From: an uncultured Vicinamibacteraceae bacterium
GTDB taxonomy: Bacteria > Acidobacteriota > Vicinamibacteria > Vicinamibacterales > UBA8438
Direction of reading: 5' to 3'
DNA length: 64,000 nucleotides
Assembly (NCBI GenBank): GCA_964591245.1
Contig: CAZPZZ010000005.1
Span: forward strand, 653 to 64,652
Shown: piece after piece, positions 1-64,000 of the stretch
Numbering within the stretch: the stretch's first letter is position 1
Layout of the letters: each line of letters opens with the position of its first letter
Notes under the pieces: generated by a model
What the model was told of the DNA's origin: nothing
Seen by the model: only the letters and a program-made list of their open reading frames with translations
The model's database searches: none
Program-made: the position numbers and the translations under genes

Positions 1-159
1 ACTGCCTCGATCAACCGGTCATCTGCGCCGGCTTCGGCACTGGCGAGAAAAAGCCACGCGACGGCTCCCGTTGCCATCCATTGATTGCACAGCCGCATAT
101 GACCTCCTCTTCGCTTGGCTGTCCTCATGCCAAGACTGTCCTACGTCTTCGATGGGTGG

Positions 160-197
160 AAAAAACGAAGGGCCACCGCCCCGGGTGGCGGTGACCC
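160..197 (-). terminator. Rho-independent terminator downstream of the first DUF1552 gene
   Basis: On the minus strand the sequence reads GGGTCACCGCC-ACCCGG-GGCGGTGGCCC (10 of 11 bp stem), then TTCGTTTTTT. It lies about 25 nt after the stop at 220. Confidence 0.6.
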
Positions 198-219
198 TCG
201 GTGATCCAGATCCCACGTG

Positions 220-1578
220 CTACGAGAGGTTCGTGAGCTCGTGGATATCACCCTCGCTCGCGGCGAACCGTTCCACCGGTACACCCAGCTTCCGGAGCAT
301 CGTGTATTGCAGATCGGTTAGCTGTGTGCCCTTCGGGTACACGAGGTGGCGTCCACCTTTGAGCTCCCCTCCACCGCCACCGGCGACCACGATGGGCAGG
401 TTCTCGGTCGTGTGCCTGTTGGAGTTTCGCAAGGCACCGCCATAGAGGAGCATGACGTGGTCCAGCAGCGAGCCATCGCCGTCCGGTGTGGACTGCAGCT
501 TGACCAGGAAATCACTGAACAGCTGCATGTGATAGGCGTTGATCCGGGCCAGCTTCTCTATCTTCTCTGGGTTGTCCCGGTGGTGACTGAGAGGGTGGTG
601 TGGCTCGGTGACGCCGAGCTGCGGATACGTCACCCCGCTCTCCTCGCGGCCCATCATGAAGGTGATGACGCGGGTCATGTCGGTCTGATAGGCCAGGAGC
701 ATCAGGTCGAACATGAGTTCGGCGTGCTCTTCATACGATGTCGGAATTCCAGCCGGTGACGCGACCTCGGGCAACTCCCGGTCTGCCTGCTGTTCCGCCA
801 TTTGAATACGTCGCTCGATCTCGCGCACCGACTCGAGATACTCGTCCAGTTTCTGCCGGTCGTAGGGTGCCAGGCCCTTCTCAAGATGGGCGACCTTGCC
901 CATTACCGCGTCGAGGATACTTCGTTGTCGTCGGGCCAGGGCGACTCGGGCGTCAGTGCTCGTATTACCCAGGTCGCCGAACAACCGCTCGAAGACGATG
1001 CGCGGATTTGTCTCGCGCGGCATCGGCGTCGTCTCGTTAGCCCAGGAGTTGTTGAGATACGCACAGCTGAAGCCCCCATCGCAGGTGGACACACCGTACA
1101 CCGTGTCGCCGCCTTCTAGTGAAAGTTCCAACGAGGGCAGCGCGGCCTCGCGTCCGAGGCCTTCCGCGTTGGCGGCCACCTGATCCATGGAGATGCCCAG
1201 CTGCAGCTGGGCGCCAGTGGTGCGGAGCGGACGAGATCCAGTCAGCAGTGCCGAGGCCGCCTGCGAATGGGTCGTGCCTCGACCAGGTTCCGCGCCGACG
1301 CTGTCGAGATTCGTCATCACCAGTACGTGCTCCCGCACTGGTGCCAAAGCCTTCAGGCTCGGTGTCCATTCGAAGTCGGCGCCCGCCGTTTTCGGTGTCC
1401 AGTACTCCTCGGGAGCGCCGTTTGGCACGGTGACGACACCCAGGCGTTTCGTGACGGCCGCGGTCTTGGTGAGCGCCGTCAATGCCGGCACCATTCCGTC
1501 CAGCAGCGGGAGCGCTAACGCCGTGCCCACGCCACGTAGCATCGTTCGCCGCGGGATTGCCATTTTCTTCACGAACAT
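220..1578 (-). CDS. DUF1552 family protein, TAT-exported (copy 1)
   Basis: ATG at 1578. The N-terminus MFVKKMAIPRRTMLRGVGTALALPLLDGMVPA is a twin-arginine-type signal. Motifs EPHHPLSHHRDNPEK and LPIVVAGG are typical of DUF1552. The start overlaps the upstream stop (ATGA at 1577-1580). Confidence 0.85.
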   Translation of the reverse strand: MFVKKMAIPRRTMLRGVGTALALPLLDGMVPALTALTKTAAVTKRLGVVTVPNGAPEEYWTPKTAGADFEWTPSLKALAPVREHVLVMTNLDSVGAEPGRGTTHSQAASALLTGSRPLRTTGAQLQLGISMDQVAANAEGLGREAALPSLELSLEGGDTVYGVSTCDGGFSCAYLNNSWANETTPMPRETNPRIVFERLFGDLGNTSTDARVALARRQRSILDAVMGKVAHLEKGLAPYDRQKLDEYLESVREIERRIQMAEQQADRELPEVASPAGIPTSYEEHAELMFDLMLLAYQTDMTRVITFMMGREESGVTYPQLGVTEPHHPLSHHRDNPEKIEKLARINAYHMQLFSDFLVKLQSTPDGDGSLLDHVMLLYGGALRNSNRHTTENLPIVVAGGGGGELKGGRHLVYPKGTQLTDLQYTMLRKLGVPVERFAASEGDIHELTNLS

Positions 1579-4043
1579 CAGCCTATCCTCCTCGTCTGAA
1601 ATGGTTCGCTGTTCACGATCGCCAAGATGATGGCCGACCAGCGAGACTCCTGCGTAGCGGCTTCTCTCTGGATCTGTCGAACTGCCGGCATGTCGGCCGC
1701 TTCGAGCCGACGACCGGTGGCGTAGGTCAGCAGTCGTTCCGTAAACGTCCCGATGAACGCGTCGCGGCCCGCCAGGATTTGTCGCAGGCCCACTACTCCA
1801 TCGAACTCACTGCCGTCAGGGGTCACGCCCGAGGCATTGATCGCTGGTCCGAGCTCGCCCGCTATGCCGGTGTCCTCGGTAGTACGCCATCGGCCGGTTC
1901 CGTCGAAGTTTTCCAGGGCGAACCCCAAGGGATCCATCATGCTATGGCAGGAGGCGCAGACCGGATTGCTCCGATGTTGCTCCATGAGTTCGCGCACCGA
2001 CGCCGGTGGTTCGTCCCCTTGGCGGGTTCTCAGATCCGGCACGTCCGGTGGCGGCTCCGGTGGTGGTACGCCTAGCAGGTTTTCCAGCACCCATTTCCCA
2101 CGTGTGACCGGCGATGTCCGGTTGGCATAGGAGGTCAGTGTCAGAATGCTTGCCTGTCCCAGCAGGCCGGCCCGTCGATCGTCCGGTAGCGTCACCCTCC
2201 GGAAATGGTTGCCATACACGCTCGACATCCCGTAGTGCTCCGCGAGACGTTCATTGACGAACGTGTAATTCGCCGTGACCAGCTCGACGAGTGGGCGATC
2301 GTTGTGCAGTTGGGCTTCTAGAAACAGCTGTGTCTCGCGCCGCATCGCGTCGCGCAGGTTCTCGTCAAACTCGGGAAACACGGTCGGATCCGGCAACGCA
2401 GTCCGGAGCCGTCTGAGTCCCAGCCACTGGCCAGCAAAGCTCTCGGCCAGCGTGTGTCGCGCGCGCGGCTGCGCCAACATCCGGCGCACCTGTTGTTCCA
2501 GTACGTTCGGGTCTTCAAGTTCTCCCCGTGCCGCGACCTCGAGCAGCTCGTCGTCCGGGATACTTCCCCAGAGGAAGAACGAGAGCCGTGACGCGAGCTC
2601 GAGGTCAGTCACGCGATACGGGACCCCCGGCTGGATATCCATCGTCGGCGCGCGTTCCACCCGAAACACAAACTCAGGATCGGTCAGCAAGAATTCCAGC
2701 GCCGTCTGGATCCCCACTTCGAACCCACCGTCACGTCGACCCGCTTCGTGGAAGCTGAGCAGTGTTGTCACGTCTCTGGGCGTGACCGGGCGGCGATAGG
2801 CGCGCTGCGCCAGGGTGGAGAGGATCTCTGTGGCACACGCTGACTCGTCCGCACCATCGTTCGGATGGCAGGTGAATATTGCCTGCCGGCTCGTGGTGTG
2901 TTCTGGCGCCTGGCCTTCGAATGGCCCCCTGATGATCACCCGCGACACGGCCGGGTTCCCGTCCATGTGCTCGTCGATGCTGTATCCGAACGTCGCGGGT
3001 ATCTGGGGCGGTTGAAGCACGCCCTCATCCAGCGCTGGTCTCCGGACGAAGGCGACGCCCAGTTCCCGCATCCCAGCTTTCACTGGCAGGCGGACTCGCA
3101 ATGCCTCGTCCGCAACAACCGAGTACTGTCCCCACTCGGGGTATCCGCCGCTTCCCGAACCGCAGTAGCTGGCTGCGCATTTCGGACCTTCAAAGTCGCC
3201 ACCGACCATCAATGTTTCGACCAGCGCCTTGTCCACTCGCAGATCGAGCCGATGCGGCACATTACCGAGACCATGGATGTAGTTGTAGAAATTACGGCGC
3301 AGGTCGATCTTGAATTCGTATTCTCCGTCGAGCGGGAAGTAGTGACGCACGGAGAGACCGCCGCGTGATCCAAAGGGGAGGTCTTCGCTCGTGCGGTCGT
3401 CCTGGTTCTCCTGTTGTGGCACCGAATAGGTATGGGTCCGAGCCGATGCCGTGGGATCTCCGATTGCGAGCTGACTGATACGCCGCGCCGCGGTCAGATA
3501 GCGCTCCATGAGCGTGGTCGAGACCGACAACACCTCGGCGTTGTTATCGAAGCCTTCCGCGTCCGCGTCGTCCGGCGGCAAGAGTGCCTCGACGTCTAGC
3601 TCAAGACCAATGAGGTCGCGCACGGCGTTCCCGTACTCAAGCCGGTTGAGTCGATGTGCGGTCATTGGACGCCCGCGGGGAGTACTGGTGGCTGCCGCGC
3701 GGTCCAGTTCCGTCTCCAGCCAGGTGATCCAGCTCGCGCGAGCCGTGGCGTCGGGTCGTCGCGCCGAGGCGGGTGGCATCATCCCGGTCCGCACGCGGCG
3801 CACCACCTCTTCCCACAACTCAGCGTGGGCGCCAACATCGCTCAGGTCGAGGCCCTGTAGCGACATGGGAACTGCTCCGCGTTCGTATCCTCGGTCGCTA
3901 TGGCAGGTAACGCAGTATTGAGTGACAAAGGCGTGTGGCGAGGGGGCGCCAGACACTGCTTGGGCCTGGCCCATCTGAGGTGAAAGGCCGCCAAGTAAAG
4001 CCGCGATCCCCACTCTACTCGCCACCTTGAAGAAGCACGGCAT
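1578..4043 (-). CDS. DUF1592/DUF1595/DUF1587/DUF1588/DUF1585-type multidomain protein with N-terminal heme-c motif (copy 1)
   Basis: Has a signal peptide. YCVTCHSD (CxxCH) is followed by RTGMMPP, and the C-terminus carries NPVCASCHSMMDPLGFALENFD (DUF1585-like). A GGGAGG RBS precedes in-frame starts at 4052 (GTG), 4049 and 4043 (ATG). I chose 4043 on spacing. Confidence 0.85.
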   Translation of the reverse strand: MPCFFKVASRVGIAALLGGLSPQMGQAQAVSGAPSPHAFVTQYCVTCHSDRGYERGAVPMSLQGLDLSDVGAHAELWEEVVRRVRTGMMPPASARRPDATARASWITWLETELDRAAATSTPRGRPMTAHRLNRLEYGNAVRDLIGLELDVEALLPPDDADAEGFDNNAEVLSVSTTLMERYLTAARRISQLAIGDPTASARTHTYSVPQQENQDDRTSEDLPFGSRGGLSVRHYFPLDGEYEFKIDLRRNFYNYIHGLGNVPHRLDLRVDKALVETLMVGGDFEGPKCAASYCGSGSGGYPEWGQYSVVADEALRVRLPVKAGMRELGVAFVRRPALDEGVLQPPQIPATFGYSIDEHMDGNPAVSRVIIRGPFEGQAPEHTTSRQAIFTCHPNDGADESACATEILSTLAQRAYRRPVTPRDVTTLLSFHEAGRRDGGFEVGIQTALEFLLTDPEFVFRVERAPTMDIQPGVPYRVTDLELASRLSFFLWGSIPDDELLEVAARGELEDPNVLEQQVRRMLAQPRARHTLAESFAGQWLGLRRLRTALPDPTVFPEFDENLRDAMRRETQLFLEAQLHNDRPLVELVTANYTFVNERLAEHYGMSSVYGNHFRRVTLPDDRRAGLLGQASILTLTSYANRTSPVTRGKWVLENLLGVPPPEPPPDVPDLRTRQGDEPPASVRELMEQHRSNPVCASCHSMMDPLGFALENFDGTGRWRTTEDTGIAGELGPAINASGVTPDGSEFDGVVGLRQILAGRDAFIGTFTERLLTYATGRRLEAADMPAVRQIQREAATQESRWSAIILAIVNSEPFQTRRIG

Positions 4044-4555
4044 GGTCATCACCCTCCCATCAGCCAGAGGAACTAAACGAGGCGCAGCGCGAGAAGCCCG
4101 TCGGCGATAGAAACCTGACCTACTACTGCATTATCTAATATTACAGATTTTCAAATTCTACTCGGCCACGCTAGTCGCGTCAACGTGATGAATTTCCCGG
4201 AAAATCGAAAATTTTCCCAAAACCCACACTGGTCTTCGGGGCGGGCGCTGATTATTGGTCCGGCGGGGCTGACACTCGTGAGCAGCGAGACGACGTTAGG
4301 CTTGTTTCCGGGCGACTGGGAGGCCAGTCGACTTGCGGCAACTGCGTGTCGTCGAGTGCGATGGTGCCGATCCAGGAGTGTCAGCGTTAGCACGTGCGAC
4401 AGCGCGAATGTTTGAGGCCACGGGGCGCTCCTCTTCTGATTGCTGGCGATATACCGGGTCCCCGGAACTCGACCGGCGAGGAAGACCGCCGTGTGGCGGT
4501 GTTCCCAGTGCCGGTGATGCTGGCACTCGCTCTCGATTTTCGTTGGAGCTTGTCG

Positions 4556-5320
4556 CTACAAGACCATTCGAACAAGGAAGAAGAGGATCGATGGAGCCAG
4601 TAGGCAGCCGACCCCTGTGTAGAACGTTGCCGTCATGGCGCCATACGGCACCAGCTTTGCGTCGGTGGCCGCTAATCCGCCGGCGACGCCACTGGTGGTG
4701 CCCATGAGGCCCCCGTAGATCAGCGCAGCGTGCGGAGTGTTGAGGCCGATGCGTGGCGCGACGAACGGTGTTCCGATCATGACGAGCACCGATTTTGTGA
4801 GTCCGGCAGCGACACTCAGGGCGATAACGTCGCTGCTCGCTCCCAGAGCGGTGCCAGTCACTGGGCCGACGATATAGGTCGCCGCGCCCGCGCCGATGGT
4901 GGTGATGGCGATGGGGTCCGTGTAGCCGAAGGCCATGGCGACGATGCCGCCGATCGCAAAGGAGAGGATGACCCCGACGACGATCGAAATGGCACCCACG
5001 GTGCCGGCGCGTTTCAGGGCGCTGACGTCGGCGCCGAATGCGGTGGCGACGATGGCAAAATCACGAAACATCGCACCACCCATGAGCCCGATCCCGCTGA
5101 GCAGCGGAACATCGGAGAGCCCTCGACTTCCACCGGCTGTCACGCCACCGATCCACGCCAGGACGAGACCGAGCGCGATTGCGATGGCGGAACCATGCAC
5201 GTGTCCGCGGGTTAGCTTGTCGGAGATCACGTACGAAAACCACACGAGTGCGCCGACCAGCGTGAACGCGGTGATTAGTTCGTTGGCGGCCAGCACGCGT
5301 TGTAGCGATTCAAGAATCAT
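4556..5320 (-). CDS. madM: Malonate transporter subunit MadM
   Basis: From the internal ATG at 5320 the product begins MILESLQRVLAANELITAFTLVGALVWFSYVISDKLTRGHVHGSAIAIALGLVLAWIGG... It is a ~254-aa polytopic protein of MadM family length and sequence style. The longer ORF-track N-terminus is Pro/Ser/Arg-rich junk that overlaps madL. Confidence 0.8.
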   Translation of the reverse strand: MILESLQRVLAANELITAFTLVGALVWFSYVISDKLTRGHVHGSAIAIALGLVLAWIGGVTAGGSRGLSDVPLLSGIGLMGGAMFRDFAIVATAFGADVSALKRAGTVGAISIVVGVILSFAIGGIVAMAFGYTDPIAITTIGAGAATYIVGPVTGTALGASSDVIALSVAAGLTKSVLVMIGTPFVAPRIGLNTPHAALIYGGLMGTTSGVAGGLAATDAKLVPYGAMTATFYTGVGCLLAPSILFFLVRMVL

Positions 5321-5681
5321 CTGGTCCACCTTGTCCGATGCGCGCGAGCAGTGGGAGCATGGCGAAGCTGGCCGCGACCGCTGCCACGCCGGCGATGATC
5401 GCCATCCATCCGCCGGAGAGGGCGGAAACAACGTCCTGTCTCGCCGCCATCGCGACCACGATGGGGATGTACATGGCACTCCAGAAGTTAAGGCCTTTCT
5501 CGGTGACGGGGCCGAGTGCGAGGCCGCGAGAACCAAGGTTCGACAGGATAAGTAGCAGAAGCATGGCAATGCCCACGCCGCCGACGTTGGCTTGCACTCC
5601 CAGGATTTCTCCCAGAACGTCGCCGACCCACACGCCGATCAGCATGCAGAATGACAGCAGTGCGACACCGTAGATAACCAC
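5310..5681 (-). CDS. madL: Malonate transporter subunit MadL
   Basis: A GTG at 5681 is preceded by GGGAG. The product VVIYGVALLSFCMLIGVWVGDVLGEILGVQANVGGVGIAMLLLLIL... is ~123 aa, 4-TM and MadL-like. It overlaps the madM start by 11 nt. Confidence 0.75.
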   Translation of the reverse strand: MVIYGVALLSFCMLIGVWVGDVLGEILGVQANVGGVGIAMLLLLILSNLGSRGLALGPVTEKGLNFWSAMYIPIVVAMAARQDVVSALSGGWMAIIAGVAAVAASFAMLPLLARIGQGGPDDS

Positions 5682-5804
5682 GTGTGTTCTCCCTTCGGCC
5701 CGCCAGTGGGCCCGTTGGACCGATGTACGATAGCCGTCACGGGGGCCCTTTTTCAATTCGCGATAGAGCCACTATCCGTGAAGGCCCCGTTATACTGCTC
5801 GCCC

Positions 5805-7082
5805 ATGGATCCCGCTACCCTCTCTCTTGGCGCGTTGCTGGTCGCCATTCTCGTCAGCTGCACTGTTCGGCTCCACGTTGGTTTCCTGGCCATTGCTCTC
5901 GCGTGGATCGTAGGCGTGTACATCGGCGATATGAGCGCGCGGGACGTGATGAGTGGTTTTCCCTCGCGCCTTTTTCTGACGTTGGCGGGGGTGACCCTAC
6001 TCTTCTCGCAGGCACAGGCCAACGGCACCCTCGACCTGTTGGCGCACAAGGCCGTCAACCTGTGTAGAGGTAACGTCGGCGTCATGCCGGTGATGTTCTT
6101 CGTGCTCTCGTTGTCGCTCTCGTCGATCGGGCCCGGCAGTATTGCCGCCACCGCATTGATGGCGCCAATGGGCATGGCGGTTGCGGGGCAGGTCGGCATT
6201 CCGGCGTTTCTGATGGCGATCATGATTGGAAACGGGGCCAACGCGGGTGCACTCTCTCCGATTGCGACCGCCGGCATCATCGTGAATGGGGTGATGGATG
6301 ATATCGGCTTGGGGGGATACGCATTCCTGACCTACGTGAGCAACCTGATTGCGCATACAGTGGTGGTGTTGAGTGCGTATTTCTTGCTTGGTGGCTGGCG
6401 GCTATTGCGTCGACGTCACGAGGGCGAGTTGGTGGTGTCAACCGAGGACCGTGGTGCGTCGATCCCCGGTGCGCTCGAGCGAAAACACTGGTTGACCATA
6501 GGCGTTATCGGGACACTCCTCGCCGGCGTCATCTTCTTCAATATCGATGTTGGTCTCGGTGCATTTGCCTGTGCCATCGTGTTGTCGCTCCTGAAGGCGG
6601 GCGATGAGTCAGAAGCCATCAATTTGATGCCGTGGCGCGTCATCATGATGGTGTGTGGCATGACCGTGTTGATCTCCGTCCTCGACGCGACAGGGGGACT
6701 TGCGCTGTTCACACAGCTCCTTGCCGATATCTCCACACCCACGAGCGTGACTGCCATCATGGCATTCACTACGGGCTTCATCTCGATCTACAGCAGCACG
6801 TCCGGGGTTGTCCTGCCAGCATTTCTGCCGACCGTGCCGGACCTTGCGCAACAGCTCGGCGGGGTTGAGCCATTTGCGATTGCTGCGTCCATGAACATTG
6901 GTGCACACCTTGTTGATGTTTCGGCGCTCTCGACTCTGGGGGCCCTCTGTATGGCGGCAGCACCCAAGCACGAGGATAGTCGCCGATTGTTCAATCGCCT
7001 GATGATTTGGGGACTTTCCATGACGCTGGTTGGTGCTGGCACCTGCTGGGTGTTGTTCACCGTGCTCGAAGTTGGGATATAG
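5805..7082 (+). CDS. MatC-like dicarboxylate (malonate) carrier / ion-transporter superfamily permease
   Basis: From the ATG at 5805 the product begins MDPATLSLGALLVAILV... The stretch FPSRLFLTLAGVTLLFSQAQANGTLDLLAHKAVNLCRGNVGVMPVMFF resembles the MatC N-terminal domain. The protein is polytopic. It has no obvious SD, and TATACT at 5791-5796 suggests a near-leaderless mRNA. Confidence 0.6.
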   Translation: MDPATLSLGALLVAILVSCTVRLHVGFLAIALAWIVGVYIGDMSARDVMSGFPSRLFLTLAGVTLLFSQAQANGTLDLLAHKAVNLCRGNVGVMPVMFFVLSLSLSSIGPGSIAATALMAPMGMAVAGQVGIPAFLMAIMIGNGANAGALSPIATAGIIVNGVMDDIGLGGYAFLTYVSNLIAHTVVVLSAYFLLGGWRLLRRRHEGELVVSTEDRGASIPGALERKHWLTIGVIGTLLAGVIFFNIDVGLGAFACAIVLSLLKAGDESEAINLMPWRVIMMVCGMTVLISVLDATGGLALFTQLLADISTPTSVTAIMAFTTGFISIYSSTSGVVLPAFLPTVPDLAQQLGGVEPFAIAASMNIGAHLVDVSALSTLGALCMAAAPKHEDSRRLFNRLMIWGLSMTLVGAGTCWVLFTVLEVGI

Positions 7083-7143
7083 CGGTCGCTGGAGTTACCA
7101 GGCCAAATCATTAACGAACAGCTGTTTACGGTAGCCTGAAAGC

Positions 7144-7188
7144 TTGACGGAAACGCCATTTCGCACTAGAGTGCATTCGTTCACGAAT
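7144..7188 (+). promoter_or_regulatory. Candidate sigma70 promoter plus palindromic operator upstream of the second DUF1592 gene
   Basis: TTGACG (7144-7149), a 17-nt spacer, then TAGAGT (7167-7172). The palindrome ATTCGT-tc-ACGAAT (7175-7188) overlaps the predicted transcription start. GCACT-ag-AGTGC lies at 7163-7174. Confidence 0.35.
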
Positions 7189-7217
7189 AGGGACTTTTAT
7201 TTGAGGCACGTGTCGCA

Positions 7218-9608
7218 ATGCCGAACTTGAGACACCGGTTGAACCGTGCGGTCTTGCCAATCACCACATCTGCGATGGGTGCGGCAATTCTTTTCGTTTT
7301 TAGCACTCCAGTTACTTCCTCGGCCCAGGCGTCTGGACAGGACGCGCGTGCGCTTCTCGACCGGTACTGTGTCACCTGCCATAGCGATCGGCTAGAGACT
7401 GCCGGGCTCTCGCTAGAGCAGATCGACGTGAGCCATGTGGGGGAAGGCGCGGAGGTATGGGAGAAGGTGGTGCGGAAGCTTCGCACCGGCACCATGCCAC
7501 CGCCGACGAGGCCGCAGCCGTCCGCCGAGGATCGTACGGGGCTGGTGTCCTGGCTTGAAACGTCGCTCGACCAGACCGCGAGCGCGGCGCCCAATCCCGG
7601 TCGTACAGAAACGCTGCGCCGCCTGAACCGGACGGAGTATCAGAATGCCATTCGCGATCTGCTGGCGCTGGATGTCGATGCTCAGGCGCTGTTGCCTCCG
7701 GATGAGAGTGGGTATGGCTTCGACAATGTCAATGTCGGGGATCTGTCTCCGGCATTGCTAGACCGATATATTTCTGCAGCTCAGAAAATCAGTCGGTTGT
7801 CCGTGGGAACCACCCAGAGCACTGTGCAGAGTGAAGTGATTCGGGTTCCTCCCGATACGACGCAGGAGGAGCATGTCATTGGCCTGCCGTTGGGTACGCG
7901 GGGCGGGCTTACCGTACCGTACACATTTTCCCAGGACGGGGAGTACGAGATCCGACTTCATCTGGTGCGCCACCGTGCCCAGCTCGTCGGTTTACGCGAC
8001 GGTGCCGAGCATATGGCACAAATACTTCTCGATAAGATGCCGGTGGCCGATTTTACGGTGCAACGGATTGAAGGAGAGGACCCCACCGACAATCATCTGT
8101 TTGCCCGGGTAGCGGTGACCGCTGGTCCCCACGAAGTGGGCGCGACGTTTCTGAAGAATGCGTCGTCACTTATTGAGAGCGAGCGCCAACCCTTGCTGGC
8201 GCATTTCAATCAGACGCGTCATCCGCGACTGACACCGGCTATTTTCCAGCTGACGATTACGGGACCTTACGAGCCGCAAGGCGCGGACAACACGCCGAGC
8301 CGGCGTCGGCTCTTCGTATGCCATCCAGAGCGCGATGGAGGGACTCCCAGCATGGAGGCCGAGACCACCTGCGCGACTGAGATTCTGTCGAACCTCATGC
8401 GCCGGGCGTACCGCCGTCCGGTGACGGATGCGGATCTGGTTCGTCCGATGGCGTTCTATGAGGAGGCCCGGGCGGAGGCTGGTTTTGAAGCGGGTATTGG
8501 TCGCGCGTTGACCGCCGTGTTGATCAATCCAGCGTTCCTCTTCCGGGTCGAAAGTGATCCGGAAGGCCTTGCTCCAGGTTCACCCTATCGGATCAGCGAT
8601 CTGGAGCTGGCGTCTCGGTTGTCATTCTTTCTCTGGAGCAGTATCCCTGACGACGAGCTGCTTGACGTCGCCGTTCGTGGCGAACTGAGCCAGCCGGGGG
8701 AGCTCGAGCGGCAGGCGCGACGCATGCTCGCCGATTCGAGGTCAGTCAATTTGGCCAGTAACTTTGCGGGGCAATGGTTACTGCTACGTAATCTTTCTGC
8801 GTTTGAGCCAAATCCTCGTGTTTATCCTGATTTCGACGACAATCTTCGCCAGGCTTTCCGGCAGGAGACGGAACTCTTCTTCCAAAGCGTGCTCCGCGAA
8901 GACCGAAGTGTGCTTGAACTGCTGGACGCCGATTACACGTTTTTGAATGAGCGGCTTGCCAAGCATTACGGGATTCCTGGCATCTACGGCAGCCGATTCC
9001 GGCGCGTGGCGCTTGGAGAGGACAGCCAGCGAGGTGGCCTGCTCCGTCATGGGAGCGTCTTGTCTGTGACATCCTATGCGACGCGGACCTCACCGGTTAT
9101 TCGTGGAAAGTGGGTACTTGACAATATCTACGGAGCCCCTCCCCCGCCGCCTCCGGCCAACGTGCCCGTGTTGGAGGAAACCACGGTTGCGGCGAATCTT
9201 CCGATGCGTGAGCGGCTGAGTCAGCATCGCAGCAATCCGGCCTGTGCAAGCTGCCACAATGTTATTGACCCGGTGGGTTTTGCGCTGGAGAACTATGATG
9301 CCGTGGGGCGATGGCGGGATCATGGTGGCGATATCGGTCGGATGGATACGTCTGGTGGGCTTCCGGGAGTCGGTGTGTTCAACGGAATCAGCGGGTTGGA
9401 GGCTGGGTTGTTGAGTCGCCCAGAGCAGTTTGCCGGTCGAGTGACCGAAAAGTTGTTGACGTTCGCCCTTGGACGGGGCACCGATTACTATGACGCACCA
9501 GCCGTACGCTCGGTGTTGCGTAAGGCCGCGCCAGACGGCTACCGCTTTTCGTCGCTTATTATTGAAATCGTTAAAAGCGTTCCGTTTCAGATGAGGAACT
9601 CCATATGA
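7218..9608 (+). CDS. DUF1592/DUF1595/DUF1587/DUF1588/DUF1585-type multidomain protein with heme-c motif (copy 2)
   Basis: ATG at 7218 and a signal peptide. YCVTCHSDR, RTGTMPP and NPACASCHNVIDPVGFALENYD are collinear with copy 1 along the whole length. Confidence 0.85.
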   Translation: MPNLRHRLNRAVLPITTSAMGAAILFVFSTPVTSSAQASGQDARALLDRYCVTCHSDRLETAGLSLEQIDVSHVGEGAEVWEKVVRKLRTGTMPPPTRPQPSAEDRTGLVSWLETSLDQTASAAPNPGRTETLRRLNRTEYQNAIRDLLALDVDAQALLPPDESGYGFDNVNVGDLSPALLDRYISAAQKISRLSVGTTQSTVQSEVIRVPPDTTQEEHVIGLPLGTRGGLTVPYTFSQDGEYEIRLHLVRHRAQLVGLRDGAEHMAQILLDKMPVADFTVQRIEGEDPTDNHLFARVAVTAGPHEVGATFLKNASSLIESERQPLLAHFNQTRHPRLTPAIFQLTITGPYEPQGADNTPSRRRLFVCHPERDGGTPSMEAETTCATEILSNLMRRAYRRPVTDADLVRPMAFYEEARAEAGFEAGIGRALTAVLINPAFLFRVESDPEGLAPGSPYRISDLELASRLSFFLWSSIPDDELLDVAVRGELSQPGELERQARRMLADSRSVNLASNFAGQWLLLRNLSAFEPNPRVYPDFDDNLRQAFRQETELFFQSVLREDRSVLELLDADYTFLNERLAKHYGIPGIYGSRFRRVALGEDSQRGGLLRHGSVLSVTSYATRTSPVIRGKWVLDNIYGAPPPPPPANVPVLEETTVAANLPMRERLSQHRSNPACASCHNVIDPVGFALENYDAVGRWRDHGGDIGRMDTSGGLPGVGVFNGISGLEAGLLSRPEQFAGRVTEKLLTFALGRGTDYYDAPAVRSVLRKAAPDGYRFSSLIIEIVKSVPFQMRNSI

Positions 9609-10948
9609 TCATCACAAAGAAGGCACTGTCACGGCGAACGTTTCTGAAAGGCGCACAGGCCACTCTGGCCCTGCCGTTGCTCGATGCGATGGTTCCAGCT
9701 GCGACGGCCTTGGCCATGACGCCGGCCAAGGCGGTGCGCCGGCTCGGCTTCGTGTTCGTGCCGATGGGTTGTGATCACGCTCGGTGGACCCCGAAGGAGA
9801 GAGGGGCGCTCGGTCAGTTGACGCCCATTCTCAGCCCACTTGAGCCGGTCAAGGATCAGCTCACGGTCGTGACCAACATGGAGCTACAGAACTCCTACCC
9901 GGGAACGCACGACACCTCGAATTCAGGGTTCTTGAGCGCTGCGTATGCGAAACATACGGAGGGTTCCGACTATTTTCTCGGGACCACGTGTGACCAGGTC
10001 GCCGCCAAGCAGATGAGCCAGGACACGCAGTTGCCCTCGCTCGAACTGGCGATGGACCTGAATCCGTTGGCCGGCGTCTGTAACAACGGCTATGCCTGCG
10101 TGTATCAAAACTGTTTGTCATGGTCTTCTCCGACCACACCGTTGCCGGCTGAAGCTCACCCGCGTGTCGTGTTTGAGCGTTTGTTCGGGGAGGGAGGAAC
10201 GCCGGCAGAGCGGCGGAAGGCTCTCAAGGCCCGCGCGAGCTTGCTTGATTCCTTTAGCCACGACATTGCAAAGCTCAAGGGTGCGGTGAGCCCGGAAGAT
10301 CGCACTCGGGTCGACCAGTATCTTGACAGTATCCGAGAGGTCGAGCGGCAGATTCAGCGGGCGGAGGCTGGCGCTGAAGAGAACCCGCTCCCTGATTTGG
10401 ACCGACCCGTCGGAGTGCCGGTTGCATTTGCTGACCATGCCCGGCTCATGTTCGACCTGCAGTTGCTTGCATTCCAGGGAGACATCACGCGGGTGGTGAC
10501 CTTCCAGCTCACTCGCGAACTGAGTAATCGGACGTACCCGGAAATCGGGGTGCCCGATCCGCATCACCCGACAAGTCACCACGGCAATGACCCGGAAAAA
10601 CTAGCGAAGATCGCGAAAATCAACACATTCCACGTGTCGCTGTATGCCGAATTCCTGCAGAAGCTCCAGGCCACGCCAGAGGGTGATGGCACGCTACTGG
10701 ACAACACGGTGTACTTGTATGGCAGCGGGATGGGTAATCCGAGTCTGCACGATCATGTGAATCTGCCGATCATGGTTGCTGGCGGTGCTGCGACGGGCAT
10801 GAGAGGTGGACGACATATCAAGTACGAGAACGGTACGTCTCTTGGTAATCTGCATCTGACACTCCTCGACCGAGTCGGGGTCAAATTGGATGCCTTTGGC
10901 GATAGCAACGGCACGGTCGAGACGTTGTTCGACCGAGTTGACGTATAG
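9605..10948 (+). CDS. DUF1552 family protein, TAT-exported (copy 2)
   Basis: ATG at 9605 overlaps the upstream TGA (ATGA). Carries SRRTFLKGAQATLALPLLDAMVPA, DPHHPTSHHGNDPEK and LPIMVAGG. It is a paralog of the gene at 220..1578. Confidence 0.85.
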   Translation: MIITKKALSRRTFLKGAQATLALPLLDAMVPAATALAMTPAKAVRRLGFVFVPMGCDHARWTPKERGALGQLTPILSPLEPVKDQLTVVTNMELQNSYPGTHDTSNSGFLSAAYAKHTEGSDYFLGTTCDQVAAKQMSQDTQLPSLELAMDLNPLAGVCNNGYACVYQNCLSWSSPTTPLPAEAHPRVVFERLFGEGGTPAERRKALKARASLLDSFSHDIAKLKGAVSPEDRTRVDQYLDSIREVERQIQRAEAGAEENPLPDLDRPVGVPVAFADHARLMFDLQLLAFQGDITRVVTFQLTRELSNRTYPEIGVPDPHHPTSHHGNDPEKLAKIAKINTFHVSLYAEFLQKLQATPEGDGTLLDNTVYLYGSGMGNPSLHDHVNLPIMVAGGAATGMRGGRHIKYENGTSLGNLHLTLLDRVGVKLDAFGDSNGTVETLFDRVDV

Positions 10949-10987
10949 GCAGCTTTTTTGTTTGAGCCACGGTAGGGCGTTGTTTTA

Positions 10988-11026
10988 ATTGCCGGTCGCG
11001 TTGCACTCCACGGCGCGACCGGCAAT
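10988..11026. repeat. Perfect 13-bp inverted repeat (stem-loop) between DUF1552 copy 2 and the ankyrin gene
   Basis: ATTGCCGGTCGCG (10988-11000), a 13-nt loop, then CGCGACCGGCAAT (11014-11026). No U-tract follows on either strand. Confidence 0.6.
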
Positions 11027-11144
11027 CCTCGTACGCGCATGTAGTGAAATAAGGACGGATGGGTATTCAAGTTTCGGGGAGTTGTGGTCTGGGGCACGGG
11101 GAGAGCCGCAGATACACTCCGCGGACTACACCCCAGCGAAGAGG

Positions 11145-12689
11145 ATGATCATGAAGCTGAGACGAATTATCGGATTGTGCGTCCTCGTACTCGGAGTGAA
11201 TGGCTCAGGCGCCGCGGCCGTCGATGCGACGCTTGCGGATGCTGTTGAGCAACGGGATCACGCTCGTATCAAGGCATTGCTCAACACGGGGGTTGACGTC
11301 GACGTACCGCAGGTTGATGGTATGACGGCGCTGCACTGGGCGGTGTTCCAGGATGATGCGAAGATGGTGCGGGCGCTGGTCCACGCGGGCGCGAAGGTGG
11401 AGGTGAGTAACCTGTATGGGGTGTCGCCTCTCTCGGTGGCTGCGACCAACGGAAACGCGGAGATCATCAAGACCCTCCTTGAAGCCGGGGCCGATGCCAA
11501 TGCGTCGTTGCGTGGTGGGGAAACGGTGCTCATGACTGCGGCGCGCACCGGCAGCCTCGCTGCGGTCGATGCACTCATTACGGCCGGTGTCGATGTGAAT
11601 GTTGTGGAGAGCCGGGGCCAAACCGCACTGATGTGGGCTGCCGCCGAGGGGCATTCGGCTGTTGTCGACGCGCTCGTTGCGGCGGATGCTGATGTGCACG
11701 CGAAGCTCAGTTCTGGATTCTCTCCTTTGTTTTTTGCCGTTCGGGAAGGCCATATCGACGTCGTCCGCGTGTTGCTCGGGAAAGGCCTTGACGTGAATGG
11801 CGTGCTGGAACGTGTCAAGGATGGGCCGGATGTTACGCAAAACAACGCGACCTCCCGTCCGGTTGACGATGGGGTAAGCCCGTTGATCATGGCCGTGCGT
11901 AATGGTCATTTCGAGTTGGCTGTGGAGTTAATCAAAGAGGGCGCTGACCCAAACGATCGTCGTTCCGGTTTCTCTCCGCTACATACAATTTCGTGGGTAC
12001 GTAAACCGGATGAAAGCGATCGGGGCGATCCAGCGCCCATCGGGTCTGGCAATCTGACGAGTCTCGCGTTTGTGCGTGCCCTCGTTGCCCTCGGTGCGGA
12101 TCCGAACCTCCGATTGCACGAAGATGCGCCCCGGCAGCCCAATTCGGCGTCGAGCCTGGGTTCTGGCGGCGCCACGCCGTTCCTGTTGGCAGCCGACCGC
12201 GCAGATGCGACGTTGATGAAACAGCTACTAGACCTTGGTGCTGATCCATTCCTGGCGAATTTCGAAGGCAGCACACCATTGATGGCTGCCGCGGGCCTGG
12301 GGACGTCGGCACCGGAGGAAGAAGCCGGGACCGAGCCAGAGGCGCTGATTGCGACCAACTTCCTGCTTGATCTGGCTGCGGATGTCGATATGGTCAACGA
12401 GGTCGGGGATACAGCCATGCACGGCGCCGCTTACGGGAATTTCCCGACGGTCGTGCAACTGCTGTCCGACTATGGTGCAGACATCCAGGTGTGGAACCAG
12501 AAAAATGAGAAGGGCCGGACTCCTCTCTTCATTGCGGAGGGGTTCCGTGATGGTCTGCCCAGACAATCCCTGGCGACGATCGATGCGATCACCATCCTCA
12601 TGGACGGGGCTGGCGTGTCCACCGCCGGAGAGCGGCCGGTTCATCGGGACCAGTACGAGCGCGTCCCTGAGCCTCCGCGGCAGCGGTAA
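11145..12689 (+). CDS. Exported ankyrin-repeat protein
   Basis: MIMKLRRIIGLCVLVLGVNGSGAAA is a signal peptide. Many ANK units follow (DGMTALHWAV..., GVSPLSVAATNGNAEIIKTLLEAGADAN, GQTALMWAAAEGHSAVVDALV...). GAGG at 11141-11144 favours the ATG at 11151. The ATG at 11145 is in the same frame. Confidence 0.85.
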   Translation: MIMKLRRIIGLCVLVLGVNGSGAAAVDATLADAVEQRDHARIKALLNTGVDVDVPQVDGMTALHWAVFQDDAKMVRALVHAGAKVEVSNLYGVSPLSVAATNGNAEIIKTLLEAGADANASLRGGETVLMTAARTGSLAAVDALITAGVDVNVVESRGQTALMWAAAEGHSAVVDALVAADADVHAKLSSGFSPLFFAVREGHIDVVRVLLGKGLDVNGVLERVKDGPDVTQNNATSRPVDDGVSPLIMAVRNGHFELAVELIKEGADPNDRRSGFSPLHTISWVRKPDESDRGDPAPIGSGNLTSLAFVRALVALGADPNLRLHEDAPRQPNSASSLGSGGATPFLLAADRADATLMKQLLDLGADPFLANFEGSTPLMAAAGLGTSAPEEEAGTEPEALIATNFLLDLAADVDMVNEVGDTAMHGAAYGNFPTVVQLLSDYGADIQVWNQKNEKGRTPLFIAEGFRDGLPRQSLATIDAITILMDGAGVSTAGERPVHRDQYERVPEPPRQR

Positions 12690-12856
12690 CGGGTGGTGGC
12701 CCGTGGCGAGGTCCCCGGTCTTTCTACGGGGGGAAGCCCCGGGCCGAAACCGTCGGCGCGGCGTATTTGGAATGTGGTCTCAATGCATTGAAAAGGGTCG
12801 GCGCTTGAGAAAACCCTGACGACGCAACAAAACGTCTATATCAATCAGATACAGAA

Positions 12857-12894
12857 AACCTACAGGCTTAACAGCTTGTAGGTTTTTTTGTTTT
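12857..12894. terminator. Strong intrinsic terminator hairpin inside the AT-rich islet
   Basis: AACCTACAGGCT-TAAC-AGCTTGTAGGTT forms a 12-bp stem with one G.U pair. It is followed by TTTTTGTTTT on the plus strand and preceded by AAAA. Confidence 0.65.
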
Positions 12895-13062
12895 ATAGCC
12901 TTATTTTCAGAATTGTTTAACGCTTCTCTATTATCAGTAAAGAGTCCAAGACGTTTAATTGCTGGATGTTCCGTGCCAGATTTCGTTACGGCTTCTTTAT
13001 TGAAATCAAAGACTCGTCATGCTGCCTATTGCAGAAGCTCATAAAGTTCTCATCCCCGGTTA

Positions 13063-13437
13063 TTAGAGCACCCTATCTAGGTCTATCACACGTTTATCTC
13101 TCTGTTTTCTTCGCGCGCCTTCGAGACATTTAGTGAACTCGTTGTCACGCTGTTGGGTTTCCTTTGACTCCTCGACGTCTGGCAGCAGATTAGCCAGGCT
13201 GTTGGCAACCCTCTTATCATCCGTGGCTAGCCCTTCCGCGTTTCGACAGGTCTCGATAGCATCTCCGTATTCCCCGAGATGGATCTGGATCTGCGCTACA
13301 GTTACAACCGCATCTAGTTTGTCTGGAACTAAGGTGCTTACTTTGTGAAGAATGTCTAAGGCCTCGTCATAGCGGTTCAGCGATGCGAGTCTTTGAGCCT
13401 CCGCAAGAAATTCAATTGAATCTATGGGCGGTGACAT
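13063..13437 (-). CDS. Small TPR-like hypothetical protein encoded in the AT-rich islet
   Basis: 124-aa ORF with ATG at 13437. Helical-hairpin TPR-style segments are present (AEAQRLASLNRYDEALDILHKV; AQIQIHLGEYGDAIETCRNA). Its composition is very different from the flanking genes. I recognise no homolog. Confidence 0.45.
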   Translation of the reverse strand: MSPPIDSIEFLAEAQRLASLNRYDEALDILHKVSTLVPDKLDAVVTVAQIQIHLGEYGDAIETCRNAEGLATDDKRVANSLANLLPDVEESKETQQRDNEFTKCLEGARRKQRDKRVIDLDRVL

Positions 13438-13713
13438 CGCGGTGTGAATACTTTTGTATTTGACTCACTCTTTATTTTCTTAAATATTTTGCAATTGCGT
13501 TTAAGTTAAACACTAACGCCGAGCCCCGGTGGGCGCGGCATGGGTAACGCTAACGAGGGCCCGACGCCGTTCGCCGGTAACGCGCTAACCGCCCGCTCGC
13601 CCGCCATCCCCATCTCGTCGCGGGCGTGCGCGTGACCCACTGACCCGAAGCCTCCACGGCGCGCCGCGTGGAACAGCCTCGAGCCAGAGGGCGACCGTCA
13701 AATTATTGACAAT

Positions 13714-14095
13714 TCAGGAGCCAGCGGACTCGCCGAAGATGGTGACCCCGTCGGGATTCTCACCAACGTCTGCGACATTTGCCCGTATCCATGCCAGCGC
13801 CGCGATCTGATCGAGCGTGACGTAATCGTCCGACGCCCCGTGGTCCGACTCAGCCCGCAGCGATGCGGGCGCGAGATAGTCCAAGGCACCAAGGCGGGAG
13901 TTGATGGTCACCAAAACCACACCACGGCCAGCCAGGGCTGCGCCGCCATAGGCAATATCCGCGCTGTTACCTAGACCGAATCTCGCCATGGATCCACACC
14001 AATACCGGCACCAGAGCCCAGGAAACGGCTGCGGTCCAGGCGGTGAGGTAAAGACAGGCCCCTGGCATCGCCTCAACTCCGGCATCGAAGAAGCC
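13714..14095 (-). pseudogene. Type-B carboxylesterase remnant, frameshifted and truncated at both ends
   Basis: One frame reads ...ACLYLTAWTAAVSWALVPVLVWIHG (compare EDCLYLNVW...PVMVWIHGG). After a frameshift near 13990 the next frame reads ...GVVLVTINSRLGALDYL...DYVTLDQIAALAWIRANVADVGENPDGVTIFGESAGS, then stops right after the GESAG nucleophile elbow. The sequence downstream is not esterase-like. Confidence 0.7.
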
Positions 14096-14104
14096 AGCTT
14101 CTCA

Positions 14105-14132
14105 TTGACACCTTGATTACTTCCCGTATAAT
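14105..14132 (+). promoter_or_regulatory. Consensus sigma70 promoter for the repeat-protein gene
   Basis: TTGACA (14105-14110), a 16-nt spacer, then TATAAT (14127-14132). Both hexamers are perfect consensus. The element lies about 220 nt upstream of the ATG at 14351. Confidence 0.5.
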
Positions 14133-14350
14133 CAATCTGGGCGCTAGGTCAAGCCCATCCTTCCTTGCCTGATCGGCTATTCCCAGAGCCGGTTGAACGA
14201 TTTTTTGTGTTCGTGTAACTGGGGATTAGTGCTTACAGAAGCTGCCAGCGCGCGGCATTGTGCACCGGCGACGGGATGCCCGGAGTCGGCTACCTCTCCG
14301 TTTGCGCTCTCTTCAGCGCTTCATGCCAGGCGTTTATTCAAGGAGTAGTT

Positions 14351-17101
14351 ATGCAGAGACATCGAGGACGGCTAGCCCGTACGACCACCTCGCGTCCACC
14401 GTTTGCGCTGAGTCTGGGCCTCCTGCTTGGGTTGTTTGCAGTTGTAGGTGCCGTGACCGCCGAACTTCAAGCAGGAAACACCACGTATCAGTGGCATGGC
14501 GAGCTGGTCTCGCTCAGTGATGACCCCGATGGGATGGCCCTCACGGCGACGTCGCGAGTGGTGACAGCCTCCGCACTCGCACACGTGGAGGGATTGAACG
14601 CGGGCGATCCGATCGTGATTACCTGGTCAGGTTTTGGAGACCGTGCGAACGGTATCCGATCTATTGCAGCCGATGATGGGTCCGGCTTTAGCCCGCGCGA
14701 CAGCTTCCGTCTGCGGGCGACCTTCGTTGAAGCAGATCTTCCCGGTCAACAGCTCACGTTCAAGGTGACCGGGAGCGCACGGCATTTGGCGTCGGTTCAT
14801 CGTTTGACCAGCGGGCTCTGGGCAACGGTGACCTCGCCACACCGGCCATCGCATGGGCCGACCGCGGTCCAGGCGGTTGAGGCGTATGCGCCGACCGGTG
14901 GTCAGCGCCAGGCGCGGATGGGGCCACCGGATGGTGCAACGTATCAGTGGAGCGGCGAACTGGTGTCCCTTGTTGAGGCTCATGGGAGACCGGCGTTGTG
15001 GCTCAAATCGAGAATGGCTTCAGCAGATGCGCTTGGCGGCGCCAATCTGAGTGCTGGAGATCCTATTCTGATTACCTGGTCTGGCTACAACCGGTCTGCT
15101 GATAGCATTCGCCGCGTCGCACGGGACGACGGGTCAGGCTTGTGGGGGAGTGACCGGCTCTTGCTGCGTGCGGCCTTTGTCGGTGTGTCCGGTAGTTATC
15201 TGACATATGTCGTACAGCCATCGGAGGAGAGCCTCGACACGCTGCGTTCGCTGCGTCGTGGGATGTGGGCGACCGGGACGTCACCCCATCGTCCGGATGC
15301 GGAGATGGCCGAGGTGGTCGACGTCGCGGCTTTTACCTCGACGATGGCAAGAGCTGGAGGTGCGGCACCTGCCGCTGGCGATACGTATCGCTGGGCGACC
15401 GAACTCGTTTCGCTCGACGACAGCGGTCGGGCGCTCTCCGTTCGTTCACGTCTCGTGACGTCCGAGGCACGAGCGGCGGTCGACGGTCTCGAGTCTGGTG
15501 ACGCCATTCTCATCACCTGGTCTGGCTCAAAGAGCTGGGCGGATGGTATTCGCTCCGTTTCGGCGGACGACCGCTCTGGCTTCTGGGGCAGTGACCGGTT
15601 GCTTCTGAAGGCGACGTTTGTCGCCGCTGACCCGGCACGTCAATACATGACATTTACGGTGCCGCCACCGGCGGCTGGGGTTGGCACGTTGCGCGGCCTC
15701 GCGCGTGGAGCCTGGGCTACGCTGACGTCACCCCATCGTCCAGACGCTGCCATGCCGGTTGCTGGTGTCGAGAGCTTCGTGGCCACGCCAGCCCAGCGTG
15801 CGGGGGTGAGTCCGACAGCTGATGACCAGTATCAGTGGCACGCTGAACTCGTGGCGCTGAACCAGGCGGATCGCAAGCTGACGGTCAAAGCACGTGTGGT
15901 CTCACAGCGAGGCTTGGCGGGCGCCGCCGATCTGCAGGAGGGTGACTCGATCATCATTGCTTGGTCTGGAGTCGAGGACCGAGCGGATGGAATTCGCGCC
16001 GTCGCACGTAACGATGGTTCTGGCTTCTGGGGAAGCGACCGACTGCTGCTGACGGCTGAGTTCGAGGCACTTACGGGTCAATATTTGACCTTTACGGTGA
16101 CGCCGCCGCAGGAGAGTCTGGCCATGGTTCAGACCCTGACGCAGGGCAGCTGGGCGACGTTGTCGAGTCCGCATCTTCCAAGTGCAGGTATGCCGGTGAC
16201 GGGCGTCCAGGCCTACGCCGGACAGACGATGCCGAGGCAGGCTGGACCGAGCCCTCGGGCAGGTGAACTCTATAGCTGGAACGGTGAGCTGGTATCGCTG
16301 AGCCAGGGTGAGAGCACCGGCACATTGACCGTCACGTCGCGAATCGTGACCCCGGAAGGTCTGTCTGGAGCTGCCGATCTCGACTCGGGCGATCCGATAC
16401 TTATCACCTGGTCTGGCTTCGAGAATCGAGCCAGCGGCATTCGTGCGGTGGCGAGAGACAACGGCTCTGGCCTTTGGGGCAGTGATCGTTTCTTGCTCCA
16501 GGCCGAGTTCGTCAAAATCGAGGGCCAGTTCCTGACGTTTACGGTACGGCCGCCATCCGACAGCCTTGCTGCAGTACGCACACTGACGGCTGGAGCGTGG
16601 ACGACGGTGATGTCACGCCACCGGCCATCAGAAGACGTCGATGCTGTCGAGTCTGTTGATGCGTTCGATCCAGCTCGCCGAGCGAAGCGGTATGTCTGGG
16701 GCGGTGAACTTCTCTCTGTTGACGAAGCCAGTCGGACGCTGGAAGTATCTGCACCCGTTGAGGAACACGTCTTCCGCTATGCCGACCGGTTTACCGAGGG
16801 TGATGAGGTCATGTTGATTTGGGCGCCTCGCCCCGGTGGTTACGAGGTGCAGGGCATCCGTTACCTGGAGCTTCGTGCAGAGTCCAGTCTGCGTCACGGG
16901 TACGTGTTGCCGGCGACCTTTGTTGCTGCGGATGAGGAGAACGGTCGGATGAGGTTGCAGGCGACGGTGCCGCAACGGACGGTCGAGCGACTCTCGGGAC
17001 TGGAGCCTGGTTCGTGGATTGAGGTGACCTCGTTATTCGATCAGTCGGGAGAGACCGCGGCCGTTTTGGGAGTGCGAGCATTAACCCATGAGGTGAACTA
17101 A
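14351..17101 (+). CDS. Secreted protein made of six tandem ~145-aa repeats of an unrecognised domain
   Basis: AGGAG at 14341-14345 is followed by ATG at 14351. MQRHRGRLARTTTSRPPFALSLGLLLGLFAVVGAVTA is a signal peptide. See the repeat feature at 14483..17098. Confidence 0.85.
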   Translation: MQRHRGRLARTTTSRPPFALSLGLLLGLFAVVGAVTAELQAGNTTYQWHGELVSLSDDPDGMALTATSRVVTASALAHVEGLNAGDPIVITWSGFGDRANGIRSIAADDGSGFSPRDSFRLRATFVEADLPGQQLTFKVTGSARHLASVHRLTSGLWATVTSPHRPSHGPTAVQAVEAYAPTGGQRQARMGPPDGATYQWSGELVSLVEAHGRPALWLKSRMASADALGGANLSAGDPILITWSGYNRSADSIRRVARDDGSGLWGSDRLLLRAAFVGVSGSYLTYVVQPSEESLDTLRSLRRGMWATGTSPHRPDAEMAEVVDVAAFTSTMARAGGAAPAAGDTYRWATELVSLDDSGRALSVRSRLVTSEARAAVDGLESGDAILITWSGSKSWADGIRSVSADDRSGFWGSDRLLLKATFVAADPARQYMTFTVPPPAAGVGTLRGLARGAWATLTSPHRPDAAMPVAGVESFVATPAQRAGVSPTADDQYQWHAELVALNQADRKLTVKARVVSQRGLAGAADLQEGDSIIIAWSGVEDRADGIRAVARNDGSGFWGSDRLLLTAEFEALTGQYLTFTVTPPQESLAMVQTLTQGSWATLSSPHLPSAGMPVTGVQAYAGQTMPRQAGPSPRAGELYSWNGELVSLSQGESTGTLTVTSRIVTPEGLSGAADLDSGDPILITWSGFENRASGIRAVARDNGSGLWGSDRFLLQAEFVKIEGQFLTFTVRPPSDSLAAVRTLTAGAWTTVMSRHRPSEDVDAVESVDAFDPARRAKRYVWGGELLSVDEASRTLEVSAPVEEHVFRYADRFTEGDEVMLIWAPRPGGYEVQGIRYLELRAESSLRHGYVLPATFVAADEENGRMRLQATVPQRTVERLSGLEPGSWIEVTSLFDQSGETAAVLGVRALTHEVN
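14483..17098 (+). repeat. In-frame tandem coding repeats (units start at 14483, 14939, 15383, 15827, 16268 and ~16688)
   Basis: Unit spacings are 456, 444, 444, 441 and 420 nt. The recurrent motifs are Y-x-W-x-x-E-L-V-S-L, GD-x-I-x-ITWSG, GIR-x-V-x-x-D(D/N)GSG(F/L)WGSDR(L/F)LL, LTF-x-V and G-x-WAT-x-TSPHRP. The sixth unit is divergent. Confidence 0.85.
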
Positions 17102-17147
17102 ACGGCGGAGGGGCTTCGTCCCCTGATAGGTCGCGAGAATCGCGTAT

Positions 17148-17192
17148 GGGCGAGGGGCGGACCACCGGGTCCATCCTTCGCCCTTTTCTTTT
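17148..17192 (+). terminator. Rho-independent terminator after the repeat-protein gene
   Basis: GGGCGAGGGGCGGACC-ACCG-GGTCCATCCTTCGCCC (13 of 16 positions paired) is followed by TTTTCTTTT. Confidence 0.6.
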
Positions 17193-17201
17193 GTCCTGAG
17201 G

Positions 17202-18101
17202 TTAACGAATGAATGTACCGTTCTGCAGTTCGGCAAACGCCTGACGTAGCTCTTCCTGCGTATTCATCACAATCGGGCCGCGCCACGCGACCGGCTCTGC
17301 GAACGGATGGCCTGAAATGAGCAGAAACTTGATTCCTTCTGGACCGGTCTGCACGACGATTTCATCCCCACCATCGAATAGGATGAGTGACCGATTCATC
17401 ACCGGAGCGGCCGATGCGTGCCCACGTGATCCCAGCTCTTCTGTGGCGATCGGGCGAGGCCTTGAGGCATCGCGAAAGTGGCCAGTCCCTGCGAACACGT
17501 AGGCGAATGCGTGTCGTGGAGACTCAACGGGCAGCCGTTTCGTCGTCTCTGGTGGGACCCAGACGTCGAGATATCGAGGGTCGGCGGCAATGCCATCGAC
17601 CGGGCCTGTCTGTCCCCAATAACTTCCGCATATGATTCGGATGCGGGTTCCGTCGTCGTCGACGACAGAGGGAATCTCGTGTGCGGTGACGTCCTGGTAC
17701 CTCGGTGCCGTCATCTTTAAGGATGACGGAAGATTGGCCCAGAGCTGGAAGCCGTGCATCCGACCTCGGGCATCCCCTTGTGGCATTTCTTGATGCAAGA
17801 TACCGCGTCCTGCCGTCATCCACTGAACATCTCCATTGTTCAGCATTCCACGGTTGCCGAGACTGTCTCCATGAGCAATTGAGCCTGCGAGAACATACGT
17901 GATCGTTTCGATTCCTCGATGCGGGTGCCACGGAAACCCTTTCTGGTAATCATTAGGGTCTTCGTTCCGGAAATCATCCAGGAGTAGAAACGGATCGAAC
18001 TCGTGCGCACCGTGAAATCCGAACGCCCGGTGGAGTTTCACACCTGCGCCCTCGAGCGCCGGTTGCGATTGGCTTACGTGCTTGATTGGCCGAATGGACA
18101 T
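17202..18101 (-). CDS. Pirin family protein
   Basis: FPWHPHRGIETITYVLAGSIAHGDSLGN and QLWANLP are bicupin pirin signatures. ATG at 18101 (MSIRPIKHV...). The ORF track starts at an upstream TTG at 18128. Confidence 0.9.
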   Translation of the reverse strand: MSIRPIKHVSQSQPALEGAGVKLHRAFGFHGAHEFDPFLLLDDFRNEDPNDYQKGFPWHPHRGIETITYVLAGSIAHGDSLGNRGMLNNGDVQWMTAGRGILHQEMPQGDARGRMHGFQLWANLPSSLKMTAPRYQDVTAHEIPSVVDDDGTRIRIICGSYWGQTGPVDGIAADPRYLDVWVPPETTKRLPVESPRHAFAYVFAGTGHFRDASRPRPIATEELGSRGHASAAPVMNRSLILFDGGDEIVVQTGPEGIKFLLISGHPFAEPVAWRGPIVMNTQEELRQAFAELQNGTFIR

Positions 18102-18812
18102 GGGTGCGTTCACTTGGGTCAAGGTCAACGGCTACACGTCGCGCTGTCGCCGTACCTCAATGACGGGTATTTCCACGGCGCGTCGGCGAGGTCTGGCCGG
18201 TCCTTGTGTCGTCGACGTGTAACGCCGCCACTCTCATGTTGGGCGAGCCACGGGTCCGCAGCCGTGGTGGGGCCCGTGCGTGTGGAACACACGGGCCAGT
18301 GGTCCCAAGGAACACCCAGACATTCTGGACCTTACTACGGAAAAATCCAAAACTTGAAATCGTGTGTTCCTATACAGGACACGTCAGGGGATATGCGGGA
18401 GAGTGGCATCGTGTGTACGCCCGTTATAAGAGGTTTTGAAGATTCTTCTTAAGCCACGTGTTTGTATTTAGTTAAGTCGTATTTCTTAAAATTTTTGGCT
18501 ATCACGTGCCTTGGTACCGAGCTTGCCAATCTTCGTTGTGTGTGACTTTGAGTGTTCCCGCCGGATCTACAGGGTGGACGGAACATGACTATGCGCAGCA
18601 ATCGTTTGATCGGCAGGGTTGGTCCCGCACCGTGGAACGCGCGCGCACCCTGGTTACGCGCTGTCGTGCTCAGGGCAGAACGTATGACCTGTTCTCGGAG
18701 GGTGTGGAATCGATGTGTTCGATCTACCTGCCATCGGTGTCACTGAGATGTCCTCGTCTGGGGGCTCCGCGGTCGGCCTATTTGGTCTGTTCTTAGCGAT
18801 TAGAGCGGCGTC

Positions 18813-20774
18813 ATGACTGAGGTCTCACTGTCTCGCATCGGGCGGGTGTATGTGCTTGCCGTGCTGGCGACCGGGGCGGGGCTCATCGTGAGTTCGATGC
18901 TCCAGGTTGCGGCCGCGGACATCGGGACCTCCTGGATGGTGGTTGTTGGTTTGTCCCTGCTGTGCGCGCCATTTTCGCTCAGGATTCCATCGATGCGGGC
19001 GACGGTCACGGTGACCGAAGCGTTCGTCTTTGCGTCTGCGTTACTCTTCGGGCCACCGGTGGCGACTGTCATCGTTGCATTCGACGGGCTCGTCCTGTCG
19101 CTACGGGCCGAGCGGCGGAGCGTCGATCGTGTGGGTTTCAACATGGCGGAGCCCGCGATCTCCGTCTGGATGTCATCTCACCTGTTCTATGTGGTGTCCG
19201 GGGTGGAGCCCTTGGCGGGGCGGGCCGTTGAACTCACACCACTGCTGTTGCCGTTGCTGTTGATGATTGCTTCCTACTTCTTGCTCAACGGGGTGTTGAG
19301 CCTGACGGCACTGTGGTTTGAAACCCACGTCAATCTCTACGAGTTCTTGAAACAGCAGCTTCCGCACGTTGCCATCAATTGCTTCACGAGCTGCTGTTGC
19401 ATTGTCTTACTTGTGCTGAACCTGCCCGACTTGTCTCTGGAAGTGTTGGGGATGTTCGTGCCGCTGCTGGTCTTGACGTACGCCTCGTCCAAACTGTCCA
19501 CCGCAAGGGTGGAAGAAGCGAATAGGCATTTGGGCGAGCTGAGCCGGCTCTACCTCACGACTATCGAGGCGCTGGCATTGGCAATCGACGCAAAAGACCT
19601 GGTCACCAGTGGACACATCCGGCGTGTACAGAGTCATTCAGTCGCGGTGGCGCGCAAACTCGGTGTCACTGATGCAAGAGAGATCAAGGCAATCGAAGCG
19701 TCAGCGTTGCTGCATGATCTCGGTAAGCTGGCCATTCCAGAGCACGTGTTGAACAAGCCGGGCAAACTTACCGAGTCCGAGTTTGAACAGATGAAATCCC
19801 ACGCGAAGATTGGGGCTGACATCTTGTCCACGATAGATTTTCCCTACCCTGTTGAGCCAATCGTGCGGCACCACCACGAGACCTGGGATGGTCAGGGTTA
19901 TCCGGATGGGCTTGTGGGCGACGCGATTCCCTTAGGTGCACGGATCTTGAGTGTCGTGGATTGTTTCGATGCTTTAACGTCGGATCGTCCCTATCGCCGG
20001 GCTATGGACAAGGAACACGCGCTGGCTGTGATTACGGCGCGGCGGGGTGGGCACTACGATCCGCGAGTAGTCGACGTATTCGTGGAACTCATCGAGGACT
20101 TGCTCAACCCAGCGGTTGCAAGTGCGCACCACGACTGCCTGGTGGCCGCGAAAGAGGCGGAGGTCCCCAAGGTGGTGGCACCGGAGCAGGCGGTTCGTCC
20201 CACTATGTTGAATGACGCGGTGCCTATGGCATCACATACTCATGTGGGAGAACGACGGGCTCACTCGGGCGACCTCGTGCTCCCCAACTTTGTGGAGGTG
20301 GCGCGATACGCCGAATCGGTGATGCCCGGGGCCTTGTGTGTGGTCTACCACCATCAGCAGGAACTGGCCAGACTTACCGTGTCGCACGTGTCGATTCCAG
20401 AGTATGAGTTTGTGTTGCGCGACTTCTGCGTACCGCTGGGTGACTGTTTGACCGGATGGGTGGGCGCCAATCGTGAAATTGTCTACAACTCAGATCCGAC
20501 CCTCGATTTCGGGGACCTTGCCCCGGCATTCACTCCACGTTTTCGTAGCTGTTTCTCAGTGCCGGTGATACGAGATGGTGAGCTTGTTGGCGTGCTCAGC
20601 GTCTATGGACAGGAGCCGCAAGGACTCACCCGCCAGCGGGCTGATGACATCGTGCAGCTCGTGGACGCTGGTTTCACGGGTAGGTTGCAAGATCCCGGTG
20701 TGACGCAGTTGAAAGAGGTGGAAGATCTACCTACCTCGACGAAGAAAGCACGTAGCAGCGCGATCGTGGTCTAG
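18813..20774 (+). CDS. Membrane-anchored HD-GYP phosphodiesterase with C-terminal GAF-like domain
   Basis: The N-terminus is a multi-TM region of ~230 aa. The HD-GYP core carries ALLHDLGKLAIP and HHHETWDGQGYPDGL. The C-terminal segment LTGWVGANREIVYNSDP...FSVPVIRDGELVGVLSVYG is GAF-like. Confidence 0.85.
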   Translation: MTEVSLSRIGRVYVLAVLATGAGLIVSSMLQVAAADIGTSWMVVVGLSLLCAPFSLRIPSMRATVTVTEAFVFASALLFGPPVATVIVAFDGLVLSLRAERRSVDRVGFNMAEPAISVWMSSHLFYVVSGVEPLAGRAVELTPLLLPLLLMIASYFLLNGVLSLTALWFETHVNLYEFLKQQLPHVAINCFTSCCCIVLLVLNLPDLSLEVLGMFVPLLVLTYASSKLSTARVEEANRHLGELSRLYLTTIEALALAIDAKDLVTSGHIRRVQSHSVAVARKLGVTDAREIKAIEASALLHDLGKLAIPEHVLNKPGKLTESEFEQMKSHAKIGADILSTIDFPYPVEPIVRHHHETWDGQGYPDGLVGDAIPLGARILSVVDCFDALTSDRPYRRAMDKEHALAVITARRGGHYDPRVVDVFVELIEDLLNPAVASAHHDCLVAAKEAEVPKVVAPEQAVRPTMLNDAVPMASHTHVGERRAHSGDLVLPNFVEVARYAESVMPGALCVVYHHQQELARLTVSHVSIPEYEFVLRDFCVPLGDCLTGWVGANREIVYNSDPTLDFGDLAPAFTPRFRSCFSVPVIRDGELVGVLSVYGQEPQGLTRQRADDIVQLVDAGFTGRLQDPGVTQLKEVEDLPTSTKKARSSAIVV

Positions 20775-20835
20775 TACACGCCTCGGGCAGGTTCTCCTTG
20801 ACGCGTCGGCGTAGTGGTTCGGTGGAGGCGCTGTC

Positions 20836-21669
20836 TTACGGATCACGAGGGTGCGCGGCGCTCCATTCCCGGGTAAGGCGTTGGGCTTCGGCGAATTCGT
20901 CTGGACTCATCGTGCTCGCAACCCGGTCACGCCCACGGATGACCAGTTCTCGGTTGCGATCCGCATTCTGTCTACCCGCGGCTGAGAGGCTAAACCACAC
21001 GTACGCGGCCACGTAGTCCTGCGGAACGCCGACACCGGCTTCGTACATCACCCCCAGGTTCCACTGCGCATCGGCATGTCCCTGCTCGGCGGCCGACCGG
21101 TACCAGCGCATCGCTTGGATGTCGTTTTGTGGGAGACCACGACCGATGTCATACAGGACTCCGAGGTTGTATTGCGCTACGTCGTATCCCTGCTCGGCGG
21201 CCAGTTGATACCACCGTGCGGCTTCGATGTCGTCTAGCGGCACGCCCCGACCGGTCGCGTATCTGTTCCCGAGGGTGAACTGCGCCACGGCACCTCCCTG
21301 CTCGGCTGCGAGTCGATACCACCGTACGGCTTCGGCATGATCCCGCGGAACGCCGAATCCGAACTGGTAAAAATCACCAAGTCTGCTCTGTGCGCTGGCA
21401 TGCCCCTGTTCGGCCGCTAGCCGATACCAGCGAGCCGCTTCCGTATCTCCGATTGTGTCTACTTCGACGTCTTGACTATCAATGAGGTGGATTTCATCGA
21501 GGCAGCCAACGTCGTGCATGCACCCAAACTCGTACTGGGCTTCGGCATTGCCCTGCTGCGCCGATTCCCGTAACGCATCGATCTGCGGTGTTTGCGCCGG
21601 TAGTGGCCTACTCAACATGAACACGATGAGTACGGTGACGCCGGTCGTTTTGCGTACGCCACGGGTCAT
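20836..21669 (-). CDS. Sel1-repeat (SLR/TPR family) exported protein
   Basis: Repeated units read AARWYRLAAEQGHASAQSRLGDFYQFGFGVPRDHAEA. ATG at 21669 is preceded by AGGAG..AAGAGG. The signal peptide is MTRGVRKTTGVTVLIVFMLSRPLPAQ. Confidence 0.85.
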   Translation of the reverse strand: MTRGVRKTTGVTVLIVFMLSRPLPAQTPQIDALRESAQQGNAEAQYEFGCMHDVGCLDEIHLIDSQDVEVDTIGDTEAARWYRLAAEQGHASAQSRLGDFYQFGFGVPRDHAEAVRWYRLAAEQGGAVAQFTLGNRYATGRGVPLDDIEAARWYQLAAEQGYDVAQYNLGVLYDIGRGLPQNDIQAMRWYRSAAEQGHADAQWNLGVMYEAGVGVPQDYVAAYVWFSLSAAGRQNADRNRELVIRGRDRVASTMSPDEFAEAQRLTREWSAAHPRDP

Positions 21670-22147
21670 GGGTCCTCTTGACTCCTGGGATGGTTCATAC
21701 ACGCCAACATCCTACTGTCCGCGCGCGGTAGGAACAATACGGCCCCAGAATGGTGTTGGCCGCTGACGCGATGCTGACACGGGCCGCCGGCCGGTTTTGC
21801 CTCACTGCTCTCGATGGCGATGGCCCATCCATGGCTCTCTGTTTATAGGACAGGCGTTGTGAAAGAGGCACGCAACCAAGGCTAGCGGTCGCAGGCTTGT
21901 CGGATCGTACCAGTTGACAAATGTTTCACGCGACAGTGATGAGCACGTGCGTCGTACGAAGCGTAGTTGGCACACGGTCTTGATATTTGGGGTGGAGGAG
22001 ACTCTAATACTGCCCTATCGCTGTCAGAAAACATTGCTAGGCGTTGACACCGAACTTATGTGCCCAGGAGAGACCTTCTTTGAAGTATGACTGTCGGGCG
22101 AATGCCTGGGTGGCGTGTGGATCCCGGCCGGCCTTGGGGCAGTCGCC

Positions 22148-23074
22148 ATGAGGCTTGATCTTGTGCCTTCACGCGAGCAAGATTTCCCCGTGTATCGATC
22201 ATGGCTGTTTCTTCTTCCGCTGGGACTCCTGATCGTGTCTGGATCTGCGGCGGGCCAGTCGGCCGGCCTGGATCTCGTGGTGACTCTACATCGGGCCGGT
22301 GAGCAGCTGGAGCAACATTACCAACGGTCGCAACGTATTGTCTCGACCGAAGAGGTATGGGTGCGGTCGTTCAGGCACGATATGCAGTCCAATGGTTCTC
22401 CTCGCCGACTGAGGTTTGAGCACCGGCTCGAGTGGGGGATGTCCGAATCCGGTGACGGACCTACCGTGTCGGTGCGCCGGGAGTTGCAGTCCGTAAACGG
22501 GCGTGAGCCCAGACCACAGGATGTAGATGGGTGCCTCACGCCGTTGGCCGAGGACGAGGATCCGTTATCCGCGCTGTTGCCGAACCGTCAGAGGGACTTT
22601 GAGTTCTCTGTGGCTGAGGTCGAGCGCGTGGAGGGTCGCGAGGTGGCGCGACTCGAGTATGTACCCTTGGACGAAGGTGTTGCGGAGGTGATTTGGGAAG
22701 AGGGATGCGTGTCGATCTCTCTTCCCGGGTGGATGCGCGGGGAGGTATGGGTGGACGTCGAATCGGGGGTCGTGCTCCGTCTCGATCAGCATTTGATGCG
22801 GCGGTTCGAATTTCAGCATCCACCCGACAGCCCGCGGGGTAGACGGGGGCGGATTGCGCTTGAGCGCTCTGATTTGAGTATTCGGTACCACCGCGTGTCG
22901 TTCCGTGATCCGGACGAAACACTCATGCTGCCCCGGTCAGTCGAGCGCAACTGGGTCTTGCAGGGAAGCGGTTTCGTGCCACGGTACTATCGCAGTCAGG
23001 AGTACTCGAATTATCGTCGATTTGTTACTGGTGGGCGCCTGGTCCCGACGCCGGATGCCGCCAGTGACCGGTAG
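22148..23074 (+). CDS. Exported hypothetical protein
   Basis: Long ORF with genome-typical codon usage and a hydrophobic N-terminal segment (WLFLLPLGLLIVSGSAAGQS). I recognise no domain. The start is uncertain between 22115 and 22148. Confidence 0.6.
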   Translation: MRLDLVPSREQDFPVYRSWLFLLPLGLLIVSGSAAGQSAGLDLVVTLHRAGEQLEQHYQRSQRIVSTEEVWVRSFRHDMQSNGSPRRLRFEHRLEWGMSESGDGPTVSVRRELQSVNGREPRPQDVDGCLTPLAEDEDPLSALLPNRQRDFEFSVAEVERVEGREVARLEYVPLDEGVAEVIWEEGCVSISLPGWMRGEVWVDVESGVVLRLDQHLMRRFEFQHPPDSPRGRRGRIALERSDLSIRYHRVSFRDPDETLMLPRSVERNWVLQGSGFVPRYYRSQEYSNYRRFVTGGRLVPTPDAASDR

Positions 23075-23134
23075 GGCATTTTGTTCTCACGTTTGTTAAC
23101 GAGGCTCGCACGAAGCCAGGCAGGAGACCGTTCC

Positions 23135-24466
23135 ATGACCGATCGTCATCCATCCAGGCGCCATTTCATCAAGGGGGTATCCGCGTCTACGGCGTCTTTG
23201 ATGGTGGTACCTCGTCATGTACTAGGCCGTGGTTTCCAGGCTCCCAGCGATACCTTGAATATTGCCGGCATCGGTGTTGGGGGGCGGGGGCGGGCGAACG
23301 TGCACGGCTGTGCCAGCCAGAACATCTCGGCGCTCTGTGACGTCGATCCCGGGCTGGCAAGTCGGACCTATCGCGAATTTCCCGAAGCGCGGACTTACAC
23401 AGACTATCGAGTGATGTTGGACCGCGAATCGGATATCGATGCGGTCATCATCGCGACGCCCGATCATACCCATGCGGTCATCGCGGCCGAGGCGATGCGC
23501 CGCGGTCACCATGTGTACTGCGAGAAGCCACTGACTCGAACGGTTGCCGAAGCGCGGGCGCTTGCCAGGATCGCTCGTGAGCAGAATGTTGTGACCCAGA
23601 TGGGGAATCAAGGTCATGCCCAGGAGGGCACTCGTCAAATCAGGGAGTGGATTGAAGCTGGTGCGATCGGGACGGTGCGTGATGTTCATTACTGGACGAA
23701 TCGGCCCATCTGGCCCCAGGCCATTGAACGCCCGACAGACGCCCACCATCCGTCCGCCGGACTTGATTGGGATCTGTTCCTCGGGCCGGCCCCGGCACGC
23801 CCCTACCATCCCGCCTATCATCCATTCAGGTGGCGCGGTTGGTGGGACTACGGGACCGGTGCGTTGGGTGATATTGCCTGTCATTCGATGGACGCAGCGT
23901 TCTGGGCATTCGATCTCGACCAGCCGACGCGGATTGAAGCTGAAACGAGCCCTCTCTTCGCTGAGACGGCACCGGCGGTGTCGCGCATCACCTACGAGTT
24001 CCCCGCGAAGGGGGGGCGCGGACCGATCCGCTTTGTCTGGCGCGACGGCAATCTCACGATGCCACGCCCCCCGCAACTTGCAGCGCAGGAGCAGCTCCCG
24101 GGTGGCAACAGCGGGCAACTTTTCGTTGGGACTGAAGGGGTGCTCGGCGCGGACATCTATGGTCGGGAACCCAGGATTTTCCCGAGTGAACGCCACCATG
24201 ACCTGATGTCCAGTCCACCCGCGGTGACGTATCCGCGGTCGCCAGGCGTATATCTTGAGTGGATCGCCGCGTGCAAGGGAAATGGCACCGCGGGATCCAG
24301 TTTTCCCGATCACTCGGGTCCGCTCACCGAGGTGTGTCTACTTGGTAACCTCGCGGTACGTACGGGACGGGCTATCGACTGGGACGCCACCTCGATGCGC
24401 GCGACGAACGTGCCAGAAGCCAATGGCTTTCTCGACGAGGCCTACCGCGAGGGCTGGTCACTCTGA
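23135..24466 (+). CDS. Gfo/Idh/MocA family oxidoreductase with TAT signal
   Basis: AGGAG lies 8 nt before the ATG at 23135. SRRHFIKGVSASTASLMVVP is a TAT signal. NIAGIGVGGRGRAN is a Rossmann motif, and VIIATPDHTHAVIAAEAMRRGHHVYCEKPL is also present. Confidence 0.85.
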   Translation: MTDRHPSRRHFIKGVSASTASLMVVPRHVLGRGFQAPSDTLNIAGIGVGGRGRANVHGCASQNISALCDVDPGLASRTYREFPEARTYTDYRVMLDRESDIDAVIIATPDHTHAVIAAEAMRRGHHVYCEKPLTRTVAEARALARIAREQNVVTQMGNQGHAQEGTRQIREWIEAGAIGTVRDVHYWTNRPIWPQAIERPTDAHHPSAGLDWDLFLGPAPARPYHPAYHPFRWRGWWDYGTGALGDIACHSMDAAFWAFDLDQPTRIEAETSPLFAETAPAVSRITYEFPAKGGRGPIRFVWRDGNLTMPRPPQLAAQEQLPGGNSGQLFVGTEGVLGADIYGREPRIFPSERHHDLMSSPPAVTYPRSPGVYLEWIAACKGNGTAGSSFPDHSGPLTEVCLLGNLAVRTGRAIDWDATSMRATNVPEANGFLDEAYREGWSL

Positions 24467-24663
24467 GACGCACGTTCCGTTCGGTGTGTGGCGGGCAACG
24501 GCCTGCGTGACGCCGTTCTTACCGGGGCAGCTCAAGCCAGGCGATTGCCTGCGATCTCTCTTCGGTGTCGGAGAGGCGTGCCAAGGGCGTATGCTCTTGC
24601 GTGTTGATTCCAGCACGCGCTCGTTACGGTATGACACGAAACCTCAACTTCCGGGAGTTTCAT

Positions 24664-25590
24664 ATGCAACGACTTCTCTGGCCGCACGTGCCGTCTGCGC
24701 CCGCATGGCTACTCGCGATCGGCCTGTGCGCGTGTTCGGGGTCTGGAGTACCAATGCCGGCACGCAGTACGTCGTCCGCTGAATCTGGTACCGAGGTCTC
24801 GAGGACGTTTGGTGACGCCCTGACGTTTCACGCGTCGTTCGACGCTGGTGTCGATGCCGACTGGGCACTCGGAGACCATCAGCTCTACACGGCTCCTTCC
24901 TATGATGCGTTGGATGCGGCGAGTCCTGGGCTCGGCAATCCCGATGTCGAGCTTGCTCAGGGGGCTGGCCGGTTCGGTCATGCGCTGCGCTTCACGGCAC
25001 GGAATCAACATGCCATCTACTACGACGCGGATGATAACGTGTCGTACTCGCCAGCCGGGTGGAATGGAACGGTGTCGTTCTGGTTGAGTCTGGATCCCGC
25101 CACGGATCTGGCACCGGGATTTTGTGATCCGATTCAAATCACGGACGCCGCCTACAACGACGCGGCCATCTGGGTTGATTTCACAGCTCAGAATCCCAGG
25201 CAGTTTCGTCTAGGTGTGTTCGGCGATCTCGATACATGGAATCCTGAAGACCTTTCTCCCGATTCCAATCCAGCGTTCGAGGAACGGTTGGTGGTTGTGG
25301 ATGCACCTCCCTTTGCAGCTGAGTCGTGGACGCATGTGGTCATTACCCATAGCGGGCTCAATACCCAGGAAGGGGGAGTAGCGACCTTGTATCTTGACGG
25401 CGAACGGGTACAGGCCAGTAGCGGTATTGATGAACCCTTTAGTTGGGAGCCGGGCAGGGGGACCATTCGCCTTGGCGTCAACTACGTGGGGCTCTTCGAT
25501 GATCTCTCCCTGTTCAATCGAGCGTTGACCGACGAGGAGGTAAGTCGGCTTCACGCGCTCGCGACGGGTGTTTTGGAGTTATATCCGTAA
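24664..25590 (+). CDS. LamG/concanavalin-A-like lectin-fold protein, probable lipoprotein
   Basis: GGGAG RBS, then ATG at 24664. The N-terminus is MQRLLWPHVPSAPAWLLAIGLCACSG. The C-terminal VNYVGLFDDLSLFNRALTDEEV is typical of LamG-type laminin-G domains. Confidence 0.65.
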   Translation: MQRLLWPHVPSAPAWLLAIGLCACSGSGVPMPARSTSSAESGTEVSRTFGDALTFHASFDAGVDADWALGDHQLYTAPSYDALDAASPGLGNPDVELAQGAGRFGHALRFTARNQHAIYYDADDNVSYSPAGWNGTVSFWLSLDPATDLAPGFCDPIQITDAAYNDAAIWVDFTAQNPRQFRLGVFGDLDTWNPEDLSPDSNPAFEERLVVVDAPPFAAESWTHVVITHSGLNTQEGGVATLYLDGERVQASSGIDEPFSWEPGRGTIRLGVNYVGLFDDLSLFNRALTDEEVSRLHALATGVLELYP

Positions 25591-25791
25591 CCGGCTCATT
25601 CTCTTCGATCGTGGAGGGGTCTATTTCTCTGCGCGGGTGAGTGCGAAGGTGGGGACCTGTGGCAGCGAGACTACACCCACATTGTTAGCCGGGTGATGGA
25701 TGTTGGCGGAACCTGGTCTCGCGGGACTCATGACACCGCCGGTTGCGGTGAACGACGAGACCAGGTTCCGCGGTAATGCCTGGATCAGGTT

Positions 25792-26967
25792 TCAGGGAAT
25801 GGGTCCAGATACATTCACACGAATGCGGTACAAACCTGTCCGACCCGTCATATAGAGTGTTCGACCATCGTCGCCCCACGCGACGTTGGCTGGTACTTCC
25901 GTAGGCTTGATCGTGCCGAGGTGTCGTCCCTCGGGGCTGATGACCCAGACGCCGCCAGGACCGGTGGCCCATAGATTACCCTCGTTGTCGACCTTAAGTC
26001 CGTCTGCAGCTCCAGGAGCGTTAACCGCACTCGCGTCGAGGAGCACTTCGCCTGCGTCGAGGCTACCGTCTGCGGCAACGTCATACTGCATCCATCGATT
26101 CTCCGAACTATCTGCCACATAGAGGTGTCCTTCGTCGGGCGAGAACGCGATGCCGTTGGGACCAGGTTGTTCGGCGAGTCGGATGAGGCTGCCATCAGGA
26201 TCCAGGCGATAGATCCCGTTGACGTCGAGTGCCCGGTCGTCCGGTGTCGGCAAGCCATAGGGCGGGTCGGTAAAGTAGAGAGCGCCGTCAGATCTATAGG
26301 CGAGATCATTGGGGCTGTTCAGTCGACCTCCTTCGAAATTGTCTACGACTATGCTCCGGGTGCCATTCGCGGCGATTCGAGAAATCCGACCGTTGAAGTG
26401 TTCGGTGAAGACGATGTCACCGTTCGGGGCCACGGTAATGCCGTTGGAGCCGGAGAACCGATCTTCTACCGGCTCGCCTTCGAACACTGGTGCAAGGAAG
26501 TCGCTGACAACGCCGGCTGGGGTCCACTTGATAATACGATTACCGGGAATGTCACTGAAGAGTAAGAAGGGATCTTCGCCTCGGACCCAGACGGGACCTT
26601 CGGTAAAGCCGAAACCATCGGCGAGGTGTTCGATCTCGGCATCTTGCGGCACTAACGTATTGAATGCGGGGTCAAGGCGTTCGATCGTGCCAGCGCCGGA
26701 GGCGGCACGTTGGACGAGTGTGGTGGCGTGCCAGTTGTTCGTCGGCGCGAGTGATGGGAATCGATACAAGTCGTAGCCAGGGGTCTCGGTAAACCGAAAG
26801 CCGCTCGGACTCGCATTGGACCACACGCCGATCGTTGCACCTGCCTCGGATGGTTGGGCGGTTCGTGTCTGCGCCTGTGTCATTGGGATTGAGAGACTGC
26901 TCCAGCCCACGCATGCCGTCGCGAGTCCGATTACGAACGCTTTCGAGATGTATGGATGTTGTGACAC
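25792..26967 (-). CDS. SMP-30/gluconolactonase/LRE family beta-propeller protein (exported)
   Basis: Carries GRLNSPNDLAYRSDGALYFTDPPYG, GPNGIAFSPDEGHLYVADS and ANVAWGDDGRTLYMT. AAGGAG RBS, then GTG at 26967. Has a signal peptide. Confidence 0.85.
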   Translation of the reverse strand: MSQHPYISKAFVIGLATACVGWSSLSIPMTQAQTRTAQPSEAGATIGVWSNASPSGFRFTETPGYDLYRFPSLAPTNNWHATTLVQRAASGAGTIERLDPAFNTLVPQDAEIEHLADGFGFTEGPVWVRGEDPFLLFSDIPGNRIIKWTPAGVVSDFLAPVFEGEPVEDRFSGSNGITVAPNGDIVFTEHFNGRISRIAANGTRSIVVDNFEGGRLNSPNDLAYRSDGALYFTDPPYGLPTPDDRALDVNGIYRLDPDGSLIRLAEQPGPNGIAFSPDEGHLYVADSSENRWMQYDVAADGSLDAGEVLLDASAVNAPGAADGLKVDNEGNLWATGPGGVWVISPEGRHLGTIKPTEVPANVAWGDDGRTLYMTGRTGLYRIRVNVSGPIP

Positions 26968-27008
26968 CTTCGTTCTCCTTTATATGACGATGGAACGCGA
27001 GATCCGAC

Positions 27009-28430
27009 TTACCCCGCACCTTCCTGTTTCGTCCCTAACGTGAGAGGTTTGATGAGGAAGAAGTAGCCGACGAGACCAAAGAACATGGCGGGAGCGACTT
27101 CATAGACGGTGGCTCCCCATCCAAGCTCTCTCCAGAGAAGAGCGATGAGGGTGCAGCTGATCATGATGAAAAGCGCTTTGTGCTCCGTCAGTTTTTCACC
27201 AAGGGCGAGAATGACGATCAGCGGGGCGAAGGCCGCGGCTAAGACCGACCACGCATACAGGACGAGGGTAAATACACTATCAACTCCAAAAAGTGCGATC
27301 ACGAGTGCGATAGCGGTCACCGAGATTGTGGCGGCTTTGGAAACCCAGCTGGAATTGGTCTTGTAATGCACGACATCCTCGGTCAAGGCGGCGCTACACC
27401 CCAGAATTTGTGAATCCGCCGTAGACATACAGGCCGCGAATATTCCGGCCAAGACCAGTCCCACCAGGATCTCCGGCAGGAGTGTGACGGCCATCATTGG
27501 TAAAGCAAGTTCGGGATCAAAAACTGAGATGTCCGGAAAAATTAATCGCGCGCTCAATCCCACTGTAAACGTCAGTACGCAGAACGAGAAGTATGCGCCG
27601 TAGTAGAACGCCAATGCTCGTTTCATCTGGCTGGCATTCCCGAGCGCCATGAATCGAATCATGACGTGTGGTTGTGCAATGATGCCCGTTCCTCCCGCGA
27701 CAAAGCCGAGTATGAAGAGCGCGATTGGCACGAGGCCATGCGCCACATTGGCCGGAAAAAGATTGAGGTAGGTTGGCGAGACATTGCCGAGTTGTTCGAA
27801 GAAAGCCTGCAGGCCGCCGATTTCGCCAAGTCCTATGACCAGGATCAGGGTCATCGCCGAAAACATCACCAGTGTCTGTGCTGCGTCGGTCCAGATCGAC
27901 GCGCGGATTCCACCAGCGAAGCAGTAGATCACCACGATCAGGCTGCCGATCAAGGCGCCGCTGCTATAGTCCCAGCCGAAAATGACAAAGAGCGCCTTGC
28001 TGCCAGCCGTGAATTGAGCGGCAGCGTAGGCGCCGAGGAAGAGTACGGTGATGATACCCGCAAGTAGGCGAACCTTGCGGAAGTTACCGCCGTCCCAGGT
28101 GGACAGCAAGGCACCAAAGCTCAGACTCTGTCTTTGGCGAGAGACCACACACATCTTCTTGTGAATGAAGCAACTGGCTAGCGCATCACCGGCCATCCAG
28201 GCAAACATGACCCACAACGATTCGAGTCCGCTGGCATACGTGTACCCGATGGCTCCGATGAACATGTATCCACTGTTGTTGGTTGCCATCGCGGAGAGGC
28301 CCGCCAGCCAGGGGCTTACTGCACGTCCGGCGAGCAAGTAATCGGCTTTGCTGTTGTTACTTATGAGGCTTGACGCTGCCCCAACCACGACAAACCCGAG
28401 TAAGCACGCGATAAAACTGCCAATGATCAT
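27009..28430 (-). CDS. Sodium:solute symporter (SSS) family transporter
   Basis: ADYLLAGRAVSPWLAGLSAMATNNSGYMFIGAIGYTY is the SSS N-terminal signature. The protein is ~13-TM and polytopic. Confidence 0.85.
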   Translation of the reverse strand: MIIGSFIACLLGFVVVGAASSLISNNSKADYLLAGRAVSPWLAGLSAMATNNSGYMFIGAIGYTYASGLESLWVMFAWMAGDALASCFIHKKMCVVSRQRQSLSFGALLSTWDGGNFRKVRLLAGIITVLFLGAYAAAQFTAGSKALFVIFGWDYSSGALIGSLIVVIYCFAGGIRASIWTDAAQTLVMFSAMTLILVIGLGEIGGLQAFFEQLGNVSPTYLNLFPANVAHGLVPIALFILGFVAGGTGIIAQPHVMIRFMALGNASQMKRALAFYYGAYFSFCVLTFTVGLSARLIFPDISVFDPELALPMMAVTLLPEILVGLVLAGIFAACMSTADSQILGCSAALTEDVVHYKTNSSWVSKAATISVTAIALVIALFGVDSVFTLVLYAWSVLAAAFAPLIVILALGEKLTEHKALFIMISCTLIALLWRELGWGATVYEVAPAMFFGLVGYFFLIKPLTLGTKQEGAG

Positions 28431-28763
28431 GAGGTCGGTGTGTCAACAGTGGTGACGCGACAGACAGAGTGGTCACGGCTGTCTTCCCGTGGGGTTCGTC
28501 CGTTTGTACCGGCTATCGATTGTAGTCGGGTTCTTGCGTTGCCGGTGAACTCCTGCCGATTCGGTTGTCCCGACGAATGCAGTGCTCCGCGGCCCGATGC
28601 GTGCTCGTCTGGCACTGTCGTTGAAGGTGAATCTGTTTTGGTCGCCCCATGGAAGCCCTGGTTAGCGCGGCGTCAACCGTGTTGGGTGTTCACCCTGTTT
28701 GTAAGAGAAGAGGTAGGAACATCCGTGTCAGTGTGTGAGTACTCCGTTGCCGACTGGTGTCGA

Positions 28764-30218
28764 TCACGGACGGGTTTCGTCAAAGATGAGCTCACCGGTG
28801 CGGGTGATGGTGACCACGTTTCCTTCCGCCGCAAAGGTGCCGCCGAGCAGGTGAAATAAGAGCGCTGGGTTTACGGCGCGCGCGTCGGTATCTGCACCGA
28901 GGACGTCTGCCGTCTGGTGATCGTTGTTGACGAGTCCCCGCAGAGTTTTAACGATTGCACCATATTGCGGCGCTTTGAACAGTGAATTGAACTCTCTCCA
29001 GCGATCGGGTTGGGCGGTCGTGACCGTGAGCAATAATCCGGCCGTTAGTAGTCCAGCAAGGGGTCTTGGGGCGATTCGTCCCACCCCGCCGAACACGGCC
29101 AGCGCAAGCGGGGCCGACATTGAGAGTAGCCAGTAGGTGTCCAGCCGGAGGTTGAGCACGCTATATCCCGCCCAGGCGCAGGCTACCGGGACTACTGAAA
29201 CGACTAGGAACTGGAACGACTGGCGCCACGCGGCCGTGGTGATAATTAGTCCGATCAGGAACCAGAGCCAGAGTAGAGGTAATTGGGCCGGGGTTACGAA
29301 CATTCGCTCCAGCCCGTTGACGAGGAATCGCCCGCTATCACCGATCAATGTTGCCAGTGGTGCGTCCAGAAGTTGGTTGATACCACCGCCAACGAGTCCG
29401 ATGATGTTGGAGCTTCCGCGCGCGTCTCGGTCGGTCATGGCATAGGGCAGCTGCAGGGTAATGATGGTGATTGCCATGGCCAGGACGGTTCGGCTTGCGG
29501 CACGGCGATGGGCTCGATCTCGGAACCCTGCGGTCCAGGGAAGGTAAAGCAGCATGGGCACCGCTGCGAAGATCGCCGGTGTGTGCGATTGCACCGCGAG
29601 CCAGCAGGTTGTTGTAATGAAGATGACGGATTGGAGCGTCAGCGGGCGCGGGTGTGACCAAAGCACCGATGCGATGGCCACGTTGACCAGTGCGACGGCG
29701 AGTCCTGGATTCCAGATAGTTGCGGCGAGTGCCCCGTCGAATGGCGACGAGACGATCAAGAGTCCAATACCCGCCACTGTCATAACAGGCAGGCCGCGCC
29801 GAAGTAAGGCTGCTGTGAGTAGAGCGTCGCTTGCTGCGCGAAGCATCAATAACCCAATTGCTCCCACGTGTGGGGCGTTGCCCAATATTGGCGCCAGGAA
29901 CTGCTTGATCAACCACAGAACCCAGTAGAATATCGGTCCCCATGAAACGCCTCCGGTCACCGTGGGAGGGCCTACGGTTGGAAGTTCGGTGAAGCTTCCC
30001 TGTACTACGAGCCAGTCCCGCTGCTGATCGCCCATAAACCAAAAGTGATTCTCAATGCCTAGGGCACGGAAGGCCAGACCATACCCGGCAAGGATGCAAG
30101 GCAATCCAAATTTCACCATTCGTCGCATCCACTGGTGAGATAGTGTCTCCAGCGTTTGAAGAATGGTAGTCACTCCGTTCGTGATGTAGTCTCTTAAGCT
30201 TCTATCGAACAAAGTCAT
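28764..30218 (-). CDS. Polytopic membrane protein, GT-C-like (ArnT/PMT-type) glycosyltransferase candidate
   Basis: 484 aa with many TM helices and a soluble C-terminal tail. Its start overlaps the GT2 stop by 4 nt (30215-30218). The family call is by architecture and context only. Confidence 0.55.
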   Translation of the reverse strand: MTLFDRSLRDYITNGVTTILQTLETLSHQWMRRMVKFGLPCILAGYGLAFRALGIENHFWFMGDQQRDWLVVQGSFTELPTVGPPTVTGGVSWGPIFYWVLWLIKQFLAPILGNAPHVGAIGLLMLRAASDALLTAALLRRGLPVMTVAGIGLLIVSSPFDGALAATIWNPGLAVALVNVAIASVLWSHPRPLTLQSVIFITTTCWLAVQSHTPAIFAAVPMLLYLPWTAGFRDRAHRRAASRTVLAMAITIITLQLPYAMTDRDARGSSNIIGLVGGGINQLLDAPLATLIGDSGRFLVNGLERMFVTPAQLPLLWLWFLIGLIITTAAWRQSFQFLVVSVVPVACAWAGYSVLNLRLDTYWLLSMSAPLALAVFGGVGRIAPRPLAGLLTAGLLLTVTTAQPDRWREFNSLFKAPQYGAIVKTLRGLVNNDHQTADVLGADTDARAVNPALLFHLLGGTFAAEGNVVTITRTGELIFDETRP

Positions 30219-31081
30219 TGTTCTGGATTCTTATAGTTCCTGTGCCAATCGCTGAGACGTAGTCGAATCAGATCGATGAACATCTGGGCTGCATCTCGCA
30301 AGGGATGTACATGACTGAGTGCATCATTCCTCCAGGTTACGGGGATCTCGGCCACCTGTAGGCCGAGTTTCCTTGCGATCCAGAAGATTTCGACATCAAA
30401 GGCAAATCGGTTGATCCGCTGCCGGCGGAAAATTCGTTGCGCTACGCTTCGGCGGAAGCACTTGAATCCGCACTGCGTGTCGCGCACACCGGGGACAGCG
30501 ACGACCCGTACTACGAGGTTGAAGAGATGCCCCATCAACTCGCGCCACCAGGTTTGCCGTACTTGTATGTCGGAGCCTGCGAGTGCCCGGGATCCGACGG
30601 CGATGTCGGCACCGGCCTCGATCGCATCTATCAAGTGCTCGACTTCTTCTATCGGCGTTGAAAGATCGGCGTCGGAGAAGATTACATATTGGCCCCGTGC
30701 CTCCAATATACCGCGGCGTACGGAGTAACCCTTGCCGTGATTGAGGTTGTTTGCGAGCACGTGAAGCGCTGTCCATTGCGTGGCCCGAGTGCGAGCGAGT
30801 TCGAGGGTTCCGTCATTCCCGCCGTCGACAACGACGACGACCTCGCCGTTCCATGACTGTTTCTCTAGATAACGGCGGATCCGGTCCAGGGTTGGACCCA
30901 GCCGCTTAGCTTCTTGCCAGGCAGGAATCACGATAGTCAGGTACACGGAGTGGGGGTCTGTCACAGAGGCCCTGAGCCGTTGAATGGTCGCCGCCGAGGA
31001 CGCGCCGTTCTGTGTCTCTTGAGGTGCTCGTGTCGGTCTGTGCTGAGCGTCCGCATGGTCAAGAGCTGACGAATGCGCCAT
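30215..31081 (-). CDS. GT2 family polyprenyl-phosphate glycosyltransferase (DPM/DPG-synthase-like)
   Basis: Carries LTIVIPAWQEAKRLGPTLDRI, VVVVDGGNDGT, FSDADLSTPIEE and DTQCGFKCF. Confidence 0.85.
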   Translation of the reverse strand: MAHSSALDHADAQHRPTRAPQETQNGASSAATIQRLRASVTDPHSVYLTIVIPAWQEAKRLGPTLDRIRRYLEKQSWNGEVVVVVDGGNDGTLELARTRATQWTALHVLANNLNHGKGYSVRRGILEARGQYVIFSDADLSTPIEEVEHLIDAIEAGADIAVGSRALAGSDIQVRQTWWRELMGHLFNLVVRVVAVPGVRDTQCGFKCFRRSVAQRIFRRQRINRFAFDVEIFWIARKLGLQVAEIPVTWRNDALSHVHPLRDAAQMFIDLIRLRLSDWHRNYKNPEQ

Positions 31082-31092
31082 GATTGTGGCCT

Positions 31093-32475
31093 ATGACTTC
31101 TCACACATCGGCCAGACTTGTGATCTATAGCATGGTGGGCGTCATTCTGTCCGCGTTCGGTGGTATTGCCCTACAGGCAGAAGACTGGGCAGAGTGGCGC
31201 GGGCCTGGACGTCTCGGAGTGTGGCACGAAGACGGCATCATCGAGTCGTTTCCGGACGACGGCCTACATGTGGTCTGGCGGACGTCGCTCAATTCAGGGT
31301 ATTCGGGACCAGCGGTCGCAGGCGGTCGCGTATTTGTGTTGGACTGGCAGGAGGATCCTGGATCCCGGACGCTGGACGGTACCGAGCGCGCCGTTGCGCT
31401 CGACGAGAATACAGGCGCCGTCCTGTGGACCCACGAATGGCAGACCACCTACCGGATGCTGATGGGGTCCTATGCCATTGGTCCCCGAGCGACACCGACC
31501 GTTGATGGTTCCCGTGTGTATGTCGTGGGCGCGACTGGTCGACTCTTCTGTCTCGACGTCGAAACGGGTGAGGTGGTTTGGGAGAAGGACTACGTTCAGG
31601 ACTACGGCACGAGCGTACCGATTTGGGGTATTGCGAGTGCGCCCCTGGTGGATGGTGACCGTCTCATTGTGGTGGTGGGGGGAGAGCCAGACGCCCTGGT
31701 CATGGCCTTCGATAAGCATACCGGCGCCGAACTGTGGCGTGCGCTTTCGGTGGTTGGTGAGATGGGATACGGCCAACCCGTCATCTTTGAGGTAGGTGGT
31801 GCGCGTCAATTGATCGTCTGGCATGCAGCCGCCCTGGTGTCGCTCGACCCAGAAACGGGAATGGTATTTTGGGAGCAACCGTGGGAAGTGGCCTCGGGGC
31901 TGTCGGTGGCGACGCCAGTCCGTAGCGGTGAGTATCTCCTGGTGTCGCAGTTCTACAGGGGCTCGATGATGATGCGTTTGAGCCAGGATCGCCCGGCGGC
32001 GTCGAGATTGTGGCAAGGCCGTAGCCGGAGTGAACAGCCGGATCGCACAGAAGGCCTGCACGCGCTCATCACTACGCCGCTCATCATCGGTGATTACATT
32101 TACGGGGTTGGTAGCTATGGTGAGCTGAGAGGTCTGGATGCCCGGACTGGCGAACGGTTGTGGATGAGTGAACAAATGACTGCGCAGGCACGTTGGGGCG
32201 CGGCCTTCTTTGTTCAACATGAGGACCGCTATTTCGTTAACAACGACGATGGGGATTTGATCATCGCGCAGTTCACGCCGACGGGGTACGTGGAATTGGA
32301 CCGTACCCGGCTCATTGAAGCAGATGGGAGTTCCGGAGCGGCTGCGCGCGGGCGGCCTGCGCGATTTGAGAGAGGGATCAACTGGTCACACCCCGCGTAC
32401 GCCAACCGGCACATCGTGCATCGAAACAACAATGAGATCATCCGCGTGTCGCTTGCGACAGATGATTATCGGTGA
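31093..32475 (+). CDS. PQQ-like beta-propeller repeat protein (exported)
   Basis: DWAEWRGPGRLGVWHEDG...SGYSGPAVAGGRVFVLD, with repeated blade motifs (RVYVVGATGRLFCLDVETGEVVWE). ATG at 31093. The ORF track starts at a TTG at 31084. Confidence 0.8.
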   Translation: MTSHTSARLVIYSMVGVILSAFGGIALQAEDWAEWRGPGRLGVWHEDGIIESFPDDGLHVVWRTSLNSGYSGPAVAGGRVFVLDWQEDPGSRTLDGTERAVALDENTGAVLWTHEWQTTYRMLMGSYAIGPRATPTVDGSRVYVVGATGRLFCLDVETGEVVWEKDYVQDYGTSVPIWGIASAPLVDGDRLIVVVGGEPDALVMAFDKHTGAELWRALSVVGEMGYGQPVIFEVGGARQLIVWHAAALVSLDPETGMVFWEQPWEVASGLSVATPVRSGEYLLVSQFYRGSMMMRLSQDRPAASRLWQGRSRSEQPDRTEGLHALITTPLIIGDYIYGVGSYGELRGLDARTGERLWMSEQMTAQARWGAAFFVQHEDRYFVNNDDGDLIIAQFTPTGYVELDRTRLIEADGSSGAAARGRPARFERGINWSHPAYANRHIVHRNNNEIIRVSLATDDYR

Positions 32476-32718
32476 ATCGCGACGAGCGACACGTCCGTGA
32501 GACTGGAACGCGATGCTGTCTGGATGAAGTGCGTCATCTGACGCTTTCCGAGATACGCGCGGAAAGCGGTAGAGCCACGAGGCTTGGGGGTGATCCCGTC
32601 TGGCTTGATCGAGGCGCCATGTGAGGTGCGCCTGGAGAGCTGCATGGCCCGCGCGCTCGATCAACCTCGTGGAGATTGTGGAGCGCGCGGGCCCAGGGAA
32701 TCCGACGACGTGTGTCGG

Positions 32719-34515
32719 CTAGGGCAGGGCCAGCGTCATGACCGTGTTGGTCGCAACGACCGTCACATACTGTTTCCCGTCAACCTGGTAGGTGATTGGA
32801 CTCGACCGAATGGGGCGCGGTGCATCGAGTTGGTACAGGGCTTCACCGGTTTCGGCGTGTAGTGCATAGAACGCACCGTTCTCCACTCCCTGGAAGACCA
32901 GGTTACCTCCTGTTACCAGGTTACCGCTTGCCCCGATGGAGGTCTGCGCCGGTAGGACGGTTTGCCAGGTTTGTTCCCCTGTGACCGGGTCATAGGCTGA
33001 CACTGTTACTTCCGCCGGAAAGTCTTCGCTAATTCGGTCGAGGGTTTCGAAGCTTTCCGTATGGCCTCGTGAATCGGGTCCAGGTTCGAGCGTGTCGCCG
33101 ACGGGATTAACAACTAGGGCAATGGCACCGTTTTTTCCGGTGACGTACACCAACCCGGTTTGCGGGCTGAACGATGGCGATCCGAAACTTGAACCCCCGT
33201 GCGGAACGATGACCGACTTGCTCATCCAATACGGCGCGTAGAGCTGGCTGGAACGTGCCGCCAGTTCGGGGTCGTCGAGCTCAACGAACGTCGCACAGAG
33301 CGGGGTCATGGGCACGCCTGCGGCGTTGTAGGGAATGGGTTGGGTTGGCCAGACTTCTTCACCCGGAACGTCAGTTTCGGTAGGTACCACCGTTTCGACC
33401 ATAGGGTGAAGCGGCGTTCCGGTCTCACGATTCCACATGTAGAACAGGCAATTTTTCCCCGCGGCGGCGACCCCCTTGATGGTTTGTCCGGCCTCGTCAG
33501 TGACGTCGAATAATACCGGGCCTGTGACGTGATCCCAGTCCCACAGGTCGTGATGCACGGCCTGGTAGTACCAACGCAAGGCGCCGGTTTCAAGGTCGAG
33601 TGCGATGGTACTGTTACTGAATAGGTTGATACCGAGGCGAGCGGAGCCGTCGTAGTCGGGTGATGGGTTTCCCGCGTTGACGTAGACCATGCCGAGCGTG
33701 GGGTCGACGGCGGGTTGGGTCCAGATGCCGCCCCCGGCCCGCGCACCATCGCCCCACGTGTCGCGGGCGATTTCCCATCCCTCATCCTGGGGACCTTGCG
33801 GAATCGTATTAAATACCCATGTGATCGCTCCGGTTTTCGCGTCGGTGGCGATGACCAGCCCGCCGGGAATGTGGCCCTCGGAGAGGGCCGCCGCGACGTA
33901 CATCGTTCCGTCGTGGTACGCGGGCGGTGTAGTGATGCGATAGCCGATGCTGACGGGGTCCAGGTTGGGAGGGAAATCGTCCGGGTACTTCAGCTGCAGT
34001 GCGGTGCTGACTACCGGGAGCACACCCTCGTTGCCAAACGCTTCAACTGGCTCACCAGTGCGGGCATCCATGGCGTATAAATCCGCACCGCGGTATGCGT
34101 AGATATTGCCCTCTGCAAATGTCGGTCCCCGAACAGGACTCGCGCTTTCGGTGCCGGAATCCAGTGCGGCAGTCCACAACTCTTCACCACTTTCGGCGTT
34201 GAGGGCAAAAAGTGTCGAACGAGAATGCAGATACATCACGCCGTCAATCACCAATGGCGTGGCCTGGGTGATGTTATCCGCGGGGCCGACTTCGTAGGTC
34301 CATTGCTCGGTAAGTGAACTGGCATTACTGGTATTGATCTCGGCCAGTGGTGCGAACCGGTTATTGTCGAGGTTGAGATTCTGGCTGGTCCAGTCGGTCG
34401 AATCCGACTGAGCGGGTGCCGAGCTGCCCAGTAGAAGGAGGCCGGTGATCGTAAGTGCCACTACCGTTCCTGCATTGTTGCCCCGGTGCACCCGCGCTGT
34501 GTGCATCAGTCTCAT
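32719..34515 (-). CDS. PQQ-dependent dehydrogenase (quinoprotein alcohol/glucose dehydrogenase family)
   Basis: GGAGG RBS, then ATG at 34515. Has a signal peptide. Carries DWTSQNLNLDNNRFAPL, TQATPLVIDGVMYL, GGGIWTQPAVDPTLGMVYVNAGNPSPDY and ALDLETGALRWYYQAVHHDLWDWD. Confidence 0.85.
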   Translation of the reverse strand: MRLMHTARVHRGNNAGTVVALTITGLLLLGSSAPAQSDSTDWTSQNLNLDNNRFAPLAEINTSNASSLTEQWTYEVGPADNITQATPLVIDGVMYLHSRSTLFALNAESGEELWTAALDSGTESASPVRGPTFAEGNIYAYRGADLYAMDARTGEPVEAFGNEGVLPVVSTALQLKYPDDFPPNLDPVSIGYRITTPPAYHDGTMYVAAALSEGHIPGGLVIATDAKTGAITWVFNTIPQGPQDEGWEIARDTWGDGARAGGGIWTQPAVDPTLGMVYVNAGNPSPDYDGSARLGINLFSNSTIALDLETGALRWYYQAVHHDLWDWDHVTGPVLFDVTDEAGQTIKGVAAAGKNCLFYMWNRETGTPLHPMVETVVPTETDVPGEEVWPTQPIPYNAAGVPMTPLCATFVELDDPELAARSSQLYAPYWMSKSVIVPHGGSSFGSPSFSPQTGLVYVTGKNGAIALVVNPVGDTLEPGPDSRGHTESFETLDRISEDFPAEVTVSAYDPVTGEQTWQTVLPAQTSIGASGNLVTGGNLVFQGVENGAFYALHAETGEALYQLDAPRPIRSSPITYQVDGKQYVTVVATNTVMTLALP

Positions 34516-34619
34516 TCCGCCCTCCGTTTGTCTTTCTGGTCTTGGGGCGCGAACGTCCGTGTTGAGCCGTTCACGCCTATATCTCACCAACGTACGTTTC
34601 CTTCTGGGGAAGTACTGGC

Positions 34620-35591
34620 TTATTGATCCCCGGCTACTTCCTCGGCACGCGCACCGCTTAGCGAGTTCGGAACGGCCCAGTTCCCTTCGTGACAGGCATA
34701 CTCGAATTGCTGGTAATTGTTGTCGCGCTTGTAGGGAAAGGCGACGGTCCATGGCTCCGTATACGTCTCAGGGTCGTCAACCGTGAGCTGGTAGTTGAGG
34801 GTATCCTCGTCGGCAAAGGTGAAACGTTCGACCATGCGTCGTCCTTCGTGTTGAGGAGCGCGTGAGCCGGGTGCACGCATGTTTCCCACGGCTTTGAAGT
34901 TGGTGGACTCGACAACTAGCGTGTCGCCTTCCCAATATCCGCGTGGGTTCCCTTCCCACTGGGTGATGCGTCCATGTACGTGTGGTCCAGCATCGATCGA
35001 GATGATTCGGGCGTTATGGATCATCTCGCTGTGGATGACGATGTAGTCCTCGGTCTGCACGAAGAGTTTGCCGTTGTTGTAAGCGGTCGGCATCATCATG
35101 CCGAACACCCCGCGAGACAGACAGCGGTCTCCCGATTCCATATTCGCAGCGACGTCATGTAAATGGTCACGATAATACTGGACGCTGTCCCGAGCCTGCT
35201 CTGTCATGGCTGGCACCTGCCCATCGGGCGGGTTGATGACGAGTGCAGGGGCCTCACCGGCGACTGGTTCTTTCCAAAACCAGTCGAACCAGTAATTTGC
35301 ATAGGCACCGACCCCGCGACTGCTCTCATGGCCTTCCCACTGAACTGCCTTGGCTCGATCGGACCGCGCGGTGAAGAGCTCGAGCCGCTCTGCTTCGTTC
35401 AGCGTCTTGCCAGCGAGCTCGGCCGGTAATTCGAGGGGCACGTGCGAGGAACCGACATTGTTCCACATGCCGTTGATGTCGGGCACGCCATTGGCTAGTC
35501 GAGGAGACTCCCCGTGCTGTCCCGCCAGTGCTGATGTCGCGCCCAGTGTCAGCGTGAATACTGCCAACGAGACGTAGATTCGCAGTGTCAT
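34620..35591 (-). CDS. Exported hypothetical protein
   Basis: MTLRIYVSLAVFTLTLGATSALAGQ is a signal peptide. The 323-aa ORF has coherent composition. I recognise no domain. Confidence 0.7.
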   Translation of the reverse strand: MTLRIYVSLAVFTLTLGATSALAGQHGESPRLANGVPDINGMWNNVGSSHVPLELPAELAGKTLNEAERLELFTARSDRAKAVQWEGHESSRGVGAYANYWFDWFWKEPVAGEAPALVINPPDGQVPAMTEQARDSVQYYRDHLHDVAANMESGDRCLSRGVFGMMMPTAYNNGKLFVQTEDYIVIHSEMIHNARIISIDAGPHVHGRITQWEGNPRGYWEGDTLVVESTNFKAVGNMRAPGSRAPQHEGRRMVERFTFADEDTLNYQLTVDDPETYTEPWTVAFPYKRDNNYQQFEYACHEGNWAVPNSLSGARAEEVAGDQ

Positions 35592-35771
35592 CTTCGACCC
35601 TCCTCAGGGAACCATTCTCCTCAGTGCACGATGGAGATCATCTCTAGAAACCCGCAGCAGCCTGCGGCAACAGGACGCGACGCTGCATGGTGGTGGTCTG
35701 GTCTACGAAACCAGTGGACTCTTGACCTCGATGCAACGAGCGCAGTGCCGCAGACTGCCAAGGGAGACGTG

Positions 35772-37073
35772 CTACACGCCCGGGACGGCGTTTCCGCCGA
35801 TGTATACCGATTCCAGCGATTTGGTGTTGGCGATGTCATCGAGCGGGTTTGCACCCAAGACGAGGAAATCTGCCCACTTGCCAGTTTCAAGGGAACCGAG
35901 ATCGGTATCAACTTCCATGCAGCGGGCGGCATCGGACGTCGAGGCGACAATCGCTTGCATCGGCGTCAGCCCCGCTTCGACCATGAGTGCGAGTTCCCCA
36001 TGCTCGAAGTACCCTTGGAACCGGGCGGCCGGACCGGTGTCGGTTCCCATCGCGATCGGAATACCAGCGTCCGAGAGCGTCTTCAGGTTACGTTTGGCAA
36101 CGTCGAGCTGGGCCTTGTAGGTCTGTGCACTCTCGCTATTCTGCGCGCTCTCTTGTCGTTCTGGACTTTCGAGTGCGGTGATGACGGCTGGATCGACCTC
36201 TTTCGTGAAGAACGGATCATCGAACCATTCAGGCCGCGATTCGTACACGTAGGTGGAAACTTCCCGCATCAATGTGGGGCAGTAGCAGACGCCAGAATCT
36301 CGGAGCAGGGCGATCAGCTCGTCGTCGACTTCAACATCGCGCACGCTGTGCGCCAATAGATCCGCGCCTGCTTCGAGCAGGCCTTTCGCGTCCGCCAGAT
36401 AGTAAAGATGTGCGGCGAGGCGAAGGTTCCGGTCATGGGCCGTGTTGATGACTGCCTGATACGTCTCCGGCGTCATTTTTGCGGTAGCTCCAAGGTTGTC
36501 GTCAACTCGAATCTTCAGGATGTCAGCTCCCATCTCCGCCGCGGCGGTGGCCTGTTCGACGGCTTCTTCGGGAGTGGGTCCGGTCGGAATGTTGCCGGAC
36601 AGGTAGAATCGCGCATGATCGAGTTCAGAGTCATTTCGCTGCCGGTCACGGACGATGACACCCTCAGGGCCGTCTCCACCAAGACTAAACACGGTCGTGA
36701 CGCCGTAACGGGCATACAACGCAAGTTGACTCTCGACCTGTTCTTCGGTGTAGTCGACCTGGTCAAGGCCACGCACGTTGTTGACGTGACCATGGGCATT
36801 GATGAGGCCGGGGATGATGGTGCGTCCGGTGACATCGATTTGCTCGGCGTCCGCCGGCACCGCGACCGTATCCCCTGCGCCGACCGCTTCGATGCGGCCG
36901 TCTCGTACGACGAGTACGCCGTCGGCGATGGGCGCTCCGCCTGTTCCATCGATAATCTGCGCCCCGACGAAGGCTTGGAGCCCGGGCGTGATCTCGACAG
37001 GTTCCTCTGTTGCACTACAACCGGCTGTGGCCATGATGAGGCCGAGTATCACGATGAATCGTTGTCCCAGCAT
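35772..37073 (-). CDS. Amidohydrolase family metallo-hydrolase, probable lipoprotein
   Basis: GGGGGAG RBS, then ATG at 37073. The lipobox-like N-terminus is LGLIMATAGCS. Carries IIPGLINAHGHVN (HxH metal motif) and ...AMGTDTGP... Confidence 0.85.
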   Translation of the reverse strand: MLGQRFIVILGLIMATAGCSATEEPVEITPGLQAFVGAQIIDGTGGAPIADGVLVVRDGRIEAVGAGDTVAVPADAEQIDVTGRTIIPGLINAHGHVNNVRGLDQVDYTEEQVESQLALYARYGVTTVFSLGGDGPEGVIVRDRQRNDSELDHARFYLSGNIPTGPTPEEAVEQATAAAEMGADILKIRVDDNLGATAKMTPETYQAVINTAHDRNLRLAAHLYYLADAKGLLEAGADLLAHSVRDVEVDDELIALLRDSGVCYCPTLMREVSTYVYESRPEWFDDPFFTKEVDPAVITALESPERQESAQNSESAQTYKAQLDVAKRNLKTLSDAGIPIAMGTDTGPAARFQGYFEHGELALMVEAGLTPMQAIVASTSDAARCMEVDTDLGSLETGKWADFLVLGANPLDDIANTKSLESVYIGGNAVPGV

Positions 37074-37338
37074 TTCTTGCACTCCCCCAAATTCTGCCGC
37101 GACCCCACCGCGACGTAGGGGCGGCATTCACCGGACGGCACGGTCCGATGGCGTGCGCGTCACTTGAGTTTGCGTCTATTCTGACCGATTCTGGCCCGTC
37201 TGGCCCACTGGAGTTTTGTAATAGCCCGAACCGTGGGCTCCGCGGCGCGCGTTGAGAGTCACGCCGCGCTTGTGTCCGAGGCGCGCAGACCAGGAGACAA
37301 CGGAGGTCTCTGGCAGACCGTTGCATTGTGCACAGGGG

Positions 37339-40062
37339 CTACAGGGGCTCTGATCCCATGCGTGTGAGAATTTCGCCCAGGCGTTCGATTTCTTCCCCAT
37401 ACACTGCCCAGTTACCGTTTCGCTGGGCTCGCAGTGCCCGGCGGTAGTGCTCGCTGGCCTGTGCGACGAGCGGACTCTCGGTGGTGGGTAGGGCCGTCGT
37501 TTCTGGAAGTGTCGGTTCGTCTGGGGCGGTGCCGAGCATGCCGGCGACGAGAGCTCCCGGAGAAATGTCGTCTGAGGGCAATTCGTCATCTGAGAAGAGT
37601 CTGTTCAACGCCTGATCGAGCGATTCTTCCATCACGATCTGGTTCTGGTACGCCACGATGACGCGTCGTAGTTCGGGAATTCGCCCACCCGATGCTCGTA
37701 GGTACAGAGGGCGAATGTAGAGCAGGGCTTCCTCTATCGGGATCACGAGTAGGGTGCCCTGAATCACCTCAGAGCCCTGCTGGTTCCAGAGAGTGATCTG
37801 TGGCGAAATCTCCTGATCCTGGTTGATGCGCGCCACGATCTGGCTTGGTCCGAATACGACTTTCTGCTTCGGGAACTGAAACACAAGCACCTTGCCATAC
37901 TGGTCGGCGTCACTTCGAGCGACCATCCAGGCGGCGAGGTTGTTCTTACCGCGGGGGGTGAACGGCAACATCTGGATGTACTCCGCCTGCTCTTCACCCG
38001 GAAGTCGCATGATGGTGTAGTAGGGCTCCATCTGTTCGTTGTCGATGACGGGCACCTCCCACTGGTCTTCACGGTTGTAGAACACTGCCGGGTTCGTCAT
38101 GTGATACGTCGAATAGATCGACGTTTGCAGTGAGAAGAGCCCTTCGGGATATCGGATGTGTCGCCGGAGATCTTCCGGCATTTCGTCCAGGGGTTTGAGA
38201 AAGTCCGGAAAAATGATTTCCAAGGTTCGAGCGATCGGCTCGTTGGGGTCTGCCAGATAAAACGAGGTTGTGCCATCGTACGCGTCGACGACGATCTTGA
38301 CCGGATTACGGATGTAGTTGATACCGCTCGTCACGGGTGCCGCGTAGGGGTAGCGATTACTGACGGTGTACGCATCGAGAATCCAGTGAAGTCGACCCTC
38401 CGAAATCACCAGATACGGATCCGTATCGTATTGGAGGAATGGAGCGATATTACTCACACGATCCAGGATGTTTCGGTGATACAGAATCCGACTCTCGTTG
38501 CCGAGCTGGCTAGCCACGAGAATCTCGTAAGCGCGAAAGCGGACGGCGAACAAGAACTGTCGGAGCAATGAGGACATTGCTACGCCGCCGGCACCGTCGT
38601 ACCGCGTCGACACGTTGTCGTCGCCTTCGGGGTAGTGAAATTCGTCGGTTTCCGTGTTGACGATGACGTAGTCGTTGGACAGTTCACCGAAGTAAACGCT
38701 GGGCTGATCCACCGTAAGGTCTACCGAGGATGTCGGTGGTAAATCCTGAATGAACAGCACCGGCAAGCCTTCCTGGGTTACCTGGTTGACTGGACCCAGG
38801 GCCACGCCGAATCCGTGAGTATATTGCAGATGTTCGTTGACCCACGATCGGTTTGGGAGACTGTCGGAGTTCAATTCACGACTCGACAACATGATCTGGC
38901 GGTACTCGCCGTTGACGTAATACCGATCGTTGTCGACAGACGCAAAGTCGTAATAGGTCCTGATTTCCTGTATTTGTCCGAAGGTGTCGAGAAGTGGTTC
39001 GTGATCCCAGAGCCGAACATTGTTGATCGTCTGGGTGTTGTTCTCGATGTCGGCGAGCGTGAGTGTGGCGTCGCCAGAGAGCTCTCGCGCCTCAACGAGT
39101 TCGAGCCCAAAGGCCTGGCGTGTCGCTGCGATGTTGTGTTCGATGTACGGGGCCTCGCGTTGTTGTTCGTCCGGTGTGACGACGAGGCGCTGTAAGCCGA
39201 CACTACCGATGTTTCCCCCTATCGTGACCAATGCGTACAAGCCGAACGCAACACCAAAAGGTGCGTTACGAGGGGTGAACGCCGATACGGTACACAATCC
39301 TGCGCCCACCAGTGCCACGAACAGCACTAGGCGAAGTATGGGAATACCCAGCGTGACATCGACGTACGATGCCCCGTGAATAATGCTTGCCGGGGTGGTG
39401 AGAATTCTGGGGACGTCGAGATAGGCGCCCCAAGCCAGCAAGAGAAACAATCCGGCCATGATGAGGCCGAGGTGTCGCCTGGCTTCGTTGCTGACCACTG
39501 GACCTTCGGTGGGAGACAAAGCGAGCTGACCCGAGATGACGTAAACGGCGGTGCAACCGATGAGGGACAGGACAACGACCGTCAGCGTGAGGTAGCGAGC
39601 CAGATCCAAGAACGGGAGCGAAAAAATATAGAAGCTGGCGTCCCGCCCGAATAGTGGATCGGTCTGGCCAAACGGCACCGCGTTCTGAAACATCAGCCAC
39701 GTCAGCCACTCGTTCGACGCAAAGAGGGCGAGGAAGAGACTGAGTAAGGTCGCGATAGCCCTGGTTAGCATCTTGAGCTGGCGAGGCTCAAGCACGACCG
39801 GCTGAATGTCACCGCCGCCGGGAAACAGCATGTACGGCCGCGTGAATCGTTTCAACGCCAGCCGCAAGTTCATGGAAAGACAGCCGAAAGCGAGGAAAAA
39901 CACTACGCTTCCCATCGTTGCTTTGGCTGTAAGCGTTCGTGTGAAAATGCCGTCATAGGCAACTTCGTTGAACCATAGCCATTCGGTGGCCAACTCGATG
40001 ATCGAGGGCATCACCGTGAAGACCAACAGAACAACGAGTAGAAGGATGAATCTCGCTGGCAT
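37339..40062 (-). CDS. UPF0182 family large membrane protein
   Basis: From the ATG at 40062 the product reads MPARFILLLVVLLVFTVMPSIIELATEWLWFNEVAYDGIFTRTL... It has an N-terminal multi-TM region plus a large soluble domain, ~907 aa. The 189-aa ORF-track extension is low-complexity and unlikely to be real. Confidence 0.85.
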   Translation of the reverse strand: MPARFILLLVVLLVFTVMPSIIELATEWLWFNEVAYDGIFTRTLTAKATMGSVVFFLAFGCLSMNLRLALKRFTRPYMLFPGGGDIQPVVLEPRQLKMLTRAIATLLSLFLALFASNEWLTWLMFQNAVPFGQTDPLFGRDASFYIFSLPFLDLARYLTLTVVVLSLIGCTAVYVISGQLALSPTEGPVVSNEARRHLGLIMAGLFLLLAWGAYLDVPRILTTPASIIHGASYVDVTLGIPILRLVLFVALVGAGLCTVSAFTPRNAPFGVAFGLYALVTIGGNIGSVGLQRLVVTPDEQQREAPYIEHNIAATRQAFGLELVEARELSGDATLTLADIENNTQTINNVRLWDHEPLLDTFGQIQEIRTYYDFASVDNDRYYVNGEYRQIMLSSRELNSDSLPNRSWVNEHLQYTHGFGVALGPVNQVTQEGLPVLFIQDLPPTSSVDLTVDQPSVYFGELSNDYVIVNTETDEFHYPEGDDNVSTRYDGAGGVAMSSLLRQFLFAVRFRAYEILVASQLGNESRILYHRNILDRVSNIAPFLQYDTDPYLVISEGRLHWILDAYTVSNRYPYAAPVTSGINYIRNPVKIVVDAYDGTTSFYLADPNEPIARTLEIIFPDFLKPLDEMPEDLRRHIRYPEGLFSLQTSIYSTYHMTNPAVFYNREDQWEVPVIDNEQMEPYYTIMRLPGEEQAEYIQMLPFTPRGKNNLAAWMVARSDADQYGKVLVFQFPKQKVVFGPSQIVARINQDQEISPQITLWNQQGSEVIQGTLLVIPIEEALLYIRPLYLRASGGRIPELRRVIVAYQNQIVMEESLDQALNRLFSDDELPSDDISPGALVAGMLGTAPDEPTLPETTALPTTESPLVAQASEHYRRALRAQRNGNWAVYGEEIERLGEILTRMGSEPL

Positions 40063-40502
40063 TCTTTGCCTCGCGTGGCCACTCGACGCGGTTATCAGAG
40101 GGAAGATTCCCTCAGTTTTAATGTAAGTGAGCACACTGCCCACCCCTAGCAGCGTACGTGACCGGCTCCTCGGACGCAACCAGAACTGGAAGAAAAGAGG
40201 ATGGAGACCTGGTGGCCAGTTTCGAATGGACTTCAGGTAGCGCGGTGGCTGGTGTCGAGTACTATTGCCACACGACGTCGATTCTCGCGCTGCTGTCGCG
40301 CGCTCGAATGCTCGGCGCGGTGGGTCCGCCAGGCGATTGAGGCACTGGGACCGACGCCCGAGTGAGTATTGGTGCGAGGTTGCCGTTTCTAGGTCGTGTC
40401 CTCGAAGAATTGTGAGACGCATCGTTCCCGTTCGACATAGATTCGCGGTCGTGGAAGGAAAATCACAGACACTGAGCGCTCGGCAGTGAGAGGTGATCCA
40501 GC

Positions 40503-40937
40503 ATGAGTGACCGGAAGTATCGACAACGCGGTTACCAGGACGAGTCTCGTGAAAAGGCTCCGCCGCCTTCGCGGCAGGACCGTGGCGACGGTGCGCCGCG
40601 CGGCGTGACGAATCGTCAGCATCGGACACCGAACATGCCGGGTTTTCACGAGGTGATGCGTTGCGCGCGATGTGGTCAAACGTTGCGACGGGCCATCGGT
40701 CAGGACTCGACGTGTCCGAGTTGTGGCACGGCGTTGCATACCTGTGCTCAGTGCGCCTCGTTTGATAGCGGCAGCCAATTCGAGTGTTTGCAACCCATCA
40801 GCGCGAGGGTGTCACCCAAAGACGCTCGAAATACTTGTCGCTACTTTGCGGCGCAGGTCACTGTCGAGAGGCAGACCCACTCTACGGTCACCGGACCCCG
40901 CGGCGCGAAGCAAGCCTTCGACGATTTATTCAAGTGA
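40503..40937 (+). CDS. Zinc-ribbon hypothetical protein
   Basis: ATG at 40503. The N-terminus is basic and disordered. It is followed by CARCG-x15-CPSCG and CAQC motifs. Confidence 0.6.
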   Translation: MSDRKYRQRGYQDESREKAPPPSRQDRGDGAPRGVTNRQHRTPNMPGFHEVMRCARCGQTLRRAIGQDSTCPSCGTALHTCAQCASFDSGSQFECLQPISARVSPKDARNTCRYFAAQVTVERQTHSTVTGPRGAKQAFDDLFK

Positions 40938-41024
40938 GGCCCACGCTGTTGCGCGGCAGCATTTCTCGTTCAGACAGATTGTTCAATCGCGTCATCTTAG
41001 TCCCCGGTACGCCATAATCCCGAG

Positions 41025-41675
41025 ATGGACGCTCGAAATCCGCTTGATCTTGAGGCCGCATTGGCCGACGTGAGCGCGCCCGTGAAGCTTGTCTTCTTCA
41101 CGCAGACTTTCGGGTGCGATAGTTGCCTACCGGCACGCCAGGCGCTTGACCGACTGGCGTCGTTGTCCGACCAGATCACCGTGGAAGAGTTCAATCTGGT
41201 ACTGGACAAAGCTGAAGCGACCGCCTATGGAATCCAGCGTGCGCCGGCGATAGCGGTCGTTGGAGGAAGCGACACGGGCATCCGGTTTTACGGGGTTCCC
41301 GATGGCTACGAGCTTGTCTCTCTGGTCGAGTCGATTCTTCTCGTCGCCTCCGGGGTTTCTGGGCTCAGCGACGAGAGTCACGCGGTGGTGGCGGCGGTCA
41401 CGGAGCCGGTGGATATTCAGGTCTTCGTGACACCAACCTGACCGCATTGTCCCCAGGTGGTCAACCTGGCCCAGCGGCTTGCGTTCGCGAGCCCTCACAT
41501 AACGGCGGCTGCGGTCGCCGCGGTGGAATATCCCGACCTGGTGCGGCAGTACCGGGTCACCGGGGTGCCGAAAACCGTGGTGAACGAGCGCACGGAAATC
41601 TTGGGTGCGCTCCCGGAGGCTGATTTCGTCAGCCAGGTGCTCGCTGACACTAACGACCCCGAGCCACTTGCATGA
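41025..41675 (+). CDS. Two-domain PDO/glutaredoxin-like thiol-disulfide oxidoreductase with in-frame TGA (candidate selenocysteine) in the second redox motif
   Basis: The track ORFs 41025..41441 and 41457..41675 are in the same frame and are separated only by a TGA at 41439-41441. Read-through gives VDIQVFVTPT-U-PHCPQVVNLAQRLA...EYPDLVRQYRVTGVPKTVV, matching the FVTPTCPYCP...EYPE...VP unit of PfPDO/TIGR02187-type proteins. The first unit keeps CDSC (41115-41126). A SECIS-like hairpin follows. Confidence 0.7.
41442..41477 (+). promoter_or_regulatory. Candidate bacterial SECIS element
   Basis: Immediately 3' of the TGA the sequence reads CCGC-AUUGUCC-CCAGGU-GGUCA-ACCUGG-CCCA-GCGG. It has a 6-bp upper stem, a 4-bp lower stem and an apical loop starting GGUC 17 nt after the UGA. 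Confidence 0.5.
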
Positions 41676-43621
41676 TCTTCCCTGTTCGTACCTTGCCCGT
41701 GCTCAGTCTGATTGTGGTTGCGGCCGCATTGGGGGGCGGCGCGATGGCATTGATGCCGCGTCCAGGGGGGCAGACGGGAGTCGCTGACGCGGATGGGCCC
41801 ACGATCCATTATGTGTTGAGCTTCCCAGAGGCTGCGCATCGATGGATGCAGGTCGAGGTGACTGCCGTCGGGGTGCCACCTGCCGCTCTGAGCATGCGGA
41901 TGAGCACCGCGTCTCCGGGGCGCTATGCGCGACATGCTTTTGCCAAGAACGTGTTTGACGTTCGGGCGTATGACGGCGCTGGCAATGCCCTGTCGCCAAC
42001 ACGGTCGGGCATGGCTCGATGGGATGTCGATGGTCATGATGGAACCGTGCGGTTTACCTACCGCGTCTACGGCGACCGAGTCGATGGGACATATCTGGCC
42101 ATTGACGAAACTCATGCGCACATCAATATGCCTGCGGCATTGATGTGGGTGAACGGTCTGGAGCATCGCTCGGCGACGATCCGGTTCGAGCCCCCCGCCT
42201 CCAGTGGGTGGCGAGTAGCGAGCCAGCTCTACCCTACTGAGGATCCGCTGAGTTTCACGTCGCCTAATCTCCAGTACCTGCTCGACAGCCCGAGCGAACT
42301 GAGTCGTTTCGCGGAGCGCTCGTTTTCGGTCGTTGACCCAAGTGATCCGGGGCATCGACCGACTTTTCGTATTGCACTGCACCACGACGGCGGAGACCAG
42401 GAACTCAATGGCTACGCGGCAGACGTTGAACGGATTGTCCGTGAAATGGTTGCTGTCTTCCGCGAGTTTCCCCCGTTCGAAACCGGCCGGTACACCTTTA
42501 TCGCGGACTATCTGCCCACTGCGAGCGGCGACGCGATGGAACATCGAAACAGTACCGTCCTGAGTTCGTCGGGATCATTGCGTGGACAGCATCGTTTTCT
42601 GCTGGGCTCGGTTTCCCATGAGTTTTTTCATGTATGGAACGTTGAGCGCATCCGGCCTCGTTCGTTGGAACCGTTCGACTTTGAGACCGTTAATCCGTCT
42701 GGCGAACTGTGGTTGGCGGAGGGCGTGACCAACTACTACGGAGCCCTGATCCTGCAACGCACCGGTCTGGCGACGTTGTCCGACACACTCGAACGTTTTA
42801 GCGCGGCCATCAACACCGTACGCCTTGGTCCGGGACGCCGGTTTCGCTCGGTCGCGGACATGGGAAGACTGGCGCCGTTTACGGACGCCGCAGTGGCGAT
42901 CGACCGTACGAACTGGGACAACCTTTTCATCTCGTATTACACCTGGGGAGAGGCCTTGGGGTTGGGGCTGGACCTCTTGCTCCGGGCTCGGGCTGATGCA
43001 CAGCCCGACACATCCCCGATTACGCTGGATGACTACATGCGCGTGATGTGGGATCGGTTCGGGCGAGCCGGAGGCGTGGTTCCCGGGACCGTTGATCGAC
43101 CGTATACTCAGGCCGACGCACAGGCCGCCCTGGCCGATCTGACGGGGGATGCAGCATTTGCAGAAATGTTTTTCGCCCGCTATATCGAAGGAACCGAAGT
43201 TATCGATTACGCGCCACTCTTCGCCCGAGCGGGGCTGAGGTTACGTCCCCGCAATCCCGATCGCATGTGGTTGGGTGCTCCGGCGCTCCGTTTTGAACGC
43301 GGCGGGGCCCGGGTCGTTGCTCCGGTACGTTTCGGTTCACCGCTCTCTGAGGCCGGCATTGCTCGAGATGACGTGTTGGTTTCACTCGACAATCGGTCCC
43401 TTTCGTCGCGCGGGCGGCTCGAGACATTGCTTCGTGAGCTGCGGGGCCAAAGCGGCGTGATGCTCGAGTACCTCCGTCGGGGTGAGCCCCGTCAGGCTCA
43501 ACTTGTCGTGGAGCCGGATCCCGCCTTGGAGCTGGTTTCGCTCGAGCAACTGGGCGAGCGTCCGACGCCAGATCAGAGACTGTTTCGCGATAACTGGTTG
43601 GGCTCCCAGATCGAGAATTGA
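41672..43621 (+). CDS. M61 family glycyl aminopeptidase with C-terminal PDZ domain
   Basis: HEFFHVWNVERIRP is the zinc motif. The C-terminal PDZ-like segment reads SPLSEAGIARDDVLVSLDN. Has an N-terminal signal or anchor. The start overlaps the upstream stop (ATGA). Confidence 0.85.
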   Translation: MIFPVRTLPVLSLIVVAAALGGGAMALMPRPGGQTGVADADGPTIHYVLSFPEAAHRWMQVEVTAVGVPPAALSMRMSTASPGRYARHAFAKNVFDVRAYDGAGNALSPTRSGMARWDVDGHDGTVRFTYRVYGDRVDGTYLAIDETHAHINMPAALMWVNGLEHRSATIRFEPPASSGWRVASQLYPTEDPLSFTSPNLQYLLDSPSELSRFAERSFSVVDPSDPGHRPTFRIALHHDGGDQELNGYAADVERIVREMVAVFREFPPFETGRYTFIADYLPTASGDAMEHRNSTVLSSSGSLRGQHRFLLGSVSHEFFHVWNVERIRPRSLEPFDFETVNPSGELWLAEGVTNYYGALILQRTGLATLSDTLERFSAAINTVRLGPGRRFRSVADMGRLAPFTDAAVAIDRTNWDNLFISYYTWGEALGLGLDLLLRARADAQPDTSPITLDDYMRVMWDRFGRAGGVVPGTVDRPYTQADAQAALADLTGDAAFAEMFFARYIEGTEVIDYAPLFARAGLRLRPRNPDRMWLGAPALRFERGGARVVAPVRFGSPLSEAGIARDDVLVSLDNRSLSSRGRLETLLRELRGQSGVMLEYLRRGEPRQAQLVVEPDPALELVSLEQLGERPTPDQRLFRDNWLGSQIEN

Positions 43622-43645
43622 AAGTCAACGACCAGCGAGCCGACG

Positions 43646-46060
43646 ATGAATACTGAGGAACGCGATCCGGTCTGTGGCATGACGGTCGATCCGGCCAAGA
43701 GTCGGTTCAACCATGTCTACGCCGGAGGGACCTACTACTTCTGTTGTGGTGGGTGTCAGGCCGCCTTCGTGGCAGATCCAGAACAATATCTCCATCCACC
43801 TGAAGCACCCGTGGCACCCGAGGCTCCACCTGGTACATGGTTCACATGTCCGATGGATCCTGAGGTTCGGACACAGACAGCGGGGCCGTGCCCGAAGTGC
43901 GGGATGTCGCTCGAGGCGGTCATTGATGTAGCCACGATGCTGCCCTCCATCGAGTACATCTGTCCCATGCACTCGGATGTGGTGCGGCTTGAGCCAGAGC
44001 CGTGTCCGCACTGCGGAATGGCGCTGGAACCCCGTACAGTGGATCCCGGGGACCAGCCGAACCCGGAACTCGATGACATGACCCGCAGATTCTGGCGTGG
44101 AACTGTTATCGGATTTCCTGTATTCGTTCTCGCGATGGCCGAAATGTTTCTGGGTGATCGTATTGCCCAGTCCGTCGGTCGCATGACATCGAATTGGATT
44201 CAGCTGATCTTTGCGACACCAGTGGTGTTGTGGGTCGGTCGTCCGCTGTTTGAGCGCGCCTGGGCTTCGCTTGGCAACCGAAGTCCGAATATGTTCACGC
44301 TGATTGGGCTCGGGGTCGGGGCAGCCTACGCGTACAGCGTATCGGCAACGGTGGTGCCGGGGGTTTTTCCCGCTGGCTTTCGGATGGCTGGTGGCATCGA
44401 GCCGTACTTCGATACGTCGGTGGTCATCATTGTGCTTGTGCTCTTGGGGCAGGTCCTTGAGTTACGGGCGCGCAGCCGGACTGGCGCGGCACTCAGGGCG
44501 CTCCTTGGCCTTGTTCCGACGACGGCAAGGCGGGTGGCTGAGTGCGGCAACGAGACGGATGTACCCCTGAGTGACATCCAGGTTGGCGACGTGTTGCGCG
44601 TGCGTCCGGGAGAACGGATTCCGGTGGACGGTCTGGTGGTGGACGGAGCGAGTGCGGTCGATGAGTCGATGTTGACCGGCGAACCGGTCCCGGTTGAAAA
44701 AATCGAAGGGACGCATGTGGTCGGCGCCACGATGAATGGAACCGGTGCGTTGCTGATGCGGGCCGAGCGGGTGGGAGGCGAGACACTGCTGGCACAGATC
44801 GTTGCCATGGTAGGTGAGGCGCAGCGCAGTCGTGCCCCGATCCAGCGCGTTGCCGATCGGTTGGCCTCCGTCTTCGTGCCGTCTGTCGTTGCGGTGGCGT
44901 TGTTCGCCTTCATGGGGTGGTCGTTGTGGGGCCCTGAGCCTCGGCTGGCTCTGGCCCTTGTCAGTGCCGTAGCGGTGCTCATCATTGCCTGCCCGTGTGC
45001 TCTAGGGCTGGCGACGCCGATGGCGGTGATGGTAGGAATGGGTCGAGGGGCCGGGGTTGGTGTGCTGATCAAGCACGCCGAAGCCCTCGAACTCTTGGAG
45101 CGGGTAGACACATTGATTGTCGACAAGACTGGCACCCTGACGGAGGGGCACCCCAGCGTGGAGGCGGTTGTGTCGCTCGATGGTATCGAGGAAGAGGAAA
45201 TCCTTCGCGTGGCGGCGGGGCTGGAACAAGGGAGCGAGCATCCCTTGGCAGCAGCGGTTGTCCGGGCGGCGGCGGCGCGGAACCTTGTCGTGCCGAAGGC
45301 CTCGGAATTTCGTACCGAGATTGGTCTCGGTGTTACCGGAACTGTCGATGGGCGAGGTGTAATGCTGGGGACAGCGGCGTTACTTGATGCCCGGGATGTC
45401 GACACATCCATGCTAGCGATCCAGGCCGACGAGTTTCGCCAGCGCGGGCAGACTGTTGTGTACGTGGCCTTTGACGGCAAGCTGGTTGGCCTCCTTGCCG
45501 TCGCCGACCCGATAAAGGCGACCACGGCCGCGGCCGTCCGTGAGTTGCAGAGGGAAGGGCTCACGATCATCATGGCGACCGGTGACAATGAAGCGACGGC
45601 CGGCGCCGTAGCGTCGGATCTGGGTATTGACCAGATACAGGCCGGTGTTCTTCCGGCCGGTAAACAGCGTCTCATTGCCGAGCATCAGAAAGCGGGTCAT
45701 GTTGTGGCGATGGCGGGAGATGGGATCAATGACGCACCCGCGCTTGCGGCCGCAGACGTGGGCATCGCCATGGGAACCGGTACCGATGTGGCTATCGAAA
45801 GCGCCGGCGTGACCCTGGTGCGTGGTGATCTTCGCGCAATAGCTCAGGCCAGGCGACTCAGCCGTGCCACCATGCGTAACATCCGCCAGAATCTCTTTCT
45901 GGCATTCATCTACAACGCGCTCGGAGTTCCGGTGGCGGCCGGCTTGCTCTATCCCGTATTTGGTGTGTTCATCAGTCCCGTCTGGGCCAGCGTCGCCATG
46001 ACCGCGAGTTCTTTGTCGGTGATCTCCAACGCCCTCCGTCTGCGTCGCGTCGAGCTATAA
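43646..46060 (+). CDS. copA: Copper-translocating P1B-type ATPase
   Basis: The N-terminus has a YHS/TRASH-like DPVCGMTV...[12 protein letters not shown] plus two CPM-x9-11-CP-x-CGM modules. Also present are the CPC transmembrane motif ([12 protein letters not shown]), DKTGTLT and [10 protein letters not shown]. Confidence 0.9.
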
Positions 46061-46079
46061 CCCTGTATAGCTCGACGCG
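46046..46079. repeat. 14-bp perfect palindrome spanning two convergent stop codons
   Basis: CGCGTCGAGCTATA (46046-46059), a 6-nt loop, then TATAGCTCGACGCG (46066-46079). It is a possible bidirectional terminator hairpin but has no U-tract. Confidence 0.5.
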
Positions 46080-46496
46080 TCAGAGACCCCAACGTCCGTC
46101 GTGGTGTTGATGCACCTCAACAATCGTTGAGCGATCGCTGACGGTCCGTCTCCGTGCGGAGACCATGCCGATGAGCCAAGAGACCAATCCCGCGAGAAAC
46201 GCCCCGAGCACAGCCGAGAAAAACGAAGTCACGCTGAATCCAGGGACGAGAGCCGCGGCCAAACCAAACGCGGCACCGTTGACGACGAAGTAAAACAGGC
46301 CCAGAGTCAGCATCGTGAACGGCAGGGTCACCATGAGCAGTAACGGTCGTACGATGGCGTTCACGAATCCGAGTACGAGTGCGGCCGTCGCCAGCGCGAA
46401 CAGTGAGGTGATGTGTACGCCTGACAGGAGCCAGGCGGTCACTCCCAGTGCGACGGCGTTTGTCAGCCAGAGCAGGAGAAAGGAGTTGGTCATCAT
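46080..46496 (-). CDS. DUF360 / phage-holin-family-4-like small membrane protein
   Basis: LLWLTNAVALGVTAWLLSGVHITSLFALATAALVLGFVNAIVRPLLLMVTLPFTMLTLGLFYFVVNGAAF is the typical YvlD/DUF360 pattern. The ATG overlaps the upstream TGA (ATGA). Confidence 0.75.
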   Translation of the reverse strand: MMTNSFLLLWLTNAVALGVTAWLLSGVHITSLFALATAALVLGFVNAIVRPLLLMVTLPFTMLTLGLFYFVVNGAAFGLAAALVPGFSVTSFFSAVLGAFLAGLVSWLIGMVSARRRTVSDRSTIVEVHQHHDGRWGL

Positions 46497-48109
46497 AGTG
46501 TCCCTATAACCGAGCTGTGTGTCGGCGGGAGTAGGACCCCTGGGGCGAGTTTATTCTCTGGATCGAGTGCGTCCTTGACGGCTCGCATCTGATCGATACC
46601 TGTCGTGCCATGCAACAAGCGTAATAGTGTTTGCTTGATCGGGTTGCGTCCGACGCCGTGCTCCGCCAGAGGGCTGCCTCCCAGGCGAATCATTGCTCGC
46701 CCGCAATCGAGAATCGCTTCGTGACCTGTCACCACGTCGGCACCAGTCTGAGGTAATAGATTTGCATGAAAATTGGCATCGGAGAGGTGTCCCCAAATCG
46801 CGTAATCAAGCCCTCGTGAGTCGAAGGCGGTGCGTAGAGCCGCAAGACTTTCACTGATCATTGAAAACGGCACGACCATGTCGGTCGCGGTTTTCTCGAT
46901 CGTGCAGTCGATGGTACGTTTGGCGAACCCAACGCGGCGGTTGACTGTGTCGGGCACTGCCTCGCGTAGTGCAAGAAGTTCCTGGCACCGGGTGGTTTCA
47001 TTGGGGGCGGCCAGTTCTGTGGCGTCGAGTAATTCTTCTTCGGCCAAGAGATGGCAGAGTTGCGCGATGGGGCCAGTGGCGCCGTTGGTCGATTCGGTCA
47101 ACCCCACCTGCTCGTGGATCTGCTCGGTGGTCATGCCCGATGGGAGCTCGATTTGGGCCAGCAAGAGCGCGTCAGCGTTTTCTGGCACCGCAGTGCCGTC
47201 TTCTCGGAGCAACTCCAGGCATCGGCGGTCGAGATATTCGATGGCCGCTACGTCAAGCCCTTGCGGGTCTTGTGTTTGTCTCGTTCGGAGGGACACGTCG
47301 CGCAACTGCGACGCGACGGAGACGGCACGGGGCTCATTGTCGAGAGCAATGAGCAGGATGCTCATCTCTGAGCATCGAGGCAGGACATCCAGCGTGATGG
47401 ACGTCACGATACCCAGGGTGCCTTCCGACCCGATGAAGAGATCAATCAGATCCATCCCCGGTTCGGCGTGATAGCCGGCGGAGCATTTGGGTACCGCCGG
47501 TATCCGATAAGACGGAACCGGAATAGTGATGGTTCCGCGGCTCTGGGTGATGATCTCAAACCGTCCCTGTGCTGCCTGTATCTGTCCCCGCTCCAGGTCG
47601 AGTAGCTCTCCGGATGCGAGCATGATGGTCAGCTTCTGGACCCAGGGTCGCGTTGGACCGTACTTGAAAGTCGCAGCGCCGGCCGCGTTCGTGGAGACGA
47701 CGCCGCCGATCGTGGCGCCTTCATAGGTGGGAGTGGGGGGATACCATCGGCCAGCCATCGTGAGCGCCGTTCGGAGTTCGGCCAGCGTTACTCCAGGTTC
47801 GACCGTCACGCTTGTTCTGGCAGGAGGGGCAAGGTGGGTGAATTTGGACATGCTCAGGAGCAGTTCTCCCCTGGGCGTGGCACCGCCTGTCAGTGATGAC
47901 TGTGCACCGATCGGCAAGACGGTGCGAGCCGTGCACAGGACAGACGCAAGTTCGCTCTCATCGCGCGGAAAGGCCACGGCTGGCGCGTGGCCTCCAGGAT
48001 AGTGTGCAGCGTCTTCCAGATAGGGAGCCACATCCTGATTCAGGACAGGAGCAGGAACAGCCGCGTTTGTGGCGCGCGGCGATCTGGTCCTGATGCGATG
48101 AGTAGCCAT
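46493..48109 (-). CDS. FAD-linked oxidase (GlcD / D-lactate dehydrogenase family)
   Basis: The FAD_binding_4-like N-terminal domain reads AVAFPRDESELASVLCTARTVLPIGAQSSLTGGATP. The C-terminal oxidase domain reads GGSPLAEHGVGR. The ATG at 48109 or 48118 could be the start. Confidence 0.85.
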   Translation of the reverse strand: MATHRIRTRSPRATNAAVPAPVLNQDVAPYLEDAAHYPGGHAPAVAFPRDESELASVLCTARTVLPIGAQSSLTGGATPRGELLLSMSKFTHLAPPARTSVTVEPGVTLAELRTALTMAGRWYPPTPTYEGATIGGVVSTNAAGAATFKYGPTRPWVQKLTIMLASGELLDLERGQIQAAQGRFEIITQSRGTITIPVPSYRIPAVPKCSAGYHAEPGMDLIDLFIGSEGTLGIVTSITLDVLPRCSEMSILLIALDNEPRAVSVASQLRDVSLRTRQTQDPQGLDVAAIEYLDRRCLELLREDGTAVPENADALLLAQIELPSGMTTEQIHEQVGLTESTNGATGPIAQLCHLLAEEELLDATELAAPNETTRCQELLALREAVPDTVNRRVGFAKRTIDCTIEKTATDMVVPFSMISESLAALRTAFDSRGLDYAIWGHLSDANFHANLLPQTGADVVTGHEAILDCGRAMIRLGGSPLAEHGVGRNPIKQTLLRLLHGTTGIDQMRAVKDALDPENKLAPGVLLPPTHSSVIGTL

Positions 48110-48164
48110 TCCCGACATGATAAAGTGGAGATCGTCAATTAACGATTCAATAAAGGTGCTTCTC

Positions 48165-49202
48165 ATGTTGCAGCGGCTTAGTGTCCTCTGTGTCGTCGTA
48201 GCGGTTTCGGCCGCTTGCGGCGCTCCCACGCTCGCGCAGTCGGATGGTCAGACTGAAAGTGCGGTCGTGGCCTCGGTAGGCGATCGTATGGTGACGATGG
48301 ACGATCTAGATGCTGCATGGCGCAGCAACGATGCGGGATCTCGTTTGCGGATGCTCCAGGAGCTATACGAGACACGCCGTCGTACGCTGGATGTCGTTGT
48401 CGGGGAAATCTTGGTCGAGCGTGAGGCGATTGCACGTGGCACGTCCCGAGATGAATTGTTGGCGCAGGAACTTCCGTCGCGGACCCCGCCGGTGACCGAC
48501 GAGGAGATCTCTCTGGTGTACCAGCAAAATCGAAACTCGTTTCCCGGACAGACGGAAGAACAGCTGGCGCCCCAGATTCGGGCGTTTCTAGAGCAGCAGC
48601 GCCCCATGCAGGCGCTCCATGCCTACATGAACGAACTCCGGGATTCAGCAGCGAACGACATTCGTATTGAGCTTGAGCCGCCGCGGACAGAGGTGTCGGT
48701 GGAGGCAGGTGATCCGGTATTTGGCCCAGACAGTGCTCGTGTCGAAATCATCGAGTTCTCTGATTTCCAGTGTCCGTATTGCCAACGGCTGACGGAGACG
48801 TTGCAGGAGCTGAAAGAGGAATACGGCGACGACATTCGCCTCGTATTCAAGGATTATCCACTCCCGAACCATGCTGAAGCGTTCAAGGCAGCTGAAGCCG
48901 GTCTGTGCGCGAATGAGCAGGGGAAATTCTGGGAACTTCATGACGCGATGTTCGAAAATCAAAACGAACTTGGCGTTGATGCGTTGAAGCGGCAGGTTGG
49001 AGCGCTTGGTCTCGACCAGGCGGCTTTTGATAGCTGTTTAGACAGCGACCGGTTTGCCGATGAGGTGCGGGCTGATTTGTTGCAAGGCCAAGGGCTCGGT
49101 GTGAGTTCCACGCCGACCGTCTTCGTGAATGGACGGGCCGTGTTGGGAGCTGCGCCGTTTGCGACGTTCGACCAGATCATTCGAGAAGAATTGGCCCGGT
49201 AG
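48165..49202 (+). CDS. DsbA-family thiol:disulfide oxidoreductase lipoprotein
   Basis: MLQRLSVLCVVVAVSAACG contains a lipobox. The thioredoxin domain reads IIEFSDFQCPYCQRL...FKDYPLPNHAEAFKAAEAGLCA. Confidence 0.85.
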   Translation: MLQRLSVLCVVVAVSAACGAPTLAQSDGQTESAVVASVGDRMVTMDDLDAAWRSNDAGSRLRMLQELYETRRRTLDVVVGEILVEREAIARGTSRDELLAQELPSRTPPVTDEEISLVYQQNRNSFPGQTEEQLAPQIRAFLEQQRPMQALHAYMNELRDSAANDIRIELEPPRTEVSVEAGDPVFGPDSARVEIIEFSDFQCPYCQRLTETLQELKEEYGDDIRLVFKDYPLPNHAEAFKAAEAGLCANEQGKFWELHDAMFENQNELGVDALKRQVGALGLDQAAFDSCLDSDRFADEVRADLLQGQGLGVSSTPTVFVNGRAVLGAAPFATFDQIIREELAR

Positions 49203-49244
49203 GCGTCATACGACGAATGCCACACGTGTGGTCCCGTACAATCG

Positions 49245-49288
49245 AAGGGCCGTCCCCCGTTCATCAACAAGAACAGAGGACGGCCCTT
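49245..49288. terminator. Hairpin between the convergent dsbA-like and coxB genes
   Basis: AAGGGCCGTCC (49245-49255), a 22-nt loop, then GGACGGCCCTT (49278-49288). The stem is a perfect 11 bp. The flanking U-tract is weak. Confidence 0.45.
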
Positions 49289-49311
49289 GGTCTTTCGAGA
49301 GCGCCCAAGAA

Positions 49312-50064
49312 TCAATCAGCTGCTGCAGCGAGACGCGCCCCCTCCTCTGCCAGGAAGGCATCGTAGTCACTTGCTTCCATGATGCTCACAAACCCGCGCA
49401 TGCGATAGTGTCCGAGTCCACACAGTTGTGAGCAGTTGATCTCGAATTCACCGGTCTCGGTGGGCTGCCACCAGACGGGAATCTCCATACCGGGAATGGC
49501 GTCCTGCTTCACCCGCATTTCCAGGATTGCGAAGCTGTGAATGACGTCCATTGTCGTCAAATACACGATAACTGGATCGTCGACCGGTAGATTCAGCTGG
49601 TTGATGGTGTGGATGTCATCCGCTCCTGCTGGGTCGGCCCGGTCTAGCCCGATCGCGTTGGTTGAGGTGATCAGACTTGAGTCCCGACGTCCGAATCGGC
49701 CGTCGGGGCCTGGATAGACAGAATGCCATTCAAATTGTTTGGCGATTACGTGTACGACCGTGGCGCCATCCTCAGGTGGGAACGCATTGACCCGGGTGGC
49801 CCAGGCCGGGATGGCGAACGCCAGTAGGATGATCGCTTCGATGACCGCGACGGCACCTTCAAGGTAGCTTGATGTGTGACTCTTGACGCCGGCGTAATCC
49901 GCTGTCGGGTTGGCCGACGCGCGGAAGCGGATGAGGGTGTAGACGAAGAAGATCCCCCAACCCACGAATAACGCCAGCATGAGCCAGTGAATGATAACGA
50001 TGATTCGGTCGATTTCGGCGGCGTGGGCCGAGGCCTGCAACGGCAGTCCCAGTAACTCCTGCAT
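49312..50064 (-). CDS. coxB: Cytochrome c oxidase subunit II (no fused cytochrome c domain)
   Basis: Two N-terminal TM helices are present. The CuA motif is HSFAILEM...CSQLCGLGHYRM. Confidence 0.9.
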   Translation of the reverse strand: MQELLGLPLQASAHAAEIDRIIVIIHWLMLALFVGWGIFFVYTLIRFRASANPTADYAGVKSHTSSYLEGAVAVIEAIILLAFAIPAWATRVNAFPPEDGATVVHVIAKQFEWHSVYPGPDGRFGRRDSSLITSTNAIGLDRADPAGADDIHTINQLNLPVDDPVIVYLTTMDVIHSFAILEMRVKQDAIPGMEIPVWWQPTETGEFEINCSQLCGLGHYRMRGFVSIMEASDYDAFLAEEGARLAAAAD

Positions 50065-50340
50065 CTAGACACTCCTAGAAGCTTGGCGCGAGTGAGAGAA
50101 CTCAATCCGCTCACCCAGCGCTAGCCGTGATCGTTTCACCAAGTAAAGAAAGAAGCCCGCAAACGCGGCGAGCATCGCTAGTGTGACACCCAGCAGTAAT
50201 AGGATTCCCCAACTGGCGCCGATTGCCATTGGTGAGTTCGGGTCGCCGAAGCAGACCGGGCACGCCCATGCGCGCGCGGGCCATGCCGCCAGCAGTGTTG
50301 CCACCAGGCAGATTTGGCGAAGGGGGTTGAAAATTGTCAT
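50065..50340 (-). CDS. Small membrane protein with CPVC motif, cox-operon embedded
   Basis: ATG at 50340. The product is MTIFNPLRQICLVATLLAAWPARAWA-CPVC-FGDPNSP followed by one TM helix. The stop abuts the coxB ATG. Confidence 0.5.
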   Translation of the reverse strand: MTIFNPLRQICLVATLLAAWPARAWACPVCFGDPNSPMAIGASWGILLLLGVTLAMLAAFAGFFLYLVKRSRLALGERIEFSHSRQASRSV

Positions 50341-50351
50341 CGCATCACCCT

Positions 50352-50558
50352 TTAGTACCCGATTTCTCTTGTCTTTTGTACGAACCGCGCAAGGTATAAC
50401 GCCAGAAGTCCCGCTGCGACAAAAGCGCCCACGGCCGTGACAATGTGCCAACTCGTGCCGCGGTCAGACGCGTACGTAAATCCGCCCCACAACGACATCA
50501 GCAGCGAGAGGCTGATCGACGCGATGATGAAGAGCAGGTGGAAACTTCGCAGTGACAC
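50352..50558 (-). CDS. Small two-TM membrane protein, cox-operon embedded
   Basis: The 68-aa ORF begins directly after the subunit IV stop. It forms two hydrophobic helices (LLFIIASISLSLLMSLWGG; IVTAVGAFVAAGLLALYLA). Confidence 0.5.
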   Translation of the reverse strand: MSLRSFHLLFIIASISLSLLMSLWGGFTYASDRGTSWHIVTAVGAFVAAGLLALYLARFVQKTREIGY

Positions 50559-50912
50559 CTAGTGGGCCTCTTCTACGTGCGCAGGCGCGTTCGCGTTCGG
50601 CAAGGTGCGAGGCACTCCAAAATTGTCGGAATGTACCAAGAGAGGCACGAACATCAACACAATCCAGAACACCACCGTCAGCCCCAAGGTAAACAGGAGC
50701 CAGGGACTGCGTTCGTCAATCAGGTGCATGAAGAAGCTGACGACGAGAGAGCCCTTGGTTGTTGCGATGATCAGGGCGAGGGTGATGCCCAGGGCGACCC
50801 CGATGTCAATATATGACGCGAGCACCGTCACCACGGTCAGAACAGCGAGCGAGCCGCCCACCTTCTTGTATGTTTCGACGTGTTTTCTTGTTTCTTCAGC
50901 ACTACCGCTCAT
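50559..50912 (-). CDS. Prokaryotic cytochrome c oxidase subunit IV family protein
   Basis: GGAGG RBS, then ATG at 50912. The product reads ...KHVETYKKVGGSLAVLTVVTVLASY...SLVVSFFMHL, the COX4_pro pattern. Confidence 0.7.
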   Translation of the reverse strand: MSGSAEETRKHVETYKKVGGSLAVLTVVTVLASYIDIGVALGITLALIIATTKGSLVVSFFMHLIDERSPWLLFTLGLTVVFWIVLMFVPLLVHSDNFGVPRTLPNANAPAHVEEAH

Positions 50913-50981
50913 AACGCCTCCAAACACTCGACGTGGTCACGCGCTACGTCAGACCACGTCGCTTCACCCTGTGCTTCGATG

Positions 50982-51572
50982 CTACAGGAGGTACAGCACG
51001 GGGAACAGGAAGATCCAGACCAAATCGACGAAGTGCCAGTACAAGCCAGCCGCTTCGACCCGGTTCTCGAACATCTCCCGTTTCGTATGCCACATCTTGC
51101 TTCCAGGGCCCCAGAAGTAACCGTTTACGACTACCCCTCCGAGGATGTGTATCCCGTGCAAGGCGGTCATGGTCCAGTAGATGGCCAGGAACGTGTTGTG
51201 ATCAGGAAGATGAGCGTGCGAGATTTTCTCGTAGTACTCGAAACTCTTGACCGCCAGGAATACCAGGGCAAGAACGACCGTTGCCCCCATGTACGTCTTG
51301 AACTTGGCAAACTCGTTCAGTTTCAGGGACGCATGCGCCATGACCATGGTGACGCTCGACCCGATGAGCACGGCGGTGTTGAAAGTGCCGATGGGGATGT
51401 TCACATACTCCGCCCCGAGGGGCCACTCGAGTGCGCCGACCCTCAGGATGACGTAGGTCGAGAACAAGCCGCCGAAGAGCATGACCTCTGAGGCGAGGAA
51501 CAGCCAGATGCCAAGCTTGACGTTATTCAGCCCGGTATCAGGCCGTGCCGCTACGGTATAGGGGATTTCCAT
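50982..51572 (-). CDS. coxC: Cytochrome c oxidase subunit III
   Basis: From the ATG at 51572 the product reads MEIPYTVAARPDTGLNNVKLGIWLFLASEVMLFGGLFSTY...ALHGIHILGG...YWHFVDLVWIFLFPVLYL. Confidence 0.9.
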   Translation of the reverse strand: MEIPYTVAARPDTGLNNVKLGIWLFLASEVMLFGGLFSTYVILRVGALEWPLGAEYVNIPIGTFNTAVLIGSSVTMVMAHASLKLNEFAKFKTYMGATVVLALVFLAVKSFEYYEKISHAHLPDHNTFLAIYWTMTALHGIHILGGVVVNGYFWGPGSKMWHTKREMFENRVEAAGLYWHFVDLVWIFLFPVLYLL

Positions 51573-51577
51573 GCTCG

Positions 51578-53368
51578 TTATCCCTTGGCGGGTGACGGGT
51601 CGGCGTCTGCGCCCGCTCCCTGCATGACGAAGTCGCTGGATGCTCCAGGCACACTGTATTCGTAGGGGCCACGGTGCACTTCGGGCGGCGTCGTGAAATT
51701 CCCGTGTGGCGGCGGTGACGGTGTCTGCCACTCGAGTGTGGTTGATTGCCAGGGGTTGTCGTCTACCTGTTTTCCGTTTCGAATGCTCCAGAAGAAGTTG
51801 AAGATGAAGAAGATCTGGAAGAATCCGAGTGCCCAGGCGCCGTACGACATGACCGCGTTCCAGCCCATCACTTCCTGCGCGTGGGCGTACGTCATACCCC
51901 CGTCATAGAGTCGTCGGTTGACACCAGCGAGCCCCGTGATGAACATCGGCATGAAGACGAACTGTATCGCTACGAACGAGCCCCAGAAGTGAATTTTACC
52001 GAGGATTTCGCTCATCACCCGGCCGGTAGCCTTCGGGTACCAGTAGTAGATGCCTGCGAACAGGGCAAAGATCGTTCCCGGTGCGACGACGTAGTGGAAG
52101 TGTCCGATGACGTACTGGGTGTCGTGGAAGTGTAGATCAGGCGCTGTCAAGCCCAGCGGCAAACCCGTGAGTCCGCCGATGGCGAACATCGGCAGAAACG
52201 CGAGCGCAAAGAGCATCGGAACCGGATAGCGGATCGATCCACCATAGAGGGAGATCAGTAGAGCCGACAGAATGACGACTGATGGTACCGAAATGATCAT
52301 CGTGGTCGTCTGGAAGAACGAACTCATTGTCGTGCCCATGCCAGTCATGAACATGTGATGTGCCCAGACCACGAATGACATGAAACCCAGAAAGATGACC
52401 GAGTAGACCAGTGCGCGATAGCCCCACAGCGGCTTCCTGGTGTTATTGGCGATGACCTCGGCCACGATACCCATCGCGGGCAGGATCAACACATACACTT
52501 CAGGGTGAGCCAAGAACCAGAAGAGGTGCTGCCAGAGTAGCGGGCTGCCGCCACCACTGTAGGGTAGAACCTGATCCGTGACGACGAGCCCACTGGGCAT
52601 GAAGAAACTTGTCTCGGCCACGCGGTCCATGAGCTGCAGGACGCCCGCTGCTTGCAGTGGCGGAAACGCCAGCAGTAGCAAGAATGAGGTCACGAGCTGG
52701 GCCCACACGAAGAACGGCAACCGCATGAAGCTGAGGCCTGGGGCGCGAAGCTGCAAGGTTGTCACGATAAAATTGACAGAGCCGAGCAGCGACGACGCGA
52801 TCAGGAAGAGCATGCCGATCAGCCACCACGTTTGCCCCTGGGTGGCAATGACGGAGAGTGGTGCGTAAGACGTCCATCCGGAGTTGGCAGCGCCGCCCGG
52901 GACGAAGAAGCTGGCGAACATAACCACGCCACCGAGGAAGAAGGACCAATAGCTGGCCATATTCAACCGCGGAAAGGCCATATCAGGTGCGCCGATCTGC
53001 AGGGGTAGCACGTAGTTGCCAAATCCGCCGACGGCGAGCGGAACGACCCCGAGGAAGACCATGATCGTGCCGTGCATCGCCCCGAGCTGGTTGTAGAACT
53101 CAGGGAGCATGATGCCCCCGGGCGCGTTCGCTTGCCCGAGGAAGGTGCCGATTACCGGAATCGGTTGACCGGGGAACGCCAGCTGCCATCTCATCAGCAT
53201 CATCAGTGAGAAGCCGAAGAGCAGAAACAGCATTGCGGTGATGGCGTACTGAATGCCGATCACCTTGTGGTCGAGCGAGAAGACGTAGGTCCGAAGAAAA
53301 GTCGACTCGTGCGCATCGTGACCGTGGTCGGCGTGCGCAACTTGATCGGCGGTGGCCACGTTATCCAA
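51578..53368 (-). CDS. coxA: Cytochrome c oxidase subunit I
   Basis: Carries DHKVIGIQY, PDMAFPRLN, WQHLFWFLAHPEVYVLILP, VWAHHMF and GHFHYV. AAAGGAG lies 8 nt before the TTG at 53368. An alternative GTG start is at 53359. Confidence 0.95.
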   Translation of the reverse strand: MDNVATADQVAHADHGHDAHESTFLRTYVFSLDHKVIGIQYAITAMLFLLFGFSLMMLMRWQLAFPGQPIPVIGTFLGQANAPGGIMLPEFYNQLGAMHGTIMVFLGVVPLAVGGFGNYVLPLQIGAPDMAFPRLNMASYWSFFLGGVVMFASFFVPGGAANSGWTSYAPLSVIATQGQTWWLIGMLFLIASSLLGSVNFIVTTLQLRAPGLSFMRLPFFVWAQLVTSFLLLLAFPPLQAAGVLQLMDRVAETSFFMPSGLVVTDQVLPYSGGGSPLLWQHLFWFLAHPEVYVLILPAMGIVAEVIANNTRKPLWGYRALVYSVIFLGFMSFVVWAHHMFMTGMGTTMSSFFQTTTMIISVPSVVILSALLISLYGGSIRYPVPMLFALAFLPMFAIGGLTGLPLGLTAPDLHFHDTQYVIGHFHYVVAPGTIFALFAGIYYWYPKATGRVMSEILGKIHFWGSFVAIQFVFMPMFITGLAGVNRRLYDGGMTYAHAQEVMGWNAVMSYGAWALGFFQIFFIFNFFWSIRNGKQVDDNPWQSTTLEWQTPSPPPHGNFTTPPEVHRGPYEYSVPGASSDFVMQGAGADADPSPAKG

Positions 53369-53829
53369 CGTCGTGACTCCTTTCTAAATGCTCACATTTA
53401 CATAAATGCGAACACACCTGCCCATATTCCCACCAGACGGAATATCCGCCGGGTTGAGATGTACGGGCGGGACGCATTTCAGCGCCCAAGAGCGCATGCG
53501 CACCCTGGGGAGCGTGCACCCGTAAGTCCCGAATTATCGCTAATTACAGGACGGATTCTGACAACAACGTGAGGGGGCTGATATTCCGATCCCTGATTTT
53601 GTACGCTACGCGACAAAGATCCTCACTTCCGCGTAATTCTATCGATGGCGTAAGACGCGTGCAACCCTTCCCTTTCGTTGGTGGCGGCGCGGACTTTTTA
53701 CACCCGTGACCAGGTAGGGATTGACGTGGTTGGTGGGTTGACGCCTGTTCGGGGTCGTGCAGGTCGTCCTTGTAGGCAGATATACTGGCTTCTGATTTTC
53801 GGTAAGCGCCGTGATATGTGACAGCATCC

Positions 53830-53970
53830 ATGCCTGAACCTGTGGTGAAGACCCGACTCATCGATACCAGCGGCGACCAACCTCTGGCGGGCACCTTTGT
53901 GGCCGTGGTGGTGGTCGAAGCTGTCGTGTTGATCGGACTTTGGTTGTTCTCGCGGTATTTTTCCAGCTGA
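53830..53970 (+). CDS. Possible 46-aa single-TM peptide upstream of the SSS transporter
   Basis: ATG at 53830. The product is MPEPVVKTRLIDTSGDQPLAGTFVAVVVVEAVVLIGLWLFSRYFSS with stop at 53968-53970. It ends 32 nt before the symporter ATG and is too short for the ORF track. Confidence 0.3.
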   Translation: MPEPVVKTRLIDTSGDQPLAGTFVAVVVVEAVVLIGLWLFSRYFSS

Positions 53971-54002
53971 CAACGAGCTGAACGCTATTTTTTGGGATAT
54001 CA

Positions 54003-55697
54003 ATGCATCCCCTGGATTGGACCATCATCCTTGCCTACTTGACGTGGGTCATCTACGACGGACTCCGAAGGTCTCGGAATACCGATGCGGTCGAGGGGTA
54101 CTTCCTGGCCGGTCGATCGTTGCCGTGGTGGGCGGTTGGGCTGTCGGTGATGGCGACCCAGATGAGTGCCATCACACTTGTTGGCACCACCGGACAGGGC
54201 TATGCCGATGGGATGCGGTTCGTACAGTTCTACTTCGGCCTCCCGGTCGCGATGATCATCCTGTCGGTCACGCTCGTTCCATTCTTCTACCGGGCGAAGG
54301 TATTTACAGCGTACGAGTATCTGGAAAAGCGCTTCGACGCCAAAACGAGGGTCTTGGCGGGGCTGCTGTTCTTGGTGTCTCGGGGGTTGGCCGTGGGTGT
54401 CATCATCTCGGCGCCCGCGGTGGTCCTGTCGATCGTGTTGGGGTGGAATCTGGCGCTTACGGCCCTCGCCATCGGGGTGCCCACGACGGTCTACACCATG
54501 TTCGGTGGTGTGCAGGCGGTCACCTGGGCCGATGTGAAGCAGATGGGCGTAATCGTCGTCGGCGTGCTCGCGGCCGTCGTCATCCTGGTGCTCGGGCTTC
54601 CAGAGGATGTGAGTCTCGGAGAGGCGCTACGACTGGCTGGCGCGACCGAGCGTCTCACGACCATCGATTTCAGTCTTGATCTCAACGAGACCTATACGTT
54701 TTGGTCAGGACTTCTGGGTGGGTTGTTCTTGATGCTGGGCTACTTCGGCTGCGATCAGAGCCAAGTCCAGCGCTACCTTACGGCACAGTCGGTAGGCGCC
54801 GGTCGCCGGTCGTTGTTGATGAGTGCGTTCTGGAAGATTCCGCTGCAGGCTCTCATCTTGCTGACCGGCGTACTGGTGTTCATCTTCTATCTGTTCAATG
54901 AACCCCCCATGCTTTTCAATGCGGCGCATGAGGACCGGATTCGTTCCGGTCCACGGGCGACGGAGTACGGGGTGCTCGAGTCGGAATTCGGGGAAGCGTT
55001 TCGTGCGCGGCGTGCCGCCGCCGACCGGATGTTGGCGGTCGGTAATGAAGGGAATGGCGACGCGCTCGCCGTATCGAGATCTGGATTCGTAGAGAGTCAA
55101 CGTCGGGTCGAGGCGGTTCGTGAGCGCGCGGTGGAGCTCGTTCGGGAGGAGAGTGGGGACGCCGCCTACAATGACGTCAATTATGTGTTTCCCACATTTA
55201 TCACAACCAGTCTACCCATCGGGTTGGTGGGTTTGCTCATTGCGGCAGTGTTTGCGGCAGCAATGTCCAGTATCGCGGCAGAACTCAATGCGTTGTCGGC
55301 AGCGACCGTCATCGACTTTTATCGTCGACACGTCCGTCCCGGAAATACAGACCGCCACTATCTCTTCATCTCGAAGCTCGCGACCGCATTCTGGGGGCTG
55401 TTCGCGACTGGGTTTGCCCTTTATGCGGCTAACTTCGGCTCGCTGATCGAGGTCGTAAACCGTGTTGGATCATATTTTTACGGCTCACTGCTTGGAGTTT
55501 TCGTACTGGCCATTGCCTTTCCCAAGACCACGGCAAACGGCGCATTCTGGGGGTTGCTCGCTGGAATGGTGACCGTTGGAATTGTTGAGGCCACAACAGA
55601 GATCTCCTTTATCTGGTACAACATCGTCGGTACGGTGGCTGTTGTGGTGGTCGGTGTCGGCATGCGTCTCGTGCGAGTCCCAAGACAGGCCAGTTGA
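54003..55697 (+). CDS. Sodium:solute symporter (SSS) family transporter
   Basis: [37 protein letters not shown] is the SSS signature. The protein is polytopic and has a ~90-aa cytoplasmic insert. Confidence 0.85.
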
Positions 55698-55704
55698 GGT
55701 TGTC

Positions 55705-55730
55705 AGGCCCCGTGTTTTGGGCCTTTCTGT
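55705..55730 (+). terminator. Rho-independent terminator after the symporter
   Basis: AGGCCC-CGTGTTTT-GGGCCT is followed by TTCTGT. Confidence 0.55.
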
Positions 55731-55827
55731 GATATCTTTATATACGACCAATCTGGTCGCCAATGAATAGAAATCCCAGCGCTTGACAAGATTGTTGAGA
55801 GCGCGGTCTGTCTGCCGAGAGAATCTC

Positions 55828-57270
55828 ATGAGTACTGCGACACAAACCGTCGAAGAGCTTGCCAAGCAAGAATACAAGTACGGATTCGTCACGGATGTCG
55901 AGCAGGATTCCATCCCTGAAGGGCTTGATGAGGATGTTATTCGGCTAATCTCGGCGAAGAAAGAAGAGCCCGAGTGGCTTCTCGACTGGCGGCTGAACGC
56001 GTTTCGGGTGTGGTCAAAGATGGTCGAGCCCGCGTGGCACAATGTGCACTATCCCCCGGTCGACTACCAGAGCATCAGTTACTACTCGGCGCCGAAACAG
56101 AAGAAAGAGGTGAAGAGCCTCGACGAGGTCGATCCTGAAATCCGTGCCACGTTCGATAAATTGGGGATTTCGCTCGATGAGCAGAAGCGGCTGTCCGGTG
56201 TGGCCGTCGATGCTGTATTCGACAGCGTCTCGGTCGCGACGACATTCAAGGACACACTAGCGAATCTCGGCATTATCTTTTGCTCGTTCTCGGAGGCCGT
56301 CCGGGATCATCCCGAGCTCGTCCGAAAGTATCTGGGCACGGTGGTGCCGCATTCCGACAATTTCTTCGCTGCTCTTAACTCTGCCGTCTTCTCTGATGGT
56401 TCGTTCGCTTACATTCCCAAGGGCGTGAAATGTCCGATGGAGCTGTCCACGTACTTCCGCATCAATGCGGCGAATACTGGTCAGTTCGAACGTACGTTGC
56501 TCGTTGCCGATGAAGGGGCTGAGGTTAGTTATTTGGAGGGGTGCACGGCCCCGCAACGTGACGAGAATCAACTTCACGCGGCGGTGGTGGAGCTGGTTGC
56601 ACTCGATAACGCGACCATCAAATACTCGACCGTTCAGAACTGGTACCCGGGCGACAAGGATGGTAAAGGCGGTATCTACAACTTCGTAACGAAGCGCGGT
56701 AAAGCGCTGACCAATGCCAAAGTAACCTGGACGCAGGTTGAGACGGGTTCCGCGATCACCTGGAAATATCCGAGTTGCATTTTGCAGGGTGATAACTCTG
56801 TGGGTGAGTTCTATTCCGTCGCGGTGACGAATAACCGTCAGCAGGCTGATACCGGGACGAAGATGGTGCACTTGGGTAAGAACACCCGAAGCACCATCGT
56901 GTCGAAGGGGATTTCGGCCGGGTTGGGTCAGAACACGTATCGCGGGTTGGTGCGTATTGGAAAAGGTGCCCGCGGCGCCAGAAATTTCTCTCAGTGTGAC
57001 TCACTGTTGATCGGAGACCGGTGTGGTGCACACACCTTCCCGTATCTCGAGGTGAAGAACACGTCGTCACAGGTCGAGCATGAAGCCTCGACCTCGAAGA
57101 TCGGGGAGGATCAGATTTTCTATTGCCGCCAGCGGGGTCTATCGACCGAAGACGCCGTGAACCTCATCGTCAACGGATTCTGCAAAGAGGTCTTCCGTGA
57201 ACTCCCAATGGAGTTCGCCGTCGAGGCACAGAAGCTGCTCAGCATCAGTCTCGAGGGTAGTGTCGGATAG
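55828..57270 (+). CDS. sufB: Fe-S cluster assembly scaffold SufB
   Basis: Carries [47 protein letters not shown] and [15 protein letters not shown]. Confidence 0.95.
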
Positions 57271-57295
57271 CGGATGACAATTGAGAGATTACAGC

Positions 57296-58057
57296 ATGCT
57301 CGACATTCGTGAGTTGCACGCCAGTGCTGGCGGGCGAGATATTCTCAAGGGGATCACCCTTTCAGTGCACGCCGGTGAGGTCCACGACATCATGGGGCCG
57401 AACGGCTCGGGTAAGAGCACCTTGGCTGGGGTCTTGGCCGGCCGGGATGGTCTCGACGTGACTGCCGGTTCCGTGAATTTTCAAGGGCAGAATCTTCTGG
57501 ACCTCGAGCCCGAAGAGCGGGCCCGCGAAGGGGTGTTTCTAGCGTTCCAATACCCCGTCGAGATTCCTGGAGTCAACAACGCGTACCTGCTCAAGGCGGC
57601 GCTGAACGAAGTGCGCAAACATCGTGGTGAGCCTGAACTCGACGCGATGGATTTCATGAAGTTGATCCGTGAGCGGATGAAGTTGCTCGAAATGGATGAC
57701 AGCCTGCTGAACCGGCCCGTTAACGAAGGGTTTTCAGGGGGCGAGAAGAAGCGGAACGAAATCTTTCAGCTTGCTGTACTCGAGCCGTCTTTGGCGATTC
57801 TCGACGAGACCGATTCTGGACTCGACATCGACGCCCTGAAGGTCGTTGCCGGCGGGGTCAATGCCTTGCGGAGCCCAGAGCGTTCGATGGTAGTGGTTAC
57901 CCACTACCAACGCTTGCTGACATATATCGTGCCTGACTTCGTCCATGTTCTTTCAGGCGGTCGGATCGTCAAGTCTGGTGGTAAGGAGCTAGCGCTCGAG
58001 CTTGAGGAGAAGGGTTACGGCTGGCTCGAGGCGAAGTCGACGACGGCGGCTGTGTAA
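57296..58057 (+). CDS. sufC: Fe-S cluster assembly ATPase SufC
   Basis: Carries MLDIRELHA, GPNGSGKSTL (Walker A), LNEGFSGGEKKRNEI and LAILDETDSGLD. Confidence 0.95.
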   Translation: MLDIRELHASAGGRDILKGITLSVHAGEVHDIMGPNGSGKSTLAGVLAGRDGLDVTAGSVNFQGQNLLDLEPEERAREGVFLAFQYPVEIPGVNNAYLLKAALNEVRKHRGEPELDAMDFMKLIRERMKLLEMDDSLLNRPVNEGFSGGEKKRNEIFQLAVLEPSLAILDETDSGLDIDALKVVAGGVNALRSPERSMVVVTHYQRLLTYIVPDFVHVLSGGRIVKSGGKELALELEEKGYGWLEAKSTTAAV

Positions 58058-58069
58058 CCGGTTGTTCCT

Positions 58070-59392
58070 ATGATCCAGATGGCTACGAGTGCGGAGGGCT
58101 ACGCTGCCCAATTTGAAGCAATCAAGGAGGCCGTGTCGTTGCCAGGGACATTGGCCGCGTTGCGGGACGATGCATTTGCCGGTTTCGGCCGACTCGGGTT
58201 TCCCACGACTCGTCTCGAGGACTGGCGGTTTACGAATGTGTCGCCAATCGCCGAGACGCAATTCTCGGTAGCGTCTGCACCGGGAGACTATGACAAAGCG
58301 GCTCTCGAGGCGTTACGTTTGCCCGCGCTGGGTGGCCCAGAGCTTGTCTTTGTAAATGGCCTTTTTGAACCTGCTCTCAGTACGACTGAGGGACTGCCTC
58401 ACGGTGTGAAGGCGAGAAGCTTGGCGTCTGTTCTGGCTCAAGACCCCGACACGCTCTCGCCGTATCTCGGTCGGTTGGCATCGACTGAGAACAAGGCATT
58501 CACGGCACTCAATACCGCGTTCCTGCGCGACGGTGCAGTGGTTGAGGTGCCGGCCGGCGTCGTCGTGGAGAGGCCGATTCACCTGGTATTTGTGTCGATG
58601 TCCTCGGAGACACCGGCGCTGAGCCAACCGAGAGTGTTGTTACTCGCGGGTGCGAATAGTCAGGTGCGGGTGGTCGAGAGTCATGCCGGCGATCGCGACG
58701 TTGCGTATCTGAGTAACGCGGTAACCGAGGTGCTGGTCGATGAGCATGCTGTCGTAGATCACTATGCGCTGATACGCGAGGCCGAGTCTGCGTTTCACAT
58801 CGGTGCACTCCATGCGAAGCTCGGGCGTGCGAGCAGGTTTTCATCTCACGCCATTACCTTGAGTGGATCGATTGTGAGGAATGAGGGGATCGTTGTCCTT
58901 GATGGTGAGGGCGGCGAATGCACGCTGAATGGTCTGTATCTCGCGGAAGCGAGCCAACTTGTCGACAACCAGACGACTATCGATCACGCCCAACCCCACT
59001 GCGATAGCCACGAGCTGTACAAAGGAATCCTTGATGGCCGGAGCCGGGGTGTCTTCAACGGCAAGATTGTGGTGCGCCTTGACGCGCAGAAAACCGATGC
59101 GAAACAGTCCAACAAGGCGTTGTTGCTGTCTGAGGACGCTCAGGTGACGACCAAGCCTCAACTGGAGATTTTCGCGGACGACGTAAAGTGTACGCATGGT
59201 GCGACCGTCGGTCAGCTCGACGAGGACTCGTTGTTCTACCTGCGGTCCCGAGCATTGTCTGAGCATCAGGCCCGGCAGCTTCTAATACATGCGTTCGCGG
59301 CCGATCTACTCGGACACATCAAGATCGACGCCATTCGACATCAGCTCGATACGCTGCTCTTGGAGCGCCTGCCGCTCGGGGTTGAACGGTGA
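58070..59392 (+). CDS. sufD: Fe-S cluster assembly protein SufD
   Basis: Its position is between sufC and sufS. The C-terminal beta-helix region reads KALLLSEDAQVTTKPQLEIFADDVKCTHGATVGQLDEDSLFYLRSRAL. Confidence 0.9.
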   Translation: MIQMATSAEGYAAQFEAIKEAVSLPGTLAALRDDAFAGFGRLGFPTTRLEDWRFTNVSPIAETQFSVASAPGDYDKAALEALRLPALGGPELVFVNGLFEPALSTTEGLPHGVKARSLASVLAQDPDTLSPYLGRLASTENKAFTALNTAFLRDGAVVEVPAGVVVERPIHLVFVSMSSETPALSQPRVLLLAGANSQVRVVESHAGDRDVAYLSNAVTEVLVDEHAVVDHYALIREAESAFHIGALHAKLGRASRFSSHAITLSGSIVRNEGIVVLDGEGGECTLNGLYLAEASQLVDNQTTIDHAQPHCDSHELYKGILDGRSRGVFNGKIVVRLDAQKTDAKQSNKALLLSEDAQVTTKPQLEIFADDVKCTHGATVGQLDEDSLFYLRSRALSEHQARQLLIHAFAADLLGHIKIDAIRHQLDTLLLERLPLGVER

Positions 59393-60660
59393 ATGCGGGT
59401 GAGGCGCTGACTCCGGGTGTTGGAATGCCGGAGACCGTACCAGTACTTGATGAAGATTGGGTTCGCGCACAATTTCCGATTCTTTCCGAGACGGTCCGCG
59501 GCGTACCGCTTGTCTATCTTGATAATGCGGCGACGACGCAGAAGCCTCAATCCGTTCTCGACGCTCTCGCGCGCTATTACGCATCGCAGAACGCGAATAT
59601 TCATCGCGGCGTCTATCAGTTGAGTCAGGAGGCCACCCAGGCCTATGAAGATGCGCGCGGTAAGGTGGCCACCTTTCTGAACGCGGCAGAGTCTGCAGAG
59701 ATCATCTTCACGCGCAACGCGACAGAGGGCATTAATTTGGTTGCGCAGACCTTTGGGCGCAGCACCGTGAGCGCGGGAGATGAGGTGGTGATCTCCACGA
59801 TGGAGCATCACTCGAATATCGTTCCCTGGCAACTCCTATGTGAAGAGAAGGGGGCGCGCCTGAGGGTTGTGCCGATCTCTGACGCCGGCGAGCTGATGCT
59901 CGATGAATTTGAGTCTCTCATTGGCCCACGGACGAAGCTTGTCTCGATTGTGCATATGTCGAACTCGCTCGGCACGGTCAATCCGGTGCGTCGAGTCGTA
60001 GAGTTGGCCCATAGGCATGATGTTCCGGTTTTGGTTGATGGTTCGCAGGCGGCGTACCATATGCCCGTGGATGTGCAGGCGATCGGGTGTGATTTCTATG
60101 TGGTCACGGGTCATAAACTCTATGGACCTACGGGTATTGGCGCGCTCTACGGGCGCCGCCAGTTGCTTGATGCGATGCCTCCCTATCAGGGGGGGGGCGA
60201 TATGATCAGCTCGGTGACGTTCGAGCGAACGACCTACAATGAGGTGCCCCACAAGTTTGAGGCGGGGACACCGCACATTGCCGGGGCTATCGGTCTTGGA
60301 GCGGCGGTGGACTTCATTGATGGTGTCGGGTTCGGGGCCATTGCCGCCCACGAGCGCCGCCTGCTTGAGTACGCCACCGCTGCCCTGCTGGAGGTGCCGG
60401 GTTTACGACTCATCGGGACTGCACGAGAGAAGGCGAGCATCTTGTCATTCGTGCTGGATGGTGTGCACGCGCACGACATCGGGACGATCGTGGATACCGA
60501 GGGGGTAGCTATTCGTACCGGGCACCACTGTACCCAACCGGTCATGGACCGTTTTGGTGTGCCGGCCACGGCTCGGGCCTCGCTCGCCATGTACAACACG
60601 GCTAGTGAGATCGATCGGCTGGTAGCGGCGCTCTCCAAAGTTCGGGAGGTATTTGGTTAA
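59389..60660 (+). CDS. sufS: Cysteine desulfurase SufS (group II)
   Basis: Carries YLDNAATTQKP, TGHKLYGPTGIGALYG (PLP lysine) and RTGHHCTQP (catalytic Cys). The GTG start overlaps the sufD TGA. Confidence 0.95.
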   Translation: MNAGEALTPGVGMPETVPVLDEDWVRAQFPILSETVRGVPLVYLDNAATTQKPQSVLDALARYYASQNANIHRGVYQLSQEATQAYEDARGKVATFLNAAESAEIIFTRNATEGINLVAQTFGRSTVSAGDEVVISTMEHHSNIVPWQLLCEEKGARLRVVPISDAGELMLDEFESLIGPRTKLVSIVHMSNSLGTVNPVRRVVELAHRHDVPVLVDGSQAAYHMPVDVQAIGCDFYVVTGHKLYGPTGIGALYGRRQLLDAMPPYQGGGDMISSVTFERTTYNEVPHKFEAGTPHIAGAIGLGAAVDFIDGVGFGAIAAHERRLLEYATAALLEVPGLRLIGTAREKASILSFVLDGVHAHDIGTIVDTEGVAIRTGHHCTQPVMDRFGVPATARASLAMYNTASEIDRLVAALSKVREVFG

Positions 60661-61116
60661 GTGTCTGACCTGCGAGACCTCTATCAAGAGGTTATTCTCG
60701 ATCACAACAGGAGCCCGCGAAACTTCGGGGCTCTCGAAGATGCCGATGCGCAGGCCGATGGCCACAACCCACTCTGCGGTGATCGTCTCTCTGTGGCGGT
60801 CAAGCTGGATGATGGCGTGGTGACGGATTTGCGCTTCGAAGGCTCTGGTTGCGCGATTTCCAAGGCATCGGCCTCGCTGATGACCGAAGAGGTCAAAGGC
60901 AAGACACTCGACGAAACTTTGGCCCTGTTCGAGCGTTTTCACAAACTCGTGACCGACCATTCGGATTCGCATGTCGATGGTGACACGGACTTAGGCAAGC
61001 TCGCAGTATTCGCAGGTGTGCGAGATTATCCAGCTAGAGTGAAGTGCGCGGTGCTGGCGTGGCATACGTTGCGGGCGGCGGTCGATGGCCATCATGATGT
61101 GGTCTCAACGGAGTGA
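60661..61116 (+). CDS. sufU: SufU/NifU-like Fe-S assembly (sulfur acceptor) protein
   Basis: Carries LYQEVILDHNRSPRNFG, NPLCGD and FEGSGCAISKASASLM. GTG start. Confidence 0.9.
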   Translation: MSDLRDLYQEVILDHNRSPRNFGALEDADAQADGHNPLCGDRLSVAVKLDDGVVTDLRFEGSGCAISKASASLMTEEVKGKTLDETLALFERFHKLVTDHSDSHVDGDTDLGKLAVFAGVRDYPARVKCAVLAWHTLRAAVDGHHDVVSTE

Positions 61117-61119
61117 TAC

Positions 61120-61632
61120 GTGGGAATCTTTAAACTTGATATGCCGCTCGACTCTGACCTCCGGCCTGCTGAGCCTGAGGGCGACGTGGACGTTCGCTCA
61201 ACTGAGCCGTCACAGGGCGTCATGGAACCGCCCCGAATGGAGTCGCCGTCACCGACGATGACGTCCGGGCCTCCCCCTCCTCCTCCGACGACTACCCACG
61301 ATCCGATCGAGTCCGATCCGCTCAAAACGCTCGAACTCAAACCCAAGCTCATCGAGGCGTTGTCGACCATCTATGATCCAGAGATTCCGGTCAACATCTT
61401 CGAGCTCGGACTCATCTACGACGTTGACGTCAACGCCGAAGCTCTCGTAGGTATCCGGATGACCTTAACGTCGCCTGGTTGCCCAGAGGCACAGACCTTA
61501 CCCGCGAAGGTGAAGGACACAGCGAAGGCCGTACCCGGGGTCAGCGATGCGTGGGTCGATGTTGTCTGGGAGCCGCAGTGGGAAATGAGTAAGATGTCTG
61601 ATGCTGCCAAACTTCAACTCGGTTTGCTCTGA
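61120..61632 (+). CDS. sufT: DUF59 (SufT/MIP18-type) Fe-S assembly protein with Pro-rich N-terminal extension
   Basis: The C-terminal ~100 aa read IEALSTIYDPEIPVNIFELGLIYDV...LTSPGCPEAQTL...VVWEPQWEMSKMSD. The N-terminal ~65 aa are acidic and Pro-rich (PPPPPPTTT). Confidence 0.8.
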   Translation: MGIFKLDMPLDSDLRPAEPEGDVDVRSTEPSQGVMEPPRMESPSPTMTSGPPPPPPTTTHDPIESDPLKTLELKPKLIEALSTIYDPEIPVNIFELGLIYDVDVNAEALVGIRMTLTSPGCPEAQTLPAKVKDTAKAVPGVSDAWVDVVWEPQWEMSKMSDAAKLQLGLL

Positions 61633-61858
61633 CCCACTCTTTCGAGCTGTTTTTGCGCGCTGAGTTTCACGCCTACCGGTCCGCCCTGGCCCCGCCGCAA
61701 TCGTTTGCTTGCGATCTAGCTTTGGGACACAATACCGCTACATACATGTTCAGATAGCTGTGCTTCGTTCGTCGTCGTGTTCCGTCCGTGCAAAGAGTGG
61801 CCATTCGTTGTGCGCTACTCATTCGGCACTCACGTCTCGTCGAAAGGAGTTCGAGTTC

Positions 61859-63334
61859 ATGAGGATGTGGTCACGTCGCGTGGTTGTCCTGTGCGCGCTG
61901 CTCGCGGGCTGCGGAGGTGCGGCCACCCCAGAGCTGCAGCTTATCGAAGATGCCGCAGAGGCTCTGGGAAGTCTCAGGGCCGTAAATGAGTTAACAGGCC
62001 TGGTTCTCGAAGGACAGGGGCAGACGTATCGTCTTGGCCAGAACAGCCGGCCCACCGCAGACCTTCCGTACTACGAGATAGCGAACTATCTGTTGGAGAT
62101 TGATTACGCCAACCGGCAGTGGCGTCTTCGTCAGGATCGTACGACAACTTTTCTGACCGGGGGGCCACTCTATGGCGTTCGGCAGGTCTACGGGCTGGAT
62201 GGGGACGTCGCCTATGATGAACGCGGCGATCAGACCGTGCAGGCCTCGGCCCAAGTTGCCGCCGACCGTTGGACGGAGATGTTTCACAATCCGGTCGGGA
62301 TTCTGCTACTCGCGTTGGACGAGACATCAACCGTCAGCAACTTGCGAGAAGAGGGTGGACAGCAGCTCGTGGATATCGTGGCTGAAAACGGAACCCAATT
62401 GACTTTGGGGGTTGATGCGGAAACCGGCTTCCCGAGCCGTGTGAGTTCTGCGGCGTACCATCCCAATCTGGGGGACGTCACACTCGAAACAACGTTTGAG
62501 GACTACGAGGAAACCGGGGGGCTCGGTGGGTTTCAAGCACGGTTGACGTTGCCGCGCGGTTATGCCACCACACTCGGAGAGTTTCTGATTTCCGAATACC
62601 GGGTTCAGACAAATACCTCGCCAGAACTTGGCGAGCTGTCGGCTCCCGCAACCGAACCGGCTGCTGCAGATGGTGTCGTCGTTGAGGTTGAGGAGATTGC
62701 CAGTGGCGTGTGGTATCTCACCGGTGGATCACATCACAGCGTGGTTGTCGAGTTCGACGAGTATCTAGTCCTCATCGAGGCGCCTCAGAGCGAGGCTCGC
62801 ACGCTGGAGGTGATTGAGCGGGCCCGCGGGTTGCAACCTGATAAGCCGTTACAGTATTTGGTGAATACCCACCATCACTTCGACCATTCGGCTGGAGTTC
62901 GGGCCGCGGTATCAGAGGGACTGACCGTCTTGACCCATCAGGTGAACCAAGCCTTTTTTGAAGAGGCTGTGGTTCGTCAGCATTCGATCCAGCAGGACGC
63001 ACTGGCTCGAAATCCCCAGCCGCTCACGATTGAGGCCATATCGAGTTCCGAGCCCTACGAGTTGTCGAGTGGGCGTCGTACTTTGCAGTTGTTTCACCTT
63101 GCGGATGATCTCCATTCCGACGGTATGGTCGTGGCCTACCTCACACGAGAACGCATTCTCATTGAAGCCGATGCCTTTTCTCCTTCGGCGCAGGCTTCGC
63201 CGTTTGCGGCAGCGTTGCTGCAAAACATCGAAGATCGTGGACTTCGGATCGACACGATTCTCCCGCTTCATGGGTCTGTCGCAACGCTTGAGGACCTCGA
63301 AAGTGCAGTGCAGCGAGAACAGGAATTGAGATAG
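61859..63334 (+). CDS. MBL-fold metallo-hydrolase, lipoprotein
   Basis: AAAGGAG RBS, then ATG at 61859. MRMWSRRVVVLCALLAGCGG contains a lipobox. NTHHHFDHSAG is the HxHxDH motif. Confidence 0.8.
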   Translation: MRMWSRRVVVLCALLAGCGGAATPELQLIEDAAEALGSLRAVNELTGLVLEGQGQTYRLGQNSRPTADLPYYEIANYLLEIDYANRQWRLRQDRTTTFLTGGPLYGVRQVYGLDGDVAYDERGDQTVQASAQVAADRWTEMFHNPVGILLLALDETSTVSNLREEGGQQLVDIVAENGTQLTLGVDAETGFPSRVSSAAYHPNLGDVTLETTFEDYEETGGLGGFQARLTLPRGYATTLGEFLISEYRVQTNTSPELGELSAPATEPAAADGVVVEVEEIASGVWYLTGGSHHSVVVEFDEYLVLIEAPQSEARTLEVIERARGLQPDKPLQYLVNTHHHFDHSAGVRAAVSEGLTVLTHQVNQAFFEEAVVRQHSIQQDALARNPQPLTIEAISSSEPYELSSGRRTLQLFHLADDLHSDGMVVAYLTRERILIEADAFSPSAQASPFAAALLQNIEDRGLRIDTILPLHGSVATLEDLESAVQREQELR

Positions 63335-63655
63335 TGCAATGGGGGGAACTCTGGTAGCTGTGCCGAGACGGCGTGTGCTGCAGAGTTCTCTGTTGCACCT
63401 GTATCTCGGTCGGCACGTCCGGGACTTGTGGTGAATTTCCACGTGCAGGTCCGTGGTTGCGTGCGAGATACCGCGTCGGGCGTACCGGGGATGTGAAGCC
63501 TGGATCGGGTGCTGGCAGTTCTCAGCGTTTCAGCCTATAGTTTGGCCGGAGCGGATCGTTGTCGGTGATGGCGTCGTCGTGTCAGTGTTTCGGTCTTATC
63601 GGTTGTACGTCGCTCACCATTTATTTCCACCGTTGCAATTGTCATACATATGGTC

Positions 63656-64000
63656 ATGACTGATCGGGTTCGTGTGTACGCTCCCGCGACACTTTCTAAT
63701 CTTGGACCGGGGTTCGACGTGCTGGGATTGGCGATGGAAGAACCTGGGGATTACGTCGACGCGGCGTGGTCGGAGGTTCCGGGCATCGAAATCGCGGCGG
63801 TTGATGGTGACGCTGGAACGCTCACGACCGATCCAGAGCGAAATGTGATCGGAATCGCGGCGACGGCGGTGCTGGCCATCCACGACCGGAAGAACAAAGG
63901 CCCACGGCCGCCCGGGGTGCGGCTTTGGCTTGAGAAGCGGATGCCGCTCGCGAGTGGGCTCGGAAGTTCTGCTGCTAGCAGTGTGGCTGGCGCGTTGGCG
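63656..64000 (+). CDS. thrB: Homoserine kinase, 5' partial (runs off the window)
   Basis: Carries MTDRVRVYAPATLSNLGPGFDVLGLA and KRMPLASGLGSSAASSVAGA (GHMP kinase motif). Confidence 0.85.
   Translation, partial: MTDRVRVYAPATLSNLGPGFDVLGLAMEEPGDYVDAAWSEVPGIEIAAVDGDAGTLTTDPERNVIGIAATAVLAIHDRKNKGPRPPGVRLWLEKRMPLASGLGSSAASSVAGALA

Follow-up and report, generated by a model that had tools for sequence, protein, structure and literature searches.

The window, a stretch of 64,000 nucleotides, carries at 14351-17101 on the forward strand a real gene for an acidic, cysteine-free protein composed of an array of repeated units (Table 1). The open reading frame spans 14258-17101 and opens with TTG, and translation from the ATG at 14351 gives a protein of 916 amino acids, a start with which the N-termini of homologues agree; the ORF list, the Shine-Dalgarno sequence (SD) and these N-termini together confirm the 916-residue product with a signal-peptide-like N-terminus proposed in an earlier note on this DNA. 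The protein (about 95 kDa, pI 5.3, net charge about -21) contains 24 tryptophans and no cysteine. Its N-terminus comprises an Arg-rich n-region, a hydrophobic core (F18-V35) and the residues VTA before EL, and an equivalent leader of about 35-45 residues ahead of the first unit is present in all family members, with classical AxA sites at the signal peptide of relatives. The protein has no lipobox (there is no Cys at all) and its C-terminus is not hydrophobic. We infer export of the array protein via a Sec-type signal peptide, although the hydrophobic core of about 18 residues could alternatively serve as a signal anchor.

Table 1. Features of the array gene and its flanks, in window coordinates
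Feature	Position	Strand	Evidence
Sigma-70-type promoter, TTGACA-16 nt-TATAAT	14105..14132	+	12/12 consensus positions
Leader start, hairpin P1 (GGGC-N10-GCCC) with invariant GGUCAAGCCC	14139..14156	+	Leader alignment; paired in 97% of cells
Pyrimidine block AUCCUUCCUUGCC, candidate anti-Shine-Dalgarno	14157..14169	+	Conserved; leader folds
Leader hairpin P2 (AUCGGCU-AUUCCCAG-AGCCGGU)	14170..14206	+	Paired in 98% of cells; terminator-like scan
Shine-Dalgarno AAGGAG	14340..14345	+	5 nt before ATG at 14351; direct sequence reading
CDS	14351..17101	+	916 aa plus stop; ORF list and 107 homologues, E 0 to 7.5e-81
Signal-peptide-like N-terminus, aa 1-37	14351..14461	+	Read from sequence; low-confidence helix, residues 22-41, in full-length model
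Unit 1, A-type	14483..14938	+	HMM envelope aa 45-196; unit alignment
Unit 2, A-type	14939..15382	+	HMM envelope aa 197-344; unit alignment
Unit 3, A-type, modelled singly	15383..15826	+	HMM envelope aa 345-492; alignment; AlphaFold2 pLDDT 89.4, pTM 0.82
Unit 4, A-type	15827..16267	+	HMM envelope aa 493-639; unit alignment
Unit 5, A-type	16268..16687	+	HMM envelope aa 640-780; alignment; short junction to unit 6
Unit 6, B-type terminal (APVEEHVFRY .. LIWAP .. IRYLE)	16688..17098	+	HMM envelope aa 780-916; 27-31% identity to units 1-5
Intrinsic terminator: long G+C-rich hairpin, then UUUUCUUUU	17148..17192	+	Sequence; fold z = -2.0

After the signal-peptide-like N-terminus the protein is made up solely of six linked units of about 145 aa. 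Their boundaries were placed by an HMM derived from the units themselves, and the starts and periods read previously by eye agree with its envelopes exactly. Identity to unit 1 is 45-51% for units 2-5 and 28% for unit 6; BLASTP of unit against unit gives E values between 1e-33 and 1e-51 for pairs within units 1-5 and of 2e-11 to 8e-3 for pairs with unit 6, a similarity far above chance. The alignment contains all of the motifs quoted for the repeat, YxWxGELVSL, GDxIxITWSG, GIR..DDGSGFWGSDRLLL, LTFxVxP and GxWATxTSPHRP. Conservation in the domain falls chiefly on Trp, Gly and hydrophobic residues, as is usual for a structural core, and the SPH(R/W)P motif of A-type units in arrays has an invariant His. 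Tandem Repeats Finder detected no tandem repeat at the DNA level and the array was rejected as one, the repeat showing at the protein level only. Nucleotide identity between units is 43-60% and dS is saturated, while dN/dS, where computable, is 0.18-0.58, which suggests purifying selection between units. The description of an old, selectively maintained array is upheld by the saturated dS, by 107 array homologues carrying 3-9 units each, and by a terminal unit that is positionally orthologous across species.

Unit 6 shares 48-62% identity with the terminal units of other arrays, against 27-31% with units 1-5 of its own protein, and by this comparison the protein ends in a unit of separate type (B-type), positionally conserved and orthologous across species. 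B-type units are also found alone or fused to other domains, including an unannotated Cys-pair domain (in 20 of 25 proteins) and a cytochrome c' domain (PF01322, E = 2e-6). An exhaustive profile search recovered 313 representative clusters (50% identity) at E ≤ 1e-3, many of them proteins of about 170-180 aa that consist of a signal peptide and one unit, and copy number in the domain family overall is one to nine units per protein. Nearly all of the family comes from Acidobacteriota, mainly Vicinamibacterales; outside this phylum it occurs in one Gemmatimonadota MAG and in two MAGs labelled Rhodospirillaceae and Bifidobacterium. A protein of 1276 aa with nine weak stretches (P0212) was discarded as a false positive, since its fibronectin-type repeats contain a GNTITITW-like motif that caused the match.

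The repeat had been put forward as a domain that could be assigned to no known family, and Pfam, NCBIfam, PDB and Foldseek all agree in giving no match at threshold. Neither the whole protein nor one unit matched Pfam-A 2025 or NCBIfam 20.0 at threshold, one unit by itself having no match whatever in them, and the only whole-protein match, YuA_Gp49, was disregarded (15.6 bits vs a cut-off of 27). By sequence and profile, PDB yielded nothing better than E = 0.04, and the matches to RGM, IsdH and PCF11 are chance-level (E ≥ 0.04). When 55 divergent single-unit relatives were scanned, the listed matches were scattered and sub-threshold, with E no better than 2.8e-4, and CusF_Ec (PF11604) and LSM12_LSM recurred among them; CusF_Ec is found in 6 of the 55 members with a best E of 9.4e-4, and the two scores listed for it are 14.2 and 15.8 bits against a gathering score of 27 bits. 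Homology to CusF was rejected on two grounds: hhalign of either half of the unit with one CusF sequence gave a probability of at most 9%, and metal ligands are missing, alignments of array, single-unit and B-type members containing no conserved Met or Cys column. A search of the published literature found nothing relevant. As judged from these profile comparisons, the repeat is an uncurated new domain family which no curated family describes.

The AlphaFold2 model of a single unit has the strand and helix order beta-beta-alpha-beta-beta twice. The two halves of the array units match each other in hhalign with a probability of 95.4% (E = 1.8e-8) and those of an independent single-unit family with 97.8% (E = 1e-12), and on this profile evidence each domain of about 130 residues is an ancient internal duplication of a beta-beta-alpha-beta-beta module of about 65 aa. 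The "beta-rich, two-lobed" module that the earlier note had suspected is thus borne out and sharpened, both halves of a unit being homologous to each other. The linkers between units 1-5 are 10-14 residues of Ala, Pro, Gly and Arg and are predicted to be disordered; the junction between units 5 and 6 is short, with only residues 775-777 below pLDDT 50. In the full-length model the units have pLDDT 70-90, the linkers fall below 50 and pTM is 0.42, a pattern of beads on a string in which the units are predicted to be autonomous beta-rich domains on flexible linkers.

Foldseek of the single-unit model against PDB and BFVD gave no match at E ≤ 1e-3, the best query-normalised TM-score being 0.33, and nothing among the BFVD viral structures fell below E = 0.15, which argues against a phage connection. 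The best neighbours of the unit are FAD- or riboflavin-binding barrels (probability 0.95-0.97). For these RIFT-type barrels (SCOP fold b.43) the single unit gives E = 8e-3 to 0.3, query-normalised TM-scores of 0.25-0.33 and an rmsd of 7-10 A, below fold-level superposition (TM ≥ 0.5), and the full-length model matches riboflavin synthase with E = 9.4e-4, probability 0.96 and a target-normalised TM of 0.25. The internal pseudo-twofold duplication of RIFT / b.43 barrels is present in the domain, a feature insufficient alone for membership. SilF is the sole PDB chain with a TM-score above 0.5 (0.52), normalised on the 80-residue target only. A swapped-hairpin (AbrB/MraZ-like) barrel, considered for the doubled beta-beta-alpha-beta-beta topology, was not adopted because no AbrB, MazE or MraZ chain is among the listed Foldseek neighbours.

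Upstream of the gene, the consensus promoter claimed for it matches at every position, and its -35 and -10 hexamers, though not the spacer between them, are retained ahead of 18 array orthologues. Promoter and leader together are conserved upstream of 18 of 20 array genes. The leader hairpins are 94% paired overall, compared with 28-55% when the partners are slid. P2 in the window is followed by a T-run, giving it a terminator-like shape, and its 22-nt core is identical in locus L001 apart from two degenerate positions. Between the two hairpins lies the pyrimidine block, which all 17 minimum-free-energy folds (17/17) show paired to the SD region and which is the top-ranked SD partner in 16 of 17 leaders; in the window leader it leads marginally, with a summed pairing probability of 3.25 vs 3.07 for the next-best segment. 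The anti-SD sequence co-varies with the SD between lineages. The predicted pairing is long-range (200-330 nt, in leaders of 200-340 nt), and the duplex has -14 to -19 kcal/mol in Vicinamibacterales, that of the window itself being weak (-8.1 kcal/mol); a duplex as stable as that in Vicinamibacterales does not suit a simple RNA thermometer. Folded whole, the window leader is no more stable than shuffles (z = -0.32), so the leader signal comes from comparative analysis only, and Rfam 15 had no match at E ≤ 1 on either strand of 13900-17400. From the predicted folds, the conserved leader of the array genes appears to mask the ribosome-binding site. Downstream, the terminator that had been claimed was overlooked by a simple pattern scan and seen on folding, as a hairpin at 17148-17183 with a U-run to 17192. 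The array gene is monocistronic, with its own terminator.

The same note had read the surroundings as suggestive of an accessory locus, for which support is weak. The features on which this was based are real: the adjacent carboxylesterase fragment (13714-14085, reverse strand) covers only positions 116-194 of a 515-position profile, and AT-rich stretches lie at 12800-13100 (GC 0.385-0.395) and 13300-13500 (GC 0.415). The gene itself, however, is not obviously a mobile accessory, because it is single-copy and vertically conserved in many Vicinamibacterales with a conserved promoter and leader. Arrays have no conserved operon past close relatives; a pirin neighbour is common to the window locus and L001 only, and ABC-2 and PQQ neighbours are found within Vicinamibacterales only. 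Small relatives have a different neighbourhood. HSP20 (PF00011) lies within about 4 kb of 13 of 16 one- or two-unit loci vs none of 20 array loci, the window gene included (Fisher p = 2.4e-7), and the linkage persists when loci are collapsed to lineages (7/9 vs 0/6, p = 0.007). These clusters also hold genes for DnaJ J-domain proteins, DegP-like proteases and an M48 protease, and the HSP20-linked one- and two-unit relatives are A-type, whereas B-type singles lie in unrelated gene contexts. HSP20 linkage is lacking in the small relatives L013, L015, L016, L036 and L037. Since arrays are without HSP20 and their contexts are unconserved beyond close relatives, the stress link of the array protein is borrowed from paralogous small relatives.

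The interpretation we tentatively prefer, while holding it to be far from secure, is that of a multivalent binding protein of the periplasm, with its units as beads on a string, which may protect against stress and would be under translational control. Transcription would start from the perfect consensus promoter, and translation would be gated by the conserved 5' leader through its pyrimidine block on the Shine-Dalgarno sequence; because the block is predicted to pair there, opening would need a trans-acting or physical signal. The protein would be freed into the periplasm as a flexible, multivalent binding scaffold in which the A-type units may be repeated binding modules, the conserved B-type end may be a distinct docking or partner module, and unit copy number would set avidity or reach. 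The likeliest class of ligand would be stress-damaged or non-native envelope components, because one- and two-unit A-type relatives cluster with HSP20 and J-domain genes, and the array protein would then act as an ATP-independent holdase-like or protective protein. A bolder extension, which we consider improbable, has the domain define a hitherto overlooked class of stress-protective, holdase-like modules that act without ATP outside the cytoplasm of Acidobacteriota and Gemmatimonadota, with one-unit forms as envelope-side partners of cytoplasmic sHSP/DnaJ clusters and 5-9-unit arrays as high-avidity versions gated by a new long-range anti-SD leader RNA that senses some signal.

A structural role is an unlikely alternative, in which an abundant envelope or surface-layer-type protein, made from a stable mRNA expressed at a high level, would form a major acidic, cysteine-free coat or spacer, its beta-barrel beads making a lattice or ruler at the surface or in the periplasm instead of binding damaged proteins. 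Very abundant envelope proteins, S-layer proteins and OmpA among them, are typically made from mRNAs with long structured leaders, and the perfect promoter with its long (200-340 nt), structured and conserved leader, the monocistronic unit with its own terminator and the composition of the protein (about 95 kDa, pI 5.3, no cysteine) are consistent with such a role, as is a variable unit number, which suits the setting of length. The disordered linkers and the pTM of 0.42 predict no fixed geometry between units, however, and SLH, PEP-CTERM, lipobox or other anchoring signals were not found in the array protein, which thus has no known anchoring module of the S-layer kind. A Sec signal alone is moreover insufficient for crossing the outer membrane, and there are one-unit relatives of 14 kDa with heat-shock linkage.

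Also quite unlikely is an adhesin or matrix protein for glycans or the cell wall, whose tandem small barrels would attach by avidity to a carbohydrate polymer, for example peptidoglycan or exopolysaccharide: the tandem, variable-copy architecture on flexible linkers, the Trp-rich modules (some of the 24 Trp being invariant) and fold neighbours of OB (oligonucleotide/oligosaccharide-binding) type would suit it, but Pfam and NCBIfam gave no match to a carbohydrate- or cell-wall-binding family, glycan-related genes are not consistently near family members, and the strand motifs that hold the conserved Trp are of the kind usual in a hydrophobic core. Least probable is a periplasmic carrier of metal or small ligands with a CusF/SilF-like or flavin-barrel-like pocket in each lobe, the array serving as a high-capacity buffer or relay that possibly feeds redox partners, for although the recurrent CusF_Ec matches, the SilF and flavin-barrel neighbours, the cytochrome c' fusions of some B-type units and the invariant His of the A-type array units all lean towards it, that His is not conserved among single-unit or B-type members, no metal-resistance genes recur in array, small-relative or B-type contexts, and the hhalign result, the query-normalised TM-scores (≤ 0.33), the missing Met and Cys columns and an array protein without any Cys speak against it.

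Few soil bacteria are as abundant as Acidobacteriota, especially Vicinamibacterales, and to our knowledge their envelope biology is almost unknown. What was a "hypothetical protein" becomes a defined domain family with clear boundaries of half-module, unit and A/B subtype, a confidently modelled fold lacking close structural relatives, and a lineage-restricted distribution; the one-unit relatives, their linkage to heat-shock genes and the conserved regulatory leader are new beyond the first reading. If the preferred reading as a protective chaperone is true, this would be a new family among the few periplasmic ATP-independent chaperones, and if it is false the family would still deserve a place in Pfam and the leader one in Rfam.

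Several known systems resemble parts of this one. Small periplasmic proteins induced by stress, such as the YgiW/YdeI BOF, OsmY/BON and Spy proteins, are functional analogues of the one-unit relatives, which are signal-peptide proteins of about 14 kDa in stress-gene clusters, but they have no sequence or profile relationship to the domain, and we know of none that forms 5-9-unit arrays or adjoins cytoplasmic sHSP genes. Tandem OB-fold proteins (ribosomal protein S1, HIN-200, Thermus/Deinococcus SSB) are likewise multivalent strings of small beta-barrels and give weak Foldseek and profile matches, but are cytoplasmic or nuclear, basic and nucleic-acid-binding, whereas the array protein is acidic and predicted to be exported. 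The Foldseek neighbours that rank best and recur most consistently are the barrels of riboflavin synthase, lumazine protein and FNR-type FAD proteins, and riboflavin synthase likewise has two homologous barrels from an internal duplication; RIFT proteins are cytoplasmic flavoenzymes, in contrast to a putatively exported protein without a cofactor motif, and there is no sequence signal between them. For the leader only, an upstream pyrimidine block predicted to pair with the SD recalls SD-sequestering leaders such as the rpoS leader and RNA thermometers, from which the array leader differs in its long-range pairing, its place outside Rfam and its excessive stability for a thermometer. CusF/SilF proteins (PF11604) are small exported beta-barrel modules, as the units of this family are predicted to be, but their Met/His(+Trp) Cu(I)/Ag(I) site is not conserved in this family, in which each unit has two homologous lobes and units are arrayed up to nine times.

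Translation of the array gene from the ATG at 14351, which has AAGGAG at 14340-14345, 5 nt upstream, and agrees with the N-termini of homologues, gives a real, conserved, exported-type protein of 916 aa, in which flexible linkers connect six autonomous beta domains, each internally duplicated and belonging to an uncurated family. An HMM derived from the proposed units located all six, at residues 45-196, 197-344, 345-492, 493-639, 640-780 and 780-916, exactly at the six nucleotide starts proposed in the earlier note, and all of the motifs quoted there were found in the unit alignment. Identity to unit 1 is 45-51% for units 2-5 and 28% for unit 6, and in pairwise BLASTP units 1-5 match one another at E values of 1e-33 to 1e-51 and unit 6 at 2e-11 to 8e-3. 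The units share only 43-60% of their DNA sequence, dS between them is saturated and dN/dS, where computable, is 0.18-0.58, indicating that the array is old and under purifying selection, as had been proposed. Tandem Repeats Finder detected no repeat in the DNA. Recent duplication and assembly artefact are both ruled out by the low DNA identity and saturated dS. The array evolves markedly faster than the neighbouring pirin gene, since the pirin is 76% identical to its counterpart in the closest orthologous locus (L001) and the array protein only 56%.

The earlier note could assign the unit to no known family, and this holds: neither the whole protein nor a single unit had a match at threshold in Pfam-A or NCBIfam, and the best E against the full set of PDB chains, whether searched by sequence or by profile, was 0.04. 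When 55 divergent single-unit relatives were scanned individually, only scattered sub-threshold matches appeared, most commonly to CusF_Ec (6/55) and LSM12 (6/55), followed by assorted OB-type domains. AlphaFold2 modelled unit 3 with a mean pLDDT of 89.4 and a pTM of 0.82 (alignment of 27 diverse units), the elements running beta-beta-alpha-beta-beta, twice. Foldseek of this model against the PDB and the viral BFVD library returned nothing at E <= 1e-3; the best neighbours were consistently small closed beta-barrels, including FAD-binding domains (siderophore-interacting and FNR-type reductases), riboflavin synthase and the 1B barrel of Upf1/Sen1 helicases, with query-normalised TM scores of only 0.25-0.33. 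The domain is a new family, and neither the solved structures nor the predicted viral ones contain a close structural relative of it.

The "two-lobed module" suspected in the earlier note proved to be a tandem duplication of an element of ~65 residues. Profile-profile comparison of the two halves of the array units gave a probability of 95.4% (E = 1.8e-8), and the same comparison in an independent single-unit family gave 97.8% (E = 1e-12, 55 columns), the motif YxWxGELVSLD..LTV...GDxIxITW of the first half aligning with FxLxAxFVxxD..LTF...GxWxTVTS of the second. From this homology it follows that the array protein holds twelve such elements. The model of the whole protein, computed from an alignment with 20 homologues, contains six folded units with pLDDT 70-90 and pTM 0.42, separated by segments of pLDDT < 50 at residues 181-194, 331-342, 479-490 and 625-634 and, between units 5 and 6, by a three-residue dip only; the predicted architecture is therefore beads-on-a-string with a tighter 5-6 junction. 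The mature protein has a pI of 5.3, a net charge of about -21, no cysteine, 24 Trp and no C-terminal anchor.

A word-indexed search recovered 107 homologues, all unnamed or "hypothetical" and from Acidobacteriota MAGs, with 3-9 units (5 or 6 being commonest) that always span from the end of the signal peptide to the C-terminus. An exhaustive profile search, covering 1.84 billion representative proteins, extended the family to 313 clusters at E <= 1e-3, including 217 at E <= 1e-10, most of the diversity lying in proteins of ~170-180 aa with a signal peptide and one unit, and a further form of ~270-320 aa carrying one unit and a C-terminal extension. Species-representative genomes placed the family in Vicinamibacterales/Vicinamibacteria, Terriglobia, other Acidobacteriota and one Gemmatimonadaceae MAG, with outlying matches in MAGs labelled Rhodospirillaceae and Bifidobacterium (one each); at least the Bifidobacterium one appears to be mis-binned.

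The terminal unit is distinct and orthologous across arrays. Unit 6 of the window (B-type) shares 27-31% identity with units 1-5 of the same protein (A-type), but 48-62% with the last units of other arrays. A-type internal units are 45-60% identical across species with only a weak positional signal, first units tending to match first units and last A-type units last A-type units. The B-type end is missing altogether from some array subfamilies. B-type units also occur as stand-alone proteins of ~195 aa and as the N-terminal domain of extended proteins (P0165, P0173, P0176, P0185, P0170/P0258 and others). Of 25 extensions, 20 consist of an unannotated domain of ~95 residues with a conserved Cys pair (GxW..C..GxC..F..G) and three of cytochrome c' (PF01322, E = 2e-6), with CxxCH intact in two, named 'cytochrome c556' by JGI, and one truncated.

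The array gene is monocistronic and has a strong promoter; the promoter and terminator ascribed to it earlier are present as a perfect TTGACA-16-TATAAT and, after the stop codon, a hairpin followed by UUUUCUUUU (see table). The leader upstream of array genes is conserved: the window and L001 are near-identical over the promoter and the transcript's first ~65 nt but have diverged in the remaining leader, and in a search with an nhmmer model of these two copies 18/20 array genes proved to have the element upstream (E 1e-27 to 5e-6). The same search did not find it at the small-relative loci L005-L019 and L033, which encode one- or two-unit proteins, and Rfam gave no match to the leader. In the alignment the -35 and -10 hexamers are conserved around a variable spacer, GGUCAAGCCC is invariant, and three hairpins are 94% paired, compared with 28-55% when the partners are slid, with limited covariation. 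A pyrimidine block, AUCCCUCCAGGC (AUCCUUCCUUGCC in the window), pairs with the Shine-Dalgarno (SD) region in predicted whole-leader folds (225-361 nt) of 17/17 orthologues, across a predicted distance of 200-330 nt, and ranks first among SD partners in 16 of the 17. Block and SD co-change by lineage, UCCUUCCUUG occurring with CAAGGAG, CCCUUCUCUUGA with UUGAGGGAGGG and CCCUCC with GGAGGG. The window's own block:SD pairing is weak and its leader alone is no stabler than shuffled sequence, so the case for the leader rests on comparison. The element is a candidate for a new translational-control leader.

No common operon was found at array loci: four distant orthologues have unrelated neighbours, the pirin neighbour is common only to the window and L001, and synteny with an ABC-2 transporter and a PQQ-repeat protein is confined to Vicinamibacterales. 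An HMM built from the HSP20 genes of L005/L006 and L007 detected HSP20 within ~4 kb at 13/16 loci of one- and two-unit A-type relatives, compared with 0/20 array loci (Fisher p = 2.4e-7; by lineage 7/9 versus 0/6, p = 0.007). At L005/L006 and L007, HSP20 is followed on the same strand, after no more than about 70 nt, by the unit gene, L007 also encoding DegP-like proteases, an M48 protease and a second HSP20, and at L010 HSP20 flanks the unit gene on both sides. J-domain genes and a diadenylate cyclase gene are also present in HSP20-linked clusters. The link of small relatives to HSP20 is not universal.

B-type singles have other neighbours. At two loci they lie immediately upstream of pgpA, with GH88, cinA and the phospholipid-synthesis genes plsY and gpsA following, an arrangement that both genomes keep. 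At a third locus, L039, the B-type single directly follows a trio of DUF1592-family (PSD), DUF1552 (HXXSHH) and signal-peptide ankyrin genes that corresponds to a trio in the window (50%, 47% and 39% identity), and its unit specifically matches window unit 6 (E = 5e-13). Between this trio and the array, the window has an insert of 1.66 kb containing the AT-rich islet and pseudogene noted earlier together with a small TPR gene; the carboxylesterase fragment is probably a pseudogene remnant because so little of its profile is covered, and the islet has a GC of 0.385-0.415 compared with a window background of about 0.59. Eukaryotic-like repeat proteins (ankyrin with signal peptide, TPR, Sel1) cluster around the array gene; sets of such proteins are enriched in host-associated bacteria, such as sponge symbionts. 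The window also encodes two oppositely oriented paralogous DUF1592-family/DUF1552 pairs, families whose function is, to our knowledge, not known, and a membrane protein with HD-GYP-type HD (HD_5) and GAF domains, possibly a cyclic-di-GMP phosphodiesterase.

Coordinates of the array gene, its surroundings and related loci (L-numbers are loci from other genomes)
Feature	Location	Strand	Remark
ORF of array gene	14258..17101	(+)	ORF list
Promoter TTGACA-16-TATAAT	14105-14132	(+)	perfect consensus; sequence
Long G+C-rich hairpin, then UUUUCUUUU	17148-17192	(+)	soon after stop codon; sequence and folding
Leader element, ~95 nt including promoter	14105-14206; L001 7639-7734; L002, L003, L020-L035		nhmmer
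Carboxylesterase fragment, 123 aa	13714-14085	(-)	profile positions 116-194 of 515 only
TPR gene, 124 aa	13063-13437	(-)	flanked by AT-rich stretches
AT-rich stretches	within 12800-13500		
Pirin gene	17202-18128	(-)	convergent; counterpart L001 10985-11917
HD_5/GAF membrane protein, 653 aa	18813-20774	(+)	two genes downstream of array
Sel1 gene	20836-21702		
Ankyrin gene	10989-12689		signal peptide
DUF1592/1588/1585/1587/1595 + DUF1552 pair	220-4052	(-)	cytochrome-c-like N-terminus
DUF1592/1588/1585/1587/1595 + DUF1552 pair	7218-10948	(+)	cytochrome-c-like N-terminus
DUF1592-family/DUF1552/ankyrin trio	7218-12689		
Trio followed by B-type single	L039 516-6606		
B-type singles upstream of pgpA	L038 6001-12400; L040 6001-12594		
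HSP20-linked small-relative loci	L005 6486-7522; L007 6450-7927; L010 313-2650; also L009, L011, L012, L014, L017-L019, L033		

These observations suggest that the array protein would reside in the periplasm and act by multivalent binding, possibly in a stress-protective role, as extrapolated from the HSP20-linked one-unit relatives, and that the leader may gate translation of the array gene. The protein could alternatively be an abundant structural component of the envelope, a carrier of a metal or cofactor, or a glycan-binding protein.

Weak Foldseek neighbours of the full-length model (riboflavin synthase, lumazine protein LumP, HIN-200 domains, two-OB single-stranded-DNA-binding proteins, Pot1 and SilF) are themselves built of tandem small barrels. 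Proteins exported as tandem arrays of small beta domains are a familiar kind; what is added here, real and testable, is the linkage of the small relatives to sHSP genes and a leader specific to the arrays.

Follow-up and report, generated by a model that had tools for sequence, protein, structure and literature searches.

The window, by which we mean the whole 64-kb stretch of DNA that was analysed, carries on its forward strand at 41025-41675 a single reading frame of 216 codons plus a stop. The one internal stop of this frame is a TGA at 41439-41441 and its true stop is the TGA at 41673-41675. In the ORF list the frame is split into 41025-41441 (138 aa) and 41457-41675 (72 aa, with a GTG start), and this list together with the translation confirmed the initial annotation in that the TGA is the sole interruption of one frame. 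The residues around the internal TGA read VDIQVFVTPT-TGA-PHCPQVV. From the frame, its match to TIGR02187.2 and its matches to structures in the PDB, we regard it as a complete, putative selenoprotein gene encoding a 216-residue homolog of protein disulfide oxidoreductase (PDO) and of the AhpF N-terminal domain, with two thioredoxin-fold units. In the first unit, translation and alignment place the N-terminal active site, a CDSC motif (Cys31 and Cys34, codons 31-34), at 41115-41126 of the same strand, intact as had been noted earlier. In the second unit, alignment with homologs places the UGA of codon 139 (41439-41441, forward strand), as a putative selenocysteine (Sec), at the nucleophilic first position of a C-terminal U-P-H-C motif, the last residue of which is Cys142 (41448-41450, forward strand).

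The gene downstream on the forward strand (41672-43621) encodes a 649-aa protein of the M61 glycyl-aminopeptidase family with a PDZ domain (Pfam Peptidase_M61_N, Peptidase_M61 and PDZ_2). Its ATG at 41672-41674 overlaps the PDO stop in an ATGA, which bears out the proposed translational coupling of the two genes at 41672-41675, and the order of PDO followed by M61 peptidase is common to the Sec-type and Cys-type loci. Upstream, also on the forward strand (40503-40937), the translation is a 144-aa Cys-rich, zinc-ribbon-like protein with three CxxC pairs, for which neither Pfam nor NCBIfam gave a match. A 142-168-aa gene lacking a Pfam match fills this upstream slot, on the same strand, in every related locus that reaches it; the one exception is L019, in which a 144-aa gene lies upstream of PDO on the opposite strand. 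The redox and copper neighbourhood described in the initial annotation could be located in full, with a Cu-ATPase at 43646-46060, DsbA (CPYC) at 48117-49202, CoxB at 49312-50064 and CtaD at 51578-53368. The DsbA gene had been suspected of being interrupted and was found to be intact. Upstream of PDO, a Bcp-type peroxiredoxin gene is present in several of the Sec-type and of the Cys-type relatives; in the window, a suspected interrupted peroxiredoxin proved to be a deletion remnant. A scan of the window for other ORFs split by TGA, as candidates for a second selenoprotein gene, left only the PDO gene, the frame at 63435-63848 reading as non-coding.

The family assignment is firm. With Cys put at codon 139, the product scored 231 bits against the NCBIfam model TIGR02187.2 (PDO_seleno_TRX; cut-off 185, E 8.8e-69) over profile positions 8-207 of 209, while Thioredoxin_3 matched residues 130-206, that is, the second unit. 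The solved PDO structures 2YWM, 2AYT and 1A8L align with residues 10-207 (E 1e-33 to 4e-32), so that the suggested membership of the Pyrococcus-type PDOs stands, with both Aquifex and Pyrococcus PDOs aligned over this length. The alignment runs through the TGA position both for these structures and for the AhpF N-terminal domain. The initial annotation had placed the TGA on the first Cys of the second CxxC and had suggested that homologs be compared across it for Cys or Sec; the alignment does span the TGA, and the column is occupied by Cys, the first of the C-terminal CxxC, in all 11 full-length homologs aligned. As expected of a PDO, a chain of ~210-230 residues, the predicted product holds two thioredoxin-fold units, each with a CxxC-type site (CDSC at 31-34 and U-P-H-C at 139-142), and in the alignment the two sites line up with CESC and CGYC of the Aquifex PDO. 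Alignment A1 shows no variation at C31 or C34. Of the 120 protein clusters that best match the N-terminal fragment, 118 have CDTC, CETC, CESC or CDSC as the N-terminal motif and the remaining two have CDAC or CEIC. More than 2890 homologs of the PDO family were found, the few with a source name being Acidobacteria or Vicinamibacterales. The product is predicted to be a cytoplasmic protein disulfide oxidoreductase with two thioredoxin folds.

The internal TGA is widely conserved. An identical 138-aa product was found on at least 23 contigs (ENA, JGI and Logan), and the TGA was present in each of the ten contigs that were read. It is kept in lineages at 74-88% protein identity, lies at the position of PDO codon 139 in L001-L004, L020-L024, L026, L027-L036 and L005-L007, and is carried at the same codon by two Bacillota MAGs and one matching metagenome contig. 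Pattern scans of genome and metagenome contig collections for Sec-type PDOs gave matches that were all Bacillota, the acidobacterial Sec-types evidently being absent from these collections. The 120 clusters mentioned above, which are the top matches to the N-terminal fragment and represent a large acidobacterial clade, are truncated proteins of nearly always 136-140 aa, and every one of them ends in TPT, directly before the position of the catalytic Cys. Wherever the DNA was read the interrupting codon was TGA and never TAA or TAG. We judge this placement on the catalytic Cys codon to be far beyond chance. Since so many independent assemblies, and divergent lineages as well, share the TGA, it can be taken as genuine and selected, and not as a sequencing error.

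A putative bacterial SECIS upper stem-loop (CCAGGU-GGUCA-ACCUGG, with a 6-bp stem and a 5-nt loop) was found by folding and by RNAalifold at 41453-41469 on the forward strand. The hairpin is 17 nt long and begins 11 nt past the UGA, occupying the interval +15 to +31 as counted from the U of the UGA; like a SECIS, it is a stem-loop that directly follows the UGA and has G in its apical loop. In the minimum free energy fold of 41436-41480 it may be extended by a lower stem pairing CCGC (41442-41445) with GCGG (41471-41474), giving a possible element of 41442-41474 on the same strand, although RNAalifold did not recover this lower stem across lineages. The minimal SECIS of E. coli fdhF, a SelB-binding element, likewise lies within the coding sequence after the UGA as a 17-nt stem-loop at +15 to +31, and the apical loops of both hairpins contain GGUC, whereas the stem sequences differ and the hairpin in the window lacks the bulged U.

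The +15 to +31 stem-loop, with its 6 bp and 5-nt loop, was found in all Sec-type lineages and was recovered from them by RNAalifold, 95.8% of the stem cells being paired as against at most 50% when the partners were slid. The closing pair alternates between C-G and U-A among the Sec-types, a single compensatory change, and the covariation rests on one pair in few lineages. Loop positions 2-3 are G-U in the Sec-types of both phyla, Acidobacteriota and Bacillota, and third-position variability falls to 0.45 over codons 0 to +10 compared with 0.73 and 0.80 in the flanks. The six Cys-type controls form 4, 4, 2, 4, 6 and 2 of the 6 stem pairs, so that five are without the full stem. The one that forms it, L018, indicates that the coding sequence for P-Q-x-x-x-L-A partly predisposes to the stem. 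One stem pair is lost in L024 through a Q-to-K change, which is accompanied by two synonymous changes that, by inspection, allow a bulged 6-bp stem, which is an apparent rescue of the stem; the minimum free energy fold of L024 is a different structure. The bulge in that lineage, also by inspection, could be an A. Folding energies of the hairpin were not significant (z -0.4 to -0.9), but since the validated fdhF element itself reached only z -1.33 in the same test, these scores are uninformative. In 41300-41700 the Rfam SECIS models matched nothing at E values up to 10, and across the window nothing reached the gathering score. Bacterial SECIS elements are gene-specific and are poorly captured by family models.

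The proposal that the product is a UxxC selenoprotein is supported by the family assignment, the Cys column, the conservation of the TGA, the SECIS-like hairpin and the lack of a conserved restart codon (see below). We therefore consider it very likely, with a probability of about 0.88, that 41025-41675 is one gene in which UGA139 is read as Sec, producing a two-domain thiol-disulfide oxidoreductase. The in-frame UGA is aligned with Cys, forming a Sec/Cys pair, and both flanks are conserved. Translation of the segment beyond the TGA is indicated by its mostly synonymous differences from L001 and by the conserved PHCP peptide. Listings of UxxC selenoprotein families include the PDO family, which has been a predicted selenoprotein family since 2004, and hence the gene adds a member to a selenoprotein family that is already known and does not represent a new mechanism. 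The name of the NCBIfam model, PDO_seleno_TRX, itself records selenium-containing members. No selA, selB, selD or tRNA-Sec was found in the 64-kb window or in the fetched loci by Pfam or NCBIfam searches of the long ORFs, all but a few no longer than about 140 aa being covered, and by ARAGORN. Acidobacteria have been reported to have selenoproteins, and we infer that the organism has the capacity to decode Sec.

The same full-length protein would arise free of selenium if the UGA were read as Cys or another amino acid by a selC*-like tRNA-Cys, an allo-tRNA with a UCA anticodon or a near-cognate tRNA. In favour of such readthrough, UGA followed by C is a weak context for termination, and no Sec machinery was found in the window or the fetched loci. 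Mukai et al. described tRNA-Sec-like tRNA-Cys opal suppressors in delta-proteobacteria, as well as allo-tRNAs in Acidobacteria that may suppress nonsense codons; however, the selC* genes that they found were in Firmicutes, Thermodesulfobacteria, Nitrospirae and Proteobacteria, with Acidobacteria not among them. Furthermore, TGA is the ordinary stop of 22 of the 47 long ORFs in the window, including the PDO gene itself, and a general UGA suppressor would therefore be costly. The conserved hairpin, with its fdhF-like GGUC loop at the distance suited to SelB, implies delivery of the SelB type, and the PDO family is established as one with a Sec/Cys pair. We therefore regard readthrough by a mechanism other than Sec decoding as very unlikely.

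If the TGA were a true stop, the locus would instead produce two polypeptides, a 138-aa N-terminal thioredoxin-fold protein and a C-terminal one of ~59-72 aa with its own start, which might reassemble as a split protein. In favour of this, gene callers split PDO in every assembly examined, and a GTG is available 5 codons past the TGA in the window. The segment 3' of the TGA is under purifying selection, the codon differences between the window and L001 being 14 synonymous and 6 non-synonymous, and selection of this kind would also be expected of a separate fragment. Nevertheless, the candidate restart codons vary by lineage, lying at +6 in the window and L001 but at +13 in L020, L021 and L024. 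The objection to a two-gene model raised in the initial annotation is thus upheld in that no restart codon is conserved among the Sec-type lineages. All of the candidate starts lie beyond the PHCP peptide, which is conserved at the protein level, so that its resolving Cys would be lost from both products, and judged against the PDO structures each fragment would be without a complete CxxC or a complete fold. A stop falling on the catalytic Cys codon in 120 of 120 truncated clusters, and always as TGA, also argues against two polypeptides, and we consider this explanation very unlikely. A pseudogene, or a sequencing or assembly error, would need only one base change from TGC or TGT, but is effectively refuted by the same TGA in the independent contigs of the lineage, in relatives with as little as 74% protein identity and in a second phylum, and by the excess of synonymous differences downstream.

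For the reading of UGA139 as Sec, we propose that with the ribosome at this codon SelB-GTP carrying Sec-tRNA(Sec) would bind the hairpin through its GGUC-containing loop and deliver Sec, and that translation would then run on to the real stop at 41673-41675. Sec139 would be a nucleophile of lower pKa and higher reactivity at what is presumably the chief site of thiol transfer. It may form a selenenylsulfide by attacking either the disulfide of a substrate or a peroxiredoxin at its oxidised cysteine; Cys142 would resolve this intermediate, and the Sec-Cys bond could then be re-reduced by an NAD(P)H-dependent flavoprotein of the thioredoxin reductase type. Such a scheme would mirror the NADPH/TrxR/PDO/Bcp system of Sulfolobus and the AhpF-AhpC system. 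Against this scheme, the peroxiredoxin partner that it proposes is deleted in the lineage of the window.

The product resembles the PDOs of hyperthermophiles (P. furiosus 1A8L, A. aeolicus 2AYT/2YWM, P. horikoshii 1J08, A. pernix 2HLS and the S. solfataricus PDO, SsPDO), which align with residues 10-207 (E 1e-33 to 1e-21) and share the two thioredoxin-fold units, the total mass of ~26 kDa and the CxxC-type site in each unit. These proteins have Cys at both sites, whereas the PDO of the window has a predicted Sec at the C-terminal one. In SsPDO the C-terminal CxxC is catalytically dominant and is the key thiol-transferase site, and SsPDO regenerates Bcp peroxiredoxins together with NADPH and thioredoxin reductase. 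Hyperthermophile-type PDOs have been described in a review as confined to thermophiles. The double thioredoxin fold is also shared with the AhpF N-terminal domain (1ZYN and 1HYU; E 1e-10), in which the redox-active CxxC of the second unit hands electrons to a peroxiredoxin. In AhpF a thioredoxin-reductase-like flavoprotein is fused to this domain, the first unit of which lacks a CxxC, while the PDO of the window stands alone and has kept CDSC in unit 1.

The known Sec-type PDOs are alike in belonging to TIGR02187 and in having a UxxC motif whose only Sec stands in place of the first Cys of the C-terminal CxxC, and they too were predicted from a Sec/Cys pair and a downstream hairpin. This architecture recurs in the Bacillota MAG members (L005-L007). 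Examples have been reported from Carboxydothermus hydrogenoformans, an anaerobe growing at 78 C, and Symbiobacterium thermophilum, a microaerophile growing at 60 C, whereas the PDO of the window comes from an acidobacterial clade and a locus with cytochrome c oxidase genes, and forms a conserved module together with the Cys-rich protein and the M61 peptidase. Since it is 44-48% identical to the Bacillota Sec-types and closer to acidobacterial Cys-types, the acidobacterial PDO represents a separate Sec lineage. UGA was present in every close relative examined, and the Sec form seems to be standard in the acidobacterial clade.

This means that an apparently aerobic lineage, not known to be thermophilic, would join a family whose first reported members come from two thermophiles, one anaerobic and the other microaerophilic, and that, if the PDO is a selenoprotein, the clade decodes Sec and needs selenium. 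In every assembly examined the gene is misannotated as a 138-140-aa "hypothetical", "thioredoxin family" or "AhpF" protein plus a 59-72-aa Thioredoxin_3 fragment, and at least 120 public protein clusters share this split-gene error. The two separate Sec lineages, in Acidobacteria and Bacillota, with SECIS hairpins at the same offset, provide a small, clean data set that bears on how a SECIS is built within constrained coding sequence. We also raise, tentatively and with some doubt, the idea that in a large Acidobacteriota clade whose loci hold cytochrome c oxidase genes PDO is obligately a selenoprotein, working beside a Cu-ATPase in a so far undescribed module of Cys-rich zinc-ribbon-like protein, Sec-PDO and coupled M61 peptidase. 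If this were so, a redox function, possibly tied to copper or to the quality control of proteins, would invariably depend on selenium in a group that is abundant in the environment and is annotated without it in public databases.

When runs of identical nucleotides were compared between the window and L001, the 35-nt run holding the TGA and the hairpin was the second longest, and this test was dropped as evidence. The longest run is of 68 nt and lies at 41502-41569.

The gene for the protein disulfide oxidoreductase (PDO), a protein with two thioredoxin-fold units, occupies positions 41025-41675 (+) and on translation forms one reading frame with a single internal stop, the TGA at 41439-41441 (...VDIQVFVTPT-TGA-PHCPQVVNLAQ...). 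The ORF list splits it into 41025..41441 (138 aa) and 41457..41675 (72 aa, GTG start), which agrees with the claim of the initial annotation that the two fragments share a frame interrupted by this TGA only. The CDSC motif it had placed at 41115-41126 (+) was found there, at codons 31-34, and the coupling to an M61 peptidase was also confirmed, since the real stop of the PDO gene (TGA, 41673-41675) shares bases with the start codon (ATG, 41672) of the plus-strand gene directly downstream, whose product is a PDZ-domain M61 peptidase.

With the TGA codon replaced by Cys for scoring, the 216-residue product reached 231 bits on NCBIfam TIGR02187.2 (curated cut-off 185) over profile positions 8-207 of 209, as expected of the PDO/TIGR02187 member that had been proposed, and Pfam Thioredoxin_3 covered residues 130-206 of the read-through product. 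Its best PDB match was the Aquifex aeolicus PDO (2YWM/2AYT, E 1e-33), together with the PDOs of Pyrococcus furiosus (1A8L, 4e-32), P. horikoshii (1J08) and Aeropyrum pernix (2HLS) and, more remotely, the AhpF N-terminal domain (1ZYN, 1e-10). These alignments span residues 10 to 207 without a break at the TGA and place CDSC opposite CESC and TGA-PHC opposite CGYC. In a MAFFT alignment the TGA column was Cys in all 11 full-length homologs (TPTC-x-x-CP), which bears out the assignment of the TGA to the first Cys of the second CxxC. The window protein is a member of the PDO family with a predicted Sec at the first position of its C-terminal redox motif.

Independent assemblies in ENA, JGI and Logan yielded at least 23 contigs encoding the exact 138-aa product, and the TGA stood at codon 139 in all ten fetched contigs of the same lineage (L027-L036). 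Their PDO genes carried 0-4 differences from that of the window; one contig, L027, was 99.7% identical to the window across 20 kb. The TGA was also found in lineages at 88% (L001-L003), 80% (L024/L026) and 76% (L020-L023) protein identity. When the N-terminal 138 residues alone were used as a protein database query, nearly all of the best 120 clusters (67-99% identity) were 136-140 aa long, and all 120 ended in ...(V/I)(F/Y)(V/A/S)TPT, directly ahead of the Cys/Sec position; several lay on contigs of 6-7 Mb, and the named minority among them were labelled Acidobacteria or Acidobacteriota bacterium. Since homologs with a Cys codon at this position (Cys-type) reach at most 65% identity to the window, below all of these TGA-ended clusters, the TGA form is the norm in this clade. 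We conclude that the TGA is real and conserved, and that it is apparently the fixed Sec state of a large acidobacterial clade. A DNA pattern scan of two large contig collections, in which TGA was required at the Cys codon, recovered PDO homologs with VFVTPT-TGA-PYCPQAV on two Bacillota MAGs and one JGI metagenome contig, all the Sec-type matches being Bacillota members. Since these are 44-48% identical to acidobacterial Sec-types and Cys-types alike, compared with 54-66% between the two acidobacterial types, the family contains a Bacillota Sec lineage separate from the acidobacterial one.

It is very likely (probability roughly 0.88) that the UGA at 41439-41441 is a genuine Sec-decoding codon, and the UxxC selenoprotein originally proposed from sequence alone is supported by the family match, the clade-wide TGA, a conserved hairpin and the lack of a shared restart codon. 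Acidobacteria with selenoproteins, comprising three families and four proteins, have been reported (Zhang et al. 2006), and we infer the capacity of this organism for Sec decoding from these together with the clade-wide conservation of the TGA. The 64-kb window held no tRNA genes, its annotated ORFs included no selA, selB or selD, and the fetched related loci contained no tRNA-Sec. Suppression of the UGA by a tRNA-Sec-like tRNA-Cys or by an acidobacterial allo-tRNA is a minor alternative: opal suppressors of the former kind exist and allo-tRNAs of Acidobacteria might suppress nonsense codons (Mukai et al.), but the tRNA-Cys suppressors described were not from Acidobacteria. Were the downstream piece instead a second gene starting anew at its own codon, its candidate starts would be a GTG at +6, in the window and L001 only, and a GTG or ATG at +13, in L020, L021 and L024. 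Each lineage group lacks a start codon at the position used by the other, so that the separately initiated gene considered in the initial annotation has no candidate start shared by both groups, and the downstream "gene" is consequently called at differing points (72 aa or 59-60 aa). Furthermore, the conserved P-H-C-P, with the resolving Cys, lies upstream of every candidate. Downstream of the TGA, the window and L001 differ by 14 synonymous and 6 non-synonymous codons, a pattern that indicates purifying selection on this part of the gene. A reassigned code is argued against by the use of TGA as an ordinary stop, ending 22 of the 47 long ORFs of the window, the PDO gene included.

A putative SECIS stem-loop, CCAGGU-GGUCA-ACCUGG, with a perfect 6-bp stem and a 5-nt loop, lies at 41453-41469 (+), beginning eleven nt past the UGA and spanning +15 to +31 from its U, and is predicted in both the MFE and the centroid structure of 41436-41480. 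SelB recognises the G and U of the loop in its complex with the SECIS. The E. coli fdhF SECIS, retrieved for comparison (annotated as selenocysteine-containing fdhF; 100% match in 5412 of 5421 records), has its 17-nt stem-loop GGUUGCAGGUCUGCACC at the identical interval and shares GGUC in the apical loop. A hairpin occurs at this site in all Sec-type lineages, without polymorphism in the ten same-lineage contigs. Its closing pair is U-A in the window, L001 and L004 and C-G in L020, L021, L024 and the Bacillota, with both sides changed; covariation among the few lineages compared is limited to one stem pair. The Bacillota loop, CGUGC, retains G-U at loop positions 2-3. In L024, a Gln-to-Lys change (C16 to A) disrupts one stem pair, and two synonymous changes (Pro CCC to CCG, Leu CUG to CUC) are also present; by eye, these would allow G15-C30 and C14-G31 to form with A16 bulged, and the MFE fold of L024 differs. 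RNAalifold found the helix independently, and stem cells were paired in 95.8% of cases in Sec-types versus at most 50% for slid partners (0 of 500 shuffles as high). Across five Sec-type lineages, third-codon-position variability was 0.45 at codons 0 to +10, compared with 0.73 upstream and 0.80 downstream.

Six Cys-type controls with similar peptides formed 4, 4, 2, 4, 6 and 2 of the six pairs. One of them, P0097 (L018:1001-1666), unlike the other five has a hairpin of 6-7 bp where the SECIS would lie (CCAGGC-UACCG-GUCUGG), which means that the coding sequence partly predisposes to a hairpin. This hairpin could be due to chance or be a remnant SECIS left by Sec-to-Cys reversion, a type of event described by Zhang et al. 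2006. The covariance-model check that had been suggested for this region gave no match to Rfam models, either in 41300-41700 up to E = 10 or at gathering score over the 64 kb, folding z-scores were non-significant (the E. coli fdhF element itself reached only -1.33), and the lower stem CCGC/GCGG of the window was not conserved in the other lineages by RNAalifold. At 41439-41463 (+) a rival hairpin, in competition with the SECIS fold, would sequester the UGA; it is the MFE structure for a 62-nt segment of the window and a 46-nt segment of L024. UGACC, which comprises the UGA and bases one and two of the Pro codon, is the reverse complement of the acidobacterial loop GGUCA; the sequestering hairpin, which the Bacillota genes lack, probably arises incidentally from the GGUC loop motif together with the UGA-CCN context. 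Further downstream, 68 nt at 41502-41569 (+; codons 160-182), ITAAAVAAVEYPDLVRQYRVTG, are identical in the window and the L001 lineage, although the PDO gene as a whole is only about 88% identical (P about 0.009 for a run of this length). The invariant stretch covering the SECIS is shorter, and the 68-nt identity may reflect recombination, strong codon constraint or another RNA element.

The redox and copper neighbourhood described at the outset was located: a Cu-ATPase (YHS and HMBD domain matches) follows the M61 peptidase, with an FAD-linked oxidase beyond it, then an intact DsbA (CPYC; 48117-49202), CoxB and CtaD. The invariant partners of the PDO gene are the coupled M61 peptidase and, upstream, a Cys-rich 144-aa protein (40503-40937, +) with three zinc-ribbon-like CxxC pairs, which adjoins the PDO in Sec-type and Cys-type relatives. 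It has a basic, probably disordered N-terminus and no match in Pfam or NCBIfam, and could act with the PDO as a partner or serve as its substrate. The thiol-transferase activity of Sulfolobus solfataricus PDO requires the C-terminal CxxC, and electrons from NADPH and thioredoxin reductase serve to regenerate Bcp peroxiredoxins; the AhpF N-terminal domain plays the equivalent role toward AhpC. In the window protein, Sec139 would be the attacking nucleophile and Cys142 would resolve the selenenylsulfide, with a flavoprotein reductase presumably recycling the enzyme. Several Sec-type and Cys-type relatives carry a Bcp-type peroxiredoxin gene (152-158 aa, AhpC-TSA/Redoxin) upstream of the PDO. The window lineage has lost about 520 bp containing this gene (158 aa in L002; L002:591-1112), keeping its last ~11 codons (40324-40356); at the deletion site (39746-40356) two blastn segments share 14 bp at a junction near 40318-40331. 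Since all ten same-lineage contigs lack the gene, the loss is real rather than an assembly artefact, and peroxiredoxin recycling cannot be the sole role of the PDO here.

Selenoproteins of this kind are already known: the PDO family appears in a published list as predicted with high confidence (attributed there to reference 12), Zhang et al. 2006 described Sec-containing members in Carboxydothermus hydrogenoformans and Symbiobacterium thermophilum, and the NCBIfam model matched here is named PDO_seleno_TRX. New here are a Sec lineage from Acidobacteria that is apparently fixed throughout a large clade, the systematic annotation of its gene as two ORFs in error, and the gene-neighbourhood module around it. 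Acidobacteria were not mentioned for this family in the literature searched, a limited search that is no proof of priority. A 2020 review confined PDOs to thermophiles; more than 2890 homologs were found at E<=1e-10, mostly metagenome proteins with the named few from Acidobacteria or Vicinamibacterales, and their contigs carry aerobic respiration genes. The Sec-PDO offers no new mechanism; its value lies in annotation and in what it adds to selenium biology in Acidobacteriota.

Apart from the PDO gene, the only TGA-split open frame of the window lying outside any longer ORF is at 63435-63848 (+); with an R-, W- and C-rich translation that appears non-coding, it was rejected as a second selenoprotein. 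In L002 (3090-3097) the M61 peptidase gene is missing about 400 bp that L001 and the window (42302-42701) have, through either a deletion or mis-assembly of the metagenome scaffold. A complete Suf-type Fe-S cluster assembly operon at the right-hand end (55783-61632, +) encodes SufB, a SufC-like ABC ATPase, SufD, a class-V aminotransferase (SufS-like cysteine desulfurase), a SufU-like NifU_N protein and FeS_assembly_P; SufS-type enzymes can act on selenocysteine too, and the operon is no part of the Sec machinery. Finally, 220-4052 and 7218-10948 hold two paralogous gene pairs of Planctomycete-type families, DUF1552 (HXXSHH) with DUF1592/1588/1585/1587/1595 (PSD/PSCyt domains), one on the minus and one on the plus strand.
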